In this document: piece after piece, positions 1 through 64,000 of the stretch
How positions within the stretch are numbered: the stretch's first letter is position 1
How the letters are laid out: each line of letters opens with the position of its first letter
DNA from: an uncultured Oscillospiraceae bacterium
GTDB lineage: Bacteria > Bacillota > Clostridia > Oscillospirales > Oscillospiraceae
Reading direction: 5' to 3'
Assembly: GCA_947626265.1 (NCBI GenBank)
Contig: CANQRM010000005.1
Span: 46,628 to 110,627 of the forward strand
Length of the DNA stretch: 64,000 nt
The notes under the pieces: model-generated
Seen by the model: the letters and a program-made list of their open reading frames with translations, nothing else
What the model was told of the DNA's origin: nothing
Databases searched by the model: none
Made by a program: the position numbers and the translations under genes

Positions 1-325
1 TGGTGGCCATGCGGTTTTGCAGGAAGGCCGCCGCCATGGCAGCCGTCAGGCCGAACACACGCCCGCCGGACAGGTCCGTGCCGGTCAGCACGATGCATCC
101 GCCGATGCCCAGAGCCATGGGCAGCGAGGCCGCCGCCAGGATGACCACATTGGCGATGGAGCTGGCGGACAGGAAGTTCTTGTTCACCACGGCGGTGAAG
201 ATGATGAACACGGCCATCAGTATGTACAGGGCGTTGTTCAGAAGCCCGTCCACCCAGTACCTTCTTCTGTCCAGCTGGTCCAGGGCGCGGTACTCCTCCG
301 CCTTCCTCTTAAAATATCCGGTCAT
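1..325 (-). CDS. mglC: Sugar ABC transporter permease, N-terminal part (gene continues past window start)
   Basis: Minus-strand ATG at 323-325 preceded by GAGGAGG. My translation MTGYFKRKAEEYRALDQLDRRRYWVDGLLNNALYILMAVFIIFTAVVNKNFLSASSIANVVILAAASLPMALGIGG... is hydrophobic, like MglC/RbsC permease N-termini. Lies directly downstream of mglA. Absent from the ORF track because there is no stop inside the window. Confidence 0.7.
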   Translation of the reverse strand, partial: MTGYFKRKAEEYRALDQLDRRRYWVDGLLNNALYILMAVFIIFTAVVNKNFLSASSIANVVILAAASLPMALGIGGCIVLTGTDLSGGRVFGLTAAMAAAFLQNRMAT

Positions 326-340
326 ATCTTCCCTGCCTCC

Positions 341-1837
341 TCAAACATATTTCGCGGCCAGCGTCATGATCTCCTCCTGGGTGGCGGTCGCGGCGTCCAC
401 CTCGCCGGCCAGCCGGCCGCCGGACATGACCAGGATGCGGTCGCATATGCCCAGCAGTTCCGGCATCTCCGAGGAGACCATCAGCACGGTCTTGCCCCGG
501 TTGGCCAGGTCCAGGATGAGCTGGTATATCTCGTATTTGGCGCCCACGTCGATGCCCCGGGTGGGCTCATCCAGCAGCAGCACCTCCGGGTCCGTCAGCA
601 GCCACCGGCCGATGATGACCTTCTGCTGGTTGCCGCCGGAGAGAGAGCGTATCTTCGTCTCCTGGGAGGGCGTCTTGGTCCGCATGGAGTCGATGGACCA
701 CTGGGTGTCCTTCTTCATGGAGGCGGAGCTCAAATAAAACCCGAATTTCAGGTGCTTTTTCAGGCTGGATATGACGGTGTTCTCCCGGACATTCAAAATG
801 GAGAAGATGCCCGTGGCCCGGCGTTCCTCGGTGAGCAGCGAGAACCCGTTTTTGATGGACTCCCGGGCGTTCCGGTTCCGGCAGGGCTTACCGTCCAGGG
901 TGATAGTGCCCGATTTGCGGGTCGCCACGCCGAAGATGTTCTCCAGCGTCTCCGTCCGGCCGCTGCCGTCCAGGCCCGCCAGGCCCAGCACCTCGCCCCG
1001 CCGGGCCTCAAAGGACACGTCCTGCAGCAGGGAGTACTGCCCCGACAGGTCCTGCACCTTCAAATACACCTCGCCCGGGGTGTTGGTCTTGGGCGGGAAT
1101 TGGTTCGTAAGCTCCCGGCCCACCATGAGCCGGATGATGTCGTTGACCTCCAGCTCCGCGGCGGGCTTCGTCGCCACGTTGGCCCCGTCCCGCATGACGG
1201 TGATGAAGTCGGAGATGCGCTTGATCTCCGCCATCTTGTGGGAGATGTAGATGATACCGATGCCCTTGTCCCGCAGCATATGGATGATGCGGAACAGGTG
1301 CTCCACCTCCTCCTCGGTGAGGGAGGACGTGGGCTCGTCGAAGACGATGACCTTGGAGTTGTAGGAGACGGCCTTGGCGATCTCCACCATCTGCCGCTGG
1401 CTCACCGGCATGGTACTCATGACCCGCCGGGGGTCAACGTTGATCTCCAGCTCCTTAAATACGGCCATGGTGTCCTTATACATTTTCTTCTCGTCCACCA
1501 TGATGCCCTTTTTGGGGTAGCGGCCCAGCCAGATGTTGTCCATGACCGTGCGCTTCAGGGCCTGGTTCAGCTCCTGGTGCACCATGGCGACGCCGTTGTC
1601 CAGCGCCTCCCGGCTGTTTTTGAAGTTGATCTCCTTCCCCTCCAGGAGGATGGTGCCGCTGTCTTTATTGTAAATGCCGAAAAGGCACTTCATAAGCGTG
1701 GATTTGCCGGCGCCGTTCTCGCCCATGAGGGCGTGGACCGTGCCCGCCTGGAGCTCCAGGGACACGTGGTCCAGGGCCTTGACGCCGGGGAACGTCTTGG
1801 TGATGTCTGTCATTTTCAGGAGGCAGTCATTCTGCAT
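341..1837 (-). CDS. mglA: Galactose/methyl-galactoside-type ABC transporter ATP-binding protein (two fused ATPase domains)
   Basis: ORF 341-2080 trimmed to ATG 1835-1837 (GGAGG upstream; [22 protein letters not shown]...). Contains GENGAGKST Walker A and LSGGNQQK signature. Collinear by eye with E. coli MglA ([29 protein letters not shown], MVHQELN, VKTP...[17 protein letters not shown]). Confidence 0.9.
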
Positions 1838-1903
1838 ACCTTCATTCCTCCCCTGCTGCTGATGTTGGGCCGCGCTGGCGGCCATGCCGGTACAATTACC
1901 GAC

Positions 1904-1932
1904 GGGGCAGCCGCCGGAAAGGCGGCTGCCCC
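1904..1932 (-). promoter_or_regulatory. Intercistronic GC-rich stem-loop between mglB and mglA
   Basis: GGGGCAGCCGCC-ggaaa-GGCGGCTGCCCC, a perfect 12-bp stem in the 121-nt gap between the binding-protein and ATPase genes. This is the typical position for an mRNA-stabilising or attenuating hairpin in ABC operons. Confidence 0.5.
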
Positions 1933-1958
1933 TGGAAACTATGTGCGTTTGGAATAAA

Positions 1959-3071
1959 TTACGCGGTGAAGGGAGCGTAAGCCACGAACAGCTTGTTGGC
2001 AAAGCCCTCGGCCACGGAGAACATCTCGTCGGACTCGGCGACCGCAGAGACGGCGTCGGCCATGGTGCTCTCGCCGGCAAGGCCCTTCAGCACGCCGGTG
2101 ATGGCGGCGGCCATGCCCACGTTATCCTGCTTGACGGTGCCGGTCATCTGATCGGCGGCGATGGCGTCCTGGGCCACCTGGGTGGCGTCCACGCCGAACA
2201 CAGGGATCTTGGTGCACTCGCCGTCGCCCATGTTGTAGCCCACAGCCTGCAGGGCGGAGATGGCGCCGATGGCCATATCGTCGTTGTTGGCGATGACCAG
2301 CTCGATCATGTTGCCGTTGGCCTCGCTGTACTCAGCCAGGTTAGTGCTCATGAAGTCGAACGCAGCCGCGCTGGACCAGGCGCCGTTGGGGTCAAGCTGA
2401 TACTTATCGGTGTTGCTCTCGTTGAAGTAGACCAGCGCGGGCTTGCCGTTCTCGGTCAGGATGGCGTCGGCGTCCTCCACGCCGAACTGGGTGCGGTAGA
2501 TGGCCTCCACGTTGGCAGCGTCGCCCATGAACATGGCGTAGGAGATGGCCCCGTCGCCGTTCAGGTCGACCTCGTCATAGTTCTCCATCAGGAACTCGCC
2601 GATCATCTGGCCCTGCATGTGGCCGGCCTCGGGGGCGTCGGTGCCGATGAAGGAGATGTTTTCGTGGGCGTCCAGAACGGTGTGCTCCTCACCGTCGCCT
2701 TCCACGGCGCGGTTGAAGAAGATCACGGGCAGGTCGCCGGCGGCCTGCAGGATCTGCTCGGCGGCGTCGGCGGAGCCGGAGGTGACCAGGTTCACCACCA
2801 GCACGTTGTAGCCGTTGGTAACGGCGGTCTGGACCTGCTCCAGCTGGGTGGCCTGGGTGTTGTTGGCGTCGAAGTCGTCATAGTCGATGCCGGCCTCCTC
2901 CAGCTGCTCGTTCAGGGACGCGCGGACCGTGGACAGGAACGCGTCGCTGAAGGCATACCAGAACACGCCCACCTTCAGGCCGCTGACGTCGGGCTCCTCC
3001 GCCGCAAAGGCGACGGCGCCCAGGCTCATGACCATAGCCAGCGCCAGGACGATCGCAAGGAATTTCTTCAT
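1959..3071 (-). CDS. mglB: Secreted sugar-binding protein of ABC transporter (galactose/glucose-binding type)
   Basis: 370 aa with N-terminal signal peptide [23 protein letters not shown]. Periplasmic-binding-protein type I look ([35 protein letters not shown]). First gene of the operon with mglA/mglC. RBS AAAAGGAGA upstream. Confidence 0.85.
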
Positions 3072-3178
3072 AGGTGTAGTCTCCTTTTCAGATATTTGCC
3101 GGGGTCATGGATGAGAAAGAGCGCGGATATGGGCCCTTCTCCGTTACGAAACGCTTATGTACCCCCACATTTAAGTCA

Positions 3179-3207
3179 ATCTTACCAATTATTTATTCTC
3201 TTGTCAA
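3179..3207 (-). promoter_or_regulatory. Putative sigma-A promoter of the mglBAC operon
   Basis: On the minus strand: TTGACA (3202-3207), 17-nt spacer, TAAGAT (3179-3184), in an AT-rich stretch about 100 nt upstream of mglB. Confidence 0.5.
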
Positions 3208-3265
3208 CAACTTTTGTAAATTGTGAATAAATTGATATTCTTTGTGTAAAAGCGGGATAATAAGT

Positions 3266-3289
3266 GCGGCCCGGCGCAGGCCGGACCGC
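3266..3289 (-). terminator. Putative terminator of the lipoprotein gene
   Basis: GCGGCCCGGC-gcag-GCCGGACCGC hairpin (one G-U pair) just downstream of the stop at 3297, followed on the minus strand by a moderately U-rich tail. Confidence 0.4.
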
Positions 3290-3296
3290 TCATCTC

Positions 3297-3656
3297 TCAC
3301 TTGTCGCTGTCGGACTTGGGCGTCGCCTCGGGGTTATCGCCGGTCAGGTGGCCGATGGCATCCTCGCCGGCCTGGGCCACGTCGTCCACGGCGTCTTTGC
3401 CGCCCTGTATCAGGTCGTCCACCGCGTCCTCGCCGGCGCCAATGACGCCGTCTTCCGCGTCATGGTCCTCGTCGATGACGCCGTCGGCAGTCCTGTCGGT
3501 GGGCGCGGGGCTGGGGGCCGGAGTGGCCGTGGGCTGTGCCGTGGCGGTGGCCGCCGGGGTGGGAGACGCCTTGACAGCCTCCGTATCCCTGGAGCAGCCG
3601 GCCAGGGCCGAAAGGACCAGGACCGCCGCCAGCAGGGTGGAAATGATGGTCTTCAT
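3297..3656 (-). CDS. Small acidic lipoprotein, unknown function
   Basis: ORF 3297-3695 trimmed to ATG 3654-3656 (GGAGG upstream). MKTIISTLLAAVLVLSALAGC has a lipobox (LAGC), followed by a Pro/Thr/Ala linker and a Asp-rich repeat-like tail. Confidence 0.7.
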   Translation of the reverse strand: MKTIISTLLAAVLVLSALAGCSRDTEAVKASPTPAATATAQPTATPAPSPAPTDRTADGVIDEDHDAEDGVIGAGEDAVDDLIQGGKDAVDDVAQAGEDAIGHLTGDNPEATPKSDSDK

Positions 3657-3793
3657 CACGTATGCCTCCATTGAACTTAAAATTTGTACAAGCACTATTA
3701 TGCCAACTTTTCACCGAAACTTTCATAGGCGTATAAAAATAGCGCTGGAAATATCTGATTGCAATGAAGGCGCGACTATGTAATAATGGGACC

Positions 3794-4300
3794 ATGGAAC
3801 GGGAAAAGACATGCTGCTTCACCGGCCACCGGGCCGACAAGCTGCCCTGGGGCGATAACGAGCGTGACCCCAGATGTTTGAAACTGAAAGAGGCTATCGC
3901 TGACGTGCTCTCCTCGCTGTACGCGGCCGGCTGCCGTCACTTCATCTGCGGCATGGCCACCGGCGCGGACATGTACTTTGGCGAGGCGGTGGTGGCCCTG
4001 CGGGACGAGCACCCGGACGTGACCCTGGAGGCCGCCGTGCCCCACGCGGGCCAGGAGGCAAAGTGGAGCGGCTTCTGGAAAAGCCGCTACTTCCGCCTGG
4101 CGGAGGAGTGCGACACGCTCACCGTCCTGCACCGGGCCTATACCCCTGACTGCATGATGGACCGCAACCGGTACATGGTGGACGCCTCCCACTACCTGAT
4201 CGCCGCCTACAACGGCTCCCCCGGCGGCACCCGCGCCACCATGCTCTACGCCATGCGCCAAGGTTTGGAGATAATTGAATTGGAAATAGACGGAAAATAG
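3794..4300 (+). CDS. SLOG-family protein (DUF1273/YpsA-like)
   Basis: MEREKTCCFTGHRADKLPW...GMATGADMYFGEAVVALR...DRNRYMVDASHYLIAAYNGSPGGT matches the DUF1273 pattern (CFTGHR, G.A.G.D, RN..MVD). Alternative upstream ATG at 3764. Confidence 0.8.
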   Translation: MEREKTCCFTGHRADKLPWGDNERDPRCLKLKEAIADVLSSLYAAGCRHFICGMATGADMYFGEAVVALRDEHPDVTLEAAVPHAGQEAKWSGFWKSRYFRLAEECDTLTVLHRAYTPDCMMDRNRYMVDASHYLIAAYNGSPGGTRATMLYAMRQGLEIIELEIDGK

Positions 4301-4323
4301 CGGGACAGGTCACCCTGTCCCGC
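4300..4323. terminator. Bidirectional terminator hairpin between convergent genes
   Basis: GCGGGACAGG-tcac-CCTGTCCCGC, a perfect 10-bp stem between the stop of 3794-4300 (+) and the stop of 4334-4600 (-). Confidence 0.6.
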
Positions 4324-4333
4324 TGTTGCTATA

Positions 4334-4600
4334 TCAGTCAAGCTCCGGCAGCTTCTCCACCGGCCGGCCATATTCATATATGGCGTGGCTGGGGAGATCT
4401 ATCTCGTCGCTCCAAAACACGCAGGTGCGGCTCTCGTCCAGCTGTACCTGCTGGAACAGCCCCGGCACCTCCGCCAGAAGGTGATACTCAGGGAGCTGCA
4501 TATCTTCCTTAACGTCGTACAGGACCTTCCGGCCATCGTCAAAGGCCGCCGCCAGCTGGAAATCCGGGAGCGGGACCAGCCTCAATATCCTCTGGATCAT
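4334..4600 (-). CDS. DUF2442 domain protein
   Basis: ORF 4334-4699 trimmed to MIQRILRLVPLPDFQLAAAFDDGRKVLYDVKEDM...VQLDESRTCVFWSDEIDLPSHAIYEYG, the typical DUF2442 pattern (F.DG...D....F..V.vD...g...W..eiDl.pd.lY). Confidence 0.75.
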   Translation of the reverse strand: MIQRILRLVPLPDFQLAAAFDDGRKVLYDVKEDMQLPEYHLLAEVPGLFQQVQLDESRTCVFWSDEIDLPSHAIYEYGRPVEKLPELD

Positions 4601-4613
4601 ACCCGGCACCTCC

Positions 4614-4865
4614 TCACAGCGGCGGGAGCTTTCGGATGGTCTGGCTCTCCCACATCTCCTGCAGCTCCGCCTGATGGGCTCCCATCCATTCACGGACAAG
4701 CTCCTGGGCCTTGAGCGGCAGATCGCCCTGGATCATTTCCATGCTCTGGATATTGAATTCTCCCATATATTCCCCATACAGGGCGTGTATATGGCTGGGC
4801 TCATGCTCCTTTGGTTTGAAAAACATCTTGATCACGATGCCATAAAACCGTGCTATCTCCGGCAT
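4614..4865 (-). CDS. DUF4160 domain protein
   Basis: MPEIARFYGIVIKMFFKPKEHEPSHIHALYGEYMGEF matches the DUF4160 N-terminal signature (MP.I..FYGI.I.M....H.PpH.Ha.Y). Forms a two-gene cassette with the DUF2442 gene 14 nt downstream. Confidence 0.8.
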   Translation of the reverse strand: MPEIARFYGIVIKMFFKPKEHEPSHIHALYGEYMGEFNIQSMEMIQGDLPLKAQELVREWMGAHQAELQEMWESQTIRKLPPL

Positions 4866-5086
4866 AGCCCTTCACTCCTTTCCAGCGTCCCGCTCGATGG
4901 TTCTTTTTCTAGTATAATCACATTATAACATACAAGTCAATCAAAACAGAAAACCCCGGGGGCCTTCTTTCAAGGCTCACATGAAAGCCCAGCGAAGCGG
5001 GTTTCATGGGAAAAAGGAAGAATGGCCCCGACCGATGTCTGGAGCCTTGCCTGCAAGGATTCAGCATCTTCGGGGCCATTCTAACG

Positions 5087-5133
5087 TGGTGGACGATACA
5101 AGACTCGAACTTGTGACCTCCCGCACGTCAAGC
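5087..5133 (-). repeat. Displaced 3' fragment of tRNA-Val (prophage attachment site, integrase-proximal end)
   Basis: 47 nt collinear with the 3' part of the intact tRNA at 41423-41469, with 3 differences. Identical core tgtgacctcccgcacgtcaagc at 5112-5133 = 41448-41469. No 5' half is present. Confidence 0.85.
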
Positions 5134-5209
5134 CCGCCGTCACGGGTCCCGGCCGCCGTCCATGCCTGCATTTTTCCCGAAAAAGTGCAGGCGTTATCTA
5201 TGGCAATAT

Positions 5210-6409
5210 CTAATTTCCCCCGCTGCTGGGGAACGCGGCCCGGACTTTCTTTATTGTGTCCGCCGGCCGGCCCTGCATGATTTTGACGTACCAGTTTAAC
5301 GTCGTTTCCCCCTTTTTGTGGCCCAGCAGGTATTGGGCCGTGGCAATATCGGCCCCGCCCAAGATAAGCTCCGTAGCATACGACCGCCGCAGCGTGTGGG
5401 GCGTCACGGCAAAGTCAAGGGTATGCGGGCACCCCGTATGGAACCCCCGCCTATTCGCTTTATTGCCGTCGGCGTCCACCTCCCGCGCCTTTGACCGTCT
5501 TTTTTTCGGCCGGTATTCGTCCAGCTGGCGCCGCTCTACCAGGCTCCAAATAGCCCTAAATGCGGCCTGTGTGCAAGGCTGGCCTTTGGTGTCGTGGATA
5601 ACGAAGTCCGACGCCCCCGTGTCCTTTTCGGCCCGCAGCGCCTCCACAAGGGCGTCCGGGATCGTGACGATACGCCGGGCGGCGGTTGTTTTCAGATCAT
5701 CGTACACGACCGGCTCCTTTTTCCCTTTTTCCCATAGCAGCTTGCGGCGGACGTTGATACACGGGGTTTCACCGTCCAGCGTGACGGCGTCCCATTTCAA
5801 CCCCAGGGCCTCCTCCGTCCGCAGGCCGGCATACAGCCCGACCATGACAAAGGTATAGGCCCGCGTCCCCCGGACGGCGTCAATCAGCTTTTCCCGCTGC
5901 TCCGGCGTCAAGCTGTCTTTCTGCTCCACTGTTTTACCCCCCGCCTTTAAGGTTTCGCATGGATTTGTGGACACCAGGCCCTCGGACACCGCCAGGGCAA
6001 AAATGCCCTTTAAGACATAGACGATTTTCTGCTGCATTGAGCGGGACATGTGGGCCTCCGCCTGCATAAGGGCGGCGATATGGGAGGCCGTCACGTCCAT
6101 TATGTGCAGGTCCCCGATATGGGGCAGAATGTGACGCCGCAGGGCCAGGTCAAAATCCTCCAGCCTGGACGCGGACAGCCCGGCCGGCTGCATTTTCATC
6201 CAGACAAGGGCCTCCACCCGGACCGTCGGATTTTTTTGCAGCATGATAAGGCGGTCAATTTCCGCCTGGCGGGCCTTGACCTTTTCGGCCAACTCCGCCT
6301 CCGTCCGGGCGTAGACCTTGATATACTTTCCCCGTTCATCCCGTAAATACTGCTGATATGGATATTTGACCGCCAACGTGTCCACCCCCCGGCGGCAAAG
6401 GCCCGGCAT
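5210..6409 (-). CDS. int: Tyrosine recombinase / phage integrase
   Basis: 399 aa. C-terminal catalytic pattern ...AGLRTEEALGLKW...HTLRRSYATELILGGADIATAQYLLGHKKGETTLNWYV (R, H-x-x-R, H, Y). Adjacent to the att repeat. Confidence 0.95.
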   Translation of the reverse strand: MPGLCRRGVDTLAVKYPYQQYLRDERGKYIKVYARTEAELAEKVKARQAEIDRLIMLQKNPTVRVEALVWMKMQPAGLSASRLEDFDLALRRHILPHIGDLHIMDVTASHIAALMQAEAHMSRSMQQKIVYVLKGIFALAVSEGLVSTNPCETLKAGGKTVEQKDSLTPEQREKLIDAVRGTRAYTFVMVGLYAGLRTEEALGLKWDAVTLDGETPCINVRRKLLWEKGKKEPVVYDDLKTTAARRIVTIPDALVEALRAEKDTGASDFVIHDTKGQPCTQAAFRAIWSLVERRQLDEYRPKKRRSKAREVDADGNKANRRGFHTGCPHTLDFAVTPHTLRRSYATELILGGADIATAQYLLGHKKGETTLNWYVKIMQGRPADTIKKVRAAFPSSGGN

Positions 6410-6450
6410 ACGCCGGGCCTTTTATTTTTTCATATAGTCCGCCAGACGGA

Positions 6451-6972
6451 TCACGACGCCGCCGTGCCGGTTTCTTTTTTCTCAAATGGCGCCAGTATGC
6501 GCCTTATGGCCGCCTGCACATCTGCCGGGGCAGCGTGATAAGCCTGCAATATATTTGTGTCCATTTCGGACACGTTGCCCCCATCCGCTGGAAGAATCCC
6601 CAGGGAATAGGCGTTGCCCTCTATGTATTCCCGCCATGTTGACCCCTGCCCTATCGTTTCAGCCATATCAATAAGGCAGCTCCGGGTGTCGGCGCTGCTA
6701 TTGTGCGCCCAAAATATCGCCTTGCCGAGATCGTCCAAATCGTCATATCCCGCCTCTGACATGCTGACCTCCAGGAAGTCCTGGAAAAAGTCATATATCG
6801 GCACCTTGAACGCCTCGGCCATTTTTTGCAACACTTCAACGCTGGGGGTAATGCCGCCCAACTCGTATTTTGTGTATGTAGATCGGCCGACGTTTAGTAT
6901 TTTCGCCGCCTGCTCTTGCGTAAGGCCAGCCCGTAACCGCATTTTTTTGATTTTTTCGCCTAATTCGGTCAT
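6451..6972 (-). CDS. XRE-family HTH repressor (CI-like)
   Basis: ORF 6451-7485 trimmed to ATG 6970-6972. MTELGEKIKKMRLRAGLTQEQAAKILNVGRSTYTKYELGGITPSVEVLQKMAEAFKVPIYDFF is a canonical HTH_3 domain. Divergent from the early operon. The C-terminal roughly 100 aa show no S24 peptidase motif. Confidence 0.85.
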   Translation of the reverse strand: MTELGEKIKKMRLRAGLTQEQAAKILNVGRSTYTKYELGGITPSVEVLQKMAEAFKVPIYDFFQDFLEVSMSEAGYDDLDDLGKAIFWAHNSSADTRSCLIDMAETIGQGSTWREYIEGNAYSLGILPADGGNVSEMDTNILQAYHAAPADVQAAIRRILAPFEKKETGTAAS

Positions 6973-6988
6973 GTCAATCACCCACAAT

Positions 6989-7017
6989 ATTTTAGCTTGC
7001 CTTTTGTGCAACTTCAA
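6989..7017 (-). promoter_or_regulatory. Putative repressor (maintenance) promoter
   Basis: Minus strand: TTGAAG (7012-7017), 17 nt, TAAAAT (6989-6994), 16 nt upstream of the repressor ATG. Confidence 0.45.
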
Positions 7018-7039
7018 TAAATGTTCTAAAGAATCACAT

Positions 7040-7090
7040 TTGTTATTGACAATAACAATTAACAATGGTATTTTGTTCTTGTAAAGAACA
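7040..7090. promoter_or_regulatory. Operator-like palindromes of the lysis/lysogeny switch
   Basis: TTGTTATTG-A-CAATAACAA (7040-7058, perfect 9-bp arms, overlaps the -35 of the early promoter) and TGTTCTT-GTA-AAGAACA (7074-7090, perfect 7-bp arms, overlaps -10/+1). AT-rich intergenic region between divergent genes. Confidence 0.5.
7046..7074 (+). promoter_or_regulatory. Putative early lytic promoter
   Basis: TTGACA (7046-7051), 17-nt spacer, TATTTT (7069-7074) with TGg just upstream. Followed by AGGAGG and ATG at 7120. Confidence 0.5.
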
Positions 7091-7119
7091 TTACAGGCCA
7101 AAGGCCAGGAGGTAAGAAC

Positions 7120-7581
7120 ATGGAACGCCTTTACACCTACACCGGCAACATCAGCAGCTTTTCCGTTACTAAAACCCCGTCCGGCATTTCTGACATGGAC
7201 ATGATCGTAGACGACCTTTGGGACCGCGACAAAGCGCCCACCAGGTTGCAGGCATGGGGCGAAATGGCCGAATATCTGGCCGACCTGTCCGACACCGACG
7301 ACGAGGAAAAGTACCTGCAAAAGGAAATCTTCTATGATGAACTGCTGACAGTTAAGTACATCGTGATCCACGCCGACGAATCCAAAAGCGACACTTTCCG
7401 CCCCCGCCCCGCAAAGATTATCGCCATGCTGCCCGACGACCCCGCTTTTTCCACGAAAATTATTGTTTTTGGACCCGCTGAACACATCAACACCGGCAAG
7501 CCGGTCGAAATGAGCAAAGAGGAATGGGGCCGTTTCCTTGACTGGAAGCGCGACAACGAACTTTATCGCCTCAAGATTTGA
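7120..7581 (+). CDS. Hypothetical early phage protein
   Basis: 153-aa ORF with a strong RBS (AGGAGGtaagaacATG). First gene after the switch. No motif recognised. Confidence 0.7.
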   Translation: MERLYTYTGNISSFSVTKTPSGISDMDMIVDDLWDRDKAPTRLQAWGEMAEYLADLSDTDDEEKYLQKEIFYDELLTVKYIVIHADESKSDTFRPRPAKIIAMLPDDPAFSTKIIVFGPAEHINTGKPVEMSKEEWGRFLDWKRDNELYRLKI

Positions 7582-7638
7582 AAAAACACCCCCGCCCCCC
7601 TACCGGGGGCGGGCACGAAAAAAGCCAGGAGGTAAGAC

Positions 7639-8079
7639 ATGAGAAAGTATTTTTACACCTTTGGAACCGACGAGCGTTTCCCGTTTTCCGGCGGCTGGAT
7701 CACCATAGAGGCCCCAGACGTCACGACGGCGCACGCCGTTTTCCGCGCCCTGTACCCCGACCGCACCCCCGGCGTGCTGAACTGCGCCGACTATTACCCG
7801 GAGGCGGTTTTCATGGAAACGGGAATGTTTAAGGGCAACCGGGGCGCCGGCTGCCATAGGTACGTCACCTATGGCGAGGCCCTGCACATTCTCCCCCACA
7901 TCGAAATCACCATTGACGGCCGCAAAATAAGCGCCTTGCCGCAGACATGGCGCCAGGCATACGACACCATTCAGAACTGCGCCTCCGTTTCCCCGTTTGC
8001 CCGCGCCGTCGCCGTCGGCCCGGACGGCAAGCGCCGGGAATATACCACCAACGGCCACCGCGCCGTGGCCGCCAGGTAA
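7639..8079 (+). CDS. Hypothetical early phage protein
   Basis: 146-aa ORF with RBS AGGAGGtaagacATG. The N-terminus YFYTFGTDERFPFSGGWITIEA...CADYYPEAVF...GAGCH resembles a small domain I have seen in phage early regions. Function unknown. Confidence 0.7.
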   Translation: MRKYFYTFGTDERFPFSGGWITIEAPDVTTAHAVFRALYPDRTPGVLNCADYYPEAVFMETGMFKGNRGAGCHRYVTYGEALHILPHIEITIDGRKISALPQTWRQAYDTIQNCASVSPFARAVAVGPDGKRREYTTNGHRAVAAR

Positions 8080-8089
8080 GGAGGGCGCC

Positions 8090-8329
8090 ATGGGAGAAAG
8101 AGAATACACCCTCCGGCTGACCGCCGAGGAGCTTTGCACTGTCCGCTTTGAACTGGACCTCCTGGCCCAGCAGCACGACCAACACGCCGCCGCGACGGAC
8201 GAACAGGTAGCGCACGGATTTAACACCCGCGAGGCCGGCGAATACTGGCGCGAACAGGCCGCGCTTTGCCGGGCCGTCGTCAAAAAGGCCCAGGCCGCCC
8301 TGGACGCCGGCCCCAGCGGGGAGGTGTGA
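8090..8329 (+). CDS. Small hypothetical protein (paralogue 1 of tandem set)
   Basis: ATG 8090 after GGAGGG. MGEREYTLRLTAEELCTVRFELDLLAQQH...YWREQAALCRAVVKKAQAAL. Similar to the next gene. Confidence 0.6.
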   Translation: MGEREYTLRLTAEELCTVRFELDLLAQQHDQHAAATDEQVAHGFNTREAGEYWREQAALCRAVVKKAQAALDAGPSGEV

Positions 8330-8330
8330 T

Positions 8331-8585
8331 ATGGCCCCGGAAACGTACACCGTTGAATTGACGCGGGACGAGGTGCTGTCCATCATTTTTGAACTGGAAA
8401 CCCTAGCCAAGCAGCACGAAGAACGCGCCGCCAGGGACGCCGCCCTATCTTGGGCGGGATATAGCCCGGCCACCTTTTCGGCCGCATACTGGCGCGCCCA
8501 GGCCGACAACTGCAAATCAGTCATGGAGAAACTCAACACCGCCATGGGCACCTATGGCCCACTGGCGCCCGGCCGGGAGGTGTGA
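8331..8585 (+). CDS. Small hypothetical protein (paralogue 2)
   Basis: MAPETYTVELTRDEVLSIIFELETLAKQH...YWRAQADNCKSVMEKLNTAM shares the YT.xLT..E...FEL..LA.QH...YWR.QA..C..V..K pattern with 8090-8329. Starts 2 nt after the previous stop. Confidence 0.65.
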   Translation: MAPETYTVELTRDEVLSIIFELETLAKQHEERAARDAALSWAGYSPATFSAAYWRAQADNCKSVMEKLNTAMGTYGPLAPGREV

Positions 8586-8588
8586 ACC

Positions 8589-8819
8589 GTGGACAGCTTT
8601 ACAGTGGAAGAACTGCGCCTCATCGTGACCCTGTCAAATCATCGTTACCACGAATACCTGGCCGCCGCCAATGGCAAGGAAACCGACAACAGCCGCCTTG
8701 CCGACGGCGTTTGTAAAAAGGCTATGGCGCTGATCCAGGAGGCCAACGAAAAGCCGGCCCGCCGGGGCCGGCCGCCCCTGGCCCCGTCCCGGCCCCAGGA
8801 GGGCCTGCTGAATGGGTGA
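8589..8819 (+). CDS. Small hypothetical protein (possible diverged paralogue 3)
   Basis: GTG start 3 nt after the previous stop. FTVEELRLIVTLSNHRYHEY...CKKAMALIQEANEK loosely repeats the pattern of the two upstream genes. Confidence 0.55.
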   Translation: MDSFTVEELRLIVTLSNHRYHEYLAAANGKETDNSRLADGVCKKAMALIQEANEKPARRGRPPLAPSRPQEGLLNG

Positions 8820-9027
8820 CGTTATACGCATAGCCGAATATTTAAGGACGTGCGCCAACTGCTTTTGGCTTGAAACGGAAAATTTGCCGTCTGGCCGCGC
8901 CAGAACGGCGACGGCCCCAGGCGAATGTGGCCGCCCTGGCGGCCCCTTGCTTATTCGTGGGCGCCGGGGCCTGGTATGCGCGGCCTTTGCATACAGGAAC
9001 AGGAAACGTAAAGGAGGCGCGCCGTGA
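8812..9027 (+). CDS. Small Cys-containing hypothetical protein
   Basis: ATG overlaps the upstream stop, with GGAGGG 9 nt upstream. 71 aa with C-x2-C (CANC) and further Cys residues. Confidence 0.45.
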   Translation: MGDVIRIAEYLRTCANCFWLETENLPSGRARTATAPGECGRPGGPLLIRGRRGLVCAAFAYRNRKRKGGAP

Positions 9028-9224
9028 CCGTGACGTTTTACGACAAGGAAAAGGCCCGCCGGCTGCACGTTACGGGCGTCGCCAAGCTGACCGGGAGCAT
9101 GAAAGTGGACGGCCGCCCCGGCGGCTACCGTGGCCCGGCCTATGTGTGCGCCGACGCCGCCGGCCAACACGTCACCTTTTCCGGGGACCGCTATACCGTC
9201 GAAATGGTGGAGGATGAAAAATGA
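9024..9224 (+). CDS. Small hypothetical protein
   Basis: GTG start with AAGGAGG 7 nt upstream. 66 aa, overlaps neighbours by 4 nt (operon packing). Confidence 0.5.
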   Translation: MTVTFYDKEKARRLHVTGVAKLTGSMKVDGRPGGYRGPAYVCADAAGQHVTFSGDRYTVEMVEDEK

Positions 9225-9301
9225 CCCTGCAAAACGCTGTAATCGTCGCCGCCCTGGCCCTGCTGCTTATCAGCCTGGGCGCGATCCTGGCCCGCATGTG
9301 A
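9221..9301 (+). CDS. 26-aa hydrophobic micro-protein (single TM helix)
   Basis: ATG 9221 in an ATGA overlap with the upstream stop, GGAGG 9 nt upstream. My translation is MTLQNAVIVAALALLLISLGAILARM. Below the ORF-track size cut-off. Confidence 0.4.
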   Translation: MTLQNAVIVAALALLLISLGAILARM

Positions 9302-9312
9302 GGAGGTGAACC

Positions 9313-9546
9313 ATGGAAACCCTTAAAGACTTGCGCCGCGCTGCAAAGCTGACGCAGGCGTCCGTGGCCGCCGCGCTGAACGTCCGCCAGCAGGCCGTGG
9401 CGTCGTGGGAGAGCGGGACGAACCGGCCCGCCCTTGAAAAGCTGCAACCCCTCGCCAGCCTCTACGGCTGTACCCTGGAGGCCGTCGTGGACGCCATCGT
9501 GGGAAAGGAGGCCCCGGCCCATGCCAACAGCATACCCCCAGCCTGA
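9313..9546 (+). CDS. XRE-family HTH protein (Cro-like)
   Basis: METLKDLRRAAKLTQASVAAALNVRQQAVASWESGTNRPALEKLQPLASLYGCTLEAVV is a complete HTH_3 domain. RBS GAGGAGGTGA upstream. Confidence 0.8.
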   Translation: METLKDLRRAAKLTQASVAAALNVRQQAVASWESGTNRPALEKLQPLASLYGCTLEAVVDAIVGKEAPAHANSIPPA

Positions 9547-10048
9547 CCCCCAGGCAAGGGCAGAACCCGCCCCCTCGCCGCTGAAAACCGGGCGGGAATT
9601 GTCCGGGCTGAGCCAGGAGGCCCTGGCCGCGACCCTGGGGACGAACCCCCGGACCTTGCGCCGCTGGGAGGCAGACCCGGAAAAGACCCCGGACGACGTT
9701 ATGCTGACCCTGGCCCGGCTGACCGACTGCCCCCAGCTGCTATATAACCACTTTAAGACCAAATACCGCATAGCGGACGAGATCATGCCATCCGTGGAGG
9801 ATATGGCCCTGGCCCAGGCCGTCGTGGACCTGCTGCATAACCTGGCGATCCTGGAACAGGAACACATAGCGACCCGGCTACTGGGGCTGGCCGCTGACGG
9901 CATGATCGACTACCAGGAGGAGGCCGACTACGGCTATATCATGGCAAAGCTGGACGGACTGATCCAGGCCGTGACGAACCTTAAATTTTGCCAGAAAAGG
10001 AGGGCCGACCATGGCGACGAACAAGACGAGCAAAATGCTGACAGTTAA
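9521..10048 (+). CDS. HTH-domain protein with C-terminal helical domain
   Basis: ORF 9434-10048 trimmed to ATG 9521 (AAAGGAGG upstream). LKTGRELSGLSQEALAATLGTNPRTLRRWEADPEK is an XRE-like HTH. The C-terminal part is unknown. Confidence 0.65.
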   Translation: MPTAYPQPDPQARAEPAPSPLKTGRELSGLSQEALAATLGTNPRTLRRWEADPEKTPDDVMLTLARLTDCPQLLYNHFKTKYRIADEIMPSVEDMALAQAVVDLLHNLAILEQEHIATRLLGLAADGMIDYQEEADYGYIMAKLDGLIQAVTNLKFCQKRRADHGDEQDEQNADS

Positions 10049-10346
10049 AGACGCCGCCGCGCGCCTGGGCGTCCCTGCAAAGACCGTCTATAAGCTGACC
10101 GCCGAGCGCCAGCTGGCCCACTACCGCATAGGCCGGTCCGTCCGCATTGACGAGGCCGACCTGGCCCGTTATATGTCCGACTGCTACAAAGCCGCCCAGC
10201 CCCACGCAGAACCGCCCCAGCAGGCCGTCCAGGCCGTCAAGGCCGCCGCCCCTACTCTGACCGGCCCCCAGGCCAGACGCGCCGCCAGGGCCGCCAGCGT
10301 GTACGCAGGCGAGGGTTATACCGGCCTGGATTGCCTGGGGCGATGA
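10011..10346 (+). CDS. xis: Excisionase-family (MerR-like HTH) DNA-binding protein
   Basis: MLTVKDAAARLGVPAKTVYKLTAERQLAHYRIGRSVRIDEADLARYM is the classic excisionase-family HTH_17 pattern. RBS AGGAGG 7 nt upstream of ATG 10011. Confidence 0.75.
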   Translation: MATNKTSKMLTVKDAAARLGVPAKTVYKLTAERQLAHYRIGRSVRIDEADLARYMSDCYKAAQPHAEPPQQAVQAVKAAAPTLTGPQARRAARAASVYAGEGYTGLDCLGR

Positions 10347-10361
10347 AAGGGGGACGACGCT

Positions 10362-11132
10362 ATGGCAGACTTTAGAAAGGCCCCCGGCGGCGCCCTGGCC
10401 TTTATCCCGGCTATGGTCCTGTATGATCCAGACCTGACCGACAAGGCGAAACTTGTTTATGCCGAAATCGCCCGGCTGCTGGGGCCAGACGGCTATTGCT
10501 GGGCCAGGGACCAATACCTGGCGGACGTATGCGCCTGCTCCGTCAAGACGGTTTCCAGGGCCATCCACGACCTGGCCGCCGCCGGTTACATACAGGTGGA
10601 ACACGGGGCAAACAAGAAAGGCCCGGAGCGCCATATTTACATCGGCACAATAGCCCCCGCCCCGGCCCTCCAGGGGGTTATGGACAAAAATGTCCATAAG
10701 GTCAAAATTGACAAAAAGGATATGGACAAAAATGTCCATAACCCCCCGCCGACACCATATAAAGAGAATAAAAATAATACGGACATACGCGCGGGCGCGC
10801 GCGCGCGCGAAGTCCCGGAGGCCGTGGACGCCGTTTTCCGCACCTTTGCCGGGGACGACGCCGAACTGTACAAGCGGATCATGGCCCTTGCGGAAGTCCG
10901 CGCCTCAAAGCGGAACCCATACCGCACCTCCCGCCAGGCGTCCATGCTGTGCAGTAAGCTGTCCAGGATAAGCGGCGGCGCCCGGTCCGTTATGGTGTCC
11001 ATTTTGGACACGGCCATAGAGCATGGCTGGGACTCCGTATATCCCCCCCGTGACAGTGAACAACCCCGCCCAGCTGCCCCCGGCGGCGCCGCCATCCAGG
11101 AGGCCGCCGACGTGGAAACCTGGGAGGGCTGA
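10362..11132 (+). CDS. Replication initiator / replisome-organiser-like winged-helix protein
   Basis: N-terminus FIPAMVLYDPDLTDKAKLVYAEIARLLGPDGYCWARDQYLADVCACSVKTVSRAIHDLAAAGYI is the HTH_36-type replication-protein pattern. Lies upstream of DnaB and contains ori-like repeats internally. Confidence 0.7.
   Translation: MADFRKAPGGALAFIPAMVLYDPDLTDKAKLVYAEIARLLGPDGYCWARDQYLADVCACSVKTVSRAIHDLAAAGYIQVEHGANKKGPERHIYIGTIAPAPALQGVMDKNVHKVKIDKKDMDKNVHNPPPTPYKENKNNTDIRAGARAREVPEAVDAVFRTFAGDDAELYKRIMALAEVRASKRNPYRTSRQASMLCSKLSRISGGARSVMVSILDTAIEHGWDSVYPPRDSEQPRPAAPGGAAIQEAADVETWEG
10676..10810. repeat. Candidate phage replication origin: duplicated 20-bp palindromic iteron, AT-rich tract, alternating GC tract
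   Basis: TATGGACAAAAATGTCCATA occurs at 10679-10698 and again at 10721-10740 (42-bp spacing). Each copy is a palindrome (TATGGACA/TGTCCATA). GTCAAAATTGAC lies between them. Downstream come the AT-rich ccatataaagagaataaaaataatac and then (GC)n at 10788-10809. Confidence 0.5.
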
Positions 11133-11155
11133 CCCCATGAAAGGAGGTGAAACCC

Positions 11156-11500
11156 TTGGATTTGAAAAACAACCCCAGCCTGACCCCCGAACAGCAGGCG
11201 GAAATCGCCAAGAATTTGCAGGCCGCCCTGGACGCCGCCGAGGCGGACCGTAAGCAGGCCCCAGCCCGGCCCAACCCCGGCCTTGACCCCCTTGTGATTT
11301 TCCGCAAGATCAACGCCGGCGGCGTGTCGGACGCCGACAAATACGCCGCGATCCGGGCCATGGTGAACGCCAGCCGCCAGCAGAAAGTCCACGAAGTAAG
11401 CAAGGCCCAAATGTGGCGCGTCATTGTCTGGCTGCTGGACCACGGCCCCCAGCGGGGGCGCGGCCCCAGGCTGGCCGACGCCGTCACCGGCAAAAACTGA
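11156..11500 (+). CDS. Hypothetical phage protein
   Basis: ORF 11147-11500. TTG at 11156 has better spacing to AAGGAGGTGA than GTG 11147. Helical, no motif recognised. Confidence 0.5.
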   Translation: MDLKNNPSLTPEQQAEIAKNLQAALDAAEADRKQAPARPNPGLDPLVIFRKINAGGVSDADKYAAIRAMVNASRQQKVHEVSKAQMWRVIVWLLDHGPQRGRGPRLADAVTGKN

Positions 11501-11531
11501 CCCAAAAATATCAACAAATGGAGGTAAACCC

Positions 11532-12407
11532 ATGGATAACAACCTGGTACACATCAAGACCGCGACCGGCCTTGAAATCTACGTTGACCCCGACGCCTAC
11601 AACGATATGGAACTGCTTGACGCCTGCTATGAAGTCCAGGAAAACAATAACATGCTGGCGCTGCCCGTCGTGATCCGGCACCTGCTGACCGAGGAGGCCC
11701 GCAAGGCCATGTATAACCACATCCGGGCCAAGCACGGCGTTGTCCGCACCGAGCCGCTTATGCAGGAGCTTATGGACATCATGGGCCTTATGGCGGCCGC
11801 CCGGCGGGACGACCCCAGCGCGGCGGAACCGGCCCCGGAACAGACCCCCGCCCCCACCCCGGAGCCGGAGCTGCTTTTCCCCGGCGACGTGCCCCCCTAT
11901 GATAGGACCAAACAGCCCCCCGCCGGCCTCGTTGACGTTATCATGTCCCGGCTCCACGGCGCCCTGACCGACAACCCCGCCCAGGCTGATAAGCTGGAAA
12001 AGGCCACCAGGGCCGCCCTGGACGTTGCCAGCGTGGAGTCCGCCTGGGAACTGATCGACACCATAAGGCACGAACTGGAAACCCACGACGCCGCCCTCAA
12101 GGCCCAGCGGGCCGCCGAAAAGCACCCCGGCCCTATGGCGGAGGCCCTGCTGCATGACGTGGCCGACGCGCTGCGTGTCGGCCCTGCCCCCGCCCCGGAG
12201 CCGGCGGACGTTACCCCCTACGGCGGCCCGGCGGCCTTTAAGGCTGACTATGTCCGCGCCGGCACCATGCCGGACGACGCCGCCAGGGACGCCCAGGCCA
12301 GCGCGACCTTTACGCCCTGGGATGAATTGAGGGCGGACCCCGAACCGGCCGAAGCGGCCAGCAGCGCCCAGCAGGCGGCCGACGACGCCAACAGCACCGC
12401 AGAATAA
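11532..12407 (+). CDS. Hypothetical protein with N-terminal domain paralogous to the tail-assembly-chaperone-position gene
   Basis: ORF 11424-12407 trimmed to ATG 11532 (GGAGGTAA upstream). The N-terminal roughly 85 aa (VHIKTATGLEIYVDPDAYNDMELLDA...LLTEEARKAMYNHIR...DIMG) align by eye with 28214-28885. The rest is Pro/Ala-rich and acidic. Confidence 0.65.
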   Translation: MDNNLVHIKTATGLEIYVDPDAYNDMELLDACYEVQENNNMLALPVVIRHLLTEEARKAMYNHIRAKHGVVRTEPLMQELMDIMGLMAAARRDDPSAAEPAPEQTPAPTPEPELLFPGDVPPYDRTKQPPAGLVDVIMSRLHGALTDNPAQADKLEKATRAALDVASVESAWELIDTIRHELETHDAALKAQRAAEKHPGPMAEALLHDVADALRVGPAPAPEPADVTPYGGPAAFKADYVRAGTMPDDAARDAQASATFTPWDELRADPEPAEAASSAQQAADDANSTAE

Positions 12408-12434
12408 CCCGCCCGGCGGGATAGGAGGCACGAC

Positions 12435-13778
12435 ATGAAAGAATCGGCAATCACCCCGGCGGCGTCCGCCCTGGAAACGGCGGAACAGGCCATCATCGGC
12501 GCCATGCTTATAGAGGAGCGTTGCGTGGGCGACGTCGTCACAGCCATATCCGCCGACGACTTTGTGGACGCCTCCTACCGCCGCCTTTTTGAAGCGGCCC
12601 GGGACCTTTACAACGAGGGCGCCCCCGTGGACGTCGTCACCGTCATTGACCGGGCCGGCGGCGCTGTCCGCGACCTGGCCCTGAACTGCATGGAGTTGAC
12701 GCCCACGGCCAGGCGCGTGTTGCACTATTGCGAGATCCTGCACCAGCAGGCGACCCTGACCCGGCTCCAGTCTGCGGCCCTGGCCGTGGCCGGGGCCGGG
12801 ACCCTGGAGGAGGCGACCGACCTCCTGGCCCAGGCGGCCGGCATCGTGTCCGGCCGCCCTGGCGTCAAGGTGTACAGCATGACCGAAATTATGGCCGACT
12901 TTATGCAGCGCATGGGCCAGCCGGCCCCGCCTTATCTGAAATGGGGCCTCGGTATGCTGGACGCCAACCTGCACACATCGGCGGGCCATTACGTTATCCT
13001 GGGCGCCAGACCGTCCACGGGAAAGACCGCCCTCGGCTTGCAGGCGGGCCTAAATATCGCCGCTGAAAAGCGCGTCGGCTTTATTTCCCTGGAAACCGGC
13101 CACGAAACGGCCGGGGACCGTATCGCCGCCGGCAACCTGCCCGTCACCCTGCCAGACATCAAGCGGCGCAACATTGACCTCCAGAAAATGACCGACATAG
13201 TAAGCGGCCCGGAAATATCCCGCCTGTGCGGCCGGTATTTCGACTTTGTGGAGGCGTCGTCCATGACCGTGCAAGAGATCAAATCCCTAGCCCTGGCCCG
13301 CCGGTATGAGGTTGTCATTATCGACTATGTCCAACTGATAAAGCCCACCGTGCGCGGCGACCGCCAGGAACAAATGCAAGACGTGTCTATACAGCTGCGG
13401 GCCATGGCCCAGCTGACCGGGATAACGGTTATAGCCCTGGCCCAGCTGCGACGGCCAGACAGCAGGCCAGCCCGGACGGACGGCAAAAGCGCCCCGCCGG
13501 CGGCCACCATGGCCGACCTCAAGGAAACGGGCCAGTTTGAACAGGACGCCGATACCGTGCTGCTTATGTACCTGGTAGACCCCGAAAAGCGCGGCGGGGA
13601 TCGTTATATCAAGATCGAAAAGAACAAGGACGGCCACGCGGGCCTCCGGGGGCGTTTCAGCTTTGACGGCAAAAAGCAACTGTTTACCCCTGTCAAGGCG
13701 GACGGCTCCAGCCTGGACGGCTCCCCGGCGTTCCATGAAATCCCCGACGACGACCCGCAATATCAAATCCCGTTTTAA
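12435..13778 (+). CDS. dnaB: Replicative DNA helicase (DnaB family)
   Basis: 447 aa. DnaB N-terminal domain (AEQAIIGAMLIEERCVGDV...FVDASYRRLFEAA), Walker A GARPSTGKTALGL, and IIDYVQLI and SQLRR-like LAQLRR motifs. Confidence 0.95.
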   Translation: MKESAITPAASALETAEQAIIGAMLIEERCVGDVVTAISADDFVDASYRRLFEAARDLYNEGAPVDVVTVIDRAGGAVRDLALNCMELTPTARRVLHYCEILHQQATLTRLQSAALAVAGAGTLEEATDLLAQAAGIVSGRPGVKVYSMTEIMADFMQRMGQPAPPYLKWGLGMLDANLHTSAGHYVILGARPSTGKTALGLQAGLNIAAEKRVGFISLETGHETAGDRIAAGNLPVTLPDIKRRNIDLQKMTDIVSGPEISRLCGRYFDFVEASSMTVQEIKSLALARRYEVVIIDYVQLIKPTVRGDRQEQMQDVSIQLRAMAQLTGITVIALAQLRRPDSRPARTDGKSAPPAATMADLKETGQFEQDADTVLLMYLVDPEKRGGDRYIKIEKNKDGHAGLRGRFSFDGKKQLFTPVKADGSSLDGSPAFHEIPDDDPQYQIPF

Positions 13779-13789
13779 GGAGGCCCGTC

Positions 13790-13978
13790 ATGCAGATAGG
13801 CGATAAACGGACGGAGCGCATGTCCCTTGGAGATTGCCAGCCCGTCACGAAAACCGGCACCGTCGTATATATCCACCCCCGCCGCCTGTTTTACGTCGTG
13901 GAGTTTGACCTGGGCGGCCGCAAGGTCCGAGAATCGTACTATTTCCCGGCCAGGCAAGGCGACCATGGGCGGAAGTAA
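13790..13978 (+). CDS. Small hypothetical protein
   Basis: 62-aa ORF with RBS AAGGAGG 7 nt upstream. Confidence 0.45.
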   Translation: MQIGDKRTERMSLGDCQPVTKTGTVVYIHPRRLFYVVEFDLGGRKVRESYYFPARQGDHGRK

Positions 13979-14195
13979 ATTGACGCTGTCATGCCGGGGC
14001 CAGACGCACACCCCGGCCGAATGGGAGGGCATAAGCCACGTCCCGGAAAAGACCATCCGCCAGCGGATCGTGCGCGGCTGGGACGTAGAGGAGGCCATCT
14101 TCACCCCGCCCATGAAACGGGGCGCCTACCGGGAAAGCCTCGTCAAAATCGCCAAGACATGCCGGGGCTGCTACCATTACAAACCCTATTATTAG
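13965..14195 (+). CDS. Small hypothetical protein with HTH-like segment
   Basis: ORF 13827-14195 trimmed to ATG 13965. TPAEWEGISHVPEKTIRQRIVRGWDVEEAI resembles small phage HTH proteins. The C-terminus has CRGC. The RBS is weak. Confidence 0.45.
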   Translation: MGGSKLTLSCRGQTHTPAEWEGISHVPEKTIRQRIVRGWDVEEAIFTPPMKRGAYRESLVKIAKTCRGCYHYKPYY

Positions 14196-14310
14196 GGCAC
14201 CAGCAACCAACAGTGGTATTGTGACTATATCGGCGACACCTGGCACAAGCGCCCGTGTCCACCCGGCCCTGGCTGCACCTGCTACACGCGAGTTAAAGGA
14301 GGTAAAACCA

Positions 14311-14526
14311 ATGTTTGACGGCTGGATTTCGATAAAAGAACAACTCCCGGAAATTAACCAGGGCGTTTTACTGCTGGGGGATGGAAGTTGTGGCGTATTC
14401 GGCAATTTAGGACCCGTGGAAACGGAGGGATATTTGCAGTATTACGACCCTATTTCAGGACCACATTTTTTTAACATTAACGATTGTTTTGTGGGTAATG
14501 TAATCGCTTGGAAACCGAAAGGCTAA
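14311..14526 (+). CDS. DUF551-like phage protein
   Basis: ORF 14221-14526 trimmed to ATG 14311 (AAAGGAGGTAA upstream). MFDGWISIKEQLPE resembles the DUF551 W-I-x-x-x-x-x-LP motif. Locally lower GC. Confidence 0.6.
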   Translation: MFDGWISIKEQLPEINQGVLLLGDGSCGVFGNLGPVETEGYLQYYDPISGPHFFNINDCFVGNVIAWKPKG

Positions 14527-14543
14527 AGAAAGGATTTTGAAGT

Positions 14544-15311
14544 ATGAAAGTAATATCCGTAATGAACCTAAAGGGCGGCGTCGGCAAGACGACGACCGCA
14601 ATAAACATGGGGGCGATCCTGGCCCGGTCCTACGGGAAAAAGGTTGTACTTATGGACTTTGACCCCCAGGCGAACCTCACCGCCTTTTTTGGTATGCAGA
14701 ACCACGGCGGGACCGCCTTTTCCCTTATCGCCGAGGACATCGACCCCACGGCCTGCACCTACCAGCTGGGCGGGGAACAGATTTACGTCGTCCCTGGGGA
14801 CATCAACCTAATTATGGAGGACCTGGCGGCGATCACGCAAAACGGCGGCTCCGCCCGGAGCTTTGTCCGCCTGGCCGACGCCCTGGACGTGTACAGGGAG
14901 GCCGCCGTGGATTATGTGATTATAGACTGCCCGCCCAGCTTTTCGGCGGCGTCCGTGGCCGCCATCTATTGCAGCGACGAGGTAATTATCCCCATCAAGA
15001 TAGACGGCTTTTCAATCGCCGGCGTGGCCCAGCTGAAAGCCCAAATTGACGCCTTGACCGGCATACGGCCGTCCCTGGGCTATGGCTGCCTTATAACCAT
15101 GTGGCATAACGTGGAGGTTGTCCGGGAGGGCTGCAAGGCGTTCCTGGCCCGGTACGGGGACCACGTTTTCCAGACCCATATACGCCGGTCCGATATGGTG
15201 GACGAGTCCACCTACGCCGGCGAAACGCTGGACCTTTACAGCCCGACATCTGCGGCCGGGCGCGATTACAGGGCCTTTGTGGCCGAATACCTGGGGAGGG
15301 GCGAAAAATGA
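14544..15311 (+). CDS. parA: ParA/Soj-type partition ATPase
   Basis: MKVISVMNLKGGVGKTTTAINMG is a deviant Walker A (KGGVGKT). 255 aa, followed by parB with a 4-nt overlap. Confidence 0.9.
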   Translation: MKVISVMNLKGGVGKTTTAINMGAILARSYGKKVVLMDFDPQANLTAFFGMQNHGGTAFSLIAEDIDPTACTYQLGGEQIYVVPGDINLIMEDLAAITQNGGSARSFVRLADALDVYREAAVDYVIIDCPPSFSAASVAAIYCSDEVIIPIKIDGFSIAGVAQLKAQIDALTGIRPSLGYGCLITMWHNVEVVREGCKAFLARYGDHVFQTHIRRSDMVDESTYAGETLDLYSPTSAAGRDYRAFVAEYLGRGEK

Positions 15312-16564
15312 GAAAGGACTTTAATTTGCGCGACATCGTCAACAAGGCCATGGACCAGGCCACCCCGGCCGACGCGCCGGAGATCGTCGAACACGTCCCC
15401 GTTGCCAAAATCACGCCCAACGCACGCAACATCTATGGTATGCGGGACCTGGACGAACTGGCGGCCTCTATCGAACTGACCGGCCTCCTGCACCCCATTA
15501 TCCTCCGGCCGAACCCCGACGGGGACGGTTATACCATAGTGGACGGGGAGCGGCGTTTCCGGGCCATGTCGGAGGTGCTGGGCCACGACGCCGTCCCGGC
15601 CATCGTCCGCACCCCGGACGCCGCCAAAACGGACGCCGTCAACGCCATCCTGGAAGAACTGGCCCTCCTGGAGGCCAACCGGCAAACCCGCAAGACGAAC
15701 CCCGCCGAACTGTCCAAGGAGGCGGAAAGGTACAAGGAACTGCTGATCCAGCTAAAGGAAAACGGCGTCGAAATCCCCGGCCGGCTCCGGGACGTGCTGG
15801 CCCAGGCCCTAGACGTAAGCGCCTCCAAGCTGGCCCGGCTGCAAAAGATACGCGGCTCCCTTGTACCCGAATATCTGGAGGTATTTGACGCCGGGGATAT
15901 GTCCGAGTCCGTGGCCTACACCATAGCCCAGCTTGACCCCGATATACAGCGCGTCGTCGTCGAATCGGAGGCCGACGCAAAGAAATTGGGCGCCTACGAG
16001 GTGACGAACCGGGCCGAATACCTGGCCGCCTGCACGGCCCGCCGCGACTGTCCCCATGGCGGGGTATGTACCTGGGGCGTCAAAATGTACGACATCGGCA
16101 AAAACAAGGCCGTTTATCAGAAATGCACGAACACCAGCGGATCGTCCCCGTGCTGCCATGACTGCTCCCGCGCAACTGAATGTGGCTCCGTGTGCCCCAT
16201 GGCCCAGCGCGACGTGGACCTTGTAAAACAGGCCAAAAAGGACGAGGCGGCCCGCAAGGAAAAGCAGCACGCCGAACAATGCGCCCTGGCCTGCCAGGAC
16301 TGGCAACGTGTCGCCAGAATGAGAGAGGCCGCCGGCGTCGCCATTGACGACGAAAGGCTCCCCCACATGAGCGGGTACAGCTGGGCACAATGGGAGGAGC
16401 GTAGCCTTATTTTGCCGCCCTATGACACGACGGACGTAAAGACCGCCATCTATTTCGTGCATAGCGCCGTCAATGTTGCTGACCTTTTCGGCGTGACCCT
16501 GGACGAACTTGTGGGCCGCACCGTCCCCCAGGCCGCACCCCCGGAGGCCCCCGACGATGAATAA
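15308..16564 (+). CDS. parB: ParB-like protein with Cys-rich C-terminal region
   Basis: ParB N-terminal box LAASIELTGLLHPIILRP...YTIVDGERRFRAM and an HTH-like SASKLARLQKI. The C-terminal part carries 9 clustered Cys (CPHGGVCTWG...CTNTSGSSPCCHDCSRATECGSVCP). Confidence 0.85.
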   Translation: MRKDFNLRDIVNKAMDQATPADAPEIVEHVPVAKITPNARNIYGMRDLDELAASIELTGLLHPIILRPNPDGDGYTIVDGERRFRAMSEVLGHDAVPAIVRTPDAAKTDAVNAILEELALLEANRQTRKTNPAELSKEAERYKELLIQLKENGVEIPGRLRDVLAQALDVSASKLARLQKIRGSLVPEYLEVFDAGDMSESVAYTIAQLDPDIQRVVVESEADAKKLGAYEVTNRAEYLAACTARRDCPHGGVCTWGVKMYDIGKNKAVYQKCTNTSGSSPCCHDCSRATECGSVCPMAQRDVDLVKQAKKDEAARKEKQHAEQCALACQDWQRVARMREAAGVAIDDERLPHMSGYSWAQWEERSLILPPYDTTDVKTAIYFVHSAVNVADLFGVTLDELVGRTVPQAAPPEAPDDE

Positions 16565-16898
16565 ACACGACCTCCAGGCGTTGACGCCGGCCCAGCTGCA
16601 AGCCTACCGGGACGAGGGCCTGCTGGAAATTCTGGACCTGCCCCTGGCGGGCCTGGCCTACGTCGTGACGCCAGACTACCCCGGCCGTGTGCTGGAAATG
16701 CGCGTTGACGCCGCCATGTTAAGCCCCTTTTACGGCTCCACATACAGCCTTTACACCTGGATAGACGGGGCGCGGTATTCCCTGGACGTGAAAATGCCCC
16801 GTGGCATGGTGTGGCCCACCCTGGCCCAGGCATTGAAGTATAATCCCGACCATACCCTGCTGCACTTCACCGACGCGCCGCCATATTACATCAAGTAG
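16557..16898 (+). CDS. Hypothetical phage protein
   Basis: ORF 16509-16898 trimmed to ATG 16557 (overlaps the parB stop, GGAGG upstream). 113 aa. Confidence 0.55.
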   Translation: MNKHDLQALTPAQLQAYRDEGLLEILDLPLAGLAYVVTPDYPGRVLEMRVDAAMLSPFYGSTYSLYTWIDGARYSLDVKMPRGMVWPTLAQALKYNPDHTLLHFTDAPPYYIK

Positions 16899-16958
16899 AA
16901 CCCCGGCCCGCGATCCGTCCCCAACAGATCCATTTTTAATAACAGGAGGTATAAACCC

Positions 16959-17273
16959 ATGGCAAAAAGAGGCGAGGGCACCCCGTACATGGTGCAGGCC
17001 GCCATGGCCGGCCCCGACACGGTCCGCCAGGACATCATACAAAAGGCGTTTTTAAGTGTAAGCCTTGATATAAGCAAGGTCATAAATAGCTATTCGTCTT
17101 TTGACTGGCCCATTGTGGCCGCCGCGCTGTCCATAGCCGGCCCCGCCCTCAAGGCGGACCTGAACCCGGAGGGCCAGGAACTTGTGGACGACTTTCTGAC
17201 CGACGCCCAGGCGATCCACTACAAGACCCCGAAACGCGCGGGGGGGGGTAATTCATTCCAGAATGGAGGTTAA
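16959..17273 (+). CDS. Hypothetical phage protein
   Basis: 104-aa ORF with RBS AGGAGGTATAA. Confidence 0.5.
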   Translation: MAKRGEGTPYMVQAAMAGPDTVRQDIIQKAFLSVSLDISKVINSYSSFDWPIVAAALSIAGPALKADLNPEGQELVDDFLTDAQAIHYKTPKRAGGGNSFQNGG

Positions 17274-17276
17274 TCC

Positions 17277-18266
17277 ATGCAACCCGTCCAAATTATATGC
17301 GGCGACGCGGCCACTGTAATATCACGGTTGCCAGAATCGGCCTTTGATATGTGCGTAACATCTCCGCCCTATTACGGACTCCGGGACTATGAAACCCCCG
17401 GCCAAATAGGGCTGGGGACGACGCCGGAGGAGTACATACAGGCGCTTGTTTCCGTTTTCCGTGAAGTACGGCGCGTATTAAGGCCAGACGGGACGCTATG
17501 GGTAAATATTGGGGACAGCTACGCCACCAGCAGCGGCCCCCAGCCGCCCCGCAATACGCGAAATTCCCAGGGGCACACTAGTAAGACCGTCCCGGACGGC
17601 TACAAGCGCAAGGATTTGATAGGCGTCCCCTGGATGCTTGCCTTTGCCCTCCGCGCCGATGGATGGTATTTACGCCAAGATATAATATGGCATAAAACAA
17701 ACGGTATGCCGGAGAGTGTGCGGGACCGCTGCGTAAAAGCCCACGAATATATATTTTTGCTGTCAAAATCCCCGACATACTACTTTGACGCCGAGGCGAT
17801 CAGTGAACCAATAGCGGAAAGCAGCAAGCGGCGGTATATGGAGGATATACAGGCCCAGCAAGGCTCCAGCCGCATACCCGGTAAAACAATGCGGGCGGCG
17901 CTGCCCCGTTTCGGCGGCCAGAAATATGGGGACGACCCCAGCCCAGCCGCCAGAACGAAATCCGGCGGCCTGTATATCCCGACCCTCCGGCGCAACAAAA
18001 GGGACGTGTGGCCCATGGCAACAGCCCATTACAAAGGGGCGCATTTTGCCGTATTCCCCGAAGCCCTGGCCCAGACCTGCATACTTGCCGGCTCCAGGCC
18101 CGGCGGCCGCATAATTGACCCATTCATGGGGAGCGGGACAAGCGGGATCGTGGCCGTCAAGAATAACCGCACGTTTACAGGCGTTGACATAAACCCGGAC
18201 TATTGTACCCTGGCGCAAGACCGTATTTCTGAATACCTGGCGCCCCTGTTTATGACGGCACAGTAA
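17277..18266 (+). CDS. Orphan DNA methyltransferase, N4/N6 family (SPPY catalytic motif)
   Basis: DMCVTSPPYYGLRDY (motif IV, SPPY) near the N-terminus and IIDPFMGSGTSGIVA (motif I, FxGxG) near the C-terminus, i.e. beta-class order. Also DIIWHKTNGMPES and AHFAVFPEAL. No restriction endonuclease gene adjacent. Confidence 0.9.
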   Translation: MQPVQIICGDAATVISRLPESAFDMCVTSPPYYGLRDYETPGQIGLGTTPEEYIQALVSVFREVRRVLRPDGTLWVNIGDSYATSSGPQPPRNTRNSQGHTSKTVPDGYKRKDLIGVPWMLAFALRADGWYLRQDIIWHKTNGMPESVRDRCVKAHEYIFLLSKSPTYYFDAEAISEPIAESSKRRYMEDIQAQQGSSRIPGKTMRAALPRFGGQKYGDDPSPAARTKSGGLYIPTLRRNKRDVWPMATAHYKGAHFAVFPEALAQTCILAGSRPGGRIIDPFMGSGTSGIVAVKNNRTFTGVDINPDYCTLAQDRISEYLAPLFMTAQ

Positions 18267-18400
18267 AACCGCCCCATTTCCCGCCCCATTTCCCGCCCCC
18301 TCTTGACAAACCCCATGTTTACGGCTCAAAATACAGGCAAGGCCCGCCAAAAGGGCCACAAGTTGAAAGGGAGACCGGCGCCGCGCGCGCCGGTCTCGGC

Positions 18401-19206
18401 ATGTCCAAAATGCAAAATGTGGCCTATAACATGGACTGTATGGAGGCCATGCGGAGAATCCCCGACAAGTATTTCACGCTGGCCGTTGTGGACCCGCCCT
18501 ATGGCGGCGGGGGGGGGGTATGACTTCCAGACAGACATCGGCCTCCGGGCTACCCGCCCAGCCTGGGGGCCGCGTGGACGTTTCGGCGGCCGCTTTGACG
18601 GCTACCATAAGGGCGACCCGGACCGGGGGAACCTGGGCCGCGAAGTATCAGACGCACATAGGGGGTATCTTTGACCGGGATATACGATCCTGGGACGTAG
18701 CGCCGCCCCCGGAGTATTTCTCCGAACTGGCGCGCATAAGCGAAAACCAAATTATATGGGGCGGCAATTATTTTGACCTACCGCCCACGCGCTGCTTTTT
18801 AGTCTGGCGCAAGATCAACATACCGGCCGAGGGCTTTTCCATGGCACCCATAGAGTACGCATGGACTAGCTTTTCCGGCAACGCCCTGTATTTTGAGGCC
18901 AGCAGCGCCAGCAGCAGCAAGGAAAAGCGTTTCCACCCCACGCAGAAACCGCCCGCCCTGTATTCCTGGATATACGGCCTTTTTGCCCGGCCGGGCGATA
19001 AAATACTTGATACCCACCTGGGGAGCGGCTCCAGCCGCCTTGCCGCCTACGACGCCGGCCTGGATTTTGTGGGCTTTGAAATTGACAAGGTATATTTTGA
19101 CCTGCAAGAGGCGCGTTTTGAACAGCACGCGGCCCAGGTGTCCATTTTGGACACAATGGGGCCGTCATACTACCAGCAGGAGGCCCTATGGGACGAAACC
19201 GATTGA
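18401..19206 (+). pseudogene. DPPY-type DNA methyltransferase interrupted by frameshift(s) at or after a G10 homopolymer
   Basis: Frame 2 from ATG 18401 reads MSKMQNVAYNMDCMEAMRRIPDKYFTLAVVDPPYGGGGGV*, with the stop at 18521-18523. G10 run at 18509-18518. The remainder (ORF 18520-19206, frame 1) reads ...TGGTWAAKY...WDVAPPPEYFSELARISENQIIWGGNYF...RFHPTQKP...ILDTHLGSGSS. Catalytic motif IV and SAM motif I are therefore in different frames. Confidence 0.75.
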
Positions 19207-19961
19207 AAACCCGCCAGGCCGGCCGCCTTGTCGAGGTTGTTTGCTATACGCAGGCCAGCCCATCCGACCGGCCGGAGGAGCGGGCCGCAAAAAACAAAAT
19301 CAGCAGCGCCGCCCGGCAAAAGCTGAATTTCCGGGCCGCCTGGCGCAAGCTGGAGCTACTGCTGGCGGCCAACTTTTCGTATAGGGACTATTTCGTAACC
19401 CTGACCTATTCCCCGGAAAACCTGCCACAAAACCGGGCCGCCGCCCGGAAATGTATCACAAAGTACATAAAACGCCTCCGTGTCCAATTTGGACACCGGG
19501 GCTTGACCTTGAAATACATCTATAACACCGAGGCCGTCCCGGACCATCCCGGCGCCCCTGGCCGCCTGCACCACCACCTTGTTATCAGCGCCATAGACCC
19601 GGAAACCATCAAGACCCTTTGGGGCCTGGGCCAGGTGAATGTGGAGCCGCTGCTGGACGGCGCAAACGATAGCTATGAGGCCCGCGCCCGGTACATGGTG
19701 AAAGAGCGGGACCCCGGCATGGAGGGCCGCCGGGCCGGGCAAAGGGGCTGGACGCCCTCGTTAAACCTGGAAAAGCCCGTCGAATCGTCCGAACTAGTCC
19801 CCGAATTTGTCACGATCCAGCCCCCACCGGGGGCCTACGTCCTGGAAAAGGCCGCAGACAGCAATTACTATGGCTCTTTCCAGTATCTAAAGTATTTACT
19901 GCCCGAACCCCCGCGAAACAAGGCCAAAAAGCCGCCCGCCAGGCGGCCCAGGCGTCCATAA
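19188..19961 (+). CDS. HUH-superfamily rolling-circle Rep-like protein
   Basis: FVTLTY (motif 1), RLHHHLVISAI (HUH motif 2) and EARARYMVKE (Y-x-x-K, motif 3) occur in the canonical order. 257 aa, basic termini. Confidence 0.65.
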   Translation: MGRNRLKTRQAGRLVEVVCYTQASPSDRPEERAAKNKISSAARQKLNFRAAWRKLELLLAANFSYRDYFVTLTYSPENLPQNRAAARKCITKYIKRLRVQFGHRGLTLKYIYNTEAVPDHPGAPGRLHHHLVISAIDPETIKTLWGLGQVNVEPLLDGANDSYEARARYMVKERDPGMEGRRAGQRGWTPSLNLEKPVESSELVPEFVTIQPPPGAYVLEKAADSNYYGSFQYLKYLLPEPPRNKAKKPPARRPRRP

Positions 19962-20011
19962 GGGCCTTTTTATTTTTGGCTTGGGGCTATGTATAACTTC
20001 TGACTAGGAGG

Positions 20012-20401
20012 GTGAAAATGAGAGGCTACCGCGAAAAAATGGCCGCATATCGGCTCCCCGTTGACCGTCGGCGTGAACTGCGCGCTTTTTGCCAGGTTGC
20101 CGACGCCGCCGGCCTTGCCTTGATCCAGCAGGCCGCCGTGGACGCTTGCGGGGACAGCCTGGCCCCCTGGATTGTGCGCCATGTCACCCTCCCGCAAAAG
20201 GATTGGGACGTGCTGCAATTCGAGGGCATACCGTGCAGCGTTGACACTTTCCGCGTCTACCGCGCCCGGTTTTATGCGATCCTTAACCGGCTCCTGACAA
20301 TGCAGGCCGCAGAAAATACCCCCCAGGGGGGGACCCCGGCGCCGAAAAAGACCCCCCAGGGGGGGCTCCAGCAGGCCACCGGGGCCGCCCCGGCCGAATA
20401 A
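20012..20401 (+). CDS. Hypothetical protein upstream of the packaging genes (possible late regulator or small terminase substitute)
   Basis: 129-aa ORF with RBS GGAGGGTGA. MKMRGYREKMAAYRLPVDRRRELRAFC...GIPCSVDTFRVYRARFYAILNRLL. The suggested role rests on position only. Confidence 0.5.
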   Translation: MKMRGYREKMAAYRLPVDRRRELRAFCQVADAAGLALIQQAAVDACGDSLAPWIVRHVTLPQKDWDVLQFEGIPCSVDTFRVYRARFYAILNRLLTMQAAENTPQGGTPAPKKTPQGGLQQATGAAPAE

Positions 20402-20413
20402 GGGGGCGCCCCC

Positions 20414-20764
20414 ATGGCACAACCGCAAAGGGCAGACCACCAGGGCCAGCACCGAATGGCCTTTGAAAAGAACAAGAAAAAAATCTATGCCACCCAAACC
20501 GTATGCGGGATATGCGGCCAGCCCGTGGACCCTACCCTGAAATATCCAAACCCCATGGCCCGCTGCATAGACCACATCATACCCATAGCACGGGGCGGCC
20601 ATCCGTCCGACCTGTCAAACCTGCAACTGGCGCATTGGACTTGTAACAGGCAAAAGTCCGATCTGATAGCAAAACAGGGGACGCCTCCGCCGCAGGCAAA
20701 AGGGGCAATTTCAAACCGGGTTTTGCCGTTGACGATGGACTGGAAAAAATACCGGCCGAAATGA
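20414..20764 (+). CDS. HNH endonuclease
   Basis: CGICGQPVD...CIDHIIPIARGGHPSDLSNLQLAHWTCNRQK is a canonical HNH (C-x2-C, DH, N, H-x2-CN). Lies next to the packaging genes. Confidence 0.9.
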   Translation: MAQPQRADHQGQHRMAFEKNKKKIYATQTVCGICGQPVDPTLKYPNPMARCIDHIIPIARGGHPSDLSNLQLAHWTCNRQKSDLIAKQGTPPPQAKGAISNRVLPLTMDWKKYRPK

Positions 20765-20844
20765 GGGGGGCATACCCCCCGCCCCCGCCCGCCTCTGACC
20801 TTCCCTGCGTCACTGTACAAAAAAACACACGGAGGTAACAAAAA

Positions 20845-22161
20845 ATGGTAAATCAGACCCCGAAAAGCACGGCGACGGCCTTGCGCGGCGTGGCATATCT
20901 GCGTCGGAAACTGGAAGCAAAGCGGCGGCGCGTCGATAAGCGGTATAAGTTTTACGAAATGAAAAATATACCGCTGGACTTTGGCATATCCACGCCCCCG
21001 GATTTGAAGAACTGGAGCGCCGTCCTGGGCTGGCCCGCAAAGGCCGTGGACGCCCTGGCGGACCGCCTTGTTTTCCGGGAAATCCGCAACGATAATTTTG
21101 ACCTCAACGGAATTTTCAACATGAACAACCCCGACACGTTTTTCGACAGCGCCGTACTGTCCGCGCTGATTGCCTCCTGCTGCTTTGTGTACATATCCCC
21201 GGACGGCGACAATTTCCCCCGGTTGCAGGTCCGCGACGGCGCCGAGGCGACCGGCGTAATTGACCCCATTACCGGGCTGCTGTACGAGGGCTATGCCGTC
21301 CTGGATCGTGCCGACACCGGCGCCGTAAAGCTGGACGCATATTTCCAGCCGTACAAAACGACCTACTACAACGGCGGCGGCCAAATCGTGGCCGAGACCA
21401 CGCACAAAGTCCCTTATCCGCTGCTCGTCCCCATCATCAACCGCCCGGACGCCCGGCGGCCCTTTGGACATAGCCGCATTTCCCGCGCCTGCATGTCCAT
21501 TGTGGAGTCCGCCTTGCGGACCGTCAAACGGTCCGAGATAAGCGCCGAATTTTTCAGCTTTCCGCAGAAGTACGTCACCGGCATTTCGGAGGAGGCGGAC
21601 GTAAAGCTGGACCGCTGGGCGGCGGCCATGTCTACGCTGTTTACTATCACCGCCGGCGAGGACACCAGCGAAAAGCCCACCGTCGGCCAATTTTCCCAGC
21701 AATCCATGGCCCCGCATACGGAACAAATGCGTATGTGGGCCTCCCTGTTTGCAGGGGAAACGGGCTTGACCCTGGACGACCTCGGTTTCCCCAGCGAAAA
21801 CCCCGCCGCGTCGGAGGCCATCAAGGCCGCACACGAAACCCTCCGGCTGACCGCCAAAAAGGCCACGCGATCCTTTGGCTCCGGCTTTCTCAACGTGGGC
21901 TATCTGGCGGCCTGTTTGCGCGACGGCCAGCCCTACCGGCGGGAGCAGCTGTATCTGTCCAAGCCGATATGGGAGCCGGTATTTGAACCCGACGCCGCCG
22001 CGCTGTCCGCCATCGGTGACGGCGTCGGCAAAATCAACCTGGCCGTCCCCGGCTATTTCACCGCTGAACGCCTCCGGGATATAACCGGCATAGACCCCGG
22101 CGCCGCTGCCGGGATTGTCACGGCCCCCAGCGCCGGAAATAGGCCGGAGGGCACCGCATGA
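20845..22161 (+). CDS. Portal protein (SPP1 Gp6-like)
   Basis: 438 aa. The N-terminal pattern RRVDKRYKFYEMKNIP...LGWPAKAVDALADRLVF and the size and position next to the MuF-like and TerL genes fit a portal. Confidence 0.85.
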   Translation: MVNQTPKSTATALRGVAYLRRKLEAKRRRVDKRYKFYEMKNIPLDFGISTPPDLKNWSAVLGWPAKAVDALADRLVFREIRNDNFDLNGIFNMNNPDTFFDSAVLSALIASCCFVYISPDGDNFPRLQVRDGAEATGVIDPITGLLYEGYAVLDRADTGAVKLDAYFQPYKTTYYNGGGQIVAETTHKVPYPLLVPIINRPDARRPFGHSRISRACMSIVESALRTVKRSEISAEFFSFPQKYVTGISEEADVKLDRWAAAMSTLFTITAGEDTSEKPTVGQFSQQSMAPHTEQMRMWASLFAGETGLTLDDLGFPSENPAASEAIKAAHETLRLTAKKATRSFGSGFLNVGYLAACLRDGQPYRREQLYLSKPIWEPVFEPDAAALSAIGDGVGKINLAVPGYFTAERLRDITGIDPGAAAGIVTAPSAGNRPEGTA

Positions 22162-22919
22162 ACGAGACCGACATAACCCCGGAACTGTACGCCCAGATCA
22201 TCGAACTTTTTAACGCCCTTATGGCGGGGGACGCTGACCTGGCGGACCTGCTGGCACTGATTGACGCCGGCGCGGCCACGCACGCCGACGCGCACCGCCT
22301 GGCGTCCATCGTGGGCGCCGACGCCTCCGCCGCTTTGCAGGCCATAATCACCGCTGACGCGCTGCCCGACGGCCGCCTGTATTACAACATAGCCGAGGGC
22401 ACCGTGGCCCCCGTCTTGCAGCGGAGCCATGAAATCGTGTCCACCGCCGCCGGCCAGGTGCAGCAGACCCTCAACGAGCGGGCCAGGATAGGTATAAAGC
22501 CCATCATCCCGGCGCTGAATAACGACCGCGTCCGGGGCCTGCTTTTCAAGCTGTCCGGGGCGGAGGATTTTACGACCGTGTCCTGGCTGCTGGGCGCCCC
22601 CATACAGAACTTTGCCGAGGCCGTTGCGGACGACGTTGTAAGGGAAAACGTGGACTTTCACGCCCGCGCCGGCCTGGCCCCTAAAATCCACCGCAAAGCG
22701 GCCCCCGGCTGCTGCCCCTGGTGTGCGGCCATGGCCGGGTCCTACGACTACCCCAACGTGCCAAAGGATATATACCGCCGCCATGAGCGGTGTAGCTGCA
22801 CCGTTGAATACGACCCGGCCGACACCCTGGGCCGTGTGCAAGACGTTTGGACGAAACGCTGGCACGACCCCGACGCCGGGGCAAAGATCGAATACAGAAA
22901 AACCGTGGGCCTAAAATAG
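22158..22919 (+). CDS. Head morphogenesis protein (SPP1 gp7 / Mu F-like)
   Basis: 253 aa immediately after the portal (4-nt overlap). The C-terminal CCPWCAAMAGSYDYPNVPKDIYRRHERCSCTVEY pattern is typical of MuF-like minor head proteins. Confidence 0.75.
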   Translation: MNETDITPELYAQIIELFNALMAGDADLADLLALIDAGAATHADAHRLASIVGADASAALQAIITADALPDGRLYYNIAEGTVAPVLQRSHEIVSTAAGQVQQTLNERARIGIKPIIPALNNDRVRGLLFKLSGAEDFTTVSWLLGAPIQNFAEAVADDVVRENVDFHARAGLAPKIHRKAAPGCCPWCAAMAGSYDYPNVPKDIYRRHERCSCTVEYDPADTLGRVQDVWTKRWHDPDAGAKIEYRKTVGLK

Positions 22920-22929
22920 AGGCTGCAAT

Positions 22930-24360
22930 ATGGCAAGAAAACAGACCGAAAAAGCAGCGCCCAAAATCGGCCGCCAGCTGCCCACGCGGGCCGTCACGCT
23001 GCCTTATACCTACACCAGCGGCCCGGAGGCCGTGGCCCTGTACAACACCGACGACCGCCGGGCGTTCCCATGGCAGGCGCACCTACTGGACGACCTGCTG
23101 GCCTACAATGACGAGGGCCTATGGGTGCATAGCCGTTTCGGCCTTTGTGTGTCCCGCCGAAACGGAAAAAACGAAGTTGTCGTCATGCTGGAATTGTGGG
23201 CCATAAATAACGGCTACCGCGTACTGCATACGGCCCACCGCAACACGACGGCGCACTCGGCTTTTGAACGCCTTTACGACGCCATGGCCCGCGCCGGGAT
23301 CATGGTATCATCATCCTACCGCGCCCTGGGCCGTGAAACCATATCCTCCGGCCAGGGGCGCGTGGAATTTCGCACCAGGACCGCAAAGGGCGGCCTGGGC
23401 GAGGGCTTTGACTTTCTGATCGTAGACGAGGCCCAGGAATACCAGGACGACCAAGAGAGCGCGTTGAAGTACGTTGTAACCGACTCCGAAAACCCGCTGA
23501 CCCTGCTCCTGGGGACGCCGCCCACGCCCATAAGCAGCGGCACCGTATTTGTCAAGTACCGCACCGCCGTATTGAACGGCAAGGCCGCCAATGCCGGCTG
23601 GGCGGAGTGGGGCGTCGAAACGGAAACCGACCCCCAGGACCGCGCCGCCTGGTATGAAACAAACCCCTCCCTCGGCTTGAAACTGACCGAGCGCGCCGTC
23701 GCCGACGAAATCACCGGCGACATTGTGGATTTTAATATCCAGCGCCTCGGCATGTGGTACACGAACAACCTAAAATCGGCCATATCTGCCCATCTGTGGG
23801 CGTCCGCAAAATGCGACAAGCTGCCCCCGCTGAAAGGCAAAATGTACGTCGGTATCAAATACGGCCACGACGGCGAAAATGTAAGCCTGTCCCTGGCGAT
23901 CCAAACGCCGGGAAATCCCCGGCGCGTTTTCGTGGAGGGCTACGATTGCAGGCCCATATCCGCCGGCACGTCCTGGATCGTGGAATTTCTGGCCGCTGCT
24001 GGCCCCGGCGTCAAGGTGGCCGTCGTGGACGGCCCGGCCTACACCGCGACGCTGTCCAATGCCCTAAAGGCGGAGGGCGTCAAGGTCCGCCTAAAGCTGC
24101 CCAGCGTGGCCCAGATCATAAGCGCCAACGCCAGCTTTGAGCAGGCCCTAGAGGCCGGCCAGCTTTTGCACATGGGCCAGCCGGCCCTGGAACAGATAGC
24201 CACGAACTGCGAAAAGCGGCCCATCGGCCCGCGCGGCGGCTTTGGCTATCAGTCTATACTGGCCGGCGCCGACGTGTCCCTGCTGGATAGTGTGATCCTT
24301 GCCTTTTCGGAGGCCATAAATGACCGCACGGCGGACCGCCGCCAGACTGTGCGCTATTGA
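22930..24360 (+). CDS. terL: Terminase large subunit
   Basis: 476 aa. Walker A-like VSRRNGKNEVV and Walker B FDFLIVDEAQEY, with a C-terminal nuclease-like half. Confidence 0.85.
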   Translation: MARKQTEKAAPKIGRQLPTRAVTLPYTYTSGPEAVALYNTDDRRAFPWQAHLLDDLLAYNDEGLWVHSRFGLCVSRRNGKNEVVVMLELWAINNGYRVLHTAHRNTTAHSAFERLYDAMARAGIMVSSSYRALGRETISSGQGRVEFRTRTAKGGLGEGFDFLIVDEAQEYQDDQESALKYVVTDSENPLTLLLGTPPTPISSGTVFVKYRTAVLNGKAANAGWAEWGVETETDPQDRAAWYETNPSLGLKLTERAVADEITGDIVDFNIQRLGMWYTNNLKSAISAHLWASAKCDKLPPLKGKMYVGIKYGHDGENVSLSLAIQTPGNPRRVFVEGYDCRPISAGTSWIVEFLAAAGPGVKVAVVDGPAYTATLSNALKAEGVKVRLKLPSVAQIISANASFEQALEAGQLLHMGQPALEQIATNCEKRPIGPRGGFGYQSILAGADVSLLDSVILAFSEAINDRTADRRQTVRY

Positions 24361-24383
24361 AAAGCCGAAAACCGCCCCGCTTT

Positions 24384-24424
24384 CCGCCCCGTTTTGCCAG
24401 AAACGAAACGGGGCGGTTTTTTTT
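24384..24424 (+). terminator. Rho-independent terminator after terL
   Basis: CCGCCCCGTTT-tgccagaaacg-AAACGGGGCGG followed by T8. Confidence 0.75.
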
Positions 24425-24498
24425 CTGGAAAAATCCCTTAAAATGGGCCTGTAAGACAAAATTTTCCCCATACCACGGGGCATAGTGGGAGGCTATTC

Positions 24499-25002
24499 AT
24501 GGAAAACAACAACCCCGGCGGCGCCGCTGGCGCCCCCAACACCAACCCCGCACCGGCCGGCGGCGAACCGGCCGCGTTCACCCCCATCCTCACGCAGGCG
24601 GATTTTGACGCCGCTATCGCCCCCCGCCTGGAGCGGGAGCGCCGGACGGCCATCAAGCCGTATTCGGACTATGAGACCATCAAGGCCGACCTGGCGGCCG
24701 CCCGTACTGCCAACGGCTCCCTCCGGGACCAGCTGACGGCGGCCAACGCGAAAATCAAGGGTTACGAGACCGACTCGGCAAAAACGCGAATCGCCCTTGA
24801 AGCCGGGCTCCCTTATGGCATGGCGTCCCGTCTGACCGGCGAAACGGAGGAGGAAATCCTGGCCGACGCAAAGGCGCTGGCCGCTATGCTGGGCGGCACC
24901 GCGCCCTCCAGCACGACCCCGCCCCTGGCTGACACGGAGCCGCCGGCGACGGGCGACAACGAACCGCTCCGCGCATTTTTGAGAAGTCTGAAAGGAGACT
25001 AA
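24499..25002 (+). CDS. Capsid scaffolding protein (DUF4355-like)
   Basis: 167 aa, helical and acidic (TQADFDAAIAPRLERERR...DLAAART...LTAANAKIKGYE), directly upstream of the major capsid gene. Confidence 0.75.
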   Translation: MENNNPGGAAGAPNTNPAPAGGEPAAFTPILTQADFDAAIAPRLERERRTAIKPYSDYETIKADLAAARTANGSLRDQLTAANAKIKGYETDSAKTRIALEAGLPYGMASRLTGETEEEILADAKALAAMLGGTAPSSTTPPLADTEPPATGDNEPLRAFLRSLKGD

Positions 25003-25005
25003 TAA

Positions 25006-25920
25006 ATGGCTACTCTGTCCCGTGGGGACCTGCTGCCCCCCGAAATCGTCACCGACCTGTTTAACAAGGTCAAAGGCAAGTCCACCCTGGCGGCGCTGTG
25101 CGCGTCCCGCCCCATCCCGTTTAACGGCGTGAAAGACTACACTTTCACCATGGACAAGGAAGTGGACCTCGTCGCCGAAAACGGCGCCAAATCCGCTGGC
25201 GGTATCACCATCGGCTCCCGTACCATCATGCCCGTAAAGGTGGAATACGGCGCCCGCGTGTCCGATGAGTTTATGACCGGCTCGGAGGATATGCAGCTGG
25301 ACATCCTGGGCGCGTTCAACGAGGGCTATGCCAAAAAAGTTGCCCGTGGCCTGGACTTCATGGCCTATTTTGGGATCAACCCCCGCACCGGCACCGCCGC
25401 CACCGAGACCATCAACGACAACCATTTCATGTCCAAGGTGACGCAGACCGTGGAATACGACGCCGAGGCCGAAGCCGGCCCCGACCCCAACGCGGCCGTT
25501 GAGGCCGCCGTGGCCCTGGTGAATGGCTCCGAGTACGATGTTACCGGCTTTGCTATGGCCCCCGCGCTGCGCGCTGCGCTGGCCGCCCAGACCGACAAAT
25601 CCGGCCGCGCCCTTTTCCCGGAGCTGTCCTGGGGCGCGACCCCTGGCGCCATCAAGGGAATCCCTGCCTCCGTCGGCGTGACCCTGGCAAAGGATAATAA
25701 GCTGCTGGGCGTCATCGGTGACTTTACAGAGGGTTTCCGCTGGGGCTATGCGAAGCAGATCCCCCTCAAGATCATCGAGTACGGCTGCCCCGATAACGAC
25801 ACCAGCGCCGGCGACCTCCAGGGCCATAACCAGGTATATCTGCGCTGCGAGACCTACCTCGGCTGGGCCGTCCTGGTCCCGGAGGCTTTTGCCCTTATCA
25901 AGCCCAAGGCCGGCGAATAA
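25006..25920 (+). CDS. Major capsid protein
   Basis: 304 aa following the scaffold. MATLSRGDLLPPEIVTDLFNKVKGKSTLAAL is a typical N-terminus for this capsid family. Strong RBS. Confidence 0.85.
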   Translation: MATLSRGDLLPPEIVTDLFNKVKGKSTLAALCASRPIPFNGVKDYTFTMDKEVDLVAENGAKSAGGITIGSRTIMPVKVEYGARVSDEFMTGSEDMQLDILGAFNEGYAKKVARGLDFMAYFGINPRTGTAATETINDNHFMSKVTQTVEYDAEAEAGPDPNAAVEAAVALVNGSEYDVTGFAMAPALRAALAAQTDKSGRALFPELSWGATPGAIKGIPASVGVTLAKDNKLLGVIGDFTEGFRWGYAKQIPLKIIEYGCPDNDTSAGDLQGHNQVYLRCETYLGWAVLVPEAFALIKPKAGE

Positions 25921-25932
25921 AGGAGGGCGCGT

Positions 25933-26292
25933 ATGCTGTACATCAACGAGCGCACGGGAAATATCATCAACGTGCGTGTTCCCGTCCATGGCGGCGGCTG
26001 GCGGCCCTACGGGGCCGCCCACGCCGTCCCTGGCGTCGCCCCCGTGTCCCAGGACCCCCTGACGGAAAACGCCGCCCAGGGGCCGGAAAACGGCCTCCAG
26101 GACGCCGACCCGGCGCCCGTTGCTGAACTGGACGCCGAGACCAAAGCGGCCGAATCCGCCCCGGCCGCCCCCGGTCCCAAAAAGCTCGCCCCCAGGCCCT
26201 CGGCCCCGAAAAAGCCGGCGGCCAAAAAGCCCGCCGCGAAAAAGCCGGCGGCCAAGCGGGCCAGCACCAGCAGCAGAAAGACCGCCAAATAA
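25933..26292 (+). CDS. Hypothetical head-module protein with histone-H1-like KKPAA repeat tail
   Basis: 119 aa. The C-terminus is PKKLAPRPSAPKKPAAKKPAAKKPAAKRAS. RBS AAAGGAGGG. Confidence 0.6.
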   Translation: MLYINERTGNIINVRVPVHGGGWRPYGAAHAVPGVAPVSQDPLTENAAQGPENGLQDADPAPVAELDAETKAAESAPAAPGPKKLAPRPSAPKKPAAKKPAAKKPAAKRASTSSRKTAK

Positions 26293-26735
26293 TGGCCGGC
26301 ACTTTTGCGACCGTTGACGACATGGCGGCGCTTTTCCGCCCTCTGACCGCTGAAGAACTGGAACGGGCGGAAAAGCTGCTGCCCGTCGTGTCGGACAACT
26401 TGCGTATGGAGGCCAAATGGCGCGGGTATGACCTGGACGCCATGATTGAATCCGGCGAACTGCTGGCAAGCGTGGCAAAGTCCGTAACCGTTGACGTGGC
26501 CTCCCGCGTGCTGCTGTCCCCGACCAACGAGGCCCCCGTGTCGCAGTTTCAAAAAAGCGCGCTGGGCTACACTGTGGGCGGAACCTACCTCACGCCCGGC
26601 GGCGGTATTTTCATCAAACGCGCCGAACTGGCCCGCCTGGGCCTGCTACGGCAACGCATAAGGGGGGTACAGTGCTATGCTCCAGCTAAAGGGTATCACT
26701 GTGACGCTGATCCAGCGGACGCAGACGGGCCTTGA
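26292..26735 (+). CDS. Head-tail connector/adaptor (Gp19/Gp15/Gp42-like)
   Basis: ATVDDMAALFRPLTAEELERAEKLLPVVSDNLR... is the typical adaptor N-terminus. TAATG coupling with the upstream gene. Confidence 0.65.
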   Translation: MAGTFATVDDMAALFRPLTAEELERAEKLLPVVSDNLRMEAKWRGYDLDAMIESGELLASVAKSVTVDVASRVLLSPTNEAPVSQFQKSALGYTVGGTYLTPGGGIFIKRAELARLGLLRQRIRGVQCYAPAKGYHCDADPADADGP

Positions 26736-27045
26736 CCCATTCCATGACCCCATATATGCCGACGAGGAGGTGGACGTTGACAACGTCCTGGTGGCCCCCG
26801 TCGTCACCGGCGGCTCCGAAGTGCTGGACAACGTCACCACCGAGGGCAGAAAAGCCGTGTACCAGCTGGCTATCCCAAAGGGCGACACCCATACATGGGA
26901 GGGCCAGCGCGTGCGCTTTTTTGGCACCGTCTGGCGCGTTATCGGCAAGCCCAGCATGGGCATTGAAGAGCTTATCCCCCTGGCCTGGAACAAGATCGTA
27001 AAAGTGGAGGCCGCCAATGGCGAAGAAAGTAAAAGTAACCCTTAA
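26677..27045 (+). CDS. Head closure / head-tail joining protein
   Basis: 122-aa ORF with RBS AAGGGGGG. Call based on position in the connector module. Overlaps the upstream ORF by 59 nt. Confidence 0.55.
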   Translation: MLQLKGITVTLIQRTQTGLDPFHDPIYADEEVDVDNVLVAPVVTGGSEVLDNVTTEGRKAVYQLAIPKGDTHTWEGQRVRFFGTVWRVIGKPSMGIEELIPLAWNKIVKVEAANGEESKSNP

Positions 27046-27277
27046 TTTGCGCGGCGTCTATGAGTTGCGACTGTCCCCGGAGGTGTCGGCCATCTGCGAA
27101 ACCGTGGCCCGAAATAAGATTTTTAACAAACTTCCAGACGGTCAATATGAAATTTCGGCCCCCGTGCCTGCACGCGGCCAGAGGCGCGCCCATATCAGCA
27201 TAAGGACGGCCAGCGCGGAGGCGTACCAGGATAACCTGGACAACAACACCCTGTTAAAGGCCATGGGAGGCCGGTAA
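27017..27277 (+). CDS. Neck/tail-completion module protein
   Basis: 86-aa ORF with RBS GGAGG. Call by position only. Confidence 0.5.
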   Translation: MAKKVKVTLNLRGVYELRLSPEVSAICETVARNKIFNKLPDGQYEISAPVPARGQRRAHISIRTASAEAYQDNLDNNTLLKAMGGR

Positions 27278-27642
27278 TGATCGAACAGGCAATAATTGAT
27301 TTTTTGCAGGACGCCCTGGGCGTCCCGTGCAGCAGCAAGACCCCGGCCGACCCGCCGGAGGAGTACATCGTTGTGGAACAGACCGGCGGCGGCCAGGATA
27401 ACCACCTGGACCGGGCAACCGTGGCCGTGCGATCCTGTGCCCCTACGCGATACCGGGCGGCGCTGCTGGATAAGCGCGTCCGGGCTGCTATGCTGCTTGA
27501 CCTGCTTTTCCAGCCCTGGGCCGTCGGCGTGACGCTTAACGGCTCCTATCCCTTTACCGATACCGCCGCCAAACAGGAGCGGTATCAAGCGGTTTTCGAC
27601 ATCAATTTTTATGAGGAGGCTATCGAAAATGGAAAAGTCTAA
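27277..27642 (+). CDS. Tail terminator / tail completion protein
   Basis: 121-aa ORF with ATGA-type coupling, directly upstream of the major tail gene. Confidence 0.55.
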   Translation: MIEQAIIDFLQDALGVPCSSKTPADPPEEYIVVEQTGGGQDNHLDRATVAVRSCAPTRYRAALLDKRVRAAMLLDLLFQPWAVGVTLNGSYPFTDTAAKQERYQAVFDINFYEEAIENGKV

Positions 27643-28204
27643 AAACGACGCCAGCAAGGTATCGGCCGGCAAACCTGCCGTCGTGGGCGCCGTCTACACC
27701 GCGCCCGTCAAGACCACGCTCCCGACCGACGCCAAGGGCGAACTTGACCCCGCTTTTGAGTGCGTGGGCTACATTTCCACGGACGGCGTCGCCAACGACA
27801 ACTCCCCGGAGCGCGAAGTGCAGCGCGCATGGGGCGGCGATCCCGTCAACACCAGCCAGACCGAAAAGGACGACACTTTCACGTTTACCATGATCGAGTG
27901 CATGAACGTGGCCGCCATCAAGGCCGTGTATGGTGAAAAGAACGTGACCGGCAACCTGGAGAGCGGTATCAAAATCCGGGCCAACAGCCAGGAACAGCCC
28001 AACCGGGCGTGGGTTATTGACATGATCCTCAAGGGCGACGTGCCCAAACGGATCGTTATCCCGTCCGCCGCCGTTACGTCCGTGGGCACCATCAACTACA
28101 ACGACGAGGACGTTGTCGGCTATGAGACCACTATCAGCGCGGAACCCTGGGCCGACTACGACGGCGACACCCACCAGGAATTTATCGGCGGCGCCGCCGC
28201 GTAA
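27629..28204 (+). CDS. Major tail (tube) protein
   Basis: ORF 27611-28204 trimmed to ATG 27629 (GAGGAGG upstream). 191 aa, beta-rich. Position is before the chaperone and tape measure genes. Confidence 0.75.
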   Translation: MEKSKNDASKVSAGKPAVVGAVYTAPVKTTLPTDAKGELDPAFECVGYISTDGVANDNSPEREVQRAWGGDPVNTSQTEKDDTFTFTMIECMNVAAIKAVYGEKNVTGNLESGIKIRANSQEQPNRAWVIDMILKGDVPKRIVIPSAAVTSVGTINYNDEDVVGYETTISAEPWADYDGDTHQEFIGGAAA

Positions 28205-28213
28205 GGGGCCGCC

Positions 28214-28885
28214 ATGGGCGACACCGTACACGTCACGACCAAAACCGGGCTCAAACTTGACGTTGACGACGCGGCGGCCCAGGACGACGAACTCCTGGCC
28301 GCCGCCCTGGCCGTCCACGCCGGCGACGCCCTGGGCCTGCCCAGGCTGCTCCGGCTGCTGCTGACCGACAAGGCCCGCGCGGCCCTGTACGACCATGTAC
28401 GCCGCGCCGGCCGCGTCGCCTATGACGCCCTGGTGGACGAAACCGTGGACATCATGGGCCAGCTGCCCGGAAAGAAAAAGGTTATTGCCCTGGCGGGTAT
28501 GCTGGCGGCCGACGAGGACGCCCTGGTGTGCGACCTGGCGGAAACCTACCGCATTTTGGACTGGCGGGCGTTGCCTGTGCGTACAGCTGCAACGCTCGCC
28601 GTCGGCCTATCAGAGGACAGCCGTATAAAAATGCGGCTGACGGGCGCCAAAGCGCCCTCCAGCACGCTTTTGACGGCGGCCATGATAGACCGGCTCAGTG
28701 TGCTTTGCTGGGGCCAGACAAAGGACGCCCAGCACGGCCGCAACCGGCCCAAAATGATGCTTGACATGCTCCAGGCCGACGCGCCGGCCAAAAAGACCGA
28801 CGGCACCACCGCATACGCCAGCGCCGCAGAATTTGAAGCGGCCCGGCAAAGGATTTTGAAAGGGGGCGGGGATCGTGGCGACTGA
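28214..28885 (+). CDS. Tail assembly chaperone-position protein
   Basis: 223 aa between the tube and tape measure genes. I found no slippery heptamer. The N-terminal domain is paralogous to 11532-12407. Confidence 0.6.
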   Translation: MGDTVHVTTKTGLKLDVDDAAAQDDELLAAALAVHAGDALGLPRLLRLLLTDKARAALYDHVRRAGRVAYDALVDETVDIMGQLPGKKKVIALAGMLAADEDALVCDLAETYRILDWRALPVRTAATLAVGLSEDSRIKMRLTGAKAPSSTLLTAAMIDRLSVLCWGQTKDAQHGRNRPKMMLDMLQADAPAKKTDGTTAYASAAEFEAARQRILKGGGDRGD

Positions 28886-31001
28886 ACTTGCAACCGCATA
28901 CGTCCAAATAATACCCACGACCAAAGATATTAAATCGTCCCTTGAAAAGGAACTGACCCCCGCCGGCGAATCCGCCGGCGCGTCCGCTGGCTCCAAGATA
29001 GGCTCCGCCATCAAAAAGGCCCTTGTCGCCGCCGGTATCGGCGACGTTATCAAAAAGGCCCTGGGCGAGGGTATGGACTTGCAGCAAAACCTGGGCGGCA
29101 CCGAGGCCGTCTTTGGGGAATTTGCGAAGAACATACAGGCCACGGCCTCCGAAGCCTACAAAAATATGGGCATGTCGGCGTCCGAATATATGGCGACGGC
29201 AAACAAAATGGGCGCCCTTTTCCAGGGCTCCGGCCTAGCCCAACAGGAGAGCCTGGACTTGACCGCCAAGGCCATGCAGCGGGCCGCCGACGTGGCCTCC
29301 GTTATGGGCCTGGACACGACCGCCGCCATGGAGAGCATAGCCGGCGCGGCCAAGGGCAACTTTACCATGATGGACAACCTGGGCGTGTCCATGAACGCGA
29401 CCACGCTCCAGGCATACGCCCTGGAAAAGGGCGTCAATTTCAAATGGGACACCGCCAGCAACGCCGAAAAGGCCGAACTGGCTATGCAGATGTTTTTCGA
29501 GCGTACAGAACAGTACGCCGGGAACTTTGCCCGTGAATCGTCCGAGACCCTGTCCGGCTCGTTGAACGCCGTCAAGGCGTCTTTTTCCGACCTGCTGGGC
29601 AACCTGGCCCTGGGGAACGATATAACCCCCTCCCTGGAGGCCCTTAAATCCACCGTAACCGTATTCGTCAAGGATAACCTCGTCCCGGCCCTGGGGAATG
29701 TCATTTCTGGCGCCGTGCCCATCCTGGCGGACCTTATTGTGGACCTGCTGCCAGACCTGGCCGCTGCCGCCCTGCAACTTGTGGACGAGATCGGCGCCGG
29801 CCTGTCCGAAAAATTCCCGCAGCTGTCTTTCCTGTTTGATAATTTGCGGCCCATCGTGGAGGGTGTGACAATCGCCTTTGTGGCTTTCAAGGCCGCCATG
29901 GCGATAAGCTCCGTTGTCGAGACCCTGACCGGCGTAATCAACGGGGCAAAATCCGCCTTTTCGGCGCTGACCGCTGTAATGAACGCAAACCCCTTTGTCC
30001 TGGTGGCCACGCTCGTTGCCGGCCTGGTGACGGCCCTTATCACCCTTTGGAACACAAACGAGGGTTTCCGCACGGCGGTGCAAAATATCTGGGCGGCCAT
30101 AACCGGCTTTTTCTCCCAGGCATGGGAGACTATCAAGGGCGTTTGGTCCGCTGTAACCGGCTTTTTCAGCGGTATCTGGAACGGCATAAAGGGCGTCTTT
30201 TCGTCCGTCGGCTCCTGGTTTAGCGAAAAATTCACCGCCGCCAAGGAGGCCGCCAGCAACGCCTGGAGCAATATCAAATCCAAATTTTCGCAGCATTGGG
30301 AGAATATCAAGGGGGCGTTTTCGTCCGCCGGCTCCTGGTTTACTTCCAACTTCCAAACTTTCCGGGAAAACGCCGTCAACGCCTGGAGCAATATCAAATC
30401 CCGGTTTTCGGACGTGTGGAACCGTATCAAATCCGCCTTTTCCATCGGCGACGCCCTGGCCTGGGGCCGCGATATGCTGCAAAACTTCATCAACGGCATA
30501 GGCCAGAAAATAAGCGCCCTGGTGGCAAAGGTGAAAGGCATAGGGCAGACCATCCGCAATTTCCTTGGATTTTCCGAGCCGAAAATGGGACCCCTGCATA
30601 ATTTCCACACTTTTGCCCCGGACATGATGAAACTGTACGCCCAGGGCATGACCCAAAACACCGGCCTCGTCACCGACGCCGCAAAGGGCGTGGCCGCCGA
30701 GGTGGCCGGTATCAACCCCACCATGGGCGCCGTGTCCCTGGCCGAGGGCATGGACGACATAGCCCGGCAAACGGCCAGCGCCGCGTGGCCGGCCCCGTCC
30801 GTCACCCCCTCCGCCATCCCGGCCGACGGCCAGGGCGGGATCATGGCCCAGCTGCTGGCGGCCGTGCTGGCCCTGTCCGACAAACTGGACAACATGGCCG
30901 TGTATCTGGACTCTGACGCCCTTGTGGGCCGGCTGATAAGCAAGATTGACGCCGCCCTGGGGCGCCGCCAGGCCCTAGAAGCAAGAGGAGGTGTGGGCTA
31001 A
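28875..31001 (+). CDS. Tape measure protein
   Basis: 708 aa. Long helical protein with hydrophobic central segments and repeated W-x-x-I/W-x-x-x-K motifs (FSQAWETIKGVWSAVTGFFSGIWNGIKGVFSSVGSWF...). Confidence 0.9.
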   Translation: MATELATAYVQIIPTTKDIKSSLEKELTPAGESAGASAGSKIGSAIKKALVAAGIGDVIKKALGEGMDLQQNLGGTEAVFGEFAKNIQATASEAYKNMGMSASEYMATANKMGALFQGSGLAQQESLDLTAKAMQRAADVASVMGLDTTAAMESIAGAAKGNFTMMDNLGVSMNATTLQAYALEKGVNFKWDTASNAEKAELAMQMFFERTEQYAGNFARESSETLSGSLNAVKASFSDLLGNLALGNDITPSLEALKSTVTVFVKDNLVPALGNVISGAVPILADLIVDLLPDLAAAALQLVDEIGAGLSEKFPQLSFLFDNLRPIVEGVTIAFVAFKAAMAISSVVETLTGVINGAKSAFSALTAVMNANPFVLVATLVAGLVTALITLWNTNEGFRTAVQNIWAAITGFFSQAWETIKGVWSAVTGFFSGIWNGIKGVFSSVGSWFSEKFTAAKEAASNAWSNIKSKFSQHWENIKGAFSSAGSWFTSNFQTFRENAVNAWSNIKSRFSDVWNRIKSAFSIGDALAWGRDMLQNFINGIGQKISALVAKVKGIGQTIRNFLGFSEPKMGPLHNFHTFAPDMMKLYAQGMTQNTGLVTDAAKGVAAEVAGINPTMGAVSLAEGMDDIARQTASAAWPAPSVTPSAIPADGQGGIMAQLLAAVLALSDKLDNMAVYLDSDALVGRLISKIDAALGRRQALEARGGVG

Positions 31002-31684
31002 TGTACCACGGCGCGATCCTGGACCGTATCAACACCCTGCACAAATGGGGGCTTATCCTTATGGACGACCTGGAGGAGGGCGCCCCGGACATTAAGACCA
31101 ATTACCAGGACGTGGGCGGCATGGACGGACAGCTAAATTTTAGCTATGCCCTCACCGGCCGCCCCGTGTATGGTATGCGGCCCGTGTCCTTTACCCTGTG
31201 CCGGCCGTGGCATTTCGCCCTGCTGCACAACGTACCCCCGCAACCCATGGCCGACGTGTGGGCCGAATTTATGGCCCGGTATCACGGCCGGGAGGTGCTG
31301 CTGACCCTGCCAACCGACCCCGTCCACCATTATACCGGCGTCGTGCAGATCGGTGCCGTGACCGGCGACGCCCGCGACCGTTTCAGCGTGTCCATGACCG
31401 CCGACCCCTGGCGGGAACGCAACGAGCCGACCCGGATAACGGCCGCCGTGTCGAAAACGGCAAAGACCCTGTACCTGCCCAACGAGACCCGGCCCGTTAT
31501 CCCCACTATCACCGCAACCGCCCAGGCAAAAATCACCCTGGGCGGCAAGGACTACTATGTGGACGCCGGCACCGGGCGCAACCTGGATATTATGCTGGCC
31601 CCCGGCACCAACGCCGTGCAGGTGGCCCTCACGACCGCCAGCACGGGCCAGATCACCATGGAATACACGGAGGCAAAGCTGTAA
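31001..31684 (+). CDS. Distal tail protein (Dit-like)
   Basis: 227 aa immediately after the tape measure gene (stop/start overlap). Confidence 0.7.
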   Translation: MYHGAILDRINTLHKWGLILMDDLEEGAPDIKTNYQDVGGMDGQLNFSYALTGRPVYGMRPVSFTLCRPWHFALLHNVPPQPMADVWAEFMARYHGREVLLTLPTDPVHHYTGVVQIGAVTGDARDRFSVSMTADPWRERNEPTRITAAVSKTAKTLYLPNETRPVIPTITATAQAKITLGGKDYYVDAGTGRNLDIMLAPGTNAVQVALTTASTGQITMEYTEAKL

Positions 31685-34071
31685 TGTACAGACTGAATTT
31701 TGACGGCTGGCCCCTGTATGACCCCAGGGGCGCCAACAAAACGGACCGGCTTATCATCCGGGACCCGGACGTGCAAATCGGCGTCAACATGGCCGGCTCC
31801 GTGAAGTTTACCATTGACCCCGGACACCCCAACGCCGACAAGGTTACAAAGCTGCACGGCACCCTGGAATTGACCGACGACGCCGGCGTGCTTTTCCGGG
31901 GCCGTGTGCTGGATGAAAGGCAGACCTTTTATAATGCCGTCGAATATACCGCCGAGGGCGCCCTGGCCTGGCTGAATGACGGCATTGTGGAGCCGTATGA
32001 CTTCCCGGCCGACTTCCAGGCCGACCCGGCGTATCAAGCGGCGGCGGCCTCCGGCAACGTCGTGGCCTTTTTCCTGGGCTGGCTGCTGGACGGCTACAAC
32101 GCCCACGCGCTGCCAGAGCGCCAGATCAAGCTGGGCACCGTCACCGTTGCCGACCCCAACAATTACATAACCCGCGCTGATAGCAACTACCCCTCCACCT
32201 TTGAAGTCATAAGCAAGAAACTGGCCGGCTCCCAGCTGGGCGGCTACCTGGTAATGCGGTATGAGGCCGACGGCAATTATCTTGACTATCTTTCCACATT
32301 CACCGGCACCAACGCCCAGCAAATCACATTCGGCGAAAACCTGCTTGACCTCGTCCGGGAATGTTCGGCGGCTGACGTTTGTACCGCCGTGCTGCCCGTC
32401 GGCGCCGAGGGGCTGACCCTTGAGGGCCTGCCCGACGGCCCCCAGGAAAACGGCCTCGTCAAGGCCGGCAAAGTGCTGTATAACCCCCAGGCCGAGGCGG
32501 ACTATGGCCGGATCATCCGAAAAGTGGAATACAGCGACATAACCCAGGCCCAAAACCTGCTCCGCACCGCCGCAAAGGACATGGGCGCGGAAATCCGGCT
32601 CCCGGAGTCCTTGCAGGTGCAGGCGTGCGACCTGCATTATCTGGACGGCACCGTGCCGTCGTTTCGCCTGGGCCTGTACACCGTCATTGTAAGCGCCCCC
32701 CATGACATCGTCCGCAAATCCTACCCCTTGACCGAACTCCGGCCTAATATCCTGAACCCCGGCGCGACGCCTATAACGCTGAACGGCACCGCCGCCCAGC
32801 TGACCGCCCAGCTCCGCCAGGCCCAGCAGGCCGAACAGGAACGGACGGACTCCGCCATGCGGGCCGTCGTGAAACAGGCGTCGGACATGTTGCAGGAAAT
32901 CCTGGAGCAGGCGTCCGGCCTGTACTGTACCCCGGAAGTCCAGGCGGACGGCTCCACCATCTACTACCTGCACGACAAGCCGACCCTGGCCGACTCCAAG
33001 AATGTAATTAAACTTACGGCTGACGCCATCGGTTTTAGTACGGACGGCGGCCATACCTACCCCTACGGGTTTACTGTCACGGGCGATATGGTGGCCCGCG
33101 TGCTGTCCGCCTACGGCGTAAATGCCGACTGGATCAACGCCGGCACCGTGAACCTGGGCAAGCTCCGCGTGGAGGGCGACCTGGGCGGCATAGCCGAGGG
33201 CCAGGGACAAGACCAATACAGCCTCACGCGCGGGCTGATAATTTACGGCCCGGCCGGCCTGGATGAAAACGGCGTCGCTATCCCGCCCTATATCATTATG
33301 ACGGATAAGGGTTTCCGCGTGCAGATCGACGCCGACCGCAATTTTTACTTTGTGGCCGGGTCCAACCTGGTTGTAAATTCCGGGGAGCGCGTCAACGGCG
33401 CTTTCCGGGCCACGGGGCGGATAAGGTGTGACTCTGATATGTACGCCGGGCAAGCAATCTGGCTGGACCAGGATATGGTGGCAAGCGCCCCCCATATTAG
33501 CGTGTTCACCAGCGAGACCGGCGGCCTTAACCTTGTGGGCTACAGCCGCACCAGCAGCGCCGAGTGGCTTTGCTACGCCGGCGGCCGTCTTGTGATCCAC
33601 GGCGGCGATATAACCTCGGACGTGGCTATCCAGACGACATCAGACCGGGACGCCAAGAAAGACATTGAACCCCTGGAGTACACGCCGGCGGCCCCTGCTG
33701 GCGCGTCTGACAGCCCCCAGGAGGCCCCCAGCATTGACGGCGACCCCAACCCCGCCCCCAGCCTTGCGACGCTGTACGAGGCTTTTGTGGACGCGCTGAC
33801 GCCTGTACGGTTTCACTATAAGGAGCAGGCCGACGCCGACGCGCCCCTGCACATCGGCTATATCTACCAGGACGCCCTGGCGGCGCTGGAGGCCGTGGGC
33901 CTGGGCAAGGCCGACCTGGCGGCCCTGGGCGAGGGCCTGGATGAAAACGGCAACGTCCACAGGGGCATAGCGTACAGCGAACTTATACCCCTGCTGCACC
34001 TCAAGATCAAGCGCCAGGCGGCCGAAATGGACGCGCTGGCGGCCCGCATTACGGCCCTGGAGGCCAGGTAA
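31684..34071 (+). CDS. Tail-associated protein (Tal-like) with C-terminal S74-type intramolecular chaperone domain
   Basis: ORF 31198-34071 trimmed to ATG 31684 (GGAGG upstream), giving 795 aa. The C-terminus TSDRDAKKDIEPL...VRFHYKE...HIGYIYQD...IAYSELIPLLHLKIKRQAAEMDALAARITALE matches the autoproteolytic chaperone-of-endosialidase pattern. Confidence 0.8.
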   Translation: MYRLNFDGWPLYDPRGANKTDRLIIRDPDVQIGVNMAGSVKFTIDPGHPNADKVTKLHGTLELTDDAGVLFRGRVLDERQTFYNAVEYTAEGALAWLNDGIVEPYDFPADFQADPAYQAAAASGNVVAFFLGWLLDGYNAHALPERQIKLGTVTVADPNNYITRADSNYPSTFEVISKKLAGSQLGGYLVMRYEADGNYLDYLSTFTGTNAQQITFGENLLDLVRECSAADVCTAVLPVGAEGLTLEGLPDGPQENGLVKAGKVLYNPQAEADYGRIIRKVEYSDITQAQNLLRTAAKDMGAEIRLPESLQVQACDLHYLDGTVPSFRLGLYTVIVSAPHDIVRKSYPLTELRPNILNPGATPITLNGTAAQLTAQLRQAQQAEQERTDSAMRAVVKQASDMLQEILEQASGLYCTPEVQADGSTIYYLHDKPTLADSKNVIKLTADAIGFSTDGGHTYPYGFTVTGDMVARVLSAYGVNADWINAGTVNLGKLRVEGDLGGIAEGQGQDQYSLTRGLIIYGPAGLDENGVAIPPYIIMTDKGFRVQIDADRNFYFVAGSNLVVNSGERVNGAFRATGRIRCDSDMYAGQAIWLDQDMVASAPHISVFTSETGGLNLVGYSRTSSAEWLCYAGGRLVIHGGDITSDVAIQTTSDRDAKKDIEPLEYTPAAPAGASDSPQEAPSIDGDPNPAPSLATLYEAFVDALTPVRFHYKEQADADAPLHIGYIYQDALAALEAVGLGKADLAALGEGLDENGNVHRGIAYSELIPLLHLKIKRQAAEMDALAARITALEAR

Positions 34072-34082
34072 GGAGGCACCAC

Positions 34083-35156
34083 ATGATTTACACCAGGCAC
34101 ATAACCGTGGACCTGTACGACGACCGTATAACGGAGGTGGAAACCCAACAGGGCGACACCGCCCGCGCCCTGGAAATCACCGTCACCATGGACGGGGAGC
34201 AGCTGACCCCCGCCCCCGGCACCCGCGTTAATTTCCGGGGCCGCAAGCCGGACGGCTACGGCATAGACAACCCCGCGACCATCACCGAACAGAACACCAT
34301 CCGCTATCAATTCACGGAGCAGACCGTGGCATACCCCGGCCGGTTTCCGTGCGACATCTATTTTGTGCAGACCGACGGCACCCTCTCCACCGTCACGTTT
34401 TGGCTAATCGTCAAGCCCCACCCGGCCGGCAAGCCCGGCACCAGCAGCTACGAATACGGGGCCATGGTGGACGCTACAAACAAGGCCCTGGAGGCCGCAG
34501 GCGACGCCTCCGGCGCTGCTGGGGACGCCAGCGCGGCGGCCAGCGCGGCGACCGAGGCGGCCGGCCTTGCGAACACGGCGGCCCAGGCCGCCGGCGAGGC
34601 GACGGAAAAGGCCAACACCGCCGCCGGCCGGGCAGAGACCGCGACCGAGACCGCGAACACCGCCGCCGACGGGGCCAATACAGCAGCGGCCGCCGCCAAT
34701 GCAGCAGCAGGCGACGCTGGGGCCGCTGCTGACAAGGCAAACACAGCGGCCGGGAACGCGGACGCGGCCACGGAAAAAGCCAACGCGGCCGCCCAGGACG
34801 CCTCCGAGGCTGCTACCGCCGCCGACGGGGCAACGGATAGAGCCAACACCGCCGCCGGCCTTGCGGAGTCCGCTGCCGACGGGGCCAACACGGCGACCGG
34901 CGCCGCCCAGGAGGCAACCGACGCCGCCAACGCCGCCGCCCAGCAGGCGACCGGCGCGGCCGCCGAGGCGGACGCCGCGACCGACGAGGCCCTGGAAGCG
35001 GCCGAACAGGCCCGCCAGGCGGCCCAAACCGTCCTGGGGGAGATTGACGGCGTCGTGCTGCTGTCCCTGGACACGCAGCAAAAGTATATTATGCGTTTCC
35101 GCATTTCGGACGGCTGCCCCGCGATCCAGGTAAGCAAAACAATACAGGCCGGATAA
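34083..35156 (+). CDS. BppU-like baseplate/fibre protein with Ala-rich coiled-coil repeats
   Basis: N-terminus ITVDLYDDRITEVETQQGDTARALEITVTMDGEQL...RFPCDIYF resembles the BppU N-terminal Ig-like domain. The central roughly 180 aa hold degenerate (ANTAA/ATEKANxAA) repeats. Confidence 0.7.
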   Translation: MIYTRHITVDLYDDRITEVETQQGDTARALEITVTMDGEQLTPAPGTRVNFRGRKPDGYGIDNPATITEQNTIRYQFTEQTVAYPGRFPCDIYFVQTDGTLSTVTFWLIVKPHPAGKPGTSSYEYGAMVDATNKALEAAGDASGAAGDASAAASAATEAAGLANTAAQAAGEATEKANTAAGRAETATETANTAADGANTAAAAANAAAGDAGAAADKANTAAGNADAATEKANAAAQDASEAATAADGATDRANTAAGLAESAADGANTATGAAQEATDAANAAAQQATGAAAEADAATDEALEAAEQARQAAQTVLGEIDGVVLLSLDTQQKYIMRFRISDGCPAIQVSKTIQAG

Positions 35157-35214
35157 TATGCGGCCGCGATCCACACCATGGAACCCATAAACCTATAACA
35201 GGAGGTAATTTTTT

Positions 35215-36921
35215 ATGGATGAAATCTTGCACACATTCCCCAGCGCGGCCCAGCATGAGCGTATCGCCGTAGCCCTGGAACGGCTGGCAAACGCCAAGGC
35301 CAGCCCCGAATACCTGGACGCCTATTGTGGCCTGCTTATGGACGGCACCAACACGACCGCCGTACTCCGCCAATGGTGGCCCCTGGCCGCCTATGACACC
35401 CCCGACAAGTACGAGCGCCTGTCCCGTTTTGCGGCCATGGCGGCCCAGGCATGGGACGGCAAGGTGTACACCGTGCGCGGCTTTTCGTCCGCGACCGCCG
35501 ACCACGCCATGACGCCCCTTGACGACCTGGCGGGCAAGGGCAAGGCCGTACTGGCGACCGACACGGCCCCCGGCGCTGCTGACTGGGCCGAAGAGGACCC
35601 CATGACCTGGTATATCCGGGCCAACGCCGTAAGCAAACAGGACGGCACTATGGACATCAAGGCCATAGAGGGGGAGCCGGGTTTCGACATTACGGGCGAA
35701 ACGGCCCCCGTGTACACCTTTGCCCTGGCCCTCTGGCGCCGGGAAGTCCGGGACGGGAGCTATACCACGAAAAGCTGGCGGACGACGCAGGCGGGCGGTT
35801 TCCGCCCCTACGCGGGCGACGTGGCCCCGGACGGCACAAAGCGGGCGTTGACCTGGCACCCCACATTCGGCGGGGCGCTGAATAGCAAGGGCAACCTCAC
35901 CAGCGGCGCCGGCCGGCCCCTTGCCATTTTCAAGTCCGCTTTGCAGGGCTTGGAGGCCGCCCGGAAGTGGAACGCCTACGAGGGCCTTTGGTGTGACTGT
36001 GATACCGAATGGCTGCTTGATATGTGGCAGTTGCGGCACCAGGACAAGGAAAACAGCGCGATACTGGAGGGCTGCACAACCTACAATTACCAGTATCAGG
36101 TGGCCGTGGCCGAGAATGGCGTGTCCCGCGTCCTGGTGACGACCGTACAGGGTGCAAATTTCGTGGCCGGCTCCACCGTTTCCGTCGGCGACCATTCGGC
36201 CGCCAGCAACCGGGACCGGGGCCAGGCCGATATGCGGAACCTGGCCGACCAGGTACAGATCACCAGCATAGCCGAGGTGTCTATCGGTGAAACGAAATAC
36301 ACCGCCCTCAACCTGGACCTGGGCGGCAAGGCCATTGACGTACCGGCGGAGGCGTGGGTGTCCACCATGCCCTGGCACACTGGCAGCACGGAGCGCGTAC
36401 CCGGCCATAAGGACGGTTGCCTGGGCAATCTCACCATCGGCAAATACCCCTTGCGCGTGGCCGGCGTGGAGGCCGTGGACGGCGCCTATGCCGTGGGCCT
36501 TGATCCCCTGTATAACGTCGTGGCCGGCTCCGACGGCACGCACTGGACCTATAACCGCGTGGCCGTGTGCAGGGACTCCGAAAACCTGGCCGGCACCATC
36601 GGCGCCGGCTATGAGGACACCGGGATCACTTTTACGGATATGCCCCAGGGCTGGCAGTACGTCAAGGAATTTGCCCAAAACAATGACGGCGTAATTTTCC
36701 CGTCCGAGATCGGCGGCTCCAGTACACAATGGTATAAGTCCGCTTTCTATGGCTCGGATGGCGCCGGCGTCCGCTGTCCGTGGCGTTTTGCCATTCTGTA
36801 TGATACGGCCTCTGCCGGCCTCGCCGCCGGGTGTGGCAACCTTGCGCCCTCGGCGCTGGCCTGGTTTGGCGCGCCCCGGCTTTCCGGGGCGGGTAAAAAG
36901 CGGGGTGAATGGCCGGCGTAA
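35215..36921 (+). CDS. DGR target protein: tail fibre / receptor-binding-position protein carrying the variable region at its C-terminus
   Basis: 568 aa, last structural gene of the tail module. The final roughly 60 codons contain VR (36738-36885). C-terminus: ...YGSDGAGVRCPWRFAILYDTASAGLAAGCGNLAPSALAWFGAPRLSG. Confidence 0.85.
   Translation: MDEILHTFPSAAQHERIAVALERLANAKASPEYLDAYCGLLMDGTNTTAVLRQWWPLAAYDTPDKYERLSRFAAMAAQAWDGKVYTVRGFSSATADHAMTPLDDLAGKGKAVLATDTAPGAADWAEEDPMTWYIRANAVSKQDGTMDIKAIEGEPGFDITGETAPVYTFALALWRREVRDGSYTTKSWRTTQAGGFRPYAGDVAPDGTKRALTWHPTFGGALNSKGNLTSGAGRPLAIFKSALQGLEAARKWNAYEGLWCDCDTEWLLDMWQLRHQDKENSAILEGCTTYNYQYQVAVAENGVSRVLVTTVQGANFVAGSTVSVGDHSAASNRDRGQADMRNLADQVQITSIAEVSIGETKYTALNLDLGGKAIDVPAEAWVSTMPWHTGSTERVPGHKDGCLGNLTIGKYPLRVAGVEAVDGAYAVGLDPLYNVVAGSDGTHWTYNRVAVCRDSENLAGTIGAGYEDTGITFTDMPQGWQYVKEFAQNNDGVIFPSEIGGSSTQWYKSAFYGSDGAGVRCPWRFAILYDTASAGLAAGCGNLAPSALAWFGAPRLSGAGKKRGEWPA
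36738..36885 (+). repeat. DGR variable region (VR)
   Basis: 148 bp collinear with 36988-37135 (offset exactly 250). 16 mismatches, 15 at positions where the TR copy has A. Confidence 0.9.
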
Positions 36922-36948
36922 AGCCGGCCAGAGGGGGCGCCGCCCCCT
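36886..36948 (+). promoter_or_regulatory. Candidate IMH plus downstream hairpins flanking VR
   Basis: G-rich GGGGCGGG (36886-36893) pairs with ACGGCGGG in the TR copy, so the copies diverge at non-A positions here. Then GGCCGGC-gtaaa-GCCGGCC (36911-36929, spanning stop codon 36919-36921) and the palindrome AGGGGGCG-c-CGCCCCCT (36932-36948). Confidence 0.5.
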
Positions 36949-36987
36949 GCTCCAGTTTCGACACAAAAGGGTATTGCAGCGCGAACG

Positions 36988-37135
36988 GTCCGCTTTCTAT
37001 GGCTCGAATGGCGCCGGCGTCCGCTGTCCGTGGCGTTTTGCCAATCTGAATGATACGGCCCATGCCGGCCTCGCCGCCGAGAATGGCAACAATGCGCCCT
37101 CGACGCTGAACTGGAATGACGCGCCCCGGCTTTCC
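36988..37135 (+). repeat. DGR template repeat (TR)
   Basis: Non-coding copy of VR. Read in the VR-equivalent frame it gives Asn-rich SNG..ANLND..AENGNNAP..LNWND (AAY codons). Lies about 235 bp upstream of the RT gene. Confidence 0.9.
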
Positions 37136-37370
37136 ACGGCGGGGAAACGGTATCTTTTTCATCCCCGCCGAAGATTGAAAAATCAAAGCGTTGCAATATC
37201 CCGGCGTATGCCAAAATCATGTGATACCGACTCCGCCCTATGGCGGCCGCCCGGCCCTGGGCCTGGCGGGGGTTAGTAGTAATATCCCGGCGACCTGCTT
37301 TAAGGCCAGCCGGTCAACCGAAAAGCCCCGTACATAAGGAAAGACCTATCCCCCGGAAAGGGGCGACGAT

Positions 37371-38639
37371 ATGAAGCAGCGGTATAAAGACCTGGACCAT
37401 GCTTTGTGCGTCCTGGCCGTCTTAAAAGCCTTTGAGGATAAATGGGACCGCCAGGACGTGCAGGCCGTCGTCAACAAGTACGCCGGGATCACCCGGCGGG
37501 AACTGCTGGCCGACGTGGACCGTGGCAATTTCAATGTCAAGATGGAGGCCGCTGAAAGTATCGCCTACGAACTGGAGCAGCGCGTCGTGGACCTTATGGC
37601 CGGCGACCCCGACGCCCTGGACCTGGAGCCGGTATATGTCCGCCAGCGGCGCGACGGCATGACCGGGAAACTCCGGGATATAGCCGACCTGTGCATATTT
37701 CACCAGCTTTTCGGCCATCTGGTACGCCTGGGCCTGGACCCGCTTTTCAAGGCCCGCATACTGCCCCAGCAGCACGCCAGCCTCCCGGATCACGGCCAGG
37801 TGGCCCTAAAACAGCAAGTGGAGCGGTATCTACGGGCCGACCGCCTGCACATCAAGGCGGCCCTTAAAAAGGACGTACATCATGCCTATCAAAGTACGCA
37901 GTACGCCGTGGCAATAGACCTCCTCCGGCGGGAAATCCCCAGCGCCGCGTGGATTTTCGCCATCCTGGACGCCATGGCCCGGATAGCACCCGGCGGCCAT
38001 CTGATAATAGGCGGCTACCTCGACGCCTGGCTTTTCAATTTCGTTATGTCCTACGCCTTGCGGTACGTCCTGGGGCTGCACAAGACCCGGCGCGGCCGGT
38101 CCGTGCCCCTGGTGTGCCGGACGCCCTGCTATATGGACGACGTGGGCCTGCTGGGCCGCCGCGTGGCTGACATCAAAAGCGCCGCCCGGAAAATGGGCGC
38201 CTGGATGGAGGCCAACCTGGGCCTCCAGTGGAAAGACGACGGCGAACTGACCGAATTTATGACCGTGCAGCAGGAACACCAACGGAAAAAGGCGCCGACG
38301 CCAGCCGGGCGAGGTTGCCCCGGCCTGGATATGGGCGGTTTCGTCATGCACCGCACTTATACCACCATCCGGCCCCGCATTTACATACGCGCCCGCCGGG
38401 CCTACCTCCGCAGCGGCCGGGAGGCGGACGGGACCGGCACCGTAAACGTCCAGCGCGCCCGCCGAAATTCGGCCTATTATGGCTATTACAAGCACACCGC
38501 CTCCGCAGGGGCAAAACGCAAGTACAACGTGGAGAAATTGCAAAACCTGTCTGCCCACGTTGTAGTATATCACGACCGGGCGGCCGCCCGGCAAAGAAAG
38601 GAGCAGCAAGCCCGACATGATAGCAAAATGCACAACTAA
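37371..38639 (+). CDS. Reverse transcriptase (DGR-associated)
   Basis: 422 aa. RT motifs by eye: KLRDIADLCIFHQLFGHLV (1/2), LKKDVHHAYQS (3), IIGGYLDAWLFNFVM (4), CYMDDVGLLG (5, YMDD at aa 254-257), GLQWKDD (6). Immediately downstream of TR. Confidence 0.9.
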   Translation: MKQRYKDLDHALCVLAVLKAFEDKWDRQDVQAVVNKYAGITRRELLADVDRGNFNVKMEAAESIAYELEQRVVDLMAGDPDALDLEPVYVRQRRDGMTGKLRDIADLCIFHQLFGHLVRLGLDPLFKARILPQQHASLPDHGQVALKQQVERYLRADRLHIKAALKKDVHHAYQSTQYAVAIDLLRREIPSAAWIFAILDAMARIAPGGHLIIGGYLDAWLFNFVMSYALRYVLGLHKTRRGRSVPLVCRTPCYMDDVGLLGRRVADIKSAARKMGAWMEANLGLQWKDDGELTEFMTVQQEHQRKKAPTPAGRGCPGLDMGGFVMHRTYTTIRPRIYIRARRAYLRSGREADGTGTVNVQRARRNSAYYGYYKHTASAGAKRKYNVEKLQNLSAHVVVYHDRAAARQRKEQQARHDSKMHN

Positions 38640-38949
38640 CGAAAGGCCGGCCGACGTGGAGATCAACACCATCCCCGACGGCGGCCAGTACGTCCGCCTG
38701 CACCAGAACGCCTCGCAGGTGGACACCCCCAGCATGGACGGCCAGCCGGCCGGCAAGGTGTGGGAAAGTGACGAGGTTTCCTTTTACGCCCCCGCTGACC
38801 GCGAACCGCTGACCGTGGAGGCCGTGACGGCGGACTTTTCCGACTGGTGGACCTACGGCGCCGCCTGGGACCCCGACGCCCCCGCCCCTAGCCTGGACGA
38901 CCGGGTTACAGACCTGGAGGCCGTCATGCTGGCGATCATCGGCGTGTAA
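38617..38949 (+). CDS. Hypothetical acidic phage protein
   Basis: 110-aa ORF overlapping the RT 3' end by 23 nt. The RBS is rather distant. Confidence 0.5.
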   Translation: MIAKCTTNERPADVEINTIPDGGQYVRLHQNASQVDTPSMDGQPAGKVWESDEVSFYAPADREPLTVEAVTADFSDWWTYGAAWDPDAPAPSLDDRVTDLEAVMLAIIGV

Positions 38950-38963
38950 GGGAGGTGACATCG

Positions 38964-39107
38964 TTGTTTGCTTTCATTCGGTCCATGTACAAGCGCGGCG
39001 CCATGACCGCCGCCCAGGTGTGGGCGCTGGCTGACGGCGTCGCCCCGCCCATCACCGCCGAACAGGCCACGCAGATATGCGGCCCCCGGCCGGAGGCCGA
39101 CGCATGA
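38964..39107 (+). CDS. XkdX-like small phage protein
   Basis: TTG start 8 nt after GGAGGTGA. My translation (M)FAFIRSMYKRGAMTAAQVWALADGVAPPITAEQATQICGPRPEADA resembles the XkdX family pattern (Y..G..T..QV...V..G.IT.EE...I.G). Below the ORF-track cut-off. Confidence 0.5.
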   Translation: MFAFIRSMYKRGAMTAAQVWALADGVAPPITAEQATQICGPRPEADA

Positions 39108-39316
39108 ACGCCCTCCAGATCGTCGAAGTCCTGGACACCGTCACCCGTATGCAGGCGGACGTTATAACGGACCTTTTCACGCTGCTATTGCAGCACATCA
39201 CCGCCGAGGAGGCCGACCGCCTCCCGTGCGTTTCCAAGCTAAACGCGGCCGCTGGCCTACGGGCGGACCTGGAAAAGGCCCGCGCCGGGGCCGCCCCGGC
39301 CGACACCAACACATAG
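39104..39316 (+). CDS. Small hypothetical protein
   Basis: ORF 39077-39316 trimmed to ATG 39104 (ATGA overlap, GGAGG upstream). 70 aa, helical. Confidence 0.5.
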   Translation: MNALQIVEVLDTVTRMQADVITDLFTLLLQHITAEEADRLPCVSKLNAAAGLRADLEKARAGAAPADTNT

Positions 39317-39328
39317 GAGGGGCGCCCT

Positions 39329-39571
39329 ATGAGTGACGCAATCGCCGTGGCCCTTATCGGCATGGCCGGCTCTGGCATTGGAGGCTTTGTCGGTATCGTA
39401 GTAAGCGCCAGACTGACCCAATACCGCCTGGAACAACTGGAAAAGAAAGTCCAGGCCCATAACAACCTGATAGACCGCACCTATAAGCTGGAAGAACAGC
39501 AAGCCGTCCAGGAGGAGCAGATCAAGGTTGTAAACCACCGCCTGGCGGACCTGGAAAAGGCCCAGCCATAA
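39329..39571 (+). CDS. Small membrane-anchored coiled-coil protein (lysis-module accessory)
   Basis: 80 aa. N-terminal TM AIAVALIGMAGSGIGGFVGIVV, then the coiled coil LEQLEKKVQAHNNLIDRTYKLEEQQAVQEEQIKVVNHRLADLEK. Sits just upstream of the holin. Confidence 0.55.
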   Translation: MSDAIAVALIGMAGSGIGGFVGIVVSARLTQYRLEQLEKKVQAHNNLIDRTYKLEEQQAVQEEQIKVVNHRLADLEKAQP

Positions 39572-39635
39572 CCCCCAGGGAACGACGGCGGCACCGCCGC
39601 CGCGTCCAAATATTTTTTAAGGAGGAACCCCTAAA

Positions 39636-40118
39636 ATGAAAAAGACCCTTTGCATGATCCTGGCGCTGCTTATGTGCGGCGCGATCCTGGCGACCGTCGG
39701 CGTGGGCGCCATGGCGGCCGAGGAGGCCGACCCCACCGACACCCCGACCGTCCAGGACACCGCCGAACCGGCGCCCGTGACCCCCGCCCCCGCCCCGGAG
39801 GCGACCGTCGCCCCGGAACAGGACCCCGAACCGGCCGGCGATACCGGCGGCGGCATGTCCGCCTTTGAGGTTGCCACTGTGCCCGTCCTGGTAATTATCT
39901 GTTTTGGCGTCGGCCAGTGTATTAAGCCCTGCAACCTGGATAACAAATGGATACCGGCTATCATGGTCCCCGTGGGCGCCATCCTGGGCTTTCTGGCGTT
40001 CCATGTTATGCCGGACTTCCCGGCCGGCGACCCCGTTACTGCCGTGGGCGTCGGCGTGGCAAGCGGCCTGGCGGCGACCGGCATACACCAGGTATATAAG
40101 CAGCTGAAAGAGGTGTAA
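39636..40118 (+). CDS. Holin-like membrane protein with N-terminal signal peptide and acidic Pro-rich extension
   Basis: The C-terminal roughly 85 aa (VPVLVIICFGVGQCIK...DNKWIPAIMVPVGAILGFLAF...GVGVASGLAATGIHQVYKQL) look like a Firmicutes phage holin. Preceded by MKKTLCMILALLMCGAILATVGVGAMA plus a Pro/Glu/Asp/Thr linker. Directly upstream of the endolysin. Confidence 0.7.
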   Translation: MKKTLCMILALLMCGAILATVGVGAMAAEEADPTDTPTVQDTAEPAPVTPAPAPEATVAPEQDPEPAGDTGGGMSAFEVATVPVLVIICFGVGQCIKPCNLDNKWIPAIMVPVGAILGFLAFHVMPDFPAGDPVTAVGVGVASGLAATGIHQVYKQLKEV

Positions 40119-40121
40119 GCC

Positions 40122-40973
40122 ATGGCGACCGCGAAACAGGTACTTGCCGTCGGCGAGGCCCTGGCCGGCGAAAACGAGGCCGTCCTGGGCGCCAACAATA
40201 CCACCGTCAACAGGGAGGCCGGCCTGCCCGGCTCTCCCTATTGCGGGGGCTTTGTGGCCTACGCCCAGAAGCACGGCGGCTCCGCGCTGCTGAATAAGTG
40301 CAGCAACCCCTGGTATGTGCCGACCTTGCGCCAGTACATGGAGGCCCAGGGCTGGCCCAGGGTAAGCACCCCCCAGCCCGGCGACATCTTCATAGAGGGC
40401 GACGATATGCACACCGGCTATTGTGACGAATACCTGGGCAACGGCTACTTTATGACCCTGGAGGGCAACGGCGGCCATGTCAAGGCGTCCAAGGCCGACG
40501 CACGCAACGGCACCGGCTCCACCTATGAGGGTATCGGCTACCGGCGCGCGGCCGTGTCCGGCGGTTTCAAATTCTACCGGCCGCCCTATGACGGCACCAG
40601 CAGCGGCACCCCCGCCCCCGCCCCGGCCCCGGAGCCGAAAAAGACCCCCCAGGACTACGTCAAGGACTGGCAGACCTGGCTCGGCGTGGAGGCCGACGGC
40701 GACCCCGGCGTTAAGACGCTGACCGCCAGCGTGGGCCGCCTGCTGTCTGGCCTGCTGTCCCTGTACTACCTCCGCAGGGGCGACAAGGGGGACGCCGTCA
40801 AGGTTGTGCAGGGCCTCCTGTACGCCCTGGACTACGACCCCGACGGCCTGGACGGCTCCTATGGCCCCGGCATGGAGGCGGCCGTCAAGAAATTCCAGGC
40901 GGACCACGGCCTGGACGCCGACGGGGAGGCCGGTAAGGACACCGTCGCCGCGCTGCTGGCCGCTTTGCAGTAA
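40122..40973 (+). CDS. Endolysin: CHAP-like peptidase plus two peptidoglycan-binding (PG_binding_1) repeats
   Basis: N-terminal SPYCGGFVAYA...GDIFIEGD.MHTGY (Cys/His CHAP-like). C-terminal WQTWLGVEADGDPGVKTL and GDKGDAVKVVQGLLYALDYDPDGLDGSYGPGMEAAVKKFQADHGLDADGEAGKDT. Confidence 0.85.
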   Translation: MATAKQVLAVGEALAGENEAVLGANNTTVNREAGLPGSPYCGGFVAYAQKHGGSALLNKCSNPWYVPTLRQYMEAQGWPRVSTPQPGDIFIEGDDMHTGYCDEYLGNGYFMTLEGNGGHVKASKADARNGTGSTYEGIGYRRAAVSGGFKFYRPPYDGTSSGTPAPAPAPEPKKTPQDYVKDWQTWLGVEADGDPGVKTLTASVGRLLSGLLSLYYLRRGDKGDAVKVVQGLLYALDYDPDGLDGSYGPGMEAAVKKFQADHGLDADGEAGKDTVAALLAALQ

Positions 40974-41221
40974 TGCGGCGACGCGGCCAAGCCCTGGCCC
41001 GGCTGCTGGCCCTGCTTATCCTGGGCGCGTTGTGCGCGTCCTGGGGCTGGCGTGCTGGCGTGGCCTACGCGACCCGGCCCCGTGACTACACCCCCTATAA
41101 TTCGGCGCAAATGTCCTGGATCATAGAGGGGATATGGGAGAGGGCCGCGTCTGAAGCTGACCGCGCCGGCCGAATCCAGCGCGAAAAAATGGCCGAGGAG
41201 GGCCTTATCCCGGCCGAATAA
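40973..41221 (+). CDS. Small membrane protein at the prophage end (lysis accessory or moron)
   Basis: 82 aa, TAATG coupling to the endolysin gene. N-terminal TM LARLLALLILGALCASWGW. Confidence 0.5.
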   Translation: MRRRGQALARLLALLILGALCASWGWRAGVAYATRPRDYTPYNSAQMSWIIEGIWERAASEADRAGRIQREKMAEEGLIPAE

Positions 41222-41274
41222 AGGCGGCCCCTGGTGTCCAATTAGGACTCCGGGGGCCGTTTTCTGTATCTAGT

Positions 41275-41341
41275 GGAATATCTACAAAACCGGGGAATAT
41301 GTGGCCCTGTTTTGGGAATATCTATAAAAATATCTGGAAAA
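41275..41341. repeat. Short direct repeats near the tRNA-proximal att site (candidate integrase arm-type sites)
   Basis: GGAATATCTACAAAA (41275-41289), GGAATAT (41294-41300), GGAATATCTATAAAA (41315-41329) and AATATCTGGAAAA (41329-41341). A related AATATCTA occurs at 5205-5212 beside the other att copy. Confidence 0.4.
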
Positions 41342-41383
41342 CAGGGGCAAAACAGGGACGGCACCGCCTGGCGGGAAAACGTC

Positions 41384-41419
41384 AAAAAGCCCGGAAACAT
41401 AGGCGTTTCCGGGCTTTTT
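41384..41419. terminator. Bidirectional Rho-independent terminator (tRNA-Val / phage lysis operon)
   Basis: AAAAA-GCCCGGAAAC-ataggc-GTTTCCGGGC-TTTTT. Perfect 10-bp stem flanked by an A5 and a T5 run, 4 nt from the tRNA 3' end. Confidence 0.7.
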
Positions 41420-41422
41420 CCC

Positions 41423-41498
41423 TGGTGGACGATACAGGACTTGAACCTGTGACCTCCCGCACGTCAAGCGGATGCGCTACCAGCTGCGCCAATCGTCC
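41423..41498 (-). tRNA. tRNA-Val (anticodon GAC)
   Basis: Folded by hand. Acceptor GGACGAT/ATCGTCC, D-arm GCGC-AGCTGGTA-GCGC, anticodon arm TCCGC-TTGACGT-GCGGG (GAC at 34-36), T-arm ACAGG-TTCAAGT-CCTGT, discriminator A, encoded CCA. 76 nt. Confidence 0.9.
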
Positions 41499-41597
41499 GT
41501 TTCAGCGTTGCTTATTCTATCGCACATTCCCCGCCTTGTCAAGGACAAATTCAAAAAGCCTGCGCCGCTGAGGGCGCAGGCTTTTGCTTCTTTTATA

Positions 41598-42260
41598 TCA
41601 GCCTGTGACGTGAACAGAGACCGTGCCGGTGCCCTGGGGATCGTCGCTGACCTTCACGGTGATGGTCGCGTCGCCGGGGCCTACGATCTTGATATGGCCC
41701 TCGGCGCCGCTGCCCTCTACGGTAGCGACCTCCTCGTTGTCGCTGGTCCACTCAGGCGTGCACATGACGTCCTGGGGATACCAGGAGACGGTGAAGTTAT
41801 AATCCGCGTCGCCCACATGGGCCCAGAAGGTATCGCCGTTATACTCATGGCCTCTCTGATACTGCTCGCCGCTGATGGACACCTGCGTGATCTGCCGGGC
41901 AGGCGTGGGGGACGGGGACGGCGTGGCCGTGGGAGGCGGCACGGGCGTGGTCTGGCTCTCGGCCTCCAGCTGGGTCTGGATCTGCTCGGCCTCCTTCACG
42001 TCCCGGCCCACATTGGCGGACACGATGACGATGGTGAGTATGATCACCGCCAGCAGCAGCACCGCGCCGATGATCATCTGCATATTGACCGCCTCCACCG
42101 CGCTCCTAGCGGCGGGCGTGCCGGGCACGGCGCTGTCCGTCTCCGGCACAGCGGTACGCACCGTCTTTGTCTTTTTGGTGCCGCAGTAGGGGCAGCGGCT
42201 GCGGAACGAAGGATACTGCCGATGACAGCGCCGGCAGGTCGTATTGGGTACGATATTCAT
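41598..42260 (-). CDS. Zinc-ribbon membrane protein with extracellular Ig-like (Big_2-type) domain
   Basis: N-terminal CRRCHRQYPSFRSRCPYCG zinc ribbon, TM IIGAVLLLAVIILTIVIV, Pro/Thr linker, and a C-terminal beta-rich domain (ATVEGSGAEGHIKIVGPGDATITVKV). Confidence 0.7.
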   Translation of the reverse strand: MNIVPNTTCRRCHRQYPSFRSRCPYCGTKKTKTVRTAVPETDSAVPGTPAARSAVEAVNMQMIIGAVLLLAVIILTIVIVSANVGRDVKEAEQIQTQLEAESQTTPVPPPTATPSPSPTPARQITQVSISGEQYQRGHEYNGDTFWAHVGDADYNFTVSWYPQDVMCTPEWTSDNEEVATVEGSGAEGHIKIVGPGDATITVKVSDDPQGTGTVSVHVTG

Positions 42261-42365
42261 TCGATCACACCTTTCTGTAACGCAATTATAACAAAAGTTA
42301 CAGAAAGATACAACCCCTTTTTGCCCTGAATATAAAGTTTTTTAAAAATTTTTTCTACATTTTCT

Positions 42366-43718
42366 TCAAACTGTCAGCGTCCCGGCCTCATCCTCCAGGA
42401 GGATGAGTATCTTTTCCTGCCGGCCGGTCTGGGCGTTCACGTACATGAGGTACCTGTCCCCCTCCTCCGTCTGGCAGAGGAATTCGTGGCAGTATTTCTC
42501 CCGGCCGCCCTCGGTGGGGATGATGGCCATGGCGTGCTCCTGCACGGAAAGCTGCTGGGAGAGGCCGCTTTGGGCAGCCTCGGCGGACACGGCCGCCTCC
42601 GGGATGGTCCTGGCGGTATGGGCGGTGATATACCCCTTGGCGTCATAGCTCATGAGCGTGCCCGTGTCCAGGGCCACCGCGACTTTGATAAGGTCGGGAT
42701 AGCAGCGCACGCCGTTTTCCGCGTGCTCAAAGTTCACCACGAGCACCCCGTCGGAGAGCTCATGGTAGCTCCGCTCCATGTTTTTGAGCCCCCAGCCGGA
42801 CACCATGTCCTCCGCGATGGAAAGGCCCTGGTCCACGGTATACACCGCCTCGCCCACATCCCGCTGGCCGATGACGGACCATATCTCCCCGCCCTGCTTC
42901 GTCACATAGACGGTATAGTCCGTGCCGGCGGCAAAGCCCGCGCTTATCCAGCAGGGCACGTCGCCTCCGCACTCCCCGGCAGAGCGCAGGGCCGAGGCGG
43001 ACACGTCCAGGAACTTGGCCGCCTTTTTCAGGGCCTCCTCCTCGTCTATCTCCTCCCGGCCCTCTAAAAACAGGGCCTCCCGGCTGGCCATAGTCTCGGA
43101 GAAGGGGCCGTCATAGATGAGGGTGGGTATCTCCGGGAACTCCTGCTCGATGGTCTGGAATGTCTCCCCCGCCAGGGGCGGCTGGTCCTCTCCCCCCTCG
43201 GCGGCGGTGGTCTCGGCGTACACCTGGTCCAAGTCCATCTGGCCCTGGGCCACCCGGGCCTGCATGTCCTGCAGGTTCAGCTTCATGACAGAGGCCGCCT
43301 CCGCCAGGCTGTGGAGATTCTCCAGTTCCTCTTCCGAGTAGCCGCCGTTGGTCCCCACCGTCCGGGCCAGGGCGTTGGCGTAGTCCCCCGCCTTGGCCAC
43401 GAAGCTGGCGGTCTGCTCCAGCTCCCGGGAGGCATAGGGCAGCGCCTCCATGGCCGCCTGGGCGGTCATGGCCCGGCCGAATATCTGGGTGCAGAGAGCC
43501 CCCTCCAGCGCCGGGTCGGACAGGTACTGGCTCTTTTCCAGGGCGTTGGAAAGCTCGCTCACGCTGGTGACCAGCTCGTCGAAGGCCCGCTCGGTGGTGG
43601 CCCGGGCGTACAGGTCCAGGGCGTTGGCCTTGCGGGTGCTGCGTATGGCGAATATCCCCGCCACCACCAGGGCGGCGGATAAAAACGTAACAACGCGTAT
43701 AACGGGTCGTTTCTTCAT
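42366..43718 (-). CDS. ypeB: Germination protein YpeB-like (PepSY domains)
   Basis: 450 aa with an N-terminal TM. ERAFDELVTSVSELSNALEKSQY, TLIYDGPFSE and C-terminal PepSY-like repeats fit the YpeB layout. Confidence 0.8.
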   Translation of the reverse strand: MKKRPVIRVVTFLSAALVVAGIFAIRSTRKANALDLYARATTERAFDELVTSVSELSNALEKSQYLSDPALEGALCTQIFGRAMTAQAAMEALPYASRELEQTASFVAKAGDYANALARTVGTNGGYSEEELENLHSLAEAASVMKLNLQDMQARVAQGQMDLDQVYAETTAAEGGEDQPPLAGETFQTIEQEFPEIPTLIYDGPFSETMASREALFLEGREEIDEEEALKKAAKFLDVSASALRSAGECGGDVPCWISAGFAAGTDYTVYVTKQGGEIWSVIGQRDVGEAVYTVDQGLSIAEDMVSGWGLKNMERSYHELSDGVLVVNFEHAENGVRCYPDLIKVAVALDTGTLMSYDAKGYITAHTARTIPEAAVSAEAAQSGLSQQLSVQEHAMAIIPTEGGREKYCHEFLCQTEEGDRYLMYVNAQTGRQEKILILLEDEAGTLTV

Positions 43719-43758
43719 AAAAATACACCTCTTGCGGTAGTTTCCCCGGCAAGAGGTG
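43719..43758 (-). terminator. Terminator of gltX
   Basis: On the minus strand: CACCTCTTGC-cggggaaactacc-GCAAGAGGTG followed by TATTTTT, located between the gltX stop and the ypeB start. Confidence 0.6.
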
Positions 43759-43774
43759 CATTTTTGATATCAAT

Positions 43775-45253
43775 TTATGCCAGCGCGGAGAGTTTTTCCA
43801 TGCCGTCTTTCATACGCCGCAGGGTCTCGTCCTTGCCCAGGATGCGGCAAATCTCCACCGCGCCGCCCGGCGTCACGGCGGTGCCGGTGACGGCGATGCG
43901 AACGGGCCACATGAGCTTGGCGTTCTTGACCTCCAGCTTTTCGGCGAGAGCGATCATGGCGTCATGGATGTGCTCATCGTCCCACACGTCCACCGCCTCC
44001 AGCACCGGCAGGGCGGCTTTCAGCATCTCCAAAGCGCTCTGCTCGTCGCTCTTGGACTTTTTGTGGACGTAGAGCTCGGTGCTATATTCCGGAAGGGCGT
44101 CGAAAAAGCCCAGCTTCCCGGGGATATCCGTCAGCACCTCGGTGCGCTGCTGCAGGAGCGCCGCGATGGCCGCCGGGTCGATGGCGGGATTTTTCACGGC
44201 CTCGCGGATATAGGGCTCCGCCACGTTGGCAAACTCCTCCGGAGTCATGGCCCGGATGTACTCGGCGTTGAAGTAGGTGAGCTTTTCGATATCGAAGATG
44301 GCCTGGCTCTTGGATATGCCGGAAAGGTCAAAGGCCTCCGCCAGCTCCCGGATGGAGTATATCTCCCGCTTCCCGCCGGGGGCCCAGCCCAGCAGCGCCA
44401 CATAGTTCACGATGGCGGCCCGGAGATAGCCCTTCTCCACCAGGTCCTCATAGGAGGGGTCCCCGTGGCGCTTCGACATCTTATTGTGAGCGTCCCGCAT
44501 CACCGGGGAGCAGTGGACATACTTGGGCACATCCCAGCCGAAGCCCTCGTAGAGCAGGTTATACTTGGGCGCGCTGGCCAGATACTCCGAGCCCCGGACC
44601 ACGTGGGTGATGCCCATCAGGTGGTCGTCGATGACGTTGGCGAAGTTATAGGTGGGAAGGCCGTCCCGCTTGATGAGCACCTGGTCGTCCAAGTCCTTAT
44701 TGGGGGCAGTCACGTCGCCGAATATCTCGTCGTGGAAGGTGGTGGAGCCCTCCTGGGGTATCTTCTGGCGTATCACGTAGGGCATCCCCGCGTCCAGGCG
44801 GCGCTTTACCTCTTCTTCAGGCAGGTCCCGGCAGGGGTCGGCGGCCTTGGAAAAGACGCCTTCCTCCTCGCTCTCCGCCTTGTCGCAGAAGCAGTAATAG
44901 GCGTGGCCCCGCTGCACCAGCCGCTGGGCGAAGGGCAGGTAGAGCCCCCGCCGCTCGGTCTGCACATAGGGGCCCACGGGACCGCCCTTGTCCGGGCCCT
45001 CGTCCCAGTCCAGACCGCAGTCCAGGAGCGTGCGGTAGATCACGTCCACCGCCCCCTCCACCAGCCGGTTCTGGTCGGTGTCCTCGATGCGCAGGAGGAA
45101 CTTGCCCCCGTTGTGGCGGGCGATGCACCATGTGTAGAGCGCTGTTCTCAGGTTGCCCACGTGCATGTATCCCGTGGGGCTGGGGGCGAAGCGGGTGCGG
45201 ACCTCTCCCTTGGGGATGCGGCTTTCAAGCTCGTCGAAAAACTTCTCGTCCAT
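43775..45253 (-). CDS. gltX: Glutamate--tRNA ligase
   Basis: RTRFAPSPTGYMHVGNLRTALY (HIGH region) and KMSKRHG (KMSKS). 492 aa. Confidence 0.95.
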   Translation of the reverse strand: MDEKFFDELESRIPKGEVRTRFAPSPTGYMHVGNLRTALYTWCIARHNGGKFLLRIEDTDQNRLVEGAVDVIYRTLLDCGLDWDEGPDKGGPVGPYVQTERRGLYLPFAQRLVQRGHAYYCFCDKAESEEEGVFSKAADPCRDLPEEEVKRRLDAGMPYVIRQKIPQEGSTTFHDEIFGDVTAPNKDLDDQVLIKRDGLPTYNFANVIDDHLMGITHVVRGSEYLASAPKYNLLYEGFGWDVPKYVHCSPVMRDAHNKMSKRHGDPSYEDLVEKGYLRAAIVNYVALLGWAPGGKREIYSIRELAEAFDLSGISKSQAIFDIEKLTYFNAEYIRAMTPEEFANVAEPYIREAVKNPAIDPAAIAALLQQRTEVLTDIPGKLGFFDALPEYSTELYVHKKSKSDEQSALEMLKAALPVLEAVDVWDDEHIHDAMIALAEKLEVKNAKLMWPVRIAVTGTAVTPGGAVEICRILGKDETLRRMKDGMEKLSALA

Positions 45254-45394
45254 AGTATTTCCCTCGTTTTCTCAAACTCCCATCAGCATATTTTATTCTT
45301 CCCGGCTTGTCAAGAGGTGACCGCGTATGTTATTATATTTAATTGTAGAAACCATCAAATAGCGGCGCATCTGCGCCGTAGAAAGCGTGGATAT

Positions 45395-46408
45395 ATGGAA
45401 GAGAAGAAAAAAGTGATGCTCTCGGGCATCAAACCCTCCGGCGACCTGACCCTGGGCTCCTATCTGGGGGCCATCAAGAACTGGGCCGAGCGGGCGGAGA
45501 CCTTTGACTGCTACTACTTCATGGCGGACCTGCACGCCCTGACCACCCGTCAGAACCCGGCGGACCTGCGCCGGCGCACATTGGAGCAGCTGGCCCAGTA
45601 TGTGGCCTGCGGCCTGGACCCGGAGAGGAACACCCTCTTCATCCAGTCCCATGTGCCCGAGCACGCCCAGCTGGGCTGGGTGCTGCAGTGCTACACCATG
45701 TTCGGGGAGCTGAGCCGCATGACCCAGTTCAAGGATAAGTCCGCCAAGAACGCCGACAACATCAACGGCGGCCTCTTCGCCTATCCCTCCCTCATGGCGG
45801 CGGACATCCTCCTCTACCAGCCGGACTACGTGCCCGTGGGCGACGACCAGAAGCAGCACGTGGAGCTCACAAGGGACATCGCTCACCGCTTCAACGGCGT
45901 GTACGGCGACGTATTCAAAATACCCGAGCCCTATATCCCCAAGGTGGGCGCCCGGGTCATGGACCTTCTGGACCCCTCCAGCAAGATGTCCAAATCCGAC
46001 GACATCGGCACCGGCCGCGTCTGCCTCATGGACCAGCCCCAGGACATCGCCCGGAAGTTCAAGCGGGCCGTCACCGACTCCGATACCGACGAGCACTGCG
46101 TCCATTATGACCGGGAGAACAAGCCCGGCGTGGCGAACCTCATGCAGATCTACGCCAGCTGCACCGGCAAGACCTTCGACGCCATTGAGGCGGAGTTCAC
46201 CGGCCACGGCTACGGCGATTTCAAGTCCGCCGTGGGCGAGGCGGTCATCGAGACCCTCCGGCCCATCCGGGAGGAGGCCAGCCGCCTCATGAAGGACAAG
46301 GGGTACCTGGAAAACCTCTGCCGCACCGGCGCGGAAAAGGCCTCCTACATCGCCATGAAGACCCTGCGGAAGGTGTACAAGAAGGTCGGATTGGTACCCA
46401 GGGCATAA
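45395..46408 (+). CDS. trpS: Tryptophan--tRNA ligase
   Basis: Long ORF 43964-46408 trimmed to ATG 45395. MEEKKKVMLSGIKPSGDLTLGSYLGAIKNW, GDDQKQH and KMSKS motifs. 337 aa. Confidence 0.95.
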   Translation: MEEKKKVMLSGIKPSGDLTLGSYLGAIKNWAERAETFDCYYFMADLHALTTRQNPADLRRRTLEQLAQYVACGLDPERNTLFIQSHVPEHAQLGWVLQCYTMFGELSRMTQFKDKSAKNADNINGGLFAYPSLMAADILLYQPDYVPVGDDQKQHVELTRDIAHRFNGVYGDVFKIPEPYIPKVGARVMDLLDPSSKMSKSDDIGTGRVCLMDQPQDIARKFKRAVTDSDTDEHCVHYDRENKPGVANLMQIYASCTGKTFDAIEAEFTGHGYGDFKSAVGEAVIETLRPIREEASRLMKDKGYLENLCRTGAEKASYIAMKTLRKVYKKVGLVPRA

Positions 46409-46430
46409 GCCAAGAGCAAATAATGAAAAG

Positions 46431-46537
46431 CCTCCCCTGTGTAAGGGGAGGTGCCGAGCGAAGCGAGGCGGAGGGGTTGTCAGACAATCCCCCAGTCAGC
46501 TTCGCTGACAGCCCCCTTTGCACAAGGGGGCCTTTTT
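46431..46537. repeat. Structured multi-hairpin intergenic element ending in the trpS terminator
   Basis: Three hairpins: CCTCCCCT-gtgta-AGGGGAGG (46431-46451), GTCAGC-ttc-GCTGAC (46495-46509) and GCCCCCTT-tgcac-AAGGGGGC (46511-46531) followed by CTTTTTAT. Confidence 0.5.
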
Positions 46538-46547
46538 ATGCCCTCAT

Positions 46548-46805
46548 TCATGTCAAAAGCATGGCGCCCAGCATTATCAATAGGTCTTTATCCCCGCTCT
46601 CACGGTACATGAGATAGAGTATCAGCGCCAGGATGAGGTCATCTGTCTCCATGCTCATACCGTTCAGCTTCTTCATCAGGCCCCCCAGGGCCTTATCCAG
46701 CCCCTCGGGACGGCCGCCCTGCCGGGGGCGCGGCACCTGGGCCGGTCTCTCCTCCCTGGGGTCCTCCCGCATGTGAAACGCGCCGCTATAGGCCATGGCC
46801 GTCAC
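46548..46805 (-). CDS. Small hypothetical protein with hydrophobic C-terminus
   Basis: 85-aa ORF. The C-terminus is DDLILALILYLMYRESGDKDLLIMLGAMLLT. Last of three overlapping small minus-strand genes. Confidence 0.5.
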   Translation of the reverse strand: MTAMAYSGAFHMREDPREERPAQVPRPRQGGRPEGLDKALGGLMKKLNGMSMETDDLILALILYLMYRESGDKDLLIMLGAMLLT

Positions 46806-47139
46806 CGTATTCCTTTACCACCGCCCCGGCGATGTGCACCATCCGAGCGATCTGCATGGCCTTATCCAGCTTTTCCTGCTTCTCCGGCTTCATGTAAGGG
46901 CGCATGGCCGCCAAAAGCGCCGTGGACCGGCCCCTGTCCCCGCCGCCGGAGAAGGCCTTTCCAAGGGCCGCGAGAAGCCTTGCGTCCGGCTCAGGACAGT
47001 TCCCAGCCGCGGGCGCGGCCTGTGCCTCCGGGGCAGTCCCTGTCCTGCCGAACATCTCCTGGGCCATTTTGGACAGCTTCTCCATCTGGCCGGGATCGGA
47101 CAGGATCTGCTGGAGCTTATCACCCAGCTCACCGTCCAT
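46786..47139 (-). CDS. Hypothetical protein
   Basis: ORF 46786-47358 trimmed to MDGELGDKLQQILSDPGQMEKLSKMAQEMFG... The upstream part of the ORF is Arg/Trp-rich GC-frame noise. Confidence 0.5.
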   Translation of the reverse strand: MDGELGDKLQQILSDPGQMEKLSKMAQEMFGRTGTAPEAQAAPAAGNCPEPDARLLAALGKAFSGGGDRGRSTALLAAMRPYMKPEKQEKLDKAMQIARMVHIAGAVVKEYGDGHGL

Positions 47140-47374
47140 CGCCCTGCACCGCCTTCTGCACCTTTTGGGCCAGCTCTTTGCCTTCCGGCGTAGCCAGGAT
47201 GCCCTGGAGCATCCGGCCCAGGGTCTGCATATCCCCCGCCTTGGCCGCGGCGGCCAGCTTCTCCCCGTCCACGTGGCGGAGGACCTTCTCCCCCTGGCCG
47301 GACCGGGCCAGCTCCTCCAGCGCCCCGGCATTCTCCCCCCGGCGCACCTGGCGGGCAAATTCCTGCAAATCCAT
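47129..47374 (-). CDS. Hypothetical protein
   Basis: ORF 47129-47401. Likely start is MDLQEFARQVRRGENAGALEELARSGQGEKVL... Overlaps the next gene by 11 nt. Confidence 0.5.
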   Translation of the reverse strand: MDLQEFARQVRRGENAGALEELARSGQGEKVLRHVDGEKLAAAAKAGDMQTLGRMLQGILATPEGKELAQKVQKAVQGDGR

Positions 47375-47442
47375 AAAAATACCCCCTCTGCTCTGGCCCA
47401 TTCTATGCCGGGCCCGCAGAGGGGGTCACTTATTTTGCTTTC

Positions 47443-50400
47443 TTACCCGTTCAGGTACTTGTCCAGGTTCATGAAGATGGACGCGACCTCGGCCCGGGTG
47501 GCGCTGTTGGTGGGGTTGAAGTTGCCGTTGGTATCGCCCTTGACCACGCCTATGTTGGCCATGGCGGCCACGGCGGTGCGGGCGTAGCTGGAGACCTTGG
47601 AGCTGTCCTTGAAGTTCAGGTTCCCGGCGGAGAGGCTCTTGCCCCGGTACTTGGTGAGGTAGTTATAGATCATTACGCAGATGTCCTGCCGGCTCACGGC
47701 GCTGGCGGCGCCGAACTGGGTACTGGAGACGCCGTTCACGATGCCGTTCAAATACGCCCACTGGGCATAGCCGTTGCAGTAGCTGACGCCGGAACCGCCC
47801 AGATCGCCAAAGTTGCACACGTACATCAGCGTCTTGCCGTTGGAGGGCATGGTGCTGCGCACATAGCCGTTGTAGCCGTTATACTGTATCTGGTACCACA
47901 CGCCCTTGTCCTTGCTGTTGGCGGAGGACACGGTGCCCGTGACCTTGATGTACTGGCCGGAGGCCACCAGCATGGTCACCTGCCGGGAGCTGGTGGTGGT
48001 GTCGGAGCGGACGATGATGTCCGACCCGTTCGTCAGGCCCATCTTCCCCTGCCAGTTCTTGATGGTGTCGCCGGTGTTGGCGAACCGGCCCAGGACCGTG
48101 ATGAACATGGCCCGGTTCATGGCCTGGTTGGGGGCGAAGCTGGAGGAGGACACGCCGTTGAAAAGGCCCTTGTTGTTCACATAGGCCACCGCATCCACGT
48201 ACCAGCTGGAGGCGGACACGTCGTTGAAGGGCAGCTTTACCTCCGCCTTGATGGTGTGATTGCCGCTGACGTTCTCAAAGGTCCAGGACTTGATGTTGCC
48301 CTTGCTGGCGCCGTCGATCTTGATGTTGCCCAGGGTGTAGCCGCTGGTGTTGCCGAAGTTGAAGGTGACGGTGCTGCCCTGCAGTATGCTGGCGTTGCCC
48401 TGGGGCGAGACGAAGCCATAGGGGTCGTCCACGGTGATGGTGTAGAGCTTGCCCTCCTTGACGGTAAAGCTGGCCACGTTGCTGGGCACGCCGCCGCTGG
48501 CCGCGGCGAAGGCCTTGATCACCATGCCGTCCTTCACGGCGATGGACGTGGAGGAACTCACCCTGGAGCTGCTCATGGTGGGCGTGCTGCCGTCGGTGGT
48601 GTAGTAGACGGTGGCGCCGTCGGTATTGGTCAGGGTCAGCTTGCTGGCCGGGTCGGCGTAATAGAAGCCGTTGGAGAGGAACACGCCGCTGCCGTCCTTG
48701 GCGCCCACGACCTTCAGCTGGGGCATGACCGCCATGGTCAAAGTCTCGTTCAGGGGGAAGCTGTTATCGTACCCCGGCACCTGTGCCATGGCCCGGATGT
48801 TCGCCGTGTTGGACACGGTGAAGGGGCCGGTGTACTTGGTGCTGGAAGTGGAAGGCGCGCTGCCGTTGGTGGTGTAGTAGATGACTGCGTTGGAGCTGGA
48901 GTGCTTCAGCGTCACCGTGGCCTTGGCAGGACCGTTGGCGGCCACCGTCATGGTGGGCGCGGGGGCCCAGCCCAGACCCGCGTCATCGTTGGGCTTTCTC
49001 ACCGCGGACAGGCCCTTGTCGTTCCGGCGGTAGATCTTATAGCCGTGCTGCAGGTAGTAGCTGGTGATGTAGGACAGCTGCCCCTTGAAGTCGTAGGTCT
49101 TGCCGGAGATGGTGTCGCCATAGCAGGTGACCCGCATCTTCGCGGGGGTCTGCTCGGTGATCTCCACGGCGGTGACCTGGCCGGAACTGTTGTAGCCGAT
49201 ATCGGTCACCAGCACCACGTGCTCCGCCGTGTAGTTCAGGCAGTCGCCCACCTGTAGCTTATTGAGCTCGCTGCTGGAGGGGGTGCCTATGTAGGTGGAG
49301 AAGTTCAGAAGGCCGCCGGTGACGCACCGGTAGGGCAGGTCCCAGGCGTAGGACACGAAGCCGGAGCAGTCGCTGCCGTAGTAGGGGGCCGTGCGGCTGT
49401 ATGTAGAGTAGGACTTATAGAAATTGCTGTTTGCGTTGTTCACCGCGTCCAGGAAGCCCTTCACGGATATCTCAAAGCCCACATAGCCTGTGGACACCGC
49501 CTGGGAATAGGGGATGCCCTTGTAGGTCTTGCCGGCCTTGAACACGCCGCCGTCCTGGGAATACACCGGCTCATAGGAGCCCTTGCTGGTGACGTAGGAG
49601 CTGTCGTTGCCGCCCCAGGCGTAACGGTCCGCCTTGGGGGTCCACTTCACCTCGGAGTGCTGCTGGGCCCGGAGGACGATGTTCTGCTGGTTGGCGGTGA
49701 GCTGCTTGGTGAACACGGTGGAGGTGCTGGCCGGCATCACGCCGTCTTCCACGGGGGTCAGGATGACCTGCTTGGCCAGGTATTCGTCGGACTCCAGGAA
49801 CGCCGCCTCGCTGGCCAGCATCTGCTCGTCGGTCATGGCGCTGGCCGCAGCCGCCTGTTCCTGATGGAGGCTGTAATCCTGCAGGCCGATGCTGCCCGCG
49901 AACAGGGCCGCCGTATCGGTCTGGTACGTGCCGCCGTTATATTCCACCACCAGCCAGGACCCGTCGGGATAGGCAAAGTCCACGCCGGACAGAAGCATGC
50001 TCTCCCCCGCCCACAGCGAATAGCTGAACAGCGGGCCGGTCAAAAACACGTTGCCCCAGGCCGTGGGGATGAGGAACATCACGTTGCCCGGGTCGGGCAC
50101 GTCCTCCAAAAGGCCGTCGGTCATATCGTAGGACCACACGCCGCCGTCTATGAGCATGCGCAGCTCCTGGCCCATCACATACATCTCGGTGATGCGCCCG
50201 GGGGCGGTGTAGACGGTCTCCGCCCCGCCGCCGCTGGGGCTCATGCGGTAGACAGTGTTATCAGTAGTGTAGTACAGCCACCCGCCGGCGAGGTTCATGT
50301 TCTCGGCATACACGTCGGCGAATTTGCTGCCGTTCAGCCACAGGCAGCCGTTTTCGGTGTAGTAATAATTACCGCCGTTGATGAGGTTGCGGCCGCCGTC

Positions 50401-50859
50401 CATGATGGCCGCCACGGTGTTGCCCGGCTCGGTCCATGCCCACTGCTTCAGCGCCGCGGCCTCCGGCTCGTCGGAGGGCTCAGGGCTGGCGCTGGGGTCG
50501 GGGGATACTTCCGGGGTCGTCTCCGGCTCTGGAGGCAGCGCAGGGTCGGGGGTGAATTCCGGCTCCACGGTCTCCGCAGGCTCGGGGGTGATCTCCGGCT
50601 CAGGGGTAGGCTCCGGCTCCGCCGTCACCTCGGGCGTGGGCTCGGGAGTGACCTCCGGTTCCGGCTCCGCGGGCGCTTCCGTCTCCTCCGGCGCGGGGGG
50701 CTCTTCAGACACAGGAGGTTCGGGGGAGACAGGCTCCTCCGCGACTGGCGGCGCCTCCTCCCCTACGGGGCCCTCGCTGGCAAATACCAGTCCTTCCCCG
50801 AGAGATAAAAATATCGTCAGGACGAGCAAAAACGCAAGCGTCCGTTTAAAAGCTGTCAT
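47443..50859 (-). CDS. Large S-layer-homology (SLH) anchored surface protein with beta-propeller-like, Cys-peptidase-like and chitobiase/FN3-like repeats
   Basis: 1138 aa. Signal peptide, PE-rich linker, NYYYTENG/WLYYTTDNTVYRM repeats (DUF5050-like), GSDCSGFVSYAWDL (NlpC/P60- or CHAP-like Cys), two (I/V)YYTT(N/D)GS.P segments, and three C-terminal SLH-like segments (FNDVSASSWYVDAVAYV..., ...FKDSSKVSSYARTAVAAMANIGVVKGD). Confidence 0.85.
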   Translation of the reverse strand: MTAFKRTLAFLLVLTIFLSLGEGLVFASEGPVGEEAPPVAEEPVSPEPPVSEEPPAPEETEAPAEPEPEVTPEPTPEVTAEPEPTPEPEITPEPAETVEPEFTPDPALPPEPETTPEVSPDPSASPEPSDEPEAAALKQWAWTEPGNTVAAIMDGGRNLINGGNYYYTENGCLWLNGSKFADVYAENMNLAGGWLYYTTDNTVYRMSPSGGGAETVYTAPGRITEMYVMGQELRMLIDGGVWSYDMTDGLLEDVPDPGNVMFLIPTAWGNVFLTGPLFSYSLWAGESMLLSGVDFAYPDGSWLVVEYNGGTYQTDTAALFAGSIGLQDYSLHQEQAAAASAMTDEQMLASEAAFLESDEYLAKQVILTPVEDGVMPASTSTVFTKQLTANQQNIVLRAQQHSEVKWTPKADRYAWGGNDSSYVTSKGSYEPVYSQDGGVFKAGKTYKGIPYSQAVSTGYVGFEISVKGFLDAVNNANSNFYKSYSTYSRTAPYYGSDCSGFVSYAWDLPYRCVTGGLLNFSTYIGTPSSSELNKLQVGDCLNYTAEHVVLVTDIGYNSSGQVTAVEITEQTPAKMRVTCYGDTISGKTYDFKGQLSYITSYYLQHGYKIYRRNDKGLSAVRKPNDDAGLGWAPAPTMTVAANGPAKATVTLKHSSSNAVIYYTTNGSAPSTSSTKYTGPFTVSNTANIRAMAQVPGYDNSFPLNETLTMAVMPQLKVVGAKDGSGVFLSNGFYYADPASKLTLTNTDGATVYYTTDGSTPTMSSSRVSSSTSIAVKDGMVIKAFAAASGGVPSNVASFTVKEGKLYTITVDDPYGFVSPQGNASILQGSTVTFNFGNTSGYTLGNIKIDGASKGNIKSWTFENVSGNHTIKAEVKLPFNDVSASSWYVDAVAYVNNKGLFNGVSSSSFAPNQAMNRAMFITVLGRFANTGDTIKNWQGKMGLTNGSDIIVRSDTTTSSRQVTMLVASGQYIKVTGTVSSANSKDKGVWYQIQYNGYNGYVRSTMPSNGKTLMYVCNFGDLGGSGVSYCNGYAQWAYLNGIVNGVSSTQFGAASAVSRQDICVMIYNYLTKYRGKSLSAGNLNFKDSSKVSSYARTAVAAMANIGVVKGDTNGNFNPTNSATRAEVASIFMNLDKYLNG

Positions 50860-51012
50860 CTCTTTCCTCCATGTAACGCGCGGGTGGGTATACGTTTCCT
50901 ACCATAGATAGCTAAACTATACCATGAAAACAGGCTATGCGCAAGTAATTTTTGAGATTTTTGTAGCTGAAATGTAAATTATAGCGTTTTTTCTGCAATT
51001 TTCTCTCATCCG

Positions 51013-51048
51013 GCCACAAAATAAGGGGACCGGATGGCTCCGGTCCCC
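51013..51048 (-). terminator. Terminator of serA
   Basis: On the minus strand: GGGGACCGG-agccat-CCGGTCCCC followed by TTATTTTGTGG, about 20 nt after the serA stop. Confidence 0.6.
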
Positions 51049-51068
51049 CAAAAAACAATTCTAATGTA

Positions 51069-52229
51069 TCACAACACCCGCACGCGGCGCACATGGGGCA
51101 CCTTCTGGATGCGCTCTAAGAGCGCCGGGGTGATGGGGCTGCCCAAGTCGATGACCGTGTAGGCCACCTGGCCCCGGGCGCGGTTTTGCATGTGCTCCAC
51201 GTTGATGTTCTCGCTGCCGATGATATCCAGGAAGCTGTTGAGCATACGGGGCACGTTGTCGTGAATGGCGCACAGCCGCGCTTCGCCCGCCCGCTCCAGG
51301 CTCAGGGCAGGCATATTGACGGAGTTTCGGATATTGCCGTTCAGGAGATAGTCCGCCAGCTCCTGGGCGGCCATGACCGCGCACTTCTCCTCGCTCTCGG
51401 GGGTGGAAGCGCCCAGGTGCGGGAAGGCCACCACGCCCTTCTTCCCCACCAGCTTATTGCTGGGGAAGTCGGTGACGTACCGGGCCACCTTGCCGCTGGC
51501 GAGAGCCGCCAGCATGGCGTCGTCGTCCACCAGGCCGCCCCGGGCCAGGTTGATGATACGTACCCCGTCCTTCATCTGGGCAAAGGCCTCGGCGTTCAGG
51601 GTGTGGTGGGTCTTCTCGTTGTGGTGTATCTGGATGAGGATATAGTCGCATGCGCGGTAGAGGCTGGCCAAGTCCTCGGCCTGACGGACGTCGGAGTGGA
51701 TGTGCCAGGCGGCCTCTACGGACAGATAGGGATCATAGCCCATGACCTCCATGCCGAGGTTGATGGCGGTCTTCGCGATGCGGGCGCCGATGGCACCAAG
51801 GCCTATCACGCCCAGGGTCTTGCCCCGGATCTCCGGGCCCACAAAGGCCTTCTTCCCCGCCTCCACAGCGGCCTCCACGTCGTCCCGGCCGGCCAGGGAC
51901 TTGGCCCATATGGCCCCCTCCATCAGGTCCCGGGAGGCCAGCACCAGGGAGCACACCGCCAGCTCCACCACCGCCTGGGCGTTGGCCCCGGCGGTGTTGA
52001 ACACCACGATGCCCTTCTCCGTGCACCTATCCACGGGCACGTTGTCCGTGCCCACGCCCGCCCGGGCAATGGCCAGGAGCTTATCGCCAAATTCCATATC
52101 ATGAAGCTTGGCGGAGCGTATCAGCAGGCCGTCGGGGTCGGCCGCGTCGTTATCGATCATCATGCCCTTGGCGGACAGGACGTTCAGTCCCTGCCGGGCG
52201 ATGTTGTTCATGGTCTTGATCTCATACAT
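51069..52229 (-). CDS. serA: D-3-phosphoglycerate dehydrogenase
   Basis: 386 aa. 2-hydroxyacid dehydrogenase NAD-binding GKTLGVIGLGAIGARIA and a C-terminal ACT-like domain. Operon with serC. Confidence 0.9.
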   Translation of the reverse strand: MYEIKTMNNIARQGLNVLSAKGMMIDNDAADPDGLLIRSAKLHDMEFGDKLLAIARAGVGTDNVPVDRCTEKGIVVFNTAGANAQAVVELAVCSLVLASRDLMEGAIWAKSLAGRDDVEAAVEAGKKAFVGPEIRGKTLGVIGLGAIGARIAKTAINLGMEVMGYDPYLSVEAAWHIHSDVRQAEDLASLYRACDYILIQIHHNEKTHHTLNAEAFAQMKDGVRIINLARGGLVDDDAMLAALASGKVARYVTDFPSNKLVGKKGVVAFPHLGASTPESEEKCAVMAAQELADYLLNGNIRNSVNMPALSLERAGEARLCAIHDNVPRMLNSFLDIIGSENINVEHMQNRARGQVAYTVIDLGSPITPALLERIQKVPHVRRVRVL

Positions 52230-53307
52230 GGTTTTCCACCTCGAACTTCTTCATGAATTCCGCCAGGGCCAGCACGCCCTCCATGGGCTGGGCGTTGTAG
52301 AGGGACGCCCGGATGCCGCCCACGCTGCGGTGGCCCTTGAGGTTCATGAGCCCCTTTGCCTGGGCCTCCTTCGCGAACCTGGCGTCCAGGTCCGCGTCCC
52401 CGGTGCGGAAGGTCACGTTCATGTCGCTGCGGCTGTCGGGCCGGGCGTGGGGCTTATAGAGACGGCTGTTGTCCAGGATGTCATAGATGATCTGCGCCTT
52501 CTCGTGCTTGATGGCCTCCATGCCGGCCACGCCCCCCTGCTTTTCCAGCCAGTCCAGCGTGAGCCCCAGCATATAGATGCACCAGCAGGGCGGGGTATTG
52601 TACATGCTGTCCTTCTCGATCATGGTCTTGTAACTCATGATAAGCGGCGTATAGGGCGCCTCCCGGCCCGCCAGGGATTTGTCGATGATGACCACGGTCA
52701 CCCCCGCGGGGGCCATGTTCTTCTGTGCGCCCGCCAGGATGAGACCGTATTTGGACACATCCACCGGCCGGGACAATATCTCCGAGCTCATGTCGCACAC
52801 CAGCGGCGCCTTCGTCTCGGGGACGTAATTCCAGGCGGTGCCGTAGATGGTGTTGTTGGAGCAGTAGTAGAAGTACTTTGCCTCCGGGTCCATGTCCAGC
52901 TGGTCCTGGGCAGGGATGTAGGAGAAGTTGTCGTCCTGGGAGGAGGCGGCGATATGGACGGTGCCGTACTTTTTGGCCTCCTTCATGGCGATGTTGGAGA
53001 AGTTGCCCGTGACGGCGTAGTCCGCCGTGGCCCCCTCCATCAGATTCAGGGGTACCATGGAGAACTGGGCCGACGCGCCGCCCTGCAGGAACAGTATCTC
53101 ATGGGTGTCGGGCACGTTCAGGGCCTTCTTGAGCTTGGCCTTGGTGCTGTCGAATATCTCCTGGAAAAAGGCGCTGCGGTGGCTCATCTCCATGACGGAC
53201 ATGCCGCTGCCGTTATAGTTCAGTATCTCCGCCCCGGCGCGCTCCAGGGCCTCCCTGGGCAGGACGGACGGCCCCGCCGAAAAGTTGAACACTTCTTCCC
53301 GCTTCAT
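52222..53307 (-). CDS. serC: Phosphoserine aminotransferase
   Basis: 361 aa. FNFSAGPSVLPREALERA N-terminus and AGAQKNMAPAGVTVVII (PLP Lys region), typical of SerC. Confidence 0.95.
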   Translation of the reverse strand: MKREEVFNFSAGPSVLPREALERAGAEILNYNGSGMSVMEMSHRSAFFQEIFDSTKAKLKKALNVPDTHEILFLQGGASAQFSMVPLNLMEGATADYAVTGNFSNIAMKEAKKYGTVHIAASSQDDNFSYIPAQDQLDMDPEAKYFYYCSNNTIYGTAWNYVPETKAPLVCDMSSEILSRPVDVSKYGLILAGAQKNMAPAGVTVVIIDKSLAGREAPYTPLIMSYKTMIEKDSMYNTPPCWCIYMLGLTLDWLEKQGGVAGMEAIKHEKAQIIYDILDNSRLYKPHARPDSRSDMNVTFRTGDADLDARFAKEAQAKGLMNLKGHRSVGGIRASLYNAQPMEGVLALAEFMKKFEVENHV

Positions 53308-53370
53308 CCCGATTTCCTCCGCTATACTTATTAAAGAGCAAGAGACATTATATCACTTACTTTCCAAAAA

Positions 53371-54633
53371 TCAACTGTCCGTAAGCGTTCCGAATAAGCT
53401 CTCTCCGTCCGTGCCCGTCACCAGCACGTCCCGGATAGTTCCCCGCTCCGCGGCGGCCTCCACCTGCACCGGGCAGTACTGGCCGCTGTGGCCCATATGG
53501 GCGTTCTCAAAGAGCACGGAAGCGGTCTTCCCTATCCAGCTTTGGAGATATTCCCGCCGCATGCGGGCGATGACCTCCCCCGCCCGGCGGACCCGGGCCT
53601 CCTTCTCCGCCCTGGAGAGCTGCCCCGGCATGTCCGCCGCCTTCGTCCCCGGCCGAACGGAATAGGGAAAGGCGTGGACGAAGAGGAAACCGCACTTTTC
53701 GATAAAGGCCAGCGTCTGCGAAAAATCTTCTTCGCTCTCCCCCGGGAAGCCGCAGATGAGGTCCGCCGTCAGCCCGCAATGGGGGAAATACTTCCTCAGG
53801 CGCTCACACACTTCATAAAACCCGGCGGTGTCGTACTTGCGGTTCATGCGCTTTAAGGTATCGTCGCAGCCGGACTGCAGGGACAGGTGGAAGTGGGGGC
53901 ACACGTTCCCCAGAGCGGCCAGCCGGGCGCAGAATTCCTCCGTCACCACGGTGGGCTCCAATGATCCCAGCCGGATGCGCACCCCCGGCGCGGCCTGGGC
54001 GATGGCCTCTATGGCGTCGGCGAGGCCCGGCTTGACGGGCAGGTCCTTGCCATAGGAGGCGATCTCGATGCCCGTGACCACGATCTCCCGGAAACCCTCC
54101 GCGGCCAATTCCCGCGCCGCCGCGGCGCAATCATCCGGCGGCAGGGACCGGACCCGGCCCCGGGTATAGGGTATGACGCAGTAGGTGCAGAAGTTGTCGC
54201 ATCCGTCCTCGATCTTCAGCATGGCCCGGGTGCGGCCGGACACCGCCCCGGCGGGCAGGGGCTCGAAAATGCGGCGCTTGAAGGGGTCGTCCACGCTCTT
54301 TGCGGGCAGGGCCTTCACGATGGCGTCCACAAAATCGTGCTTGTCCCCGCTGCCGAAGAGGATATCTGCCCCCAGGGCGGCCACTTCCTCCGGTTCCAGC
54401 TGGGAAAAGCACCCGCATACCGCCGTCAGCGCCCCGGGGTTGTCCGCCTGGAGCCGCCGGATGGCCTGGCGGGACTTTCGCCCGCTCTCCGCCGTGACGG
54501 CGCAGGTGTTCACGATGACCACGTCCGCCCCGGAGGACGCGCTCTCGAAGCCACGCTCCCGGAGCATGGCCTCTATGGCCTGGGTCTCGTACTGGTTCAC
54601 CTTGCAGCCCAGGGTGTACACGGCGTACTTCAT
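53371..54633 (-). CDS. mtaB: tRNA methylthiotransferase (MtaB-type radical SAM)
   Basis: MKYAVYTLGCKVNQYETQAIEAML (UPF0004 domain), CDNFCTYCVIPYTRG (CxxxCxxC) and a C-terminal TRAM-like domain. 420 aa. Confidence 0.85.
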   Translation of the reverse strand: MKYAVYTLGCKVNQYETQAIEAMLRERGFESASSGADVVIVNTCAVTAESGRKSRQAIRRLQADNPGALTAVCGCFSQLEPEEVAALGADILFGSGDKHDFVDAIVKALPAKSVDDPFKRRIFEPLPAGAVSGRTRAMLKIEDGCDNFCTYCVIPYTRGRVRSLPPDDCAAAARELAAEGFREIVVTGIEIASYGKDLPVKPGLADAIEAIAQAAPGVRIRLGSLEPTVVTEEFCARLAALGNVCPHFHLSLQSGCDDTLKRMNRKYDTAGFYEVCERLRKYFPHCGLTADLICGFPGESEEDFSQTLAFIEKCGFLFVHAFPYSVRPGTKAADMPGQLSRAEKEARVRRAGEVIARMRREYLQSWIGKTASVLFENAHMGHSGQYCPVQVEAAAERGTIRDVLVTGTDGESLFGTLTDS

Positions 54634-54698
54634 CTCTTGCCTTTTCTTCCTTCCCGGTTTATACTGTCAGCGTCGATTTTTCAATATATGGTGATGTT

Positions 54699-55826
54699 AT
54701 GATCTATCTGGATAACGCCGCCACCACCCCGGTCTGTGCCGAGGCGGCCCAGGCGGCCATGGAGGCCATGACGGCCCACTTCGGCAATCCCAGCTCCACC
54801 CACGCCCCCGGCCGGGAGGCCCGGCAGATGCTGGCGTCCGCCCGGGAGGCCATAGCCTCCACCCTGGGCGCCCATCCGGGAGAGGTGACCTTCACCTCCG
54901 GCGGGTCCGAAGGGGACAACTGGGCCATCCGGGGCGCCTGCCGCGCTCAGCGGCACAGGGGAAAGCACATCATAAGCTCCCTCACCGAGCACGACGCGGT
55001 GCGAAAGAGCCTGGACTACATGGAATCCCAGGGCTGGGAGGTGACCCGCCTGGTCCCCGGTCCCGACGGAGCCGTGCGCGCGGTGGATGTGGCCGCCGCC
55101 CTGCGCCCCGACACAGCGCTGGTGAGCCTGATGCTCGTCAACAACGAGACCGGCGCGGTGACGGACATTCCCGCCGTGGCCCGGGCCATCAAGGCGGCAA
55201 ACAGTCCCGCCCTGCTGCATACGGACGCCATACAAGCATATATGAAGATACCCTTCACTGTCAAGAGCCTGGGCGCGGACATCGTCACCCTCTCCGGTCA
55301 CAAGATCGGCGCGCCCAAGGGCGTGGGCGCCCAGTATGTCCGCGCGGGGCTCCGCCTGCCGCCGCTGGTGCTGGGCGGCGGCCAGGAGGAAGGGCGCCGC
55401 TCCGGCACGGAGAACATGCCCGGCATATGCGCTCTCGCCGCCGCGGCAAAAGCCGCGAAGGCCGATAAGGACGCACCCGCCCGCATGGCCGCCCTGCGCC
55501 AGGGCGTCATCGACGCCCTCTCCCCCGCCCTGCCGGACATGACCGTCATCGGCGGCGGCGCGCCCCACATCCTGTGCCTCAGCCTGCCCGGCTACCGCAG
55601 CGAGGTGCTCCTCAATTACCTGGACGCCATGGGCATATGCGTGTCCAAGGGCTCCGCCTGCAAGCGGGGCGCCCGCAGCCACGTGCTGGAGGCCATGAAC
55701 CTGCCCACAAAGGTCATCGACGGCGCCATCCGGGTCTCCCTCAGCCGCTTCACCACGAAAGAGGACGCCGACGCCTTCTGCAAGGGACTCATCCAGGCGG
55801 CAAACTCCCTCTGCAAAGCCATCTGA
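54699..55826 (+). CDS. Cysteine desulfurase (NifS/IscS family)
   Basis: MIYLDNAATTPV..., SGHKIGAPKGVGAQYV (PLP Lys) and SKGSACKRG (active-site Cys loop). 375 aa. Confidence 0.9.
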   Translation: MIYLDNAATTPVCAEAAQAAMEAMTAHFGNPSSTHAPGREARQMLASAREAIASTLGAHPGEVTFTSGGSEGDNWAIRGACRAQRHRGKHIISSLTEHDAVRKSLDYMESQGWEVTRLVPGPDGAVRAVDVAAALRPDTALVSLMLVNNETGAVTDIPAVARAIKAANSPALLHTDAIQAYMKIPFTVKSLGADIVTLSGHKIGAPKGVGAQYVRAGLRLPPLVLGGGQEEGRRSGTENMPGICALAAAAKAAKADKDAPARMAALRQGVIDALSPALPDMTVIGGGAPHILCLSLPGYRSEVLLNYLDAMGICVSKGSACKRGARSHVLEAMNLPTKVIDGAIRVSLSRFTTKEDADAFCKGLIQAANSLCKAI

Positions 55827-55843
55827 ATCCACGCCGAAAAAAC

Positions 55844-55870
55844 GCGGCGTCCGGCTGAGCCGGGCGCCGC
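55844..55870. terminator. Bidirectional terminator between convergent genes
   Basis: GCGGCGTCCGGC-tga-GCCGGGCGCCGC, flanked by AAAAAAC upstream and TTCGATTTT downstream. Confidence 0.65.
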
Positions 55871-55884
55871 TTCGATTTTCCGTT

Positions 55885-57231
55885 TTACTTTTTCCCGCTT
55901 TGGCTGGTGTTCCAGAGCTTATCGGCCTCCGGCGTCCACGCCCGGGCATAAGAGTCGCACTTGGCACAAAGGTGCTCCGCGCTCTCCGGGGACTGCATAT
56001 CGGTGCTCCTGGCCCCGGTGGCGTCCACCATGGCCCGTAGCATCTGGGGATTTTCCAGCATGGGGCAGGGCCGGAGCATGTTCTCATTGAAGGGCTGGCC
56101 ATCATGGTAGGCCATGAACAGCGGCCCCCGCAGGATGTCCAAAAGGCTCTTTTCCCGGATATTGCCGTCGGAGTAGTGGACGAACACGCAGGGGTCCACG
56201 TCCCCGTTGGCGTTGATGTGCAGATACCGCCGGCCCCCGGCGATGCACCCGCCCACGAACTCCGCGTCGTTCTGGAAATCCATGGCGAACAAGGGCTTGC
56301 GCATCCTATAGTCCCGGATGCGGCGGTAGACCACCTCCCGTTGCTCAGGCGTAGGCAGTAGCTCCGTGGAGGCGTCGTTGCCCACGGGCATGTAGTGGAA
56401 GTACCAGATGAAATAGGCGCCCATGTCGATGAGGCTGTCGTAGTATGCCTCCGAGGTGATGGAGTCATAGTTGGCGCTGGTGTAGCAGGAGGATATGCCG
56501 TACAGCAGCTTTTTCCGGTGCAGCAGGTCCATGGCGGCCCGGGCCTTCTGATAGACCCCCTGGCCCCGGCGGCTGTCGGTGGCGTCCTCGAACCCTTCCA
56601 GAGATATGGCCGGGACGAAGTTCTTGACCCGCAGCATCTCGTCGGCAAAGGCCTCGTCGATGAGGGTCCCGTTGGTGAAGGCGAGAAACACGCAGTCGTC
56701 GTGATTTTCGCACAGGCGGATGAGGTCCGCCCTGCGGACCATGGGTTCGCCGCCGGTGTAGATGTAAAAATACACGCCCATGTCCTTGCCCTGGCGGATG
56801 ATGTCGTCGATCTCCTCATAGGTCAGGTTCAGCTTGTTGCCGTACTCCGCTGCCCAGCAGCCGGTGCAGTGCAGGTTGCAGGCGGAGGTGGGGTCCAGCA
56901 ATATGGCCCAGGGGATGTTGCAGTTATACTTTTTCCGCAGCTCCTCCTGTTTGGGCCAGCCAATCAGGCTGGCGTTCACAAAGAAGTTCACAGCCACCGC
57001 CGTGAGCACCTCCCGGTCCACGTCCTTTATCATGTGCATGACGAAGCCGTGGTAGGGGTTCGCCGGGTCCTCAATGATGTCCCGGATGACCGCCCGCTGG
57101 GGACCGAACTCCTCCCCCGCGAACCTGTCCGCCCAGTCCATGAGCCGCCCTGCGTTCTTCTCCGGGTCCTTGTAGAGGTACTTGATCGCCTGCTCCAGAC
57201 CCAGCTTTTTCATCGTGGTGGAAACGTCCAT
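55885..57231 (-). CDS. Radical SAM protein (SPASM-like C-terminus)
   Basis: LLDPTSACNLHCTGCWAAEYG (CxxxCxxC), GGEPMV, and a C-terminal Cys cluster (GGCIAGGRRYLHINANGDVDPCVF). 448 aa. Confidence 0.85.
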   Translation of the reverse strand: MDVSTTMKKLGLEQAIKYLYKDPEKNAGRLMDWADRFAGEEFGPQRAVIRDIIEDPANPYHGFVMHMIKDVDREVLTAVAVNFFVNASLIGWPKQEELRKKYNCNIPWAILLDPTSACNLHCTGCWAAEYGNKLNLTYEEIDDIIRQGKDMGVYFYIYTGGEPMVRRADLIRLCENHDDCVFLAFTNGTLIDEAFADEMLRVKNFVPAISLEGFEDATDSRRGQGVYQKARAAMDLLHRKKLLYGISSCYTSANYDSITSEAYYDSLIDMGAYFIWYFHYMPVGNDASTELLPTPEQREVVYRRIRDYRMRKPLFAMDFQNDAEFVGGCIAGGRRYLHINANGDVDPCVFVHYSDGNIREKSLLDILRGPLFMAYHDGQPFNENMLRPCPMLENPQMLRAMVDATGARSTDMQSPESAEHLCAKCDSYARAWTPEADKLWNTSQSGKK

Positions 57232-57300
57232 GGTGTTCTCTCCTTATCCCTTTTTCAGGATGATAGCACCGGGCCTGTTCCCATCAAACAGGCAAAATCA

Positions 57301-57329
57301 GACGCATGCCCAAATTTTAGGCATGCGTC
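57301..57329 (-). terminator. Hairpin terminator upstream of the radical SAM promoter region
   Basis: GACGCATGCC-caaatttta-GGCATGCGTC, followed on the minus strand by TGATTTTGCC. Confidence 0.5.
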
Positions 57330-57542
57330 GCATTTTGTCTAGCTATCCGATCACTCTCCACCCGCAGAGCGGGCGATCATCTCGTCCAGCAGCTTTATCA
57401 GCGCCGCCTTGATGGCATTGCGGGTCAGGTTCGCCATGATGCTCCCTCTTTCTTTGACGTTTTCCATCAGAGTATAGCATCCGGCCGAAAAAGTCAACGC
57501 GGCGCCCGGTTCTTATCGGACGCCGCTTATTTGTTTTGTCTT

Positions 57543-57953
57543 TTACAGATACTTCGTGATCTCCGGGCCGAAGGTGGCGGGGTCAGCGGAGACGGTCACC
57601 GTGAAGGTGATGCCCTCCGACTGGCCGAAGCCGTCCAGCCAGGAGAGGAAACCGGCAAACTCCTCTTCCGAGGCGGGCCGGATGATCTTGAAGAGGTTAT
57701 CCACGAAAACATGGGTGATGTCGAAGTTCCCGGCGGCCAGGCCGCTGATGAAGCCCCGCATCAGGTCGATGGAGTTGATGCCATACTGGGAGGCGTGGAC
57801 GAGCCGCGCCTGATAAGGGATGTCGTATGTAAGGACCTTGTCCTTTTCGATGCATATGACGTCTCCGTGTTCCTCCTCCACTGCCTTGCGTACCAGCTCT
57901 ACCAGCTGCTTCGTCTTGCCGGTCCCTTTGAGACCCATGATAAGTCTGATCAA
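57543..57953 (-). CDS. Small P-loop ATP-binding protein, unknown function
   Basis: MIRLIMGLKGTGKTKQLVELV (Walker A GxxGxGKT). 136 aa. Confidence 0.6.
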   Translation of the reverse strand: MIRLIMGLKGTGKTKQLVELVRKAVEEEHGDVICIEKDKVLTYDIPYQARLVHASQYGINSIDLMRGFISGLAAGNFDITHVFVDNLFKIIRPASEEEFAGFLSWLDGFGQSEGITFTVTVSADPATFGPEITKYL

Positions 57954-58067
57954 GCGATCGTCACGCTCCCTTCGTAGCTTTACGGTATTCTACCATTTTT
58001 CCCGCCGCCCTGCAACGGGAAATATGACAAAAGATGTTAATTTTTTCTGAAGAGAGCGAAAATGCGC

Positions 58068-58108
58068 GGCTCCCGCGGCGGCCCGGCAGACCGGGCCCCG
58101 CGGGAGCC
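58068..58108 (-). terminator. Terminator of pgi
   Basis: Long GC hairpin GGCTCCCGCGG.GGCCCGG-caga-CCGGGCC.CCGCGGGAGCC, about 25 nt after the pgi stop. A short U-rich tail follows on the minus strand. Confidence 0.55.
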
Positions 58109-58131
58109 TCGTATATCAGGGTGTTCCGGTG

Positions 58132-59397
58132 TTAGGTACCAGGTTTCCCCAGCATGCGGAACATGTTCTTCTTGTAGGCCTCCACGCCGGGCTGGTCGAA
58201 GGGGTTGACCCCCAGCATATAGCCGCTGATGGCGCAGGACATCTCGAAGAAGCACACCAGATCGGCGAAGCCCTCCTCATCCCGGTAGGGCACGCTCACG
58301 CCGATATTGGGCACGCCGCCGGCCACATGGGCCGCCTTCACGGCCTCCATGGCCACCCGGGATATCTCCCCCAGGCCCCGGCCGGCCAGGTAGTTGAGCC
58401 CGTCCGGGTCGCCCATGGCGAAGGGCACCTCATAGTCCCGGCGGGGCCGGTCGAAGCTGACTACCGTCTCCATGAGGGTGCGGGGGCCGTCCTGGATGTA
58501 CTGGCCCATGGAGTGCAGGTCCGCGTTATACTCCACGCTGGCGGGGTAGATGCCCACGCCGTTTTTGCCCTCGCTCTCGCCGTAGAGCTGTTTCCACCAC
58601 TCCGCCATGTAATGGAAGGTGGGCTCATAGCTGGCGAGAAGCTCTATCTTCTTGCCCTTGGCGTAGAGGGCGTTCCGGGCCGCGGCATACTGCCAGGCGG
58701 GGTTATCCGGGCTGCGCAGGTCCAGCTGATACAGGGCCTCCGCCGCCGCGCCCACCATGGTGCGCACGTCGCATCCCGCCGCCGCCAGGGGCAGCAGGCC
58801 CACGGCGGACAGCACGCTGTAGCGGCCGCCCACATCGTCGGGCACTACGAAGGTCTCGTAGCCCTCCTTGTCCGCGATGGTCTTCAATACGCCCCGTGCC
58901 CTGTCGGTGGTGGCGTAGATACGCTTGCGGGCGCCTGCGCCGTACTTCTTCTCCAGGATGCCCCGAAAGATGCGGAAGGCCGCCGCCGGCTCAAGGGTCG
59001 TGCCGGACTTGGACACCACGTTGATGGAGAATTCCCGGTCGCCCAGCATTTCCAGCTTGTCGTTCAGATCGTCCGGCGACAGGGTCGTGCCGGCAAAGAT
59101 GACCTCCGGGCCGTTCTTGGGCTTGATGAGCTCGATGCCCGCCCGGGCGCCCAGGTAGCTGCCGCCGATGCCCACCACCACCAGTACCTCGCTGGTGTCG
59201 CGGATGCGCTCCGCGGCAGACATGATCTGCTTCAGCTCCTCGCCCTGCACACGGCGGGGCAGCTCACGCCAGCCGGTGAAATCCGCGCCGGCGCCCTTTC
59301 CCTCCGCCAGCGCCCGATGGGCCTGGCCCGCCGCGCCGTAATCCGGCCCGGCATTGTCCATAAATCCGAGGGCACCCGACAGATCGACTTTGACCAT
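58132..59397 (-). CDS. pgi: Glucose-6-phosphate isomerase
   Basis: 421 aa. VVVGIGGSYLGARA, GRYSVLSAVGLLP and FDQPGVEAYK motifs. Confidence 0.95.
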   Translation of the reverse strand: MVKVDLSGALGFMDNAGPDYGAAGQAHRALAEGKGAGADFTGWRELPRRVQGEELKQIMSAAERIRDTSEVLVVVGIGGSYLGARAGIELIKPKNGPEVIFAGTTLSPDDLNDKLEMLGDREFSINVVSKSGTTLEPAAAFRIFRGILEKKYGAGARKRIYATTDRARGVLKTIADKEGYETFVVPDDVGGRYSVLSAVGLLPLAAAGCDVRTMVGAAAEALYQLDLRSPDNPAWQYAAARNALYAKGKKIELLASYEPTFHYMAEWWKQLYGESEGKNGVGIYPASVEYNADLHSMGQYIQDGPRTLMETVVSFDRPRRDYEVPFAMGDPDGLNYLAGRGLGEISRVAMEAVKAAHVAGGVPNIGVSVPYRDEEGFADLVCFFEMSCAISGYMLGVNPFDQPGVEAYKKNMFRMLGKPGT

Positions 59398-59554
59398 ATC
59401 CGCAGACCTCCTGCTTCTTTAGTTGACGGCGGCCCATGGACCCCCATCCTTAGAGTAAATTATACCCTATCCCTGCGGATTTTTCAAGATGCAGACCCCA
59501 AAAGTGGGGCGAAAAGCGCGTTTTTTGCCCAAAAAAGCACCCAAAATGGGGCGA

Positions 59555-60715
59555 CTATCCCGCATTCCGGCCAATCAGGCTGCCAATGAGCCGCCCATAG
59601 AGCGCCCAGAAGCCCAATCTCTCCACCGCCGCGGCCGCCACGATGTCCACCTGGGCGACGGTCTCCTCCCCCGCCCGGACGGTCATGGAGCCCAGCACCT
59701 GGCCCTCCGCCACCGGGGCGGACACCGCCTCCGGCAGGGATATGTCATAGGAAAGGTCACCCAGGCCGCTCTTCTCCCGGAGCATGTATTCGCTGCCGGT
59801 GAATATGGGCTGGACGCAGTCCGCCGCCCCCAGCTTCACCGCCACCGGCGGCAGGGCCTGGGCGGGCCGCAGGGACGCAAGGCCATAGTTGGCGAAGGCG
59901 TAATTGAGCAGGGTCCTTGCGTCGGCGAAGCGCTTTTCCGAGGTCTCCCCGTGGAGGACCACGGCGATATACTCCACCCCATCCCGCTCCGCCGTGGCGG
60001 AAAGGCAGTACATGGCCTTGCTGGTGAAGCCAGTCTTCAATCCCGTGGCCCCCTCGTAGCCGTAGATGAGGCGGTTGGTGTTGGAAAGGCCGAACTCCCC
60101 GTTTCGCACGGAGTCCATCCATATGGTGGTGTACTCCTTGATGAGGTCGTGGCCGATGAGCTCCCGGCTCATGAGGGCGATGTCGTAGGCGGAGGTATAG
60201 TGGCCGTCATCGTCATAAAGGCCGGTGCAGTTGGTGAAGTGGGTATCGGCCATGCCCAGCTGGCCCGCCCGCTGGTTCATCTTCTGCACGAAGGCCTCCT
60301 CGCTTCCTGCGATGAGCTCCGCCAGGGCCACGGCGCAGTCGTTGGCGCTGACCACGGCCACGCATTTGAGCATCTCCGACACGGTCATCCGCTCCCCCGG
60401 CTCCAGCCATATCTGGCTGCCGCCCATGGAACAGGCGGTCTCCGAGGCGGTGACCACCGTATCTTTGCCGATGACGCCCGCCTCCAGCGCCTCGGTCACC
60501 AGAAGCATGGTCATGACCTTGGTGACGCTGGCCGGGGCGCAGCGGGCGTGGGATTCCTTTTCATATATGACCGTGCCGGTGCTCTTTTCCATGAGTACGG
60601 CATACGGCGCGTCGATGCTGATGGCCTCAGCGGGCAGCGGCTCCGCCGCGAGCGCGGGCGTTGTCAAAAGCGCCGCCGCCAGGAAAAAGGATACGATCTT
60701 CTTCAAAAAGTCCAT
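59555..60715 (-). CDS. D-alanyl-D-alanine carboxypeptidase (S11 family PBP)
   Basis: Signal peptide, SxxK PASVTKVMT, SAND (SxN) and KTGFT (KTG). 386 aa. Confidence 0.9.
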   Translation of the reverse strand: MDFLKKIVSFFLAAALLTTPALAAEPLPAEAISIDAPYAVLMEKSTGTVIYEKESHARCAPASVTKVMTMLLVTEALEAGVIGKDTVVTASETACSMGGSQIWLEPGERMTVSEMLKCVAVVSANDCAVALAELIAGSEEAFVQKMNQRAGQLGMADTHFTNCTGLYDDDGHYTSAYDIALMSRELIGHDLIKEYTTIWMDSVRNGEFGLSNTNRLIYGYEGATGLKTGFTSKAMYCLSATAERDGVEYIAVVLHGETSEKRFADARTLLNYAFANYGLASLRPAQALPPVAVKLGAADCVQPIFTGSEYMLREKSGLGDLSYDISLPEAVSAPVAEGQVLGSMTVRAGEETVAQVDIVAAAAVERLGFWALYGRLIGSLIGRNAG

Positions 60716-60875
60716 AAAGACACCCCCATATCACCATGGATATGGGGGCCTGACCCAAAATATGCCTGCCCGTCCCTTTGCCCCGGAAAAACCTGTGTTT
60801 CCCACAGCGTCAACATGCTTTTACACAAAGGGCGGCCAAAATGCTGTCGAAGGCCGTCGGTGTCTGTCGGAAGAC

Positions 60876-61115
60876 TTACAGCTCTCTGTACATGGCCGGG
60901 GCGTCCGCCTTTCCCACCGCCTCCGCCACGGCCAGCACCTCCACTTTTGTGGTGCGCTCGCCGAAGCGTATCTCGATGATATCCCCGGGCTTTATATCCC
61001 GGGAGGCCTTGGCCGGGGCGCCGTTCACGGTCACCCGCCCGCCGTCGCAGGCCTCGTTGGCCACGGTGCGCCGCTTGATGAGCCGGGACACCTTCAGAAA
61101 TTTGTCCAAACGCAT
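60876..61115 (-). CDS. S4-domain RNA-binding protein (YabO/Hsp15-like)
   Basis: MRLDKFLKVSRLIKRRTVANEACDGGRVTVNGAPAKASRDIKPGDII is the S4 domain pattern. 79 aa. Confidence 0.85.
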   Translation of the reverse strand: MRLDKFLKVSRLIKRRTVANEACDGGRVTVNGAPAKASRDIKPGDIIEIRFGERTTKVEVLAVAEAVGKADAPAMYREL

Positions 61116-61185
61116 GGGGTTCTCCTTAAAACAGTCCGGGCGGCGCGGGATAGACCGCGCCGCCCTGGATATGAATGAAAAGCTC

Positions 61186-61461
61186 TTACTTCGCCACGGC
61201 GTCCTTCAGAGCCTTGCCGGCCTTGAACTGAGGGATCTTGGAAGCGGGGATCTTGATCTCCTGCTTGGTCCGGGGGATGCGGCCCACGCGGGCAGCGCGC
61301 TCCTTCACGTCAAAAGCGCCGAAGCCGACGATCTGGACCTTGTCGCCCTTCTGCAGAGCGCCGGTGATGGCGTCGACGGTAGCGTTGACAGCTTTTTCAG
61401 CATCTTTCTTGGACAGATCGGCTTTTTCCGCCACAGCCGCGATGAGTTCTGCTTTGTTCAT
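61186..61461 (-). CDS. hup: DNA-binding protein HU
   Basis: ORF 61186-61686 trimmed to [62 protein letters not shown] (91 aa). Confidence 0.95.
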
Positions 61462-61552
61462 AGTAATCCTCCTAATTATTTGACGGTCGCCCGCCTTCAT
61501 TTGTATTTGCACAGGGCATATAAAAAACCGCACGCGGTCTTTTACGACAAAT

Positions 61553-62344
61553 TTATTCGCCCTTTTTGGCCTGCTGCCAAAGGGCCTCCTGGGCCTCCAG
61601 GTCCATGTCCGGGAGGGCCTGTCCCGCCTGGGCGGCCAGTTCCTCCATCCTGGTATACCGGGCCACGAAGCGGTCGCTGGAGCCATTGAGGGCCTTCTCC
61701 GGGTCGATCTTCAAAAGCCTCGCCAGATTCACCGCGGCGGCCAGCACGTCGCCCAGCTCCTCCTCCACATGCTCCCCCGCGGCGATGGCCTCGTCCAGTT
61801 CCCCGATCTCCTCGGAGAGCTTTTCCCGGGCGCCGTGCCAGTCGGGCCAGTCAAAGCCGTCCTTTTTGGCCTTCTTCTGTATCTTTTCCGCCCGCCACAG
61901 GGCCGGCAGGCCGTCTGCCACGCTCTGCATGGCCTGGGCGGTGGACTTCTGGTCCTTCTCCTGTCGCTTCACCTCGTCCCAGGTGACCAGCACCTCTTCC
62001 GGGGTGTCCAGCTCCAGCTGCCCGAACACATGGGGATGGCGGCGTATCAGCTTCTTGCAGGCGCCGTCGCACACATCGTCGAAATCGAAGGTACCCTTCT
62101 CCTCCTCGATGCGGGCGTGAAACAAGACCTGCATCAGCAGGTCGCCCAGCTCCTCCAGAAGGTTGTCCATGTCGCCGGTGTCGATGGCCGTGGCCGTCTC
62201 ATAGGCCTCCTCCAGCAGGTCCCGGCGGATGGACTGGTGGGTCTGCACCTTGTCCCAGGGGCATCCGTTCTCGCTGCGGAGGATCGCCATGATGGCGCGG
62301 AAATCCTCCAGACCGTATTTATCCTTGTACTGAAAATCTACCAT
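61553..62344 (-). CDS. mazG: Nucleoside triphosphate pyrophosphohydrolase MazG
   Basis: [22 protein letters not shown], two EELGD(L/V)L motifs and RRHPHVFG. 263 aa. Confidence 0.9.
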
Positions 62345-62419
62345 ATTCTCCTGTCAACTGCAATAGGAAATTGCAAAATTGCGGACTTTTTAGCCCATTT
62401 TTCTGATTTTTATGCCATT

Positions 62420-64000
62420 TTAACGGATGTGGAGCCGTTTTGCAAGTCTTTCTCCCTTGGGGAAAAGCCTCATGTCTTCCATGGTGATGGCCCGCAGGGC
62501 GATGGCCATCACGCAGTAGACGATGACGCCCACGCCCACCGCCGCGGCGAAGGGCAGCAGCACATTGAGGCTCCGGCCCGCCAAGGCGCCGGTGACGCCG
62601 CCCATCAGCCCGTGCAGGAGGCTGTATACCGCCCAGGCCGCCACGGCCATGACGGCGGCGGAAAGCCCGCTGCGGCCGAACACCCTGCCCACGTTCACAG
62701 GCCTATCCATGTTCTTCGCCATGAAGAAGAGGTTCGACGAGAGCATCACCACATAGCAGCTCAGGGTGCCCAGAGGGGCGCCGTAGACGTTGATATTGGG
62801 GTTGCCCACCAGAACATAGGTGACCACCACCTTGGCGACGCCGCCCAGCAAAATGGAGATGAGGGGCAGCCGCTCGTTGCCGTTGGCCGGCAAAATGGAG
62901 TTGGTCATCAAACTCATGGTCATGAAGTAGCAGGTGATGCCAAGCTCGAAGAGCAGCAGCGCGCCCTGGCGCGCGCTCTCGGGATAGAGCACCTTCATGC
63001 AGGGCTCGGCCAGCACGGCCATGCCGACGGCCATGGGCAGGCACAAAAGCGTGCACATGCGCAGCGCGCTCTCCGCGATGCCGCACACGTCCTCCTTGCG
63101 CATCCTCGCCGCCGCGATGGCGGGCACGATGCTGGAGAGGAAGGGCACCACGAAGGCGGAGGGGACATTGTACACCGTCATGGCCTTGGCATACACGCCG
63201 TTCAGGACCTTGGCGGCGGTATCCGTATAGCCGGCGGCGTGCTGCAGCTGATTGAGGGTGATGCCCGAGTCGGCCAGCTGGATGAAGCTCATGACGGAGG
63301 TGGAGAGCGTGATGGGGATGCCGATGCGCAGCAGGTCCCACAGGATCTTCTTCCCCGGGTCGGGCACGTCCTTCGCCTCCGGGCCGGGGCGCACCTGATA
63401 CTTCCGGTGGACCTTGATCTGCATGTAGACCATGGCGGCCAGGGAGCTTACCGTGGTGCCCAGGATGGCGCCGGCGGCGCATATCTCCACGCTGTAGCCG
63501 TTTTTATAAAGCCACCCGGCGCAGCCCAGGCCCACCACCACCTTCACGGCGGTCTCGATGACCTGGCTCACCGTGGTGGGTATCATGTCCGCGTGGCCCT
63601 GGGCATAGCCCCGGTAGGCCGCGGTCACGCACACCAGCACCACGCTGGGGGCCATGATGAACACGCACCGGGCCGCCTGTATGTTGCCCATGGCGGAGGA
63701 CAGGGCCGCGGGGAACAGCATCATCGCCGCCGTCCCCACCGCGCCCAGGGCCAGGAAAGCCCAGATGGCGACCTTAAATATCTCGTGGACCTGGTTGTCC
63801 TTGTCCAGGCTGTCCGCCTCGGAGATCATACGGCTCATAGCCACAGGGATGCCAGCCGTCGCCACCGTGAGAAAGACGTTATAGATCTTATACGTCATGT
63901 CAAAGTGGGTGAAGCCCTCGTCTCCCAGGATATTGCCCAGGGGTATCTTATAGACGGCCCCCAGTATTTTCACCAGGATGATGCCAACGGTGTAGATGGC
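62420..64000 (-). CDS. MOP-superfamily flippase (SpoVB / MurJ-like), 5' end outside the window
   Basis: Polytopic membrane protein ...ILGAVYKIPLGNILGDEGFTHFDMTYKIYNVFLTVATAGIPVAMSRMISE. The frame stays open to the window end, so the first codon in the ORF track is an internal GTG. Synteny spoVB-mazG-hup-yabO is typical of spore-formers. Confidence 0.8.
   Translation of the reverse strand, partial: AIYTVGIILVKILGAVYKIPLGNILGDEGFTHFDMTYKIYNVFLTVATAGIPVAMSRMISEADSLDKDNQVHEIFKVAIWAFLALGAVGTAAMMLFPAALSSAMGNIQAARCVFIMAPSVVLVCVTAAYRGYAQGHADMIPTTVSQVIETAVKVVVGLGCAGWLYKNGYSVEICAAGAILGTTVSSLAAMVYMQIKVHRKYQVRPGPEAKDVPDPGKKILWDLLRIGIPITLSTSVMSFIQLADSGITLNQLQHAAGYTDTAAKVLNGVYAKAMTVYNVPSAFVVPFLSSIVPAIAAARMRKEDVCGIAESALRMCTLLCLPMAVGMAVLAEPCMKVLYPESARQGALLLFELGITCYFMTMSLMTNSILPANGNERLPLISILLGGVAKVVVTYVLVGNPNINVYGAPLGTLSCYVVMLSSNLFFMAKNMDRPVNVGRVFGRSGLSAAVMAVAAWAVYSLLHGLMGGVTGALAGRSLNVLLPFAAAVGVGVIVYCVMAIALRAITMEDMRLFPKGERLAKRLHIR

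What the first reader, a model, noticed from the sequence alone, without database searches (positions are those of the whole stretch)
35215..38639. Diversity-generating retroelement on the prophage tail-fibre gene: VR/TR pair with adenine-specific mismatches plus RT
Two 148-bp repeats lie exactly 250 bp apart. VR (36738-36885) is the last roughly 50 codons of CDS 35215-36921, and TR (36988-37135) is non-coding. I aligned them base by base and found 16 mismatches. Fifteen are at positions where TR has A (37007, 37044, 37049, 37062, 37080, 37082, 37083, 37091, 37092, 37103, 37109, 37110, 37115, 37116, 37119) and VR has G, T or C. Only one mismatch (TR C37061 vs VR T36811) is not at a TR adenine. 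By my count 15 of the 23 TR adenines differ. In the VR frame the TR adenines occupy codon positions 1-2 (TR reads SNG..ANLND..AENGNNAP..LNWND; VR reads SDG..AILYD..AAGCGNLAP..LAWFG). This is the AAY design of DGR templates. An RT with YMDD starts about 235 bp downstream of TR. The target is the last tail gene, so this would be Bordetella phage BPP-1 Mtd-style receptor-binding diversification in a Clostridia prophage.
Basis: partly seen in the sequence, partly recalled or inferred. Interest (0 to 1): 0.85.

Follow-up and report, generated by a model that had tools for sequence, protein, structure and literature searches.

The report
Active Avd-less DGR on prophage tail fibre
This is a real, recently active diversity-generating retroelement that rewrites the tip of a gut Clostridia prophage's tail-fibre gene; the system type is well known, but this reverse-transcriptase lineage lacks the usual helper protein and signature motif and carries a conserved structured RNA that Rfam does not hold.

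Summary
VR 36738-36885 and TR 36988-37135 differ at 16 sites, 15 of them at TR adenines (P about 1e-11). All 23 TR adenines sit at codon positions 1-2, and no stop codon can arise.

The interpretation as a DGR holds.
- The 422-aa RT matches Bordetella bRT best, by profile and by predicted fold.
- 89 of the related RT loci and same-prophage copies examined carry the same cassette, with 96.6% of 1395 mismatches at TR adenines.
- Near-identical prophage copies from other samples have an identical TR but a VR that differs at 18 sites, 16 of them TR-adenine positions. This indicates recent activity.

The "Mtd-style" part is only an analogy. The target shows no detectable Mtd similarity and its C-type-lectin fold could not be tested. 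There is no Avd, which is the known accessory-free "Architecture A". The RT misses Pfam RVT_1, and its motif 4 reads GGYLDAW instead of (I/V/L)GxxxSQ.

Beyond the finding:
- A roughly 155-nt structured RNA (37184-37339) lies between TR and RT. It has strong covariation, is present in 98 of 100 sources and has no Rfam match.
- Two conserved hairpins follow the VR.
- An acidic 110-aa ORF is always linked to the RT.

Verdict: a new member of a known kind, of moderate interest.

The parts
35215..36921 (+). DGR target gene: a 568-aa tail-fibre / receptor-binding-position protein.
   Evidence: phrog_17147 matches at E 2.7e-125 and phrog_5302 'tail protein' at 3e-11. There is no Pfam hit. BFVD Foldseek hits are to 'tail collar fiber' and 'tail fiber' proteins, E 8.5e-30 to 1e-7. 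The gene lies after Prophage_tail/Peptidase_S74 and BppU_N genes.
36738..36885 (+). Variable repeat (VR), the last roughly 50 codons of the target. Substituted sites span 36757-36869.
   Evidence: It has 16 mismatches to the TR, 15 at TR adenines and all at codon positions 1 or 2. It differs at 18 sites from the VR of near-identical prophages L106-L108, 16 of them at TR-A positions.
36870..36897 (+). IMH-like 3' end of the VR. A G+C-only block (36868-36880) is followed by imperfect homology to the TR end (GG against AC at 36886-7, T against G at 36894).
   Evidence: Base-by-base alignment. The same pattern is seen across family loci: a conserved GC block, then VR/TR divergence. The role is inferred by analogy with BPP-1 IMH/IMH* (PMC5758913).
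36910..36930 (+). Conserved hairpin A downstream of the VR: TGGCCGGC-GTAAA-GCCGGCCA, with the target stop codon (36919-36921) in the loop.
   Evidence: A perfect stem of at least 5 bp is present in 37 of 44 unique family sequences, with 21 different stem sequences. It is a candidate equivalent of the BPP-1 GC-rich inverted repeat after IMH (inference).
36932..36948 (+). Conserved hairpin B: AGGGGGC-GCC-GCCCCCT.
   Evidence: It is present in 41 of 44 unique family sequences. Its role is unknown: a target-recognition element, a terminator or the 5' part of the DGR RNA.
36988..37147 (+). Template repeat (TR, 36988-37135) plus an IMH*-like end (to 37147); non-coding.
   Evidence: It has 23 adenines, none at codon position 3 of the VR frame, and 8 AAY codons. 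It is 100% identical in L106-L108 although their VR differs.
37137..37170 (+). TR-proximal stem-loop (CGGCGGGGA...UCCCCGCCG).
   Evidence: It appears in the MFE fold of the window spacer. A hairpin of differing sequence sits directly after the TR in other family loci. It is reminiscent of the stem-loops just downstream of TR described for Avd-containing DGRs (bioRxiv 10.1101/2023.10.23.563531).
37184..37339 (+). Conserved multi-helix structured RNA between TR and RT. Near-invariant motifs are AAAAUCA, GUAGUA, UAAG and AACCGAAA.
   Evidence: Covariance model R1 scores 127 bits, E 1e-33 in the window. There is one hit per source in 98 of 100 sources, always just upstream of the RT. 89.6% of cells pair, against 63% in shuffles and 33-49% in slid controls. 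26 of 28 pairs show compensatory changes. No Rfam match was found.
37371..38639 (+). DGR reverse transcriptase, 422 aa. Motif 4 IIGGYLDAWLFN lies at 38004-38039 and YMDD at 38130-38141.
   Evidence: phrog_1423 'Reverse transcriptase' matches at 3e-32. Pfam and NCBIfam give no hit. The family profile hits bRT 8ub7_A at 1.1e-10. hhalign against Brt gives 96.6%. AF2 pLDDT is 95.4 and the Foldseek top hit is 8ub7_A.
38617..38949 (+). Acidic 110-aa ORF that overlaps the RT stop. It is either a cassette-linked candidate accessory protein or a fibre-associated protein.
   Evidence: Homologues were found in 91 of 104 loci: 89 directly after the RT and 2 (L094, L101) between target and TR. Three distant homologues are also directly after the RT. 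It has no Pfam, PDB or GenBank-phage match.

Best explanation
This is a functional, accessory-free (Avd-less, 'Architecture A1') diversity-generating retroelement. It sits in the tail module of a temperate phage of a gut Clostridia (Oscillospiraceae-like) host.

Proposed mechanism:
1. A transcript covering the TR and the roughly 235-nt structured spacer is bound by the RT encoded immediately downstream.
2. The RT copies the TR into cDNA and misincorporates at template adenines.
3. The cDNA replaces the VR at the 3' end of the tail-fibre gene. Direction is set by the GC-rich IMH-like end and the VR-specific hairpins.
4. Because all 23 TR adenines are at codon positions 1-2 (mostly AAY), up to about 4e13 receptor-binding variants can arise without stop codons, changing host-receptor specificity.

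Shown here: the repeat anatomy and adenine bias; the RT's kinship to bRT; conservation of the cassette across the family; VR turnover with a constant TR between near-identical prophages; and a covarying RNA structure.

Inferred: that the structured RNA scaffolds and primes reverse transcription in place of an Avd-RNA complex; that hairpin A or B marks the target; and that the target tip binds a host receptor.
For: - Adenine bias: 15 of 16 mismatches fall at TR adenines, P about 1e-11, with the codon-position design described above.
- RT kinship: profile against PDB hits 8ub7_A at E 1.1e-10. hhalign against Brt gives 96.6% over 242 columns. The AF2 model has pLDDT 95.4 and its best Foldseek hit is bRT, E 2.4e-13, TMt 0.79. 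R102 aligns with bRT R74, and the catalytic YMDD is intact.
- Family: 85 of 104 loci have adenine-biased pairs in the same order.
- Family totals: 1347 of 1395 mismatches are at TR-A. There are 58 TRs against 86 VRs. Fifteen TRs are each shared by 2-7 different VRs, and 247 of 257 variable VR columns sit at TR-A positions.
- Same prophage in other samples: the TR is identical, 4 differences were counted over 36867-38684 (3 of them in the RT ORF), and the VR has 18 differences in 118 bp.
- Structured RNA.
- Tail and lysis context.
- Avd-less cassettes are a documented class, 29% of DGRs in Wu et al. (PMC5758913). FP_Epona and Arawn show the same target-TR-RT layout.
Against: - There is no direct read-level evidence of heterogeneity within one sample. 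Activity is inferred from differences between assemblies.
- The RT lacks the (I/V/L)GxxxSQ signature (GGYLDAW) and scores below Pfam RVT_1 thresholds.
- The target's fold at the VR is unknown (pLDDT below 50 for residues 508-568), so a C-type-lectin display scaffold is unproven.
- No promoter-like site was found for a TR transcript.
- One non-adenine change occurs in each of the two VRs compared.
Confidence: 0.95

Rival explanations
1. A decayed or fossil DGR. The repeats record past mutagenic homing, but the element in this window is no longer active.
For: No within-sample heterogeneity was measured here. Other Faecalibacterium prophage DGRs showed no read-level activity at the time of sequencing (PMC11792537).
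Against: - The RT ORF is full length, with all family-invariant residues and YMDD.
- The TR is 100% identical in L106-L108, and 4 differences were counted over 36867-38684 (3 of them in the RT ORF), while the VR differs at 18 of 118 positions. This implies turnover since these copies diverged.
- All RNA helices are intact in the window.
Confidence: 0.1
2. The RT belongs to another retroelement class (retron, group II intron-like, Abi/DRT defence RT). On this reading it merely neighbours a duplicated tail-fibre segment that varies by ordinary mutation or by gene conversion from a silent cassette.
For: Pfam RVT_1 and NCBIfam do not recognise the RT. The SQ motif used to define DGR RTs is absent.
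Against: - The best sequence and structure matches are to the Bordetella DGR RT, ahead of group II intron, retron and DRT RTs.
- Ordinary mutation or conversion would not put 96.6% of 1395 differences on template adenines, nor keep the TR constant while the VR varies.
- The RT, TR and VR are syntenic in 85 or more loci.
Confidence: 0.02
3. The conserved structured RNA (37184-37339) is a cis-regulatory leader of the RT gene, for example translational control or a processing or terminator element. It would then not be a functional part of the reverse-transcription RNP.
For: It lies in the 5' UTR position of the RT, ending about 30 nt before the start codon. No complementarity to the TR 3' end that would mark a priming duplex could be identified.
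Against: - In the two cases tested, the RNA in the same TR-to-RT position is a recognised RT-associated structured RNA: Phage_DGR/RT-10 in BPP-1 and RT-4 in FP_Epona.
- In BPP-1 this spacer RNA envelops the RT and supplies the priming adenosine (bioRxiv 10.1101/2023.10.23.563531).
- Its size (8 helices) and near-invariant single-stranded motifs are more than a leader usually needs.
Confidence: 0.15

Closest known systems
Bordetella phage BPP-1 DGR (mtd-avd-TR-brt)
   Same: - The VR lies at the 3' end of a tail receptor-binding gene.
- The TR has adenines at codon positions 1-2.
- A GC-rich IMH-like end is followed by an inverted repeat present only on the VR side.
- A structured spacer RNA lies between TR and RT.
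- The RT is the closest relative by profile and by fold.
   Different: - There is no avd.
- The target is not detectably related to Mtd.
- The spacer RNA does not match Rfam Phage_DGR.
- RT motif 4 is GGYLDAW, not IGSLTSQ. This replaces bRT I181 and Q187, which contact the incoming dNTP.
- The RT is about 95 aa longer.
Accessory-free DGRs, 'Architecture A1' of Wu et al. 2018 (PMC5758913). Examples are the cassettes of Faecalibacterium phage FP_Epona and Butyrivibrio phage Arawn.
   Same: - Gene order is target-VR, TR, spacer RNA, RT, then small XkdX-type genes and the lysis cassette.
- There is no Avd.
- The hosts are gut or rumen Clostridia phages.
   Different: - The RT is only about 24% identical to the Epona and Arawn RTs.
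- Epona's spacer is Rfam RT-4 (124 bits), whereas this family has no Rfam hit. Model R1 gives only weak hits in Arawn (14 bits) and none in Epona.
- Epona's target is annotated Mtd-like; this target is not.
Rfam RT-associated RNA motifs (RF03022 Phage_DGR, formerly RT-10, and RF03025 RT-4; Weinberg et al. 2017, PMC5737381)
   Same: A structured RNA located between TR and RT of a DGR. It is presumed to act in priming or RNP assembly.
   Different: There is no detectable similarity at E <= 1 in Rfam 15. The architecture differs, with distinct near-invariant motifs (AAAAUCA, GUAGUA, AACCGAAA).

Membership tests
Diversity-generating retroelement (DGR) | A pair of imperfect repeats (TR and VR) whose differences fall almost only at TR adenines | tested here: met
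   15 of 16 mismatches are at TR-A, P about 1e-11. Across the family the figure is 96.6% of 1395.
Diversity-generating retroelement (DGR) | The VR lies inside a protein-coding target gene, and the TR adenines are placed so that changes are non-synonymous and avoid stop codons | tested here: met
   The VR is the last roughly 50 codons of CDS 35215-36921. TR adenines are at codon positions 1 and 2 only, there are 8 AAY codons, and no stop is reachable.
Diversity-generating retroelement (DGR) | A nearby RT of the DGR clade | tested here: met
   The best PDB profile hit and the best Foldseek hit are both Bordetella bRT. hhalign gives 96.6%. No formal phylogeny against all RT classes was made.
Diversity-generating retroelement (DGR) | The (I/V/L)GxxxSQ signature in RT motif 4. 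DiGReF (PMC3521204) calls it 'largely necessary and sufficient' and finds it conserved in about 90% of DGR RTs. | tested here: not met
   The aligned segment is G214-G215-Y-L-D-A219-W220, invariant in 87 family members. 'AW' is not among the published variants (SP, SH, NQ, PA, AQ, VQ). The same paper treats the motif as a frequent signature rather than an absolute requirement, and adenine-specific variation is demonstrated for this clade. Membership therefore stands on the functional criteria.
Diversity-generating retroelement (DGR) | Evidence of ongoing VR diversification with a stable TR | tested here: met
   L106-L108 have an identical TR and 18 VR differences, 16 at TR-A positions. Fifteen TRs are each shared by 2-7 different VRs. 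Read-level heterogeneity was not tested.
BPP-1-type DGR (Architecture B, Avd-dependent) | An avd accessory gene (PF05635-type four-helix-bundle protein) adjacent to the TR | tested here: not met
   There is no ORF between VR and TR or between TR and RT. Pfam scans of neighbouring and other prophage ORFs found no Avd. The family layout leaves no room for one.
Mtd / C-type-lectin DGR variable proteins | The VR is displayed on a C-type-lectin (or FGE-sulfatase / DUF1566) fold | tested here: inconclusive
   There was no Pfam hit and no PDB profile hit. hhalign against Mtd gives 2.4%. The AF2 model has pLDDT below 50 over residues 508-568, so the Foldseek result is uninformative for the VR domain.
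Rfam Phage_DGR (RF03022) / RT-4 (RF03025) RNAs | A match to the covariance model at or above the gathering score | tested here: not met
   No hit at E <= 1 in the window, L083 or L066. The positive controls BPP-1 (104.7 bits) and FP_Epona (124.4 bits) were found.

The most novel reading that the evidence does not exclude
This RT lineage has at least 360 protein clusters, all from gut or rumen Clostridia phages, and no named isolate. It may represent a mechanistically distinct, Avd-independent way of running a DGR. On this reading, a large dedicated structured RNA that Rfam does not hold, possibly helped by the always-linked acidic 110-aa protein, takes over the scaffolding and priming role of Avd. 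Adenine-specific misincorporation would then be achieved without the SQ motif, since bRT I181 and Q187 are replaced by Gly and Trp.
Probability: 0.3. Interest if true: 0.6.

Novelty: new member of a known kind. Interest (0 to 1): 0.4.

Why it matters
As a DGR on a gut-phage tail fibre it is expected biology. Gut Firmicutes phages are known to be DGR-rich (PMC8144416, PMC5883640, PMC11792537).

Its value is as a clean natural test case for two open mechanistic questions.

1. How do Avd-less DGRs assemble and prime reverse transcription? Wu et al. 2018 inferred that an Avd-independent mechanism must exist. This family offers a well-defined, strongly covarying RNA and a compact three-part cassette to reconstitute.
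2. What makes DGR RTs misread adenine? A whole clade keeps adenine-specific mutagenesis while replacing both palm residues that contact the incoming nucleotide in bRT.

The covariance model could also improve annotation. Pfam-based pipelines miss this RT.

Tried and rejected
- C-type-lectin test of the target. AF2 on a 37-sequence alignment left the VR domain unfolded (pLDDT below 50). PDB Foldseek gave nothing significant. The PDB profile search and hhalign against Mtd were negative. The result is inconclusive, not negative.
- Window-specific hairpin CGCCCCGG-CTTT-CCGGGGCG (36870-36889), intact in the VR and broken in the TR. I first took it for the BPP-1-like cruciform. It is not conserved in the family, so I dropped it in favour of hairpins A and B.
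- Search for a TR 3'-end:spacer priming duplex like BPP-1 TR117-129:Sp47-56. Only a 6-bp GGCUUU/AAAGCC match exists in the window and it is not conserved. This was by inspection and gives no support.
- Avd search. Pfam scans of 29 ORFs gave no hit. The scan was not exhaustive for every small ORF in the window.
- Tentaclin family (PMC10743442). Rejected, because tentaclins carry an N-terminal C-lec domain and VR, whereas here the VR is C-terminal.
- Named-phage identity. The RT, target and orf110 have no annotated relative in 50,697 GenBank phage records, only unannotated faecal contigs.
- The thermodynamic z-score of the window spacer alone is not significant (-1.19). Support for the RNA rests on covariation.
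- The search for related loci with the orf110 alignment failed because it had no conserved stretch. Pfam, PHROG and PDB searches give orf110 no function.


Full report
**1. Observation**

The repeat finder reports one long direct repeat pair, 36738-36897 and 36988-37147, at 88% identity and offset 250.
- There are 16 mismatches. Fifteen have A in the downstream copy and G, T or C in the upstream copy. One is C against T.
- The downstream copy has 23 adenines in 148 nt. The chance that at least 15 of 16 mismatches hit an adenine is 1.0e-11 (binomial) or 5.6e-14 (hypergeometric).
- In the frame of CDS 35215-36921, the adenines are at codon position 1 (10), position 2 (13) and position 3 (0).
- Eight codons are AAY. 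No A-to-N change can create a stop. About 4e13 protein variants are encodable.
- Beyond 36885 the homology continues to 36897 with three more mismatches (A, C and G in the TR). This is the pattern expected of IMH against IMH*.
- The TR has no other copy in the window.

**2. The RT**

ORF 37371-38639 (422 aa) is not recognised by Pfam even at E <= 10, nor by NCBIfam. It does match phrog_1423 'Reverse transcriptase' at 3e-32.

It belongs to a populous family. At least 360 clusters were found, and some members carry a precomputed PF00078 hit. The family has invariant RT motifs: DGMTGKxRxIA, HQ..GH, Q[HCF]ASIPGRGQ, K.D...AY, LIIGGYLDAWLFN and YMDD.

Its nearest characterised relative is the Bordetella DGR RT.
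- A profile of 87 members hits only 8ub7_A with significance in the PDB, at E 1.1e-10. Group II and retron-type RTs come in at E >= 0.17.
- hhalign against Brt from the BPP-1 genome gives 96.6% probability over 242 columns.
- The AlphaFold model is very confident (pLDDT 95.4, pTM 0.91). Its best Foldseek match is the bRT cryo-EM structure (E 2.4e-13, TM 0.79 on the target). This ranks ahead of G2L4, group II intron, DRT and retron RTs.

Both alignments put GGYLDAW opposite bRT IGSLTSQ.
- The fingertip Arg (bRT R74) is kept as R102.
- bRT I181 and Q187 contact the incoming dNTP (bioRxiv 10.1101/2023.10.23.563531). They are Gly214 and Trp220 here, invariant in the family.
- The (I/V/L)GxxxSQ signature was described as conserved in about 90% of DGR RTs, with variants SP, SH, NQ, PA, AQ and VQ (PMC3521204). 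It is absent here.

**3. Family-level test**

Scans with the RT alignment returned 80 IMG/VR loci and 24 genome loci. The genome loci come from Oscillospiraceae, Faecalibacterium prausnitzii, Subdoligranulum, Fusicatenibacter, Lachnospiraceae, Bulleidia and unnamed Clostridia MAGs.

A self-BLAST script found an adenine-biased repeat pair (at least 75% of mismatches at A) in 85 of 104 loci. The order was always VR, then TR about 250-300 bp further on, then the RT about 200-260 nt after the TR. Most of the remaining loci are truncated upstream.

Pooled over 89 pairs:
- 1347 of 1395 mismatches (96.6%) are at TR adenines.
- There are 58 distinct TRs but 86 distinct VRs.
- Fifteen TRs are each shared by 2-7 different VRs.
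- Of 257 VR columns that vary among VRs sharing an identical TR, 247 are at TR-A positions.

**4. Same prophage, other samples**

The 90% cluster of the target protein holds variants that are 95-97% identical to the window's protein over their full length. Most of their differences fall in the VR.

Contigs L106-L108 come from three other samples and were compared with the window over 6.5 kb.
- Their TR is 100% identical to the window's.
- Four differences were counted from 36867 to 38684, which covers the TR, the RNA and the RT.
- There are 18 differences within 36749-36866. Sixteen are at TR-A positions and one non-adenine change occurs in each VR.

It argues for recent activity.

A fourth contig (L109) has VR and TR collapsed into one TR-like copy, 253 bp shorter. 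This is an assembly artefact or a real VR/TR recombination. Another contig (L105) starts inside the TR.

**5. Target and context**

The prophage module reads as follows:
- ParA/ParB, methylases and a Rep protein;
- scaffold and capsid (25006-25920);
- a tape-measure-like ORF;
- Prophage_tail plus Peptidase_S74 (31198-34071);
- a BppU_N baseplate protein (34083-35156);
- the target;
- TR, RNA and RT;
- small ORFs, then XhlA-like, holin and a CHAP/PG_binding endolysin.

The target is therefore the last tail gene, in the receptor-binding position.
- It has no Pfam domain. It matches phrog_17147 and a 'tail protein' PHROG.
- Its model resembles predicted 'tail collar fiber' and 'tail fiber' proteins of uncultured phages.
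- Residues 508-568, which hold the VR, were not confidently modelled.
- PDB searches by sequence and by fold, and hhalign against Mtd, were negative.
- The C-type-lectin expectation therefore remains untested, and "Mtd-style" is a functional analogy only.

**6. No Avd**

Nothing is encoded between VR and TR or between TR and RT, and no scanned ORF matches Avd. This is the known 'Architecture A'. It accounts for 29% of DGRs, and Wu et al. inferred an Avd-independent mechanism for such elements (PMC5758913). FP_Epona and Butyrivibrio phage Arawn have the same layout, with RTs about 24% identical to this one.

**7. A conserved structured RNA**

The TR-RT spacers of 27 non-redundant loci share near-invariant motifs separated by helices whose sequences differ. 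RNAalifold on the core predicts 28 pairs, of which 27 have compensatory changes.

A covariance model (R1) finds exactly one hit in 98 of 100 sources. The hit is always on the RT strand and ends just before the RT start. In the window it is 37184-37339 at 127 bits. The two sources without a hit have almost no sequence upstream of the RT.

On the 73 distinct sequences:
- 89.6% of cells pair, against 63.0% in column shuffles (0 of 500 reach the observed value) and 33-49% when partners are slid by 1-3 columns.
- 26 of 28 pairs show double changes.
- The covariation score is 0.69, against 0.23 in shuffles and at most 0.17 in slid controls.

The window's own MFE fold reproduces these helices and adds a 9-bp stem-loop directly after the TR.

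Rfam 15 has no match in the window or in family loci. The controls worked: the BPP-1 spacer is RF03022 Phage_DGR and the Epona spacer is RF03025 RT-4. R1 gives only weak hits in the expected place in Arawn and in one faecal contig, and none in BPP-1 or Epona.

By position and by analogy with BPP-1, this RNA is most likely the RNP scaffold and primer of the element. In BPP-1 the spacer envelops bRT-Avd and supplies the priming adenosine. That role is an inference.

**8. Elements after the VR**

Two hairpins follow the target's last codons throughout the family.
- Hairpin A (36910-36930) has the stop codon in its loop. A perfect stem of at least 5 bp occurs in 37 of 44 unique sequences, with 21 different stem sequences.
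- Hairpin B (36932-36948) occurs in 41 of 44 unique sequences.

They are absent after the TR. They are the best candidates for the VR-side inverted repeat that makes homing directional in BPP-1. A terminator role, or a role as the 5' end of the DGR RNA, is not excluded.

**9. A linked small protein**

The acidic 110-aa ORF overlapping the RT stop (38617-38949, pI about 4.1) has homologues in 91 of 104 loci.
- 89 lie directly after the RT. Two lie between target and TR, which is the avd position.
- Three distant homologues looked up independently are again directly after an RT-family gene and a target-family gene.
- By contrast the upstream BppU gene is shared by only 11 loci and XhlA by 2.
- The ORF has no Pfam, PDB or GenBank-phage relative.

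It may be an accessory factor or a fibre-associated protein. The data cannot separate the two, because the target always co-occurs with it.

**10. Verdict**

The finding is a genuine, apparently active DGR. It is a new member of a known kind (accessory-free DGRs of gut Clostridia phages), so it is not surprising in itself. The lineage-level peculiarities give it moderate interest as a model for Avd-independent DGR mechanics:
- the SQ motif is replaced;
- Pfam does not see the RT;
- a large covarying RNA is absent from Rfam;
- a small acidic protein is tightly linked to the cassette.

Noticed in passing
L109 4525-4690 (contig SRR27728189_106667); protein P0243: In a 95%-identical prophage the VR and TR are collapsed into a single TR-like copy. 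The locus is 253 bp shorter, and the target gene reads through into TR-downstream sequence. This is either an assembly collapse of the repeat or a real VR/TR recombination that would reset the target to the template sequence.
   Followed up: partly
L105 (Logan contig ERR10663757_88147), start of contig: A contig carrying the identical RT begins 357 nt upstream of it, inside the TR. Assemblies appear to break at the VR/TR repeat, which may hide such DGRs in short-read data.
   Followed up: no
window 38617-38949: An acidic (pI about 4.1) 110-aa ORF overlaps the RT stop and is linked to the RT in 91 of 104 loci. In L094 and L101 it sits between target and TR, like avd in BPP-1. It has no Pfam, PDB or GenBank-phage relative. 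It could be a candidate DGR accessory protein or a fibre-associated protein.
   Followed up: partly
L114 3612-3728 (Faecalibacterium phage FP_Epona, MG711462.1): The Rfam motif RT-4 (RF03025, 124 bits) lies exactly between the TR and RT of the Epona DGR. Arawn has a sub-threshold RT-4 hit in the same place. RT-4 therefore appears to be a DGR spacer RNA, as Weinberg et al. speculated for some RT motifs.
   Followed up: partly
window 36264-36663: Between the window and L106 there are 21 substitutions in the 400 bp just upstream of the VR, against about 0.1-0.2% elsewhere. They are not at TR-related positions. This suggests ordinary diversifying change or recombination in the receptor-binding domain in addition to DGR action.
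   Followed up: no
window 34500-34975 (inside the BppU_N protein gene 34083-35156): A run of degenerate 21-nt and 42-nt periodic repeats encodes an Ala/Thr/Asn-rich segment (…ANTAAG…). It looks like a repetitive linker or coiled-coil stalk in the baseplate protein.
   Followed up: no
window 14544-16564 and 19188-19961: The prophage carries ParA (AAA_31/CbiA), ParB_N and a Rep (REP_ORF2-G2P) gene. This hints at a plasmid-like (phage-plasmid) lifestyle or partition module rather than, or besides, integration.
   Followed up: no
window 43964-46408: An 814-aa ORF has a class I Trp/Tyr tRNA-synthetase domain only in residues 480-765, so it carries a long N-terminal extension of unknown nature. It lies outside the prophage. 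The start codon comes from a crude ORF call.
   Followed up: no

Follow-up and report, generated by a model that had tools for sequence, protein, structure and literature searches.

The window analysed here, a 64,000-nucleotide stretch of DNA whose closest relative is an Oscillospiraceae MAG, carries a phage tail gene, a pair of repeats, a reverse transcriptase (RT) gene and a small acidic ORF in succession on the forward strand. We consider it very probable that this is a DGR of the class without Avd or HRDC, functional now or until recently, among the late genes of a temperate tailed phage integrated in a gut Clostridia host. The features are as follows, with the source of each assignment in brackets.

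35215..36921 (+): target gene, 568-aa phage tail/receptor-binding-type protein (ORF and profile matches)
36738..36897 (+): VR, variable repeat (direct-repeat comparison with TR)
36892..36912 (+): conserved element GGTAAAAAGCGGGGTGAATGG at the VR 3′ boundary, in the IMH position (27-locus comparison)
36911..36929 (+): GC-rich hairpin GGCCGGC-GTAAA-GCCGGCC directly 3′ of VR (27-locus comparison)
36933..36947 (+): second hairpin, GGGGGCG/CGCCCCC (found in most compared loci)
36969..36982 (+): upstream strand GGGTATTGCAGCGC of a 14-bp TR-bracketing duplex (pairs with 37188-37201)
36988..37147 (+): TR, template repeat (direct-repeat comparison with VR)
37138..37169 (+): hairpin GGCGGGG...CCCCGCC across the TR 3′ end (aligned loci and MFE fold)
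37188..37201 (+): downstream strand GCGTTGCAATATCC of the duplex (pairs with 36969-36982)
37213..37329 (+): structured 3′ domain of the DGR RNA (alignment of 27 loci)
37371..38639 (+): DGR reverse transcriptase, 422 aa (phrog_1423, AF2, Foldseek, family profile)
37461-37541 (+): RT NTE insertion, residues 31-57 (alignment to bRT)
38007-38039 (+): RT motif 4, I213-N223, with D218-A219 replacing SQ
38130-38141 (+): RT YMDD, residues 254-257 (alignment)
38529-38633 (+): RT C-terminal helix, residues ~387-421 (AF2 model)
38617..38949 (+): small acidic ORF, 110 aa, pI 4.1 (profile search and AF2)
38955..40973 (+): genes outside the DGR, namely an XkdX-like 50-aa ORF, a 79-aa ORF, an XhlA-like ORF, a Hol44 holin and a CHAP/PG_binding endolysin (Pfam)

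The repeat pair and its target gene

The target protein matches phrog_17147 (2.7e-125) and the "tail protein" phrog_5302 (3e-11), and its gene has a BppU_N tail gene on one side and the lysis genes on the other. VR forms the 3′ end of this ORF, so that the variable region covers about the last 55 residues. VR and TR constitute a 160-nt direct repeat with 88% identity. They are only 90 nt apart because there is no avd gene to stand between them. The initial annotation had noted this closeness but placed the gap at 102 bp, using slightly different repeat ends; its reading of the ORF at 36749-37276 as a read-through of VR and TR, in a frame other than that of the target gene, was correct.

Of 19 mismatches between the repeats, 16 fall at TR adenines (16/27) and three at other bases (3/133; Fisher p = 2.5e-12), two of these three being at the VR 3′ boundary. 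The mismatches are distributed 9/9/1 over codon positions 1/2/3, and the 27 TR adenines lie chiefly within AAY codons in the VR reading frame. The same bias was found in 79 related loci picked by position only, in which TR adenines account for 1,194 of 1,231 TR/VR mismatches (97%); 58% of TR adenines differ, compared with 0.39% of other bases. Variation restricted to VR is also seen among close relatives: four target proteins with 95-97% identity differ mostly within their final 57 residues.

At the VR 3′ boundary, GGTAAAAAGCGGGGTGAATGG overlaps the end of the target gene, and the TR sequence differs there. Its DNA is near-identical in most of 27 compared loci (RT identity to the window RT, 43-83%), and by analogy with the Bordetella model it probably acts as the IMH. 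Most of these loci also have, by eye, a post-VR hairpin with a varying stem and a GTAA-type loop. The window hairpin (36911-36929) sits where the target-site hairpin/cruciform stands in other DGRs, and may by analogy serve the same function. The second hairpin, which reads AGAGGGG...CCCCT in relatives, possibly marks the end of the target transcript; the terminator scan did not call it because no T-run follows.

The reverse transcriptase and the template RNA

The RT, 422 aa long as first annotated, matches phrog_1423 "Reverse transcriptase" (3e-32) and has the fold of bRT, to which it is related. Its AF2 model (pLDDT 95.3) has as top Foldseek match in the PDB the bRT chain 8ub7_A of the DGR RNP (E = 3e-13; TM 0.80, by bRT length), which ranks above group II intron and G2L4 RTs, and bRT is the sole PDB match of the RT-family profile (1e-10). 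As a single sequence the window RT gave neither a Pfam RVT_1 match nor a PDB sequence match, in line with its initial description as divergent. Catalytic residues D168, D256 and D257 are invariant in 102 RT sequences, together with K100, R102, I213 and G214. In bRT, R74 and I181 promote adenine mutagenesis; the window RT retains them as R102 and I213.

Motif 4, noted earlier by eye as IGGYLDAW, aligns to IGSLTSQL of bRT, and the SQ dipeptide is truly replaced. More than 100 loci in phages of gut and rumen Clostridia make up the RT family, which has (D/E)A at the SQ position of DGR RTs and is a subclade marked by this substitution of the hallmark motif. Its adenine mutagenesis is still typical of DGRs, as the mismatches in the 79 loci show. 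Two extensions had also been proposed. The approximately 90 helical residues before motif 1 exist, but they are the NTE domain, found in bRT too, plus one 27-aa insertion. The basic tail of about 90 aa supposed to follow the thumb is mostly thumb: residues 318-345 align to bRT 257-284, the model has helices at 335-355, 360-374 and 379-384, and only the one long helix at ~387-421 extends beyond bRT.

The MFE fold likewise contains the 14-bp duplex around TR. FP_Epona and 19 of 25 family loci have a gap-free 13/13 pairing in the corresponding place, in which many of the changes are compensatory. This agrees with the upstream:downstream duplex that has been described in 207 other DGRs (bioRxiv 10.1101/2023.10.23.563531). 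The hairpin across the TR 3′ end is present, with varying sequence, in the aligned loci (by eye) and in the MFE fold. In the Bordetella spacer RNA, the stem-loop that binds Avd stands at the corresponding place.

The TR-RT gap encodes a conserved, covarying structured RNA. This gap had been described as 235 bp without an ORF; it is 223 nt and contains short ORFs of 48 and 44 aa. Conserved motifs in the 3′ domain are AAAATCA, ACCG, GGGGYTAGTAGTAATA, TTTAAGG and CAACCGAAA, and its helices pair 37233-37236 with 37243-37246, 37247-37256 with 37260-37268 and 37269-37273 with 37324-37328. From the 27-locus alignment RNAalifold called 18 pairs, 16 of which show compensatory changes. Pairing holds in 90.4% of alignment cells, compared with 63% in shuffles and 38-51% with slid partners, and the covariation score is 0.77 versus 0.26. 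A promoter scan for the template RNA gave nothing convincing, and no Rfam family, intron RNA included, was found in 34000-42000.

The missing SQ and RVT_1 match could suggest a decaying relic whose RT has lost its activity and whose TR/VR differences are historical. We regard this as highly improbable: the (D/E)A motif and catalytic residues are kept across ~170 sequences, the differences are adenine-specific in 79 loci with hardly any change at other positions, VR differs among prophages whose target proteins are otherwise so similar, and the flanking RNA has evolved by compensatory change. The whole cassette is conserved across related loci.

Absence of Avd and the ORF after the RT

To our knowledge, the sole DGR with in-depth biochemistry requires Avd, and an Avd-free mechanism is therefore without an experimental model. 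The two strands of 35000-41300 hold 62 ORFs of 40 aa or more, and Avd and HRDC models matched none of them at E ≤ 1. Elsewhere in the window, another 133 ORFs (80-220 aa) gave no match below E ~0.01. Both positive controls matched PF22296 (BPP-1 Avd, 7e-36; Bacillus phage BalMu-1 Avd, 6e-42). The element is thus a compact DGR for which no Avd or HRDC gene was found in the window, as initially proposed.

The further proposal of an undescribed minimal architecture is ruled out by published Avd-less layouts. In Wu et al. (2018; PMC5758913), Architecture A is TR-RT with no accessory gene and makes up 29% (75/372) of DGRs, and one DGR lineage is without avd; among Faecalibacterium phage DGRs, Avd homologues occur in just two (Cornuault et al., 2018; PMC5883640). 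The layout is known; what marks this element is its conserved acidic ORF and an RT without the hallmark SQ. The main text of PMC5758913 makes no mention of a DA motif or a conserved downstream ORF.

An Avd-type protein could be supplied in trans by the host or prophage genome, or be too divergent for detection. The search covered 64 kb of genome, and avd genes are described as poorly conserved (PMC5758913). However, the models strongly detect both proteobacterial and Firmicutes Avd and matched none of the small ORFs of the window, the survey of Wu et al. reports no distant avd in genomes with Avd-less DGRs (PMC5758913), and dependence on a host gene would make a phage-borne DGR fragile across hosts. 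We judge this very unlikely.

Alternatively, as the initial annotation suggested, the RT itself may cover the function of Avd through parts specific to its lineage, which here would be the 27-aa NTE insertion, the basic C-terminal helix or both. The insertion (helices 28-38 and 42-50) is present throughout the (D/E)A family and comes right after invariant K24, by alignment the equivalent of bRT K29. In the bRT-Avd-RNA structure, Avd binds to the NTE and braces the loop that carries K29 (bioRxiv 10.1101/2023.10.23.563531), which puts the insertion beside the lysine loop that Avd braces. Against this, Epona- and Arawn-type RTs have neither Avd nor the insertion, the C-terminal helix is variable in both length and sequence, a basic C-terminus is a general trait of DGR RTs, for which C-terminal extensions have been described too (PMC3521204; PMC5758913), and no part of the RT family is similar to Avd in sequence (hhalign probability 0.4%; Pfam). 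We consider coverage by the RT possible but unlikely.

The acidic ORF and the end of the RT gene, stop codon included, share 23 nt. Its family members are 100-146 aa long with pI 4.1-4.9, and the RTs of ORF-bearing loci group into 33 clusters when 90% identity is required and into 16 when 60% is. The AF2 model (pLDDT 82.5) has an alpha+beta fold, which found no match in the PDB, and the protein is not Avd-like. The initial annotation had overlooked the conservation of this 110-aa ORF with the RT.

Two roles are conceivable for the ORF, that of a new accessory factor and that of a gene tied to the tail protein. Several observations point to a dedicated protein doing Avd's or another essential job in related Firmicutes-phage DGRs. 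A profile of the ORF locates it beside the RT in every tested locus except FP_Epona, and in 105 of 111 loci its inferred start lies within the 3′ end of the RT gene. Butyrivibrio phage Arawn, whose RT is of the SQ type and whose target protein has no BLASTP similarity to the window target, carries a homologue of the ORF behind its RT (hhalign 93.7%, E = 2e-7), and the three distant homologues looked up all directly follow an RT. Neither RT nor ORF accompanies ten relatives of the neighbouring tail gene that lie outside DGRs, and in Avd-bearing BalMu-1 the RT is not followed by an ORF of this kind. There are also precedents: small acidic "CH1" genes confined to DGRs without avd, described in PMC5758913, and the suggestion of "another small protein" in PMC5883640.

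On the other hand, two related loci (L014 and L024) keep the ORF and the XkdX-like gene directly after the target, with TR-RT further downstream, an order that fits a gene tied to the tail protein (e.g., a chaperone or XkdW-position gene). A pI of 4.1 is unpromising for nucleic-acid binding, the fold matches nothing informative, and the homologue searches are biased towards RT contexts because RT-adjacent sequences were their starting points. ORFs in the same place in FP_Epona (probability 32%), LBR48 and MT835469 are candidate homologues only. We thus hold a dedicated accessory role to be a tentative possibility; if it applies, the cassette is not minimal.

For a DGR working without Avd or HRDC, we propose the following course. 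A transcript would run from ~36965 to the start of the RT gene. In its fold, TR would be enclosed by the 14-bp duplex (36969-36982/37188-37201) and capped at its 3′ end by a hairpin, with the conserved three-helix domain next. The RT would bind this RNA and copy TR into cDNA, misincorporating opposite adenines. If the Bordetella element is a guide, the spacer RNA would prime this synthesis in cis. The RNA elements presumably bind partner proteins, and Avd's bracing role might be covered by the NTE insertion, by the acidic ORF or by neither. With the conserved GC-rich boundary element and the post-VR hairpin as guides, the cDNA would then replace VR at the 3′ end of the tail gene and alter the receptor-binding tip at up to 27 adenine-templated positions.

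Comparison with known systems

As in the DGR of Bordetella phage BPP-1 (mtd-avd-TR-brt), VR ends a tail receptor-binding gene, TR lies just before the RT and mismatches are adenine-specific. The two also share the RT fold (8ub7_A), NTE, YMDD and equivalents of K29, R74 and I181, a template RNA with an upstream:downstream duplex, a hairpin directly after TR and a structured 3′ domain, and a GC-rich boundary element and hairpin after VR. Unlike BPP-1, the window has no avd between VR and TR, and motif 4 ends in DA rather than SQ. Its RT is 94 aa longer than bRT. The additions are the 27-aa insertion in the NTE, 9 aa that form a hairpin ahead of YMDD, ~17 aa inserted behind motif 7, and the C-terminal helix. 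The acidic ORF overlaps the RT stop, whereas bbp4, in that position in BPP-1, is unrelated.

Group II intron and G2L4 RTs are the next-best structural matches (TM 0.56-0.59) and share the NTE and thumb, but there is no sequence-profile match, the window RT is without maturase, DNA-binding and endonuclease domains, and its motif 4 starts with IG, not QG. In contrast to group II introns, Rfam found no intron RNA in 34000-42000.

By description only, the element resembles Architecture A/Lineage 3 of Wu et al. (2018; PMC5758913) in its TR-RT core without avd, HRDC or MSL, single adjacent target, phage association and very few non-adenine substitutions. The acidic ORF, again compared by description only, resembles CH1 of Bacteroides DGRs in the same study, small acidic motif-less proteins conserved beside the cassette and only in DGRs without avd, HRDC or MSL; CH1 has 160-169 aa and pI 4.7, versus 100-146 aa and pI 4.1-4.9 here.

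The RTs of FP_Epona (Faecalibacterium) and Arawn (Butyrivibrio) differ from the window RT in having SQ, passing Pfam RVT_1 (1e-14 to 1e-16) and lacking the NTE insertion, and their target proteins have no detectable similarity to the window target. Nevertheless, these RTs align with it end to end at 21-25% identity, both phages have no annotated Avd (PMC5883640), and the order of tail target, TR, RT, small ORF, XkdX-like gene and lysis genes is the same. Epona also has a 13-bp TR-bracketing duplex, and the downstream ORF of Arawn is homologous to the acidic ORF of the window.

The repeat pair and its prophage setting

The window (62% G+C) contains a 160-nt direct repeat with copies at 36738-36897 and 36988-37147 that share 88% identity. 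The first copy is the 3′ end (final 160 nt) of a 568-aa ORF at 35215-36921, and the second, which is non-coding, is followed after 223 nt by a 422-aa reverse transcriptase (RT) ORF at 37371-38639. The copies differ at 19 positions: 16 of the 27 adenines in the second copy and three of its 133 other bases (Fisher p = 2.5e-12). Counted by codon positions 1, 2 and 3 the differences number 9, 9 and 1, and thus the mismatches within the coding target gene occur at positions 1 and 2 almost exclusively. AAY codons are abundant when the second copy is read in the target frame. A repeat pair with adenine-centred differences of this kind is the variable repeat (VR) and template repeat (TR) signature of a diversity-generating retroelement (DGR). 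An ORF at 36749-37276 is, as the initial annotation had it, a read-through of VR and TR; its frame differs from that of the target gene, which rules it out as a gene.

Four target proteins with 95-97% identity to that of the window diverge from it mostly in the final 57 residues. In a 570-aa relative of the target protein (P0128, on an 11.7-kb contig), the VR translation is near-identical to the TR translation, and the final ~13 residues are unlike those of other relatives. This VR could be freshly homed and barely mutated, or it could reflect collapse of VR and TR during assembly.

The genes are ordered as a BppU_N tail gene, the target, TR, RT, a small ORF, XkdX, XhlA, holin and endolysin, followed by a tRNA gene that is likely the attachment site and the right end of the prophage:

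41423-41498, minus strand: tRNA-Val (GAC), ~450 nt past the endolysin gene and beyond an 82-aa ORF at 40973-41221

By eye, the genes to the right of the tRNA look bacterial rather than phage-like. The BppU_N gene (34083-35156) includes degenerate direct repeats (34545-34939) spaced by multiples of 21 nt, which code for an Ala/Thr/Asn-rich run (ANTAA-type). Similar repeats occur in relatives. In positions 1-31000, small ORFs matched Pfam models for HU (Bac_DNA_binding), Phage_Gp19, a tail tube protein, an HNH endonuclease, a scaffolding protein (DUF4355) and several HTH regulators. Given these phage-type matches, the same prophage seems to take up much of the window's left half.

The reverse transcriptase and its relatives

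As a single sequence the RT had no match in Pfam, NCBIfam or PDB sequences, and its placement came only from PHROGs, a family profile and a fold search. It matched the PHROG "Reverse transcriptase" family (3e-32), and when the family profile was compared with all PDB sequences, the sole match was bRT, the DGR enzyme of Bordetella phage BPP-1 (1e-10). The AlphaFold2 model (102-sequence alignment; pLDDT 95.3, pTM 0.91) had as its best Foldseek match among solved structures bRT in the Bordetella DGR ribonucleoprotein (8ub7_A, E = 3e-13, TM 0.80 on bRT length), which outranked G2L4, group II intron, DRT and retron RTs. An RT of group II intron, retron or defence type was rejected, as these gave weaker fold matches than bRT and were absent from the profile search. 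An Rfam search of 34000-42000 at E ≤ 1 detected no intron or msr/msd ncRNA, only a tRNA and a chance leader match. The RTs of FP_Epona and of Butyrivibrio phage Arawn align with the window RT end to end. Judged by profile, fold match and alignments, the predicted protein is a DGR-clade RT.

Members of the RT family are 405-465 aa long. A word-indexed search returned 360 matches, only some of which carry a precomputed RVT_1 call, and a full scan of 1.84 billion cluster representatives gave 478 matches at E ≤ 1e-3 and 53 at E ≤ 1e-30. NCBI labels them "hypothetical protein" or "reverse transcriptase domain-containing protein."

In the alignment with bRT and the FP_Epona and Arawn RTs, the catalytic residues D168, D256 and D257 are invariant, as are K24 in the N-terminal extension (NTE; bRT K29), R102 (bRT R74) and I213 (bRT I181). 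R74 and I181 promote adenine mutagenesis in bRT (PMC7826257). Motif 4 of the window RT is IIGGYLDAWLFN, aligned with IGSLTSQLFAN in bRT, LGFYISQWLAN in FP_Epona and LGNYTSQWFAN in Arawn. The [I/V/L]GxxxSQ signature of DGR RTs is therefore absent (I-G-G-Y-L-D-A), with its IG part kept. In the full set of collected proteins, the two residues at the SQ position are DA in 134, EA in 36, DG in three and DS in one. More distant relatives have SA, ST or SS at this position and link the (D/E)A family to SQ-type RTs; the most distant have SQ, and the full IGxxxSQ motif was seen in more distant relatives from the representative-library search. This graded series from DA/EA through SA/ST/SS to SQ with growing distance, together with the alignment, confirms the earlier by-eye placement of motif 4 and the true replacement of SQ. 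The SQ dipeptide occurs in 90% of DGR RTs, and SP, SH, NQ, PA, AQ and VQ variants have been reported (Schillinger et al. 2012, PMC3521204). As ~10% of published DGR RTs lack SQ, its loss here weakens the signature rather than the assignment to DGRs. In bRT, the Q187P substitution leaves the misincorporation frequency unchanged (PMC7826257).

Pattern-plus-tblastn scans recovered 23 loci in bacterial genomes and a further 80 in IMG/VR. Among the genome loci listed, the closest belongs to an Oscillospiraceae MAG; its RT and that of the window share 83% identity. Others are from many Clostridia MAGs from the gut of rabbit, deer, cattle and human, and from Fusicatenibacter faecihominis and Hominifimenecus microfluidus. 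At 90% identity the full-length RTs form 33 clusters; at 60% they form 16. We chose TR by position only, as a repeat ending 40-420 nt before the RT. This rule yielded a VR/TR pair in 79 loci, in which TR adenines account for 1194 of 1231 mismatches (97%); the share of positions that differ is 58% for TR adenines and 0.39% for other bases. The spacing of VR and TR is typically 90-150 nt, and in most loci ~170-260 nt separate the end of TR from the RT. From this bias and the VR-end divergence of close target proteins, we infer that the (D/E)A clade performs, or recently performed, canonical adenine mutagenesis. In large numbers, the clade gives clear evidence that RTs can carry out adenine-specific mutagenesis without the SQ dipeptide.

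The cassette is rearranged in two loci from rumen Clostridiales and Ruminococcaceae MAGs (L014, 7105-7574, and L024). There, VR and TR are separated by 581 nt that hold a small acidic ORF and an XkdX-like gene, and behind the RT come a 51-aa ORF and the endolysin gene. The TR-RT module can therefore move relative to the target.

Based on the alignment and the AlphaFold2 model, the RT family has four additions relative to bRT:

RT residues 31-57: insertion of 27 residues in the NTE, with helices at 28-38 and 42-50
Before YMDD: beta-hairpin of 9 residues
After motif 7: insertion of ~17 residues
RT residues ~387-421: long C-terminal helix

The initial annotation had described a basic tail beyond the thumb, but the region that starts at RPRIYIRARR is mostly the thumb itself, aligned to bRT 257-284. 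DGR RTs with a basic C-terminal region or a C-terminal extension have been described before (PMC3521204, PMC5758913). A fused Avd within the RT was ruled out by Pfam searches of residues 1-96 and 327-422 and by hhalign.

Conserved elements around TR and VR

The TR-RT gap, earlier described as free of ORFs, does contain two short ORFs; we rejected these as genes, and the gap is instead a conserved RNA. An alignment of 27 loci shows conserved blocks AAAATCA, ACCG, GGGGYTAGTAGTAATA, TTTAAGG and CAACCGAAA. RNAalifold predicted 18 pairs in the gap, 16 of them with compensatory changes. In this structure 90.4% of cells pair, compared with 63% after shuffling and 38-51% when the partners are slid, and the covariation score of the three gap helices is 0.77 vs 0.26.

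Pairing also joins a segment that lies 14-26 nt before TR to one mostly 28-61 nt after it. The duplex and the adjoining hairpin are in the window as follows:

36969-36982: upstream strand of the TR-bracketing duplex, GGGTATTGCAGCGC
37188-37201: downstream strand of the duplex, GCGTTGCAATATCC, pairing with the upstream strand
37138-37169: hairpin closing the 3′ end of TR, with sequence that changes between loci

The duplex, 13-14 bp long, pairs 13/13 without a gap in 19 of 25 family loci as well as FP_Epona. Compensatory changes are many, and the MFE fold of the window sequence contains the duplex. The case for this duplex rests on fixed position and covariation across loci; RNAduplex with mononucleotide shuffles gave no discrimination in this GC-rich sequence. 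In the Bordetella DGR RNA, an upstream:spacer duplex, an Avd-binding stem-loop directly after TR and further spacer elements place the cis-primer, and comparable duplexes were predicted in 207 other DGRs (bioRxiv 10.1101/2023.10.23.563531). The window has the same layout, with a flanking duplex, a post-TR stem-loop and a structured spacer before the RT. A promoter and terminator scan gave no usable signal for the template RNA.

Three elements downstream of VR recur in most of the 27 compared loci:

36892-36912: conserved 21-nt boundary element
36911-36929: GC hairpin with a GTAA-type loop and a changing stem
36933-36947: second hairpin

They occupy the positions of the IMH and target hairpin, of which they may be counterparts.

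Accessory genes and comparison with described DGRs

An Avd or HRDC accessory gene is typical of most DGRs, though not of all. None was found beside TR and RT here, in agreement with the initial annotation. Among 62 ORFs of ≥40 aa on both strands of 35000-41300, a Pfam search at E ≤ 1 detected no PF22296, PF05635 or PF00570 (HRDC); the matches were to BppU_N, XkdX, XhlA, holin, CHAP and PG_binding. Neither Avd nor HRDC was among the matches listed, down to E = 0.0097, for 133 further ORFs of 80-220 aa in the rest of the window. No MutS-type protein was among the Pfam matches listed. The Avd models recovered the positive controls, Avd of BPP-1 (7e-36) and of Bacillus phage BalMu-1 (6e-42). With hhalign, the Avd profile scored probabilities of ≤0.4% against the small-ORF family, a 79-aa ORF and the RT family. 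We consider two candidates for the missing function of Avd, namely the NTE insertion, which stands for the RT-borne substitute proposed in the initial annotation, and the co-transcribed small ORF behind the RT:

38617-38949: small acidic ORF, 110 aa, pI 4.1, overlapping the RT stop codon by 23 nt

The small ORF is not an Avd, which is a basic four-helix bundle of ~110-130 aa, given its pI of 4.1, alpha+beta model, hhalign probability of 0.1% and lack of a Pfam match. In its AlphaFold2 model (pLDDT 82.5), three helices come after four beta-strands. XkdW and any solved fold were also rejected (no Pfam match, and no PDB match below E = 0.1), and BFVD matches of the model were only three uncharacterised gut-phage proteins. 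Two versions of a tblastn search of the phage collection with the small ORF returned no match.

An accessory role of the small acidic ORF in the DGR is possible, though less likely than not. In its favour, a profile of the ORF found a homologue beside the RT in every tested locus but FP_Epona (E = 1e-16 to 1e-39), and in 105 of 111 loci its inferred start lies within the 3′ end of the RT gene. Homology of the family extends to the ORF that follows the SQ-type RT of Arawn (hhalign 93.7%), a phage with a target protein of no detectable relation to that of the window, and three distant homologues are all directly after an RT. Moreover, RT and small ORF are both absent from ten non-DGR relatives of the neighbouring tail gene, and the Avd-bearing cassette of BalMu-1 has no ORF between RT and holin. 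However, in L014 and L024 the small ORF and the XkdX-like gene directly follow the target, upstream of TR-RT, as would fit a gene tied to the tail protein, and the homologue searches were seeded from RT-adjacent sequences.

Other cassettes also have ORFs behind the RT. In Lactobacillus phage LBR48, the last 47 nt of the RT gene are shared with a 136-aa ORF (L128, 1840-2250), and a 43-aa ORF comes next; the layout mirrors that of the window, with no detectable likeness of the 136-aa ORF to the small-ORF family. The SQ-type DGR of a 176-kb phage from human faeces (L117, 7651-8160; MT835469.1) has an RNase H gene between VR and TR (PF00075 6e-12, RVT_3 2e-9), and a 116-aa acidic ORF that overlaps the RT stop and precedes a GIY-YIG/NUMOD endonuclease gene. 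A stand-alone RNase H is unusual in a DGR cassette; the RNA:cDNA hybrid might be its substrate. For the ORFs behind the RT in FP_Epona, LBR48 and MT835469, no homology with the small-ORF family could be demonstrated. A small ORF across the RT stop may be a general trait of Avd-less DGRs of Firmicutes phages.

To our knowledge, all detailed DGR biochemistry and the sole ribonucleoprotein structure come from the Avd-dependent Bordetella element. The family described here bears on how reverse transcription proceeds in the quarter or more of DGRs without Avd. It is a compact, well-sampled test case, with more than 100 loci, a high-confidence RT model and covariation-defined RNA helices, and it is relevant to the engineering of small DGR-based mutagenesis tools. 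Adenine mutagenesis without SQ is also of consequence for pipelines that detect DGRs by RVT_1 or the SQ signature. Tentatively, and with considerable doubt, we suggest that the small acidic protein could be an unrecognised accessory factor in a second, Avd-independent route of ribonucleoprotein assembly in phages of Clostridia and other Firmicutes, which with the SQ-less, adenine-mutagenising RT clade would form a distinct mechanistic subclass of DGRs.

In the texts of the DGR studies consulted, we found no large coherent (D/E)A clade, no NTE insertion of such a clade beside the Avd-braced loop and no conserved acidic ORF common to these and Arawn-type DGRs, though their supplementary catalogues may contain any of these unremarked. 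The initial annotation was right in its sequence observations at the locus, but its proposal of an undescribed minimal architecture does not hold, as Avd-less DGRs have been published (PMC5758913, PMC5883640). In a survey of 372 DGRs, avd was present in 74%, Architecture A (TR-RT, no accessory gene) accounted for 29%, C-terminal RT extensions occurred in ~20%, and one lineage lacked avd, with no distant avd in such genomes (Wu et al. 2018, PMC5758913). In Faecalibacterium phages, Avd homologues were found in only two genera, and another small protein was suggested for the others (Cornuault et al. 2018, PMC5883640). Taken with Schillinger et al. and the bRT data, these studies already cover the compact layout without Avd, an extended basic C-terminus and a degree of SQ variation, and the Avd-less architecture by itself would not surprise a DGR specialist. 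Architecture A1 of Wu et al. (target, TR, RT, no accessory gene) has none of avd, HRDC, MSL and CH1 in the cassette; the cassette here, from which Avd and HRDC are absent, may belong to it. Given the conserved acidic ORF, however, it may yet contain an accessory gene. The element is a genuine DGR of the Avd-less class known from earlier work, located in the late region of a prophage.
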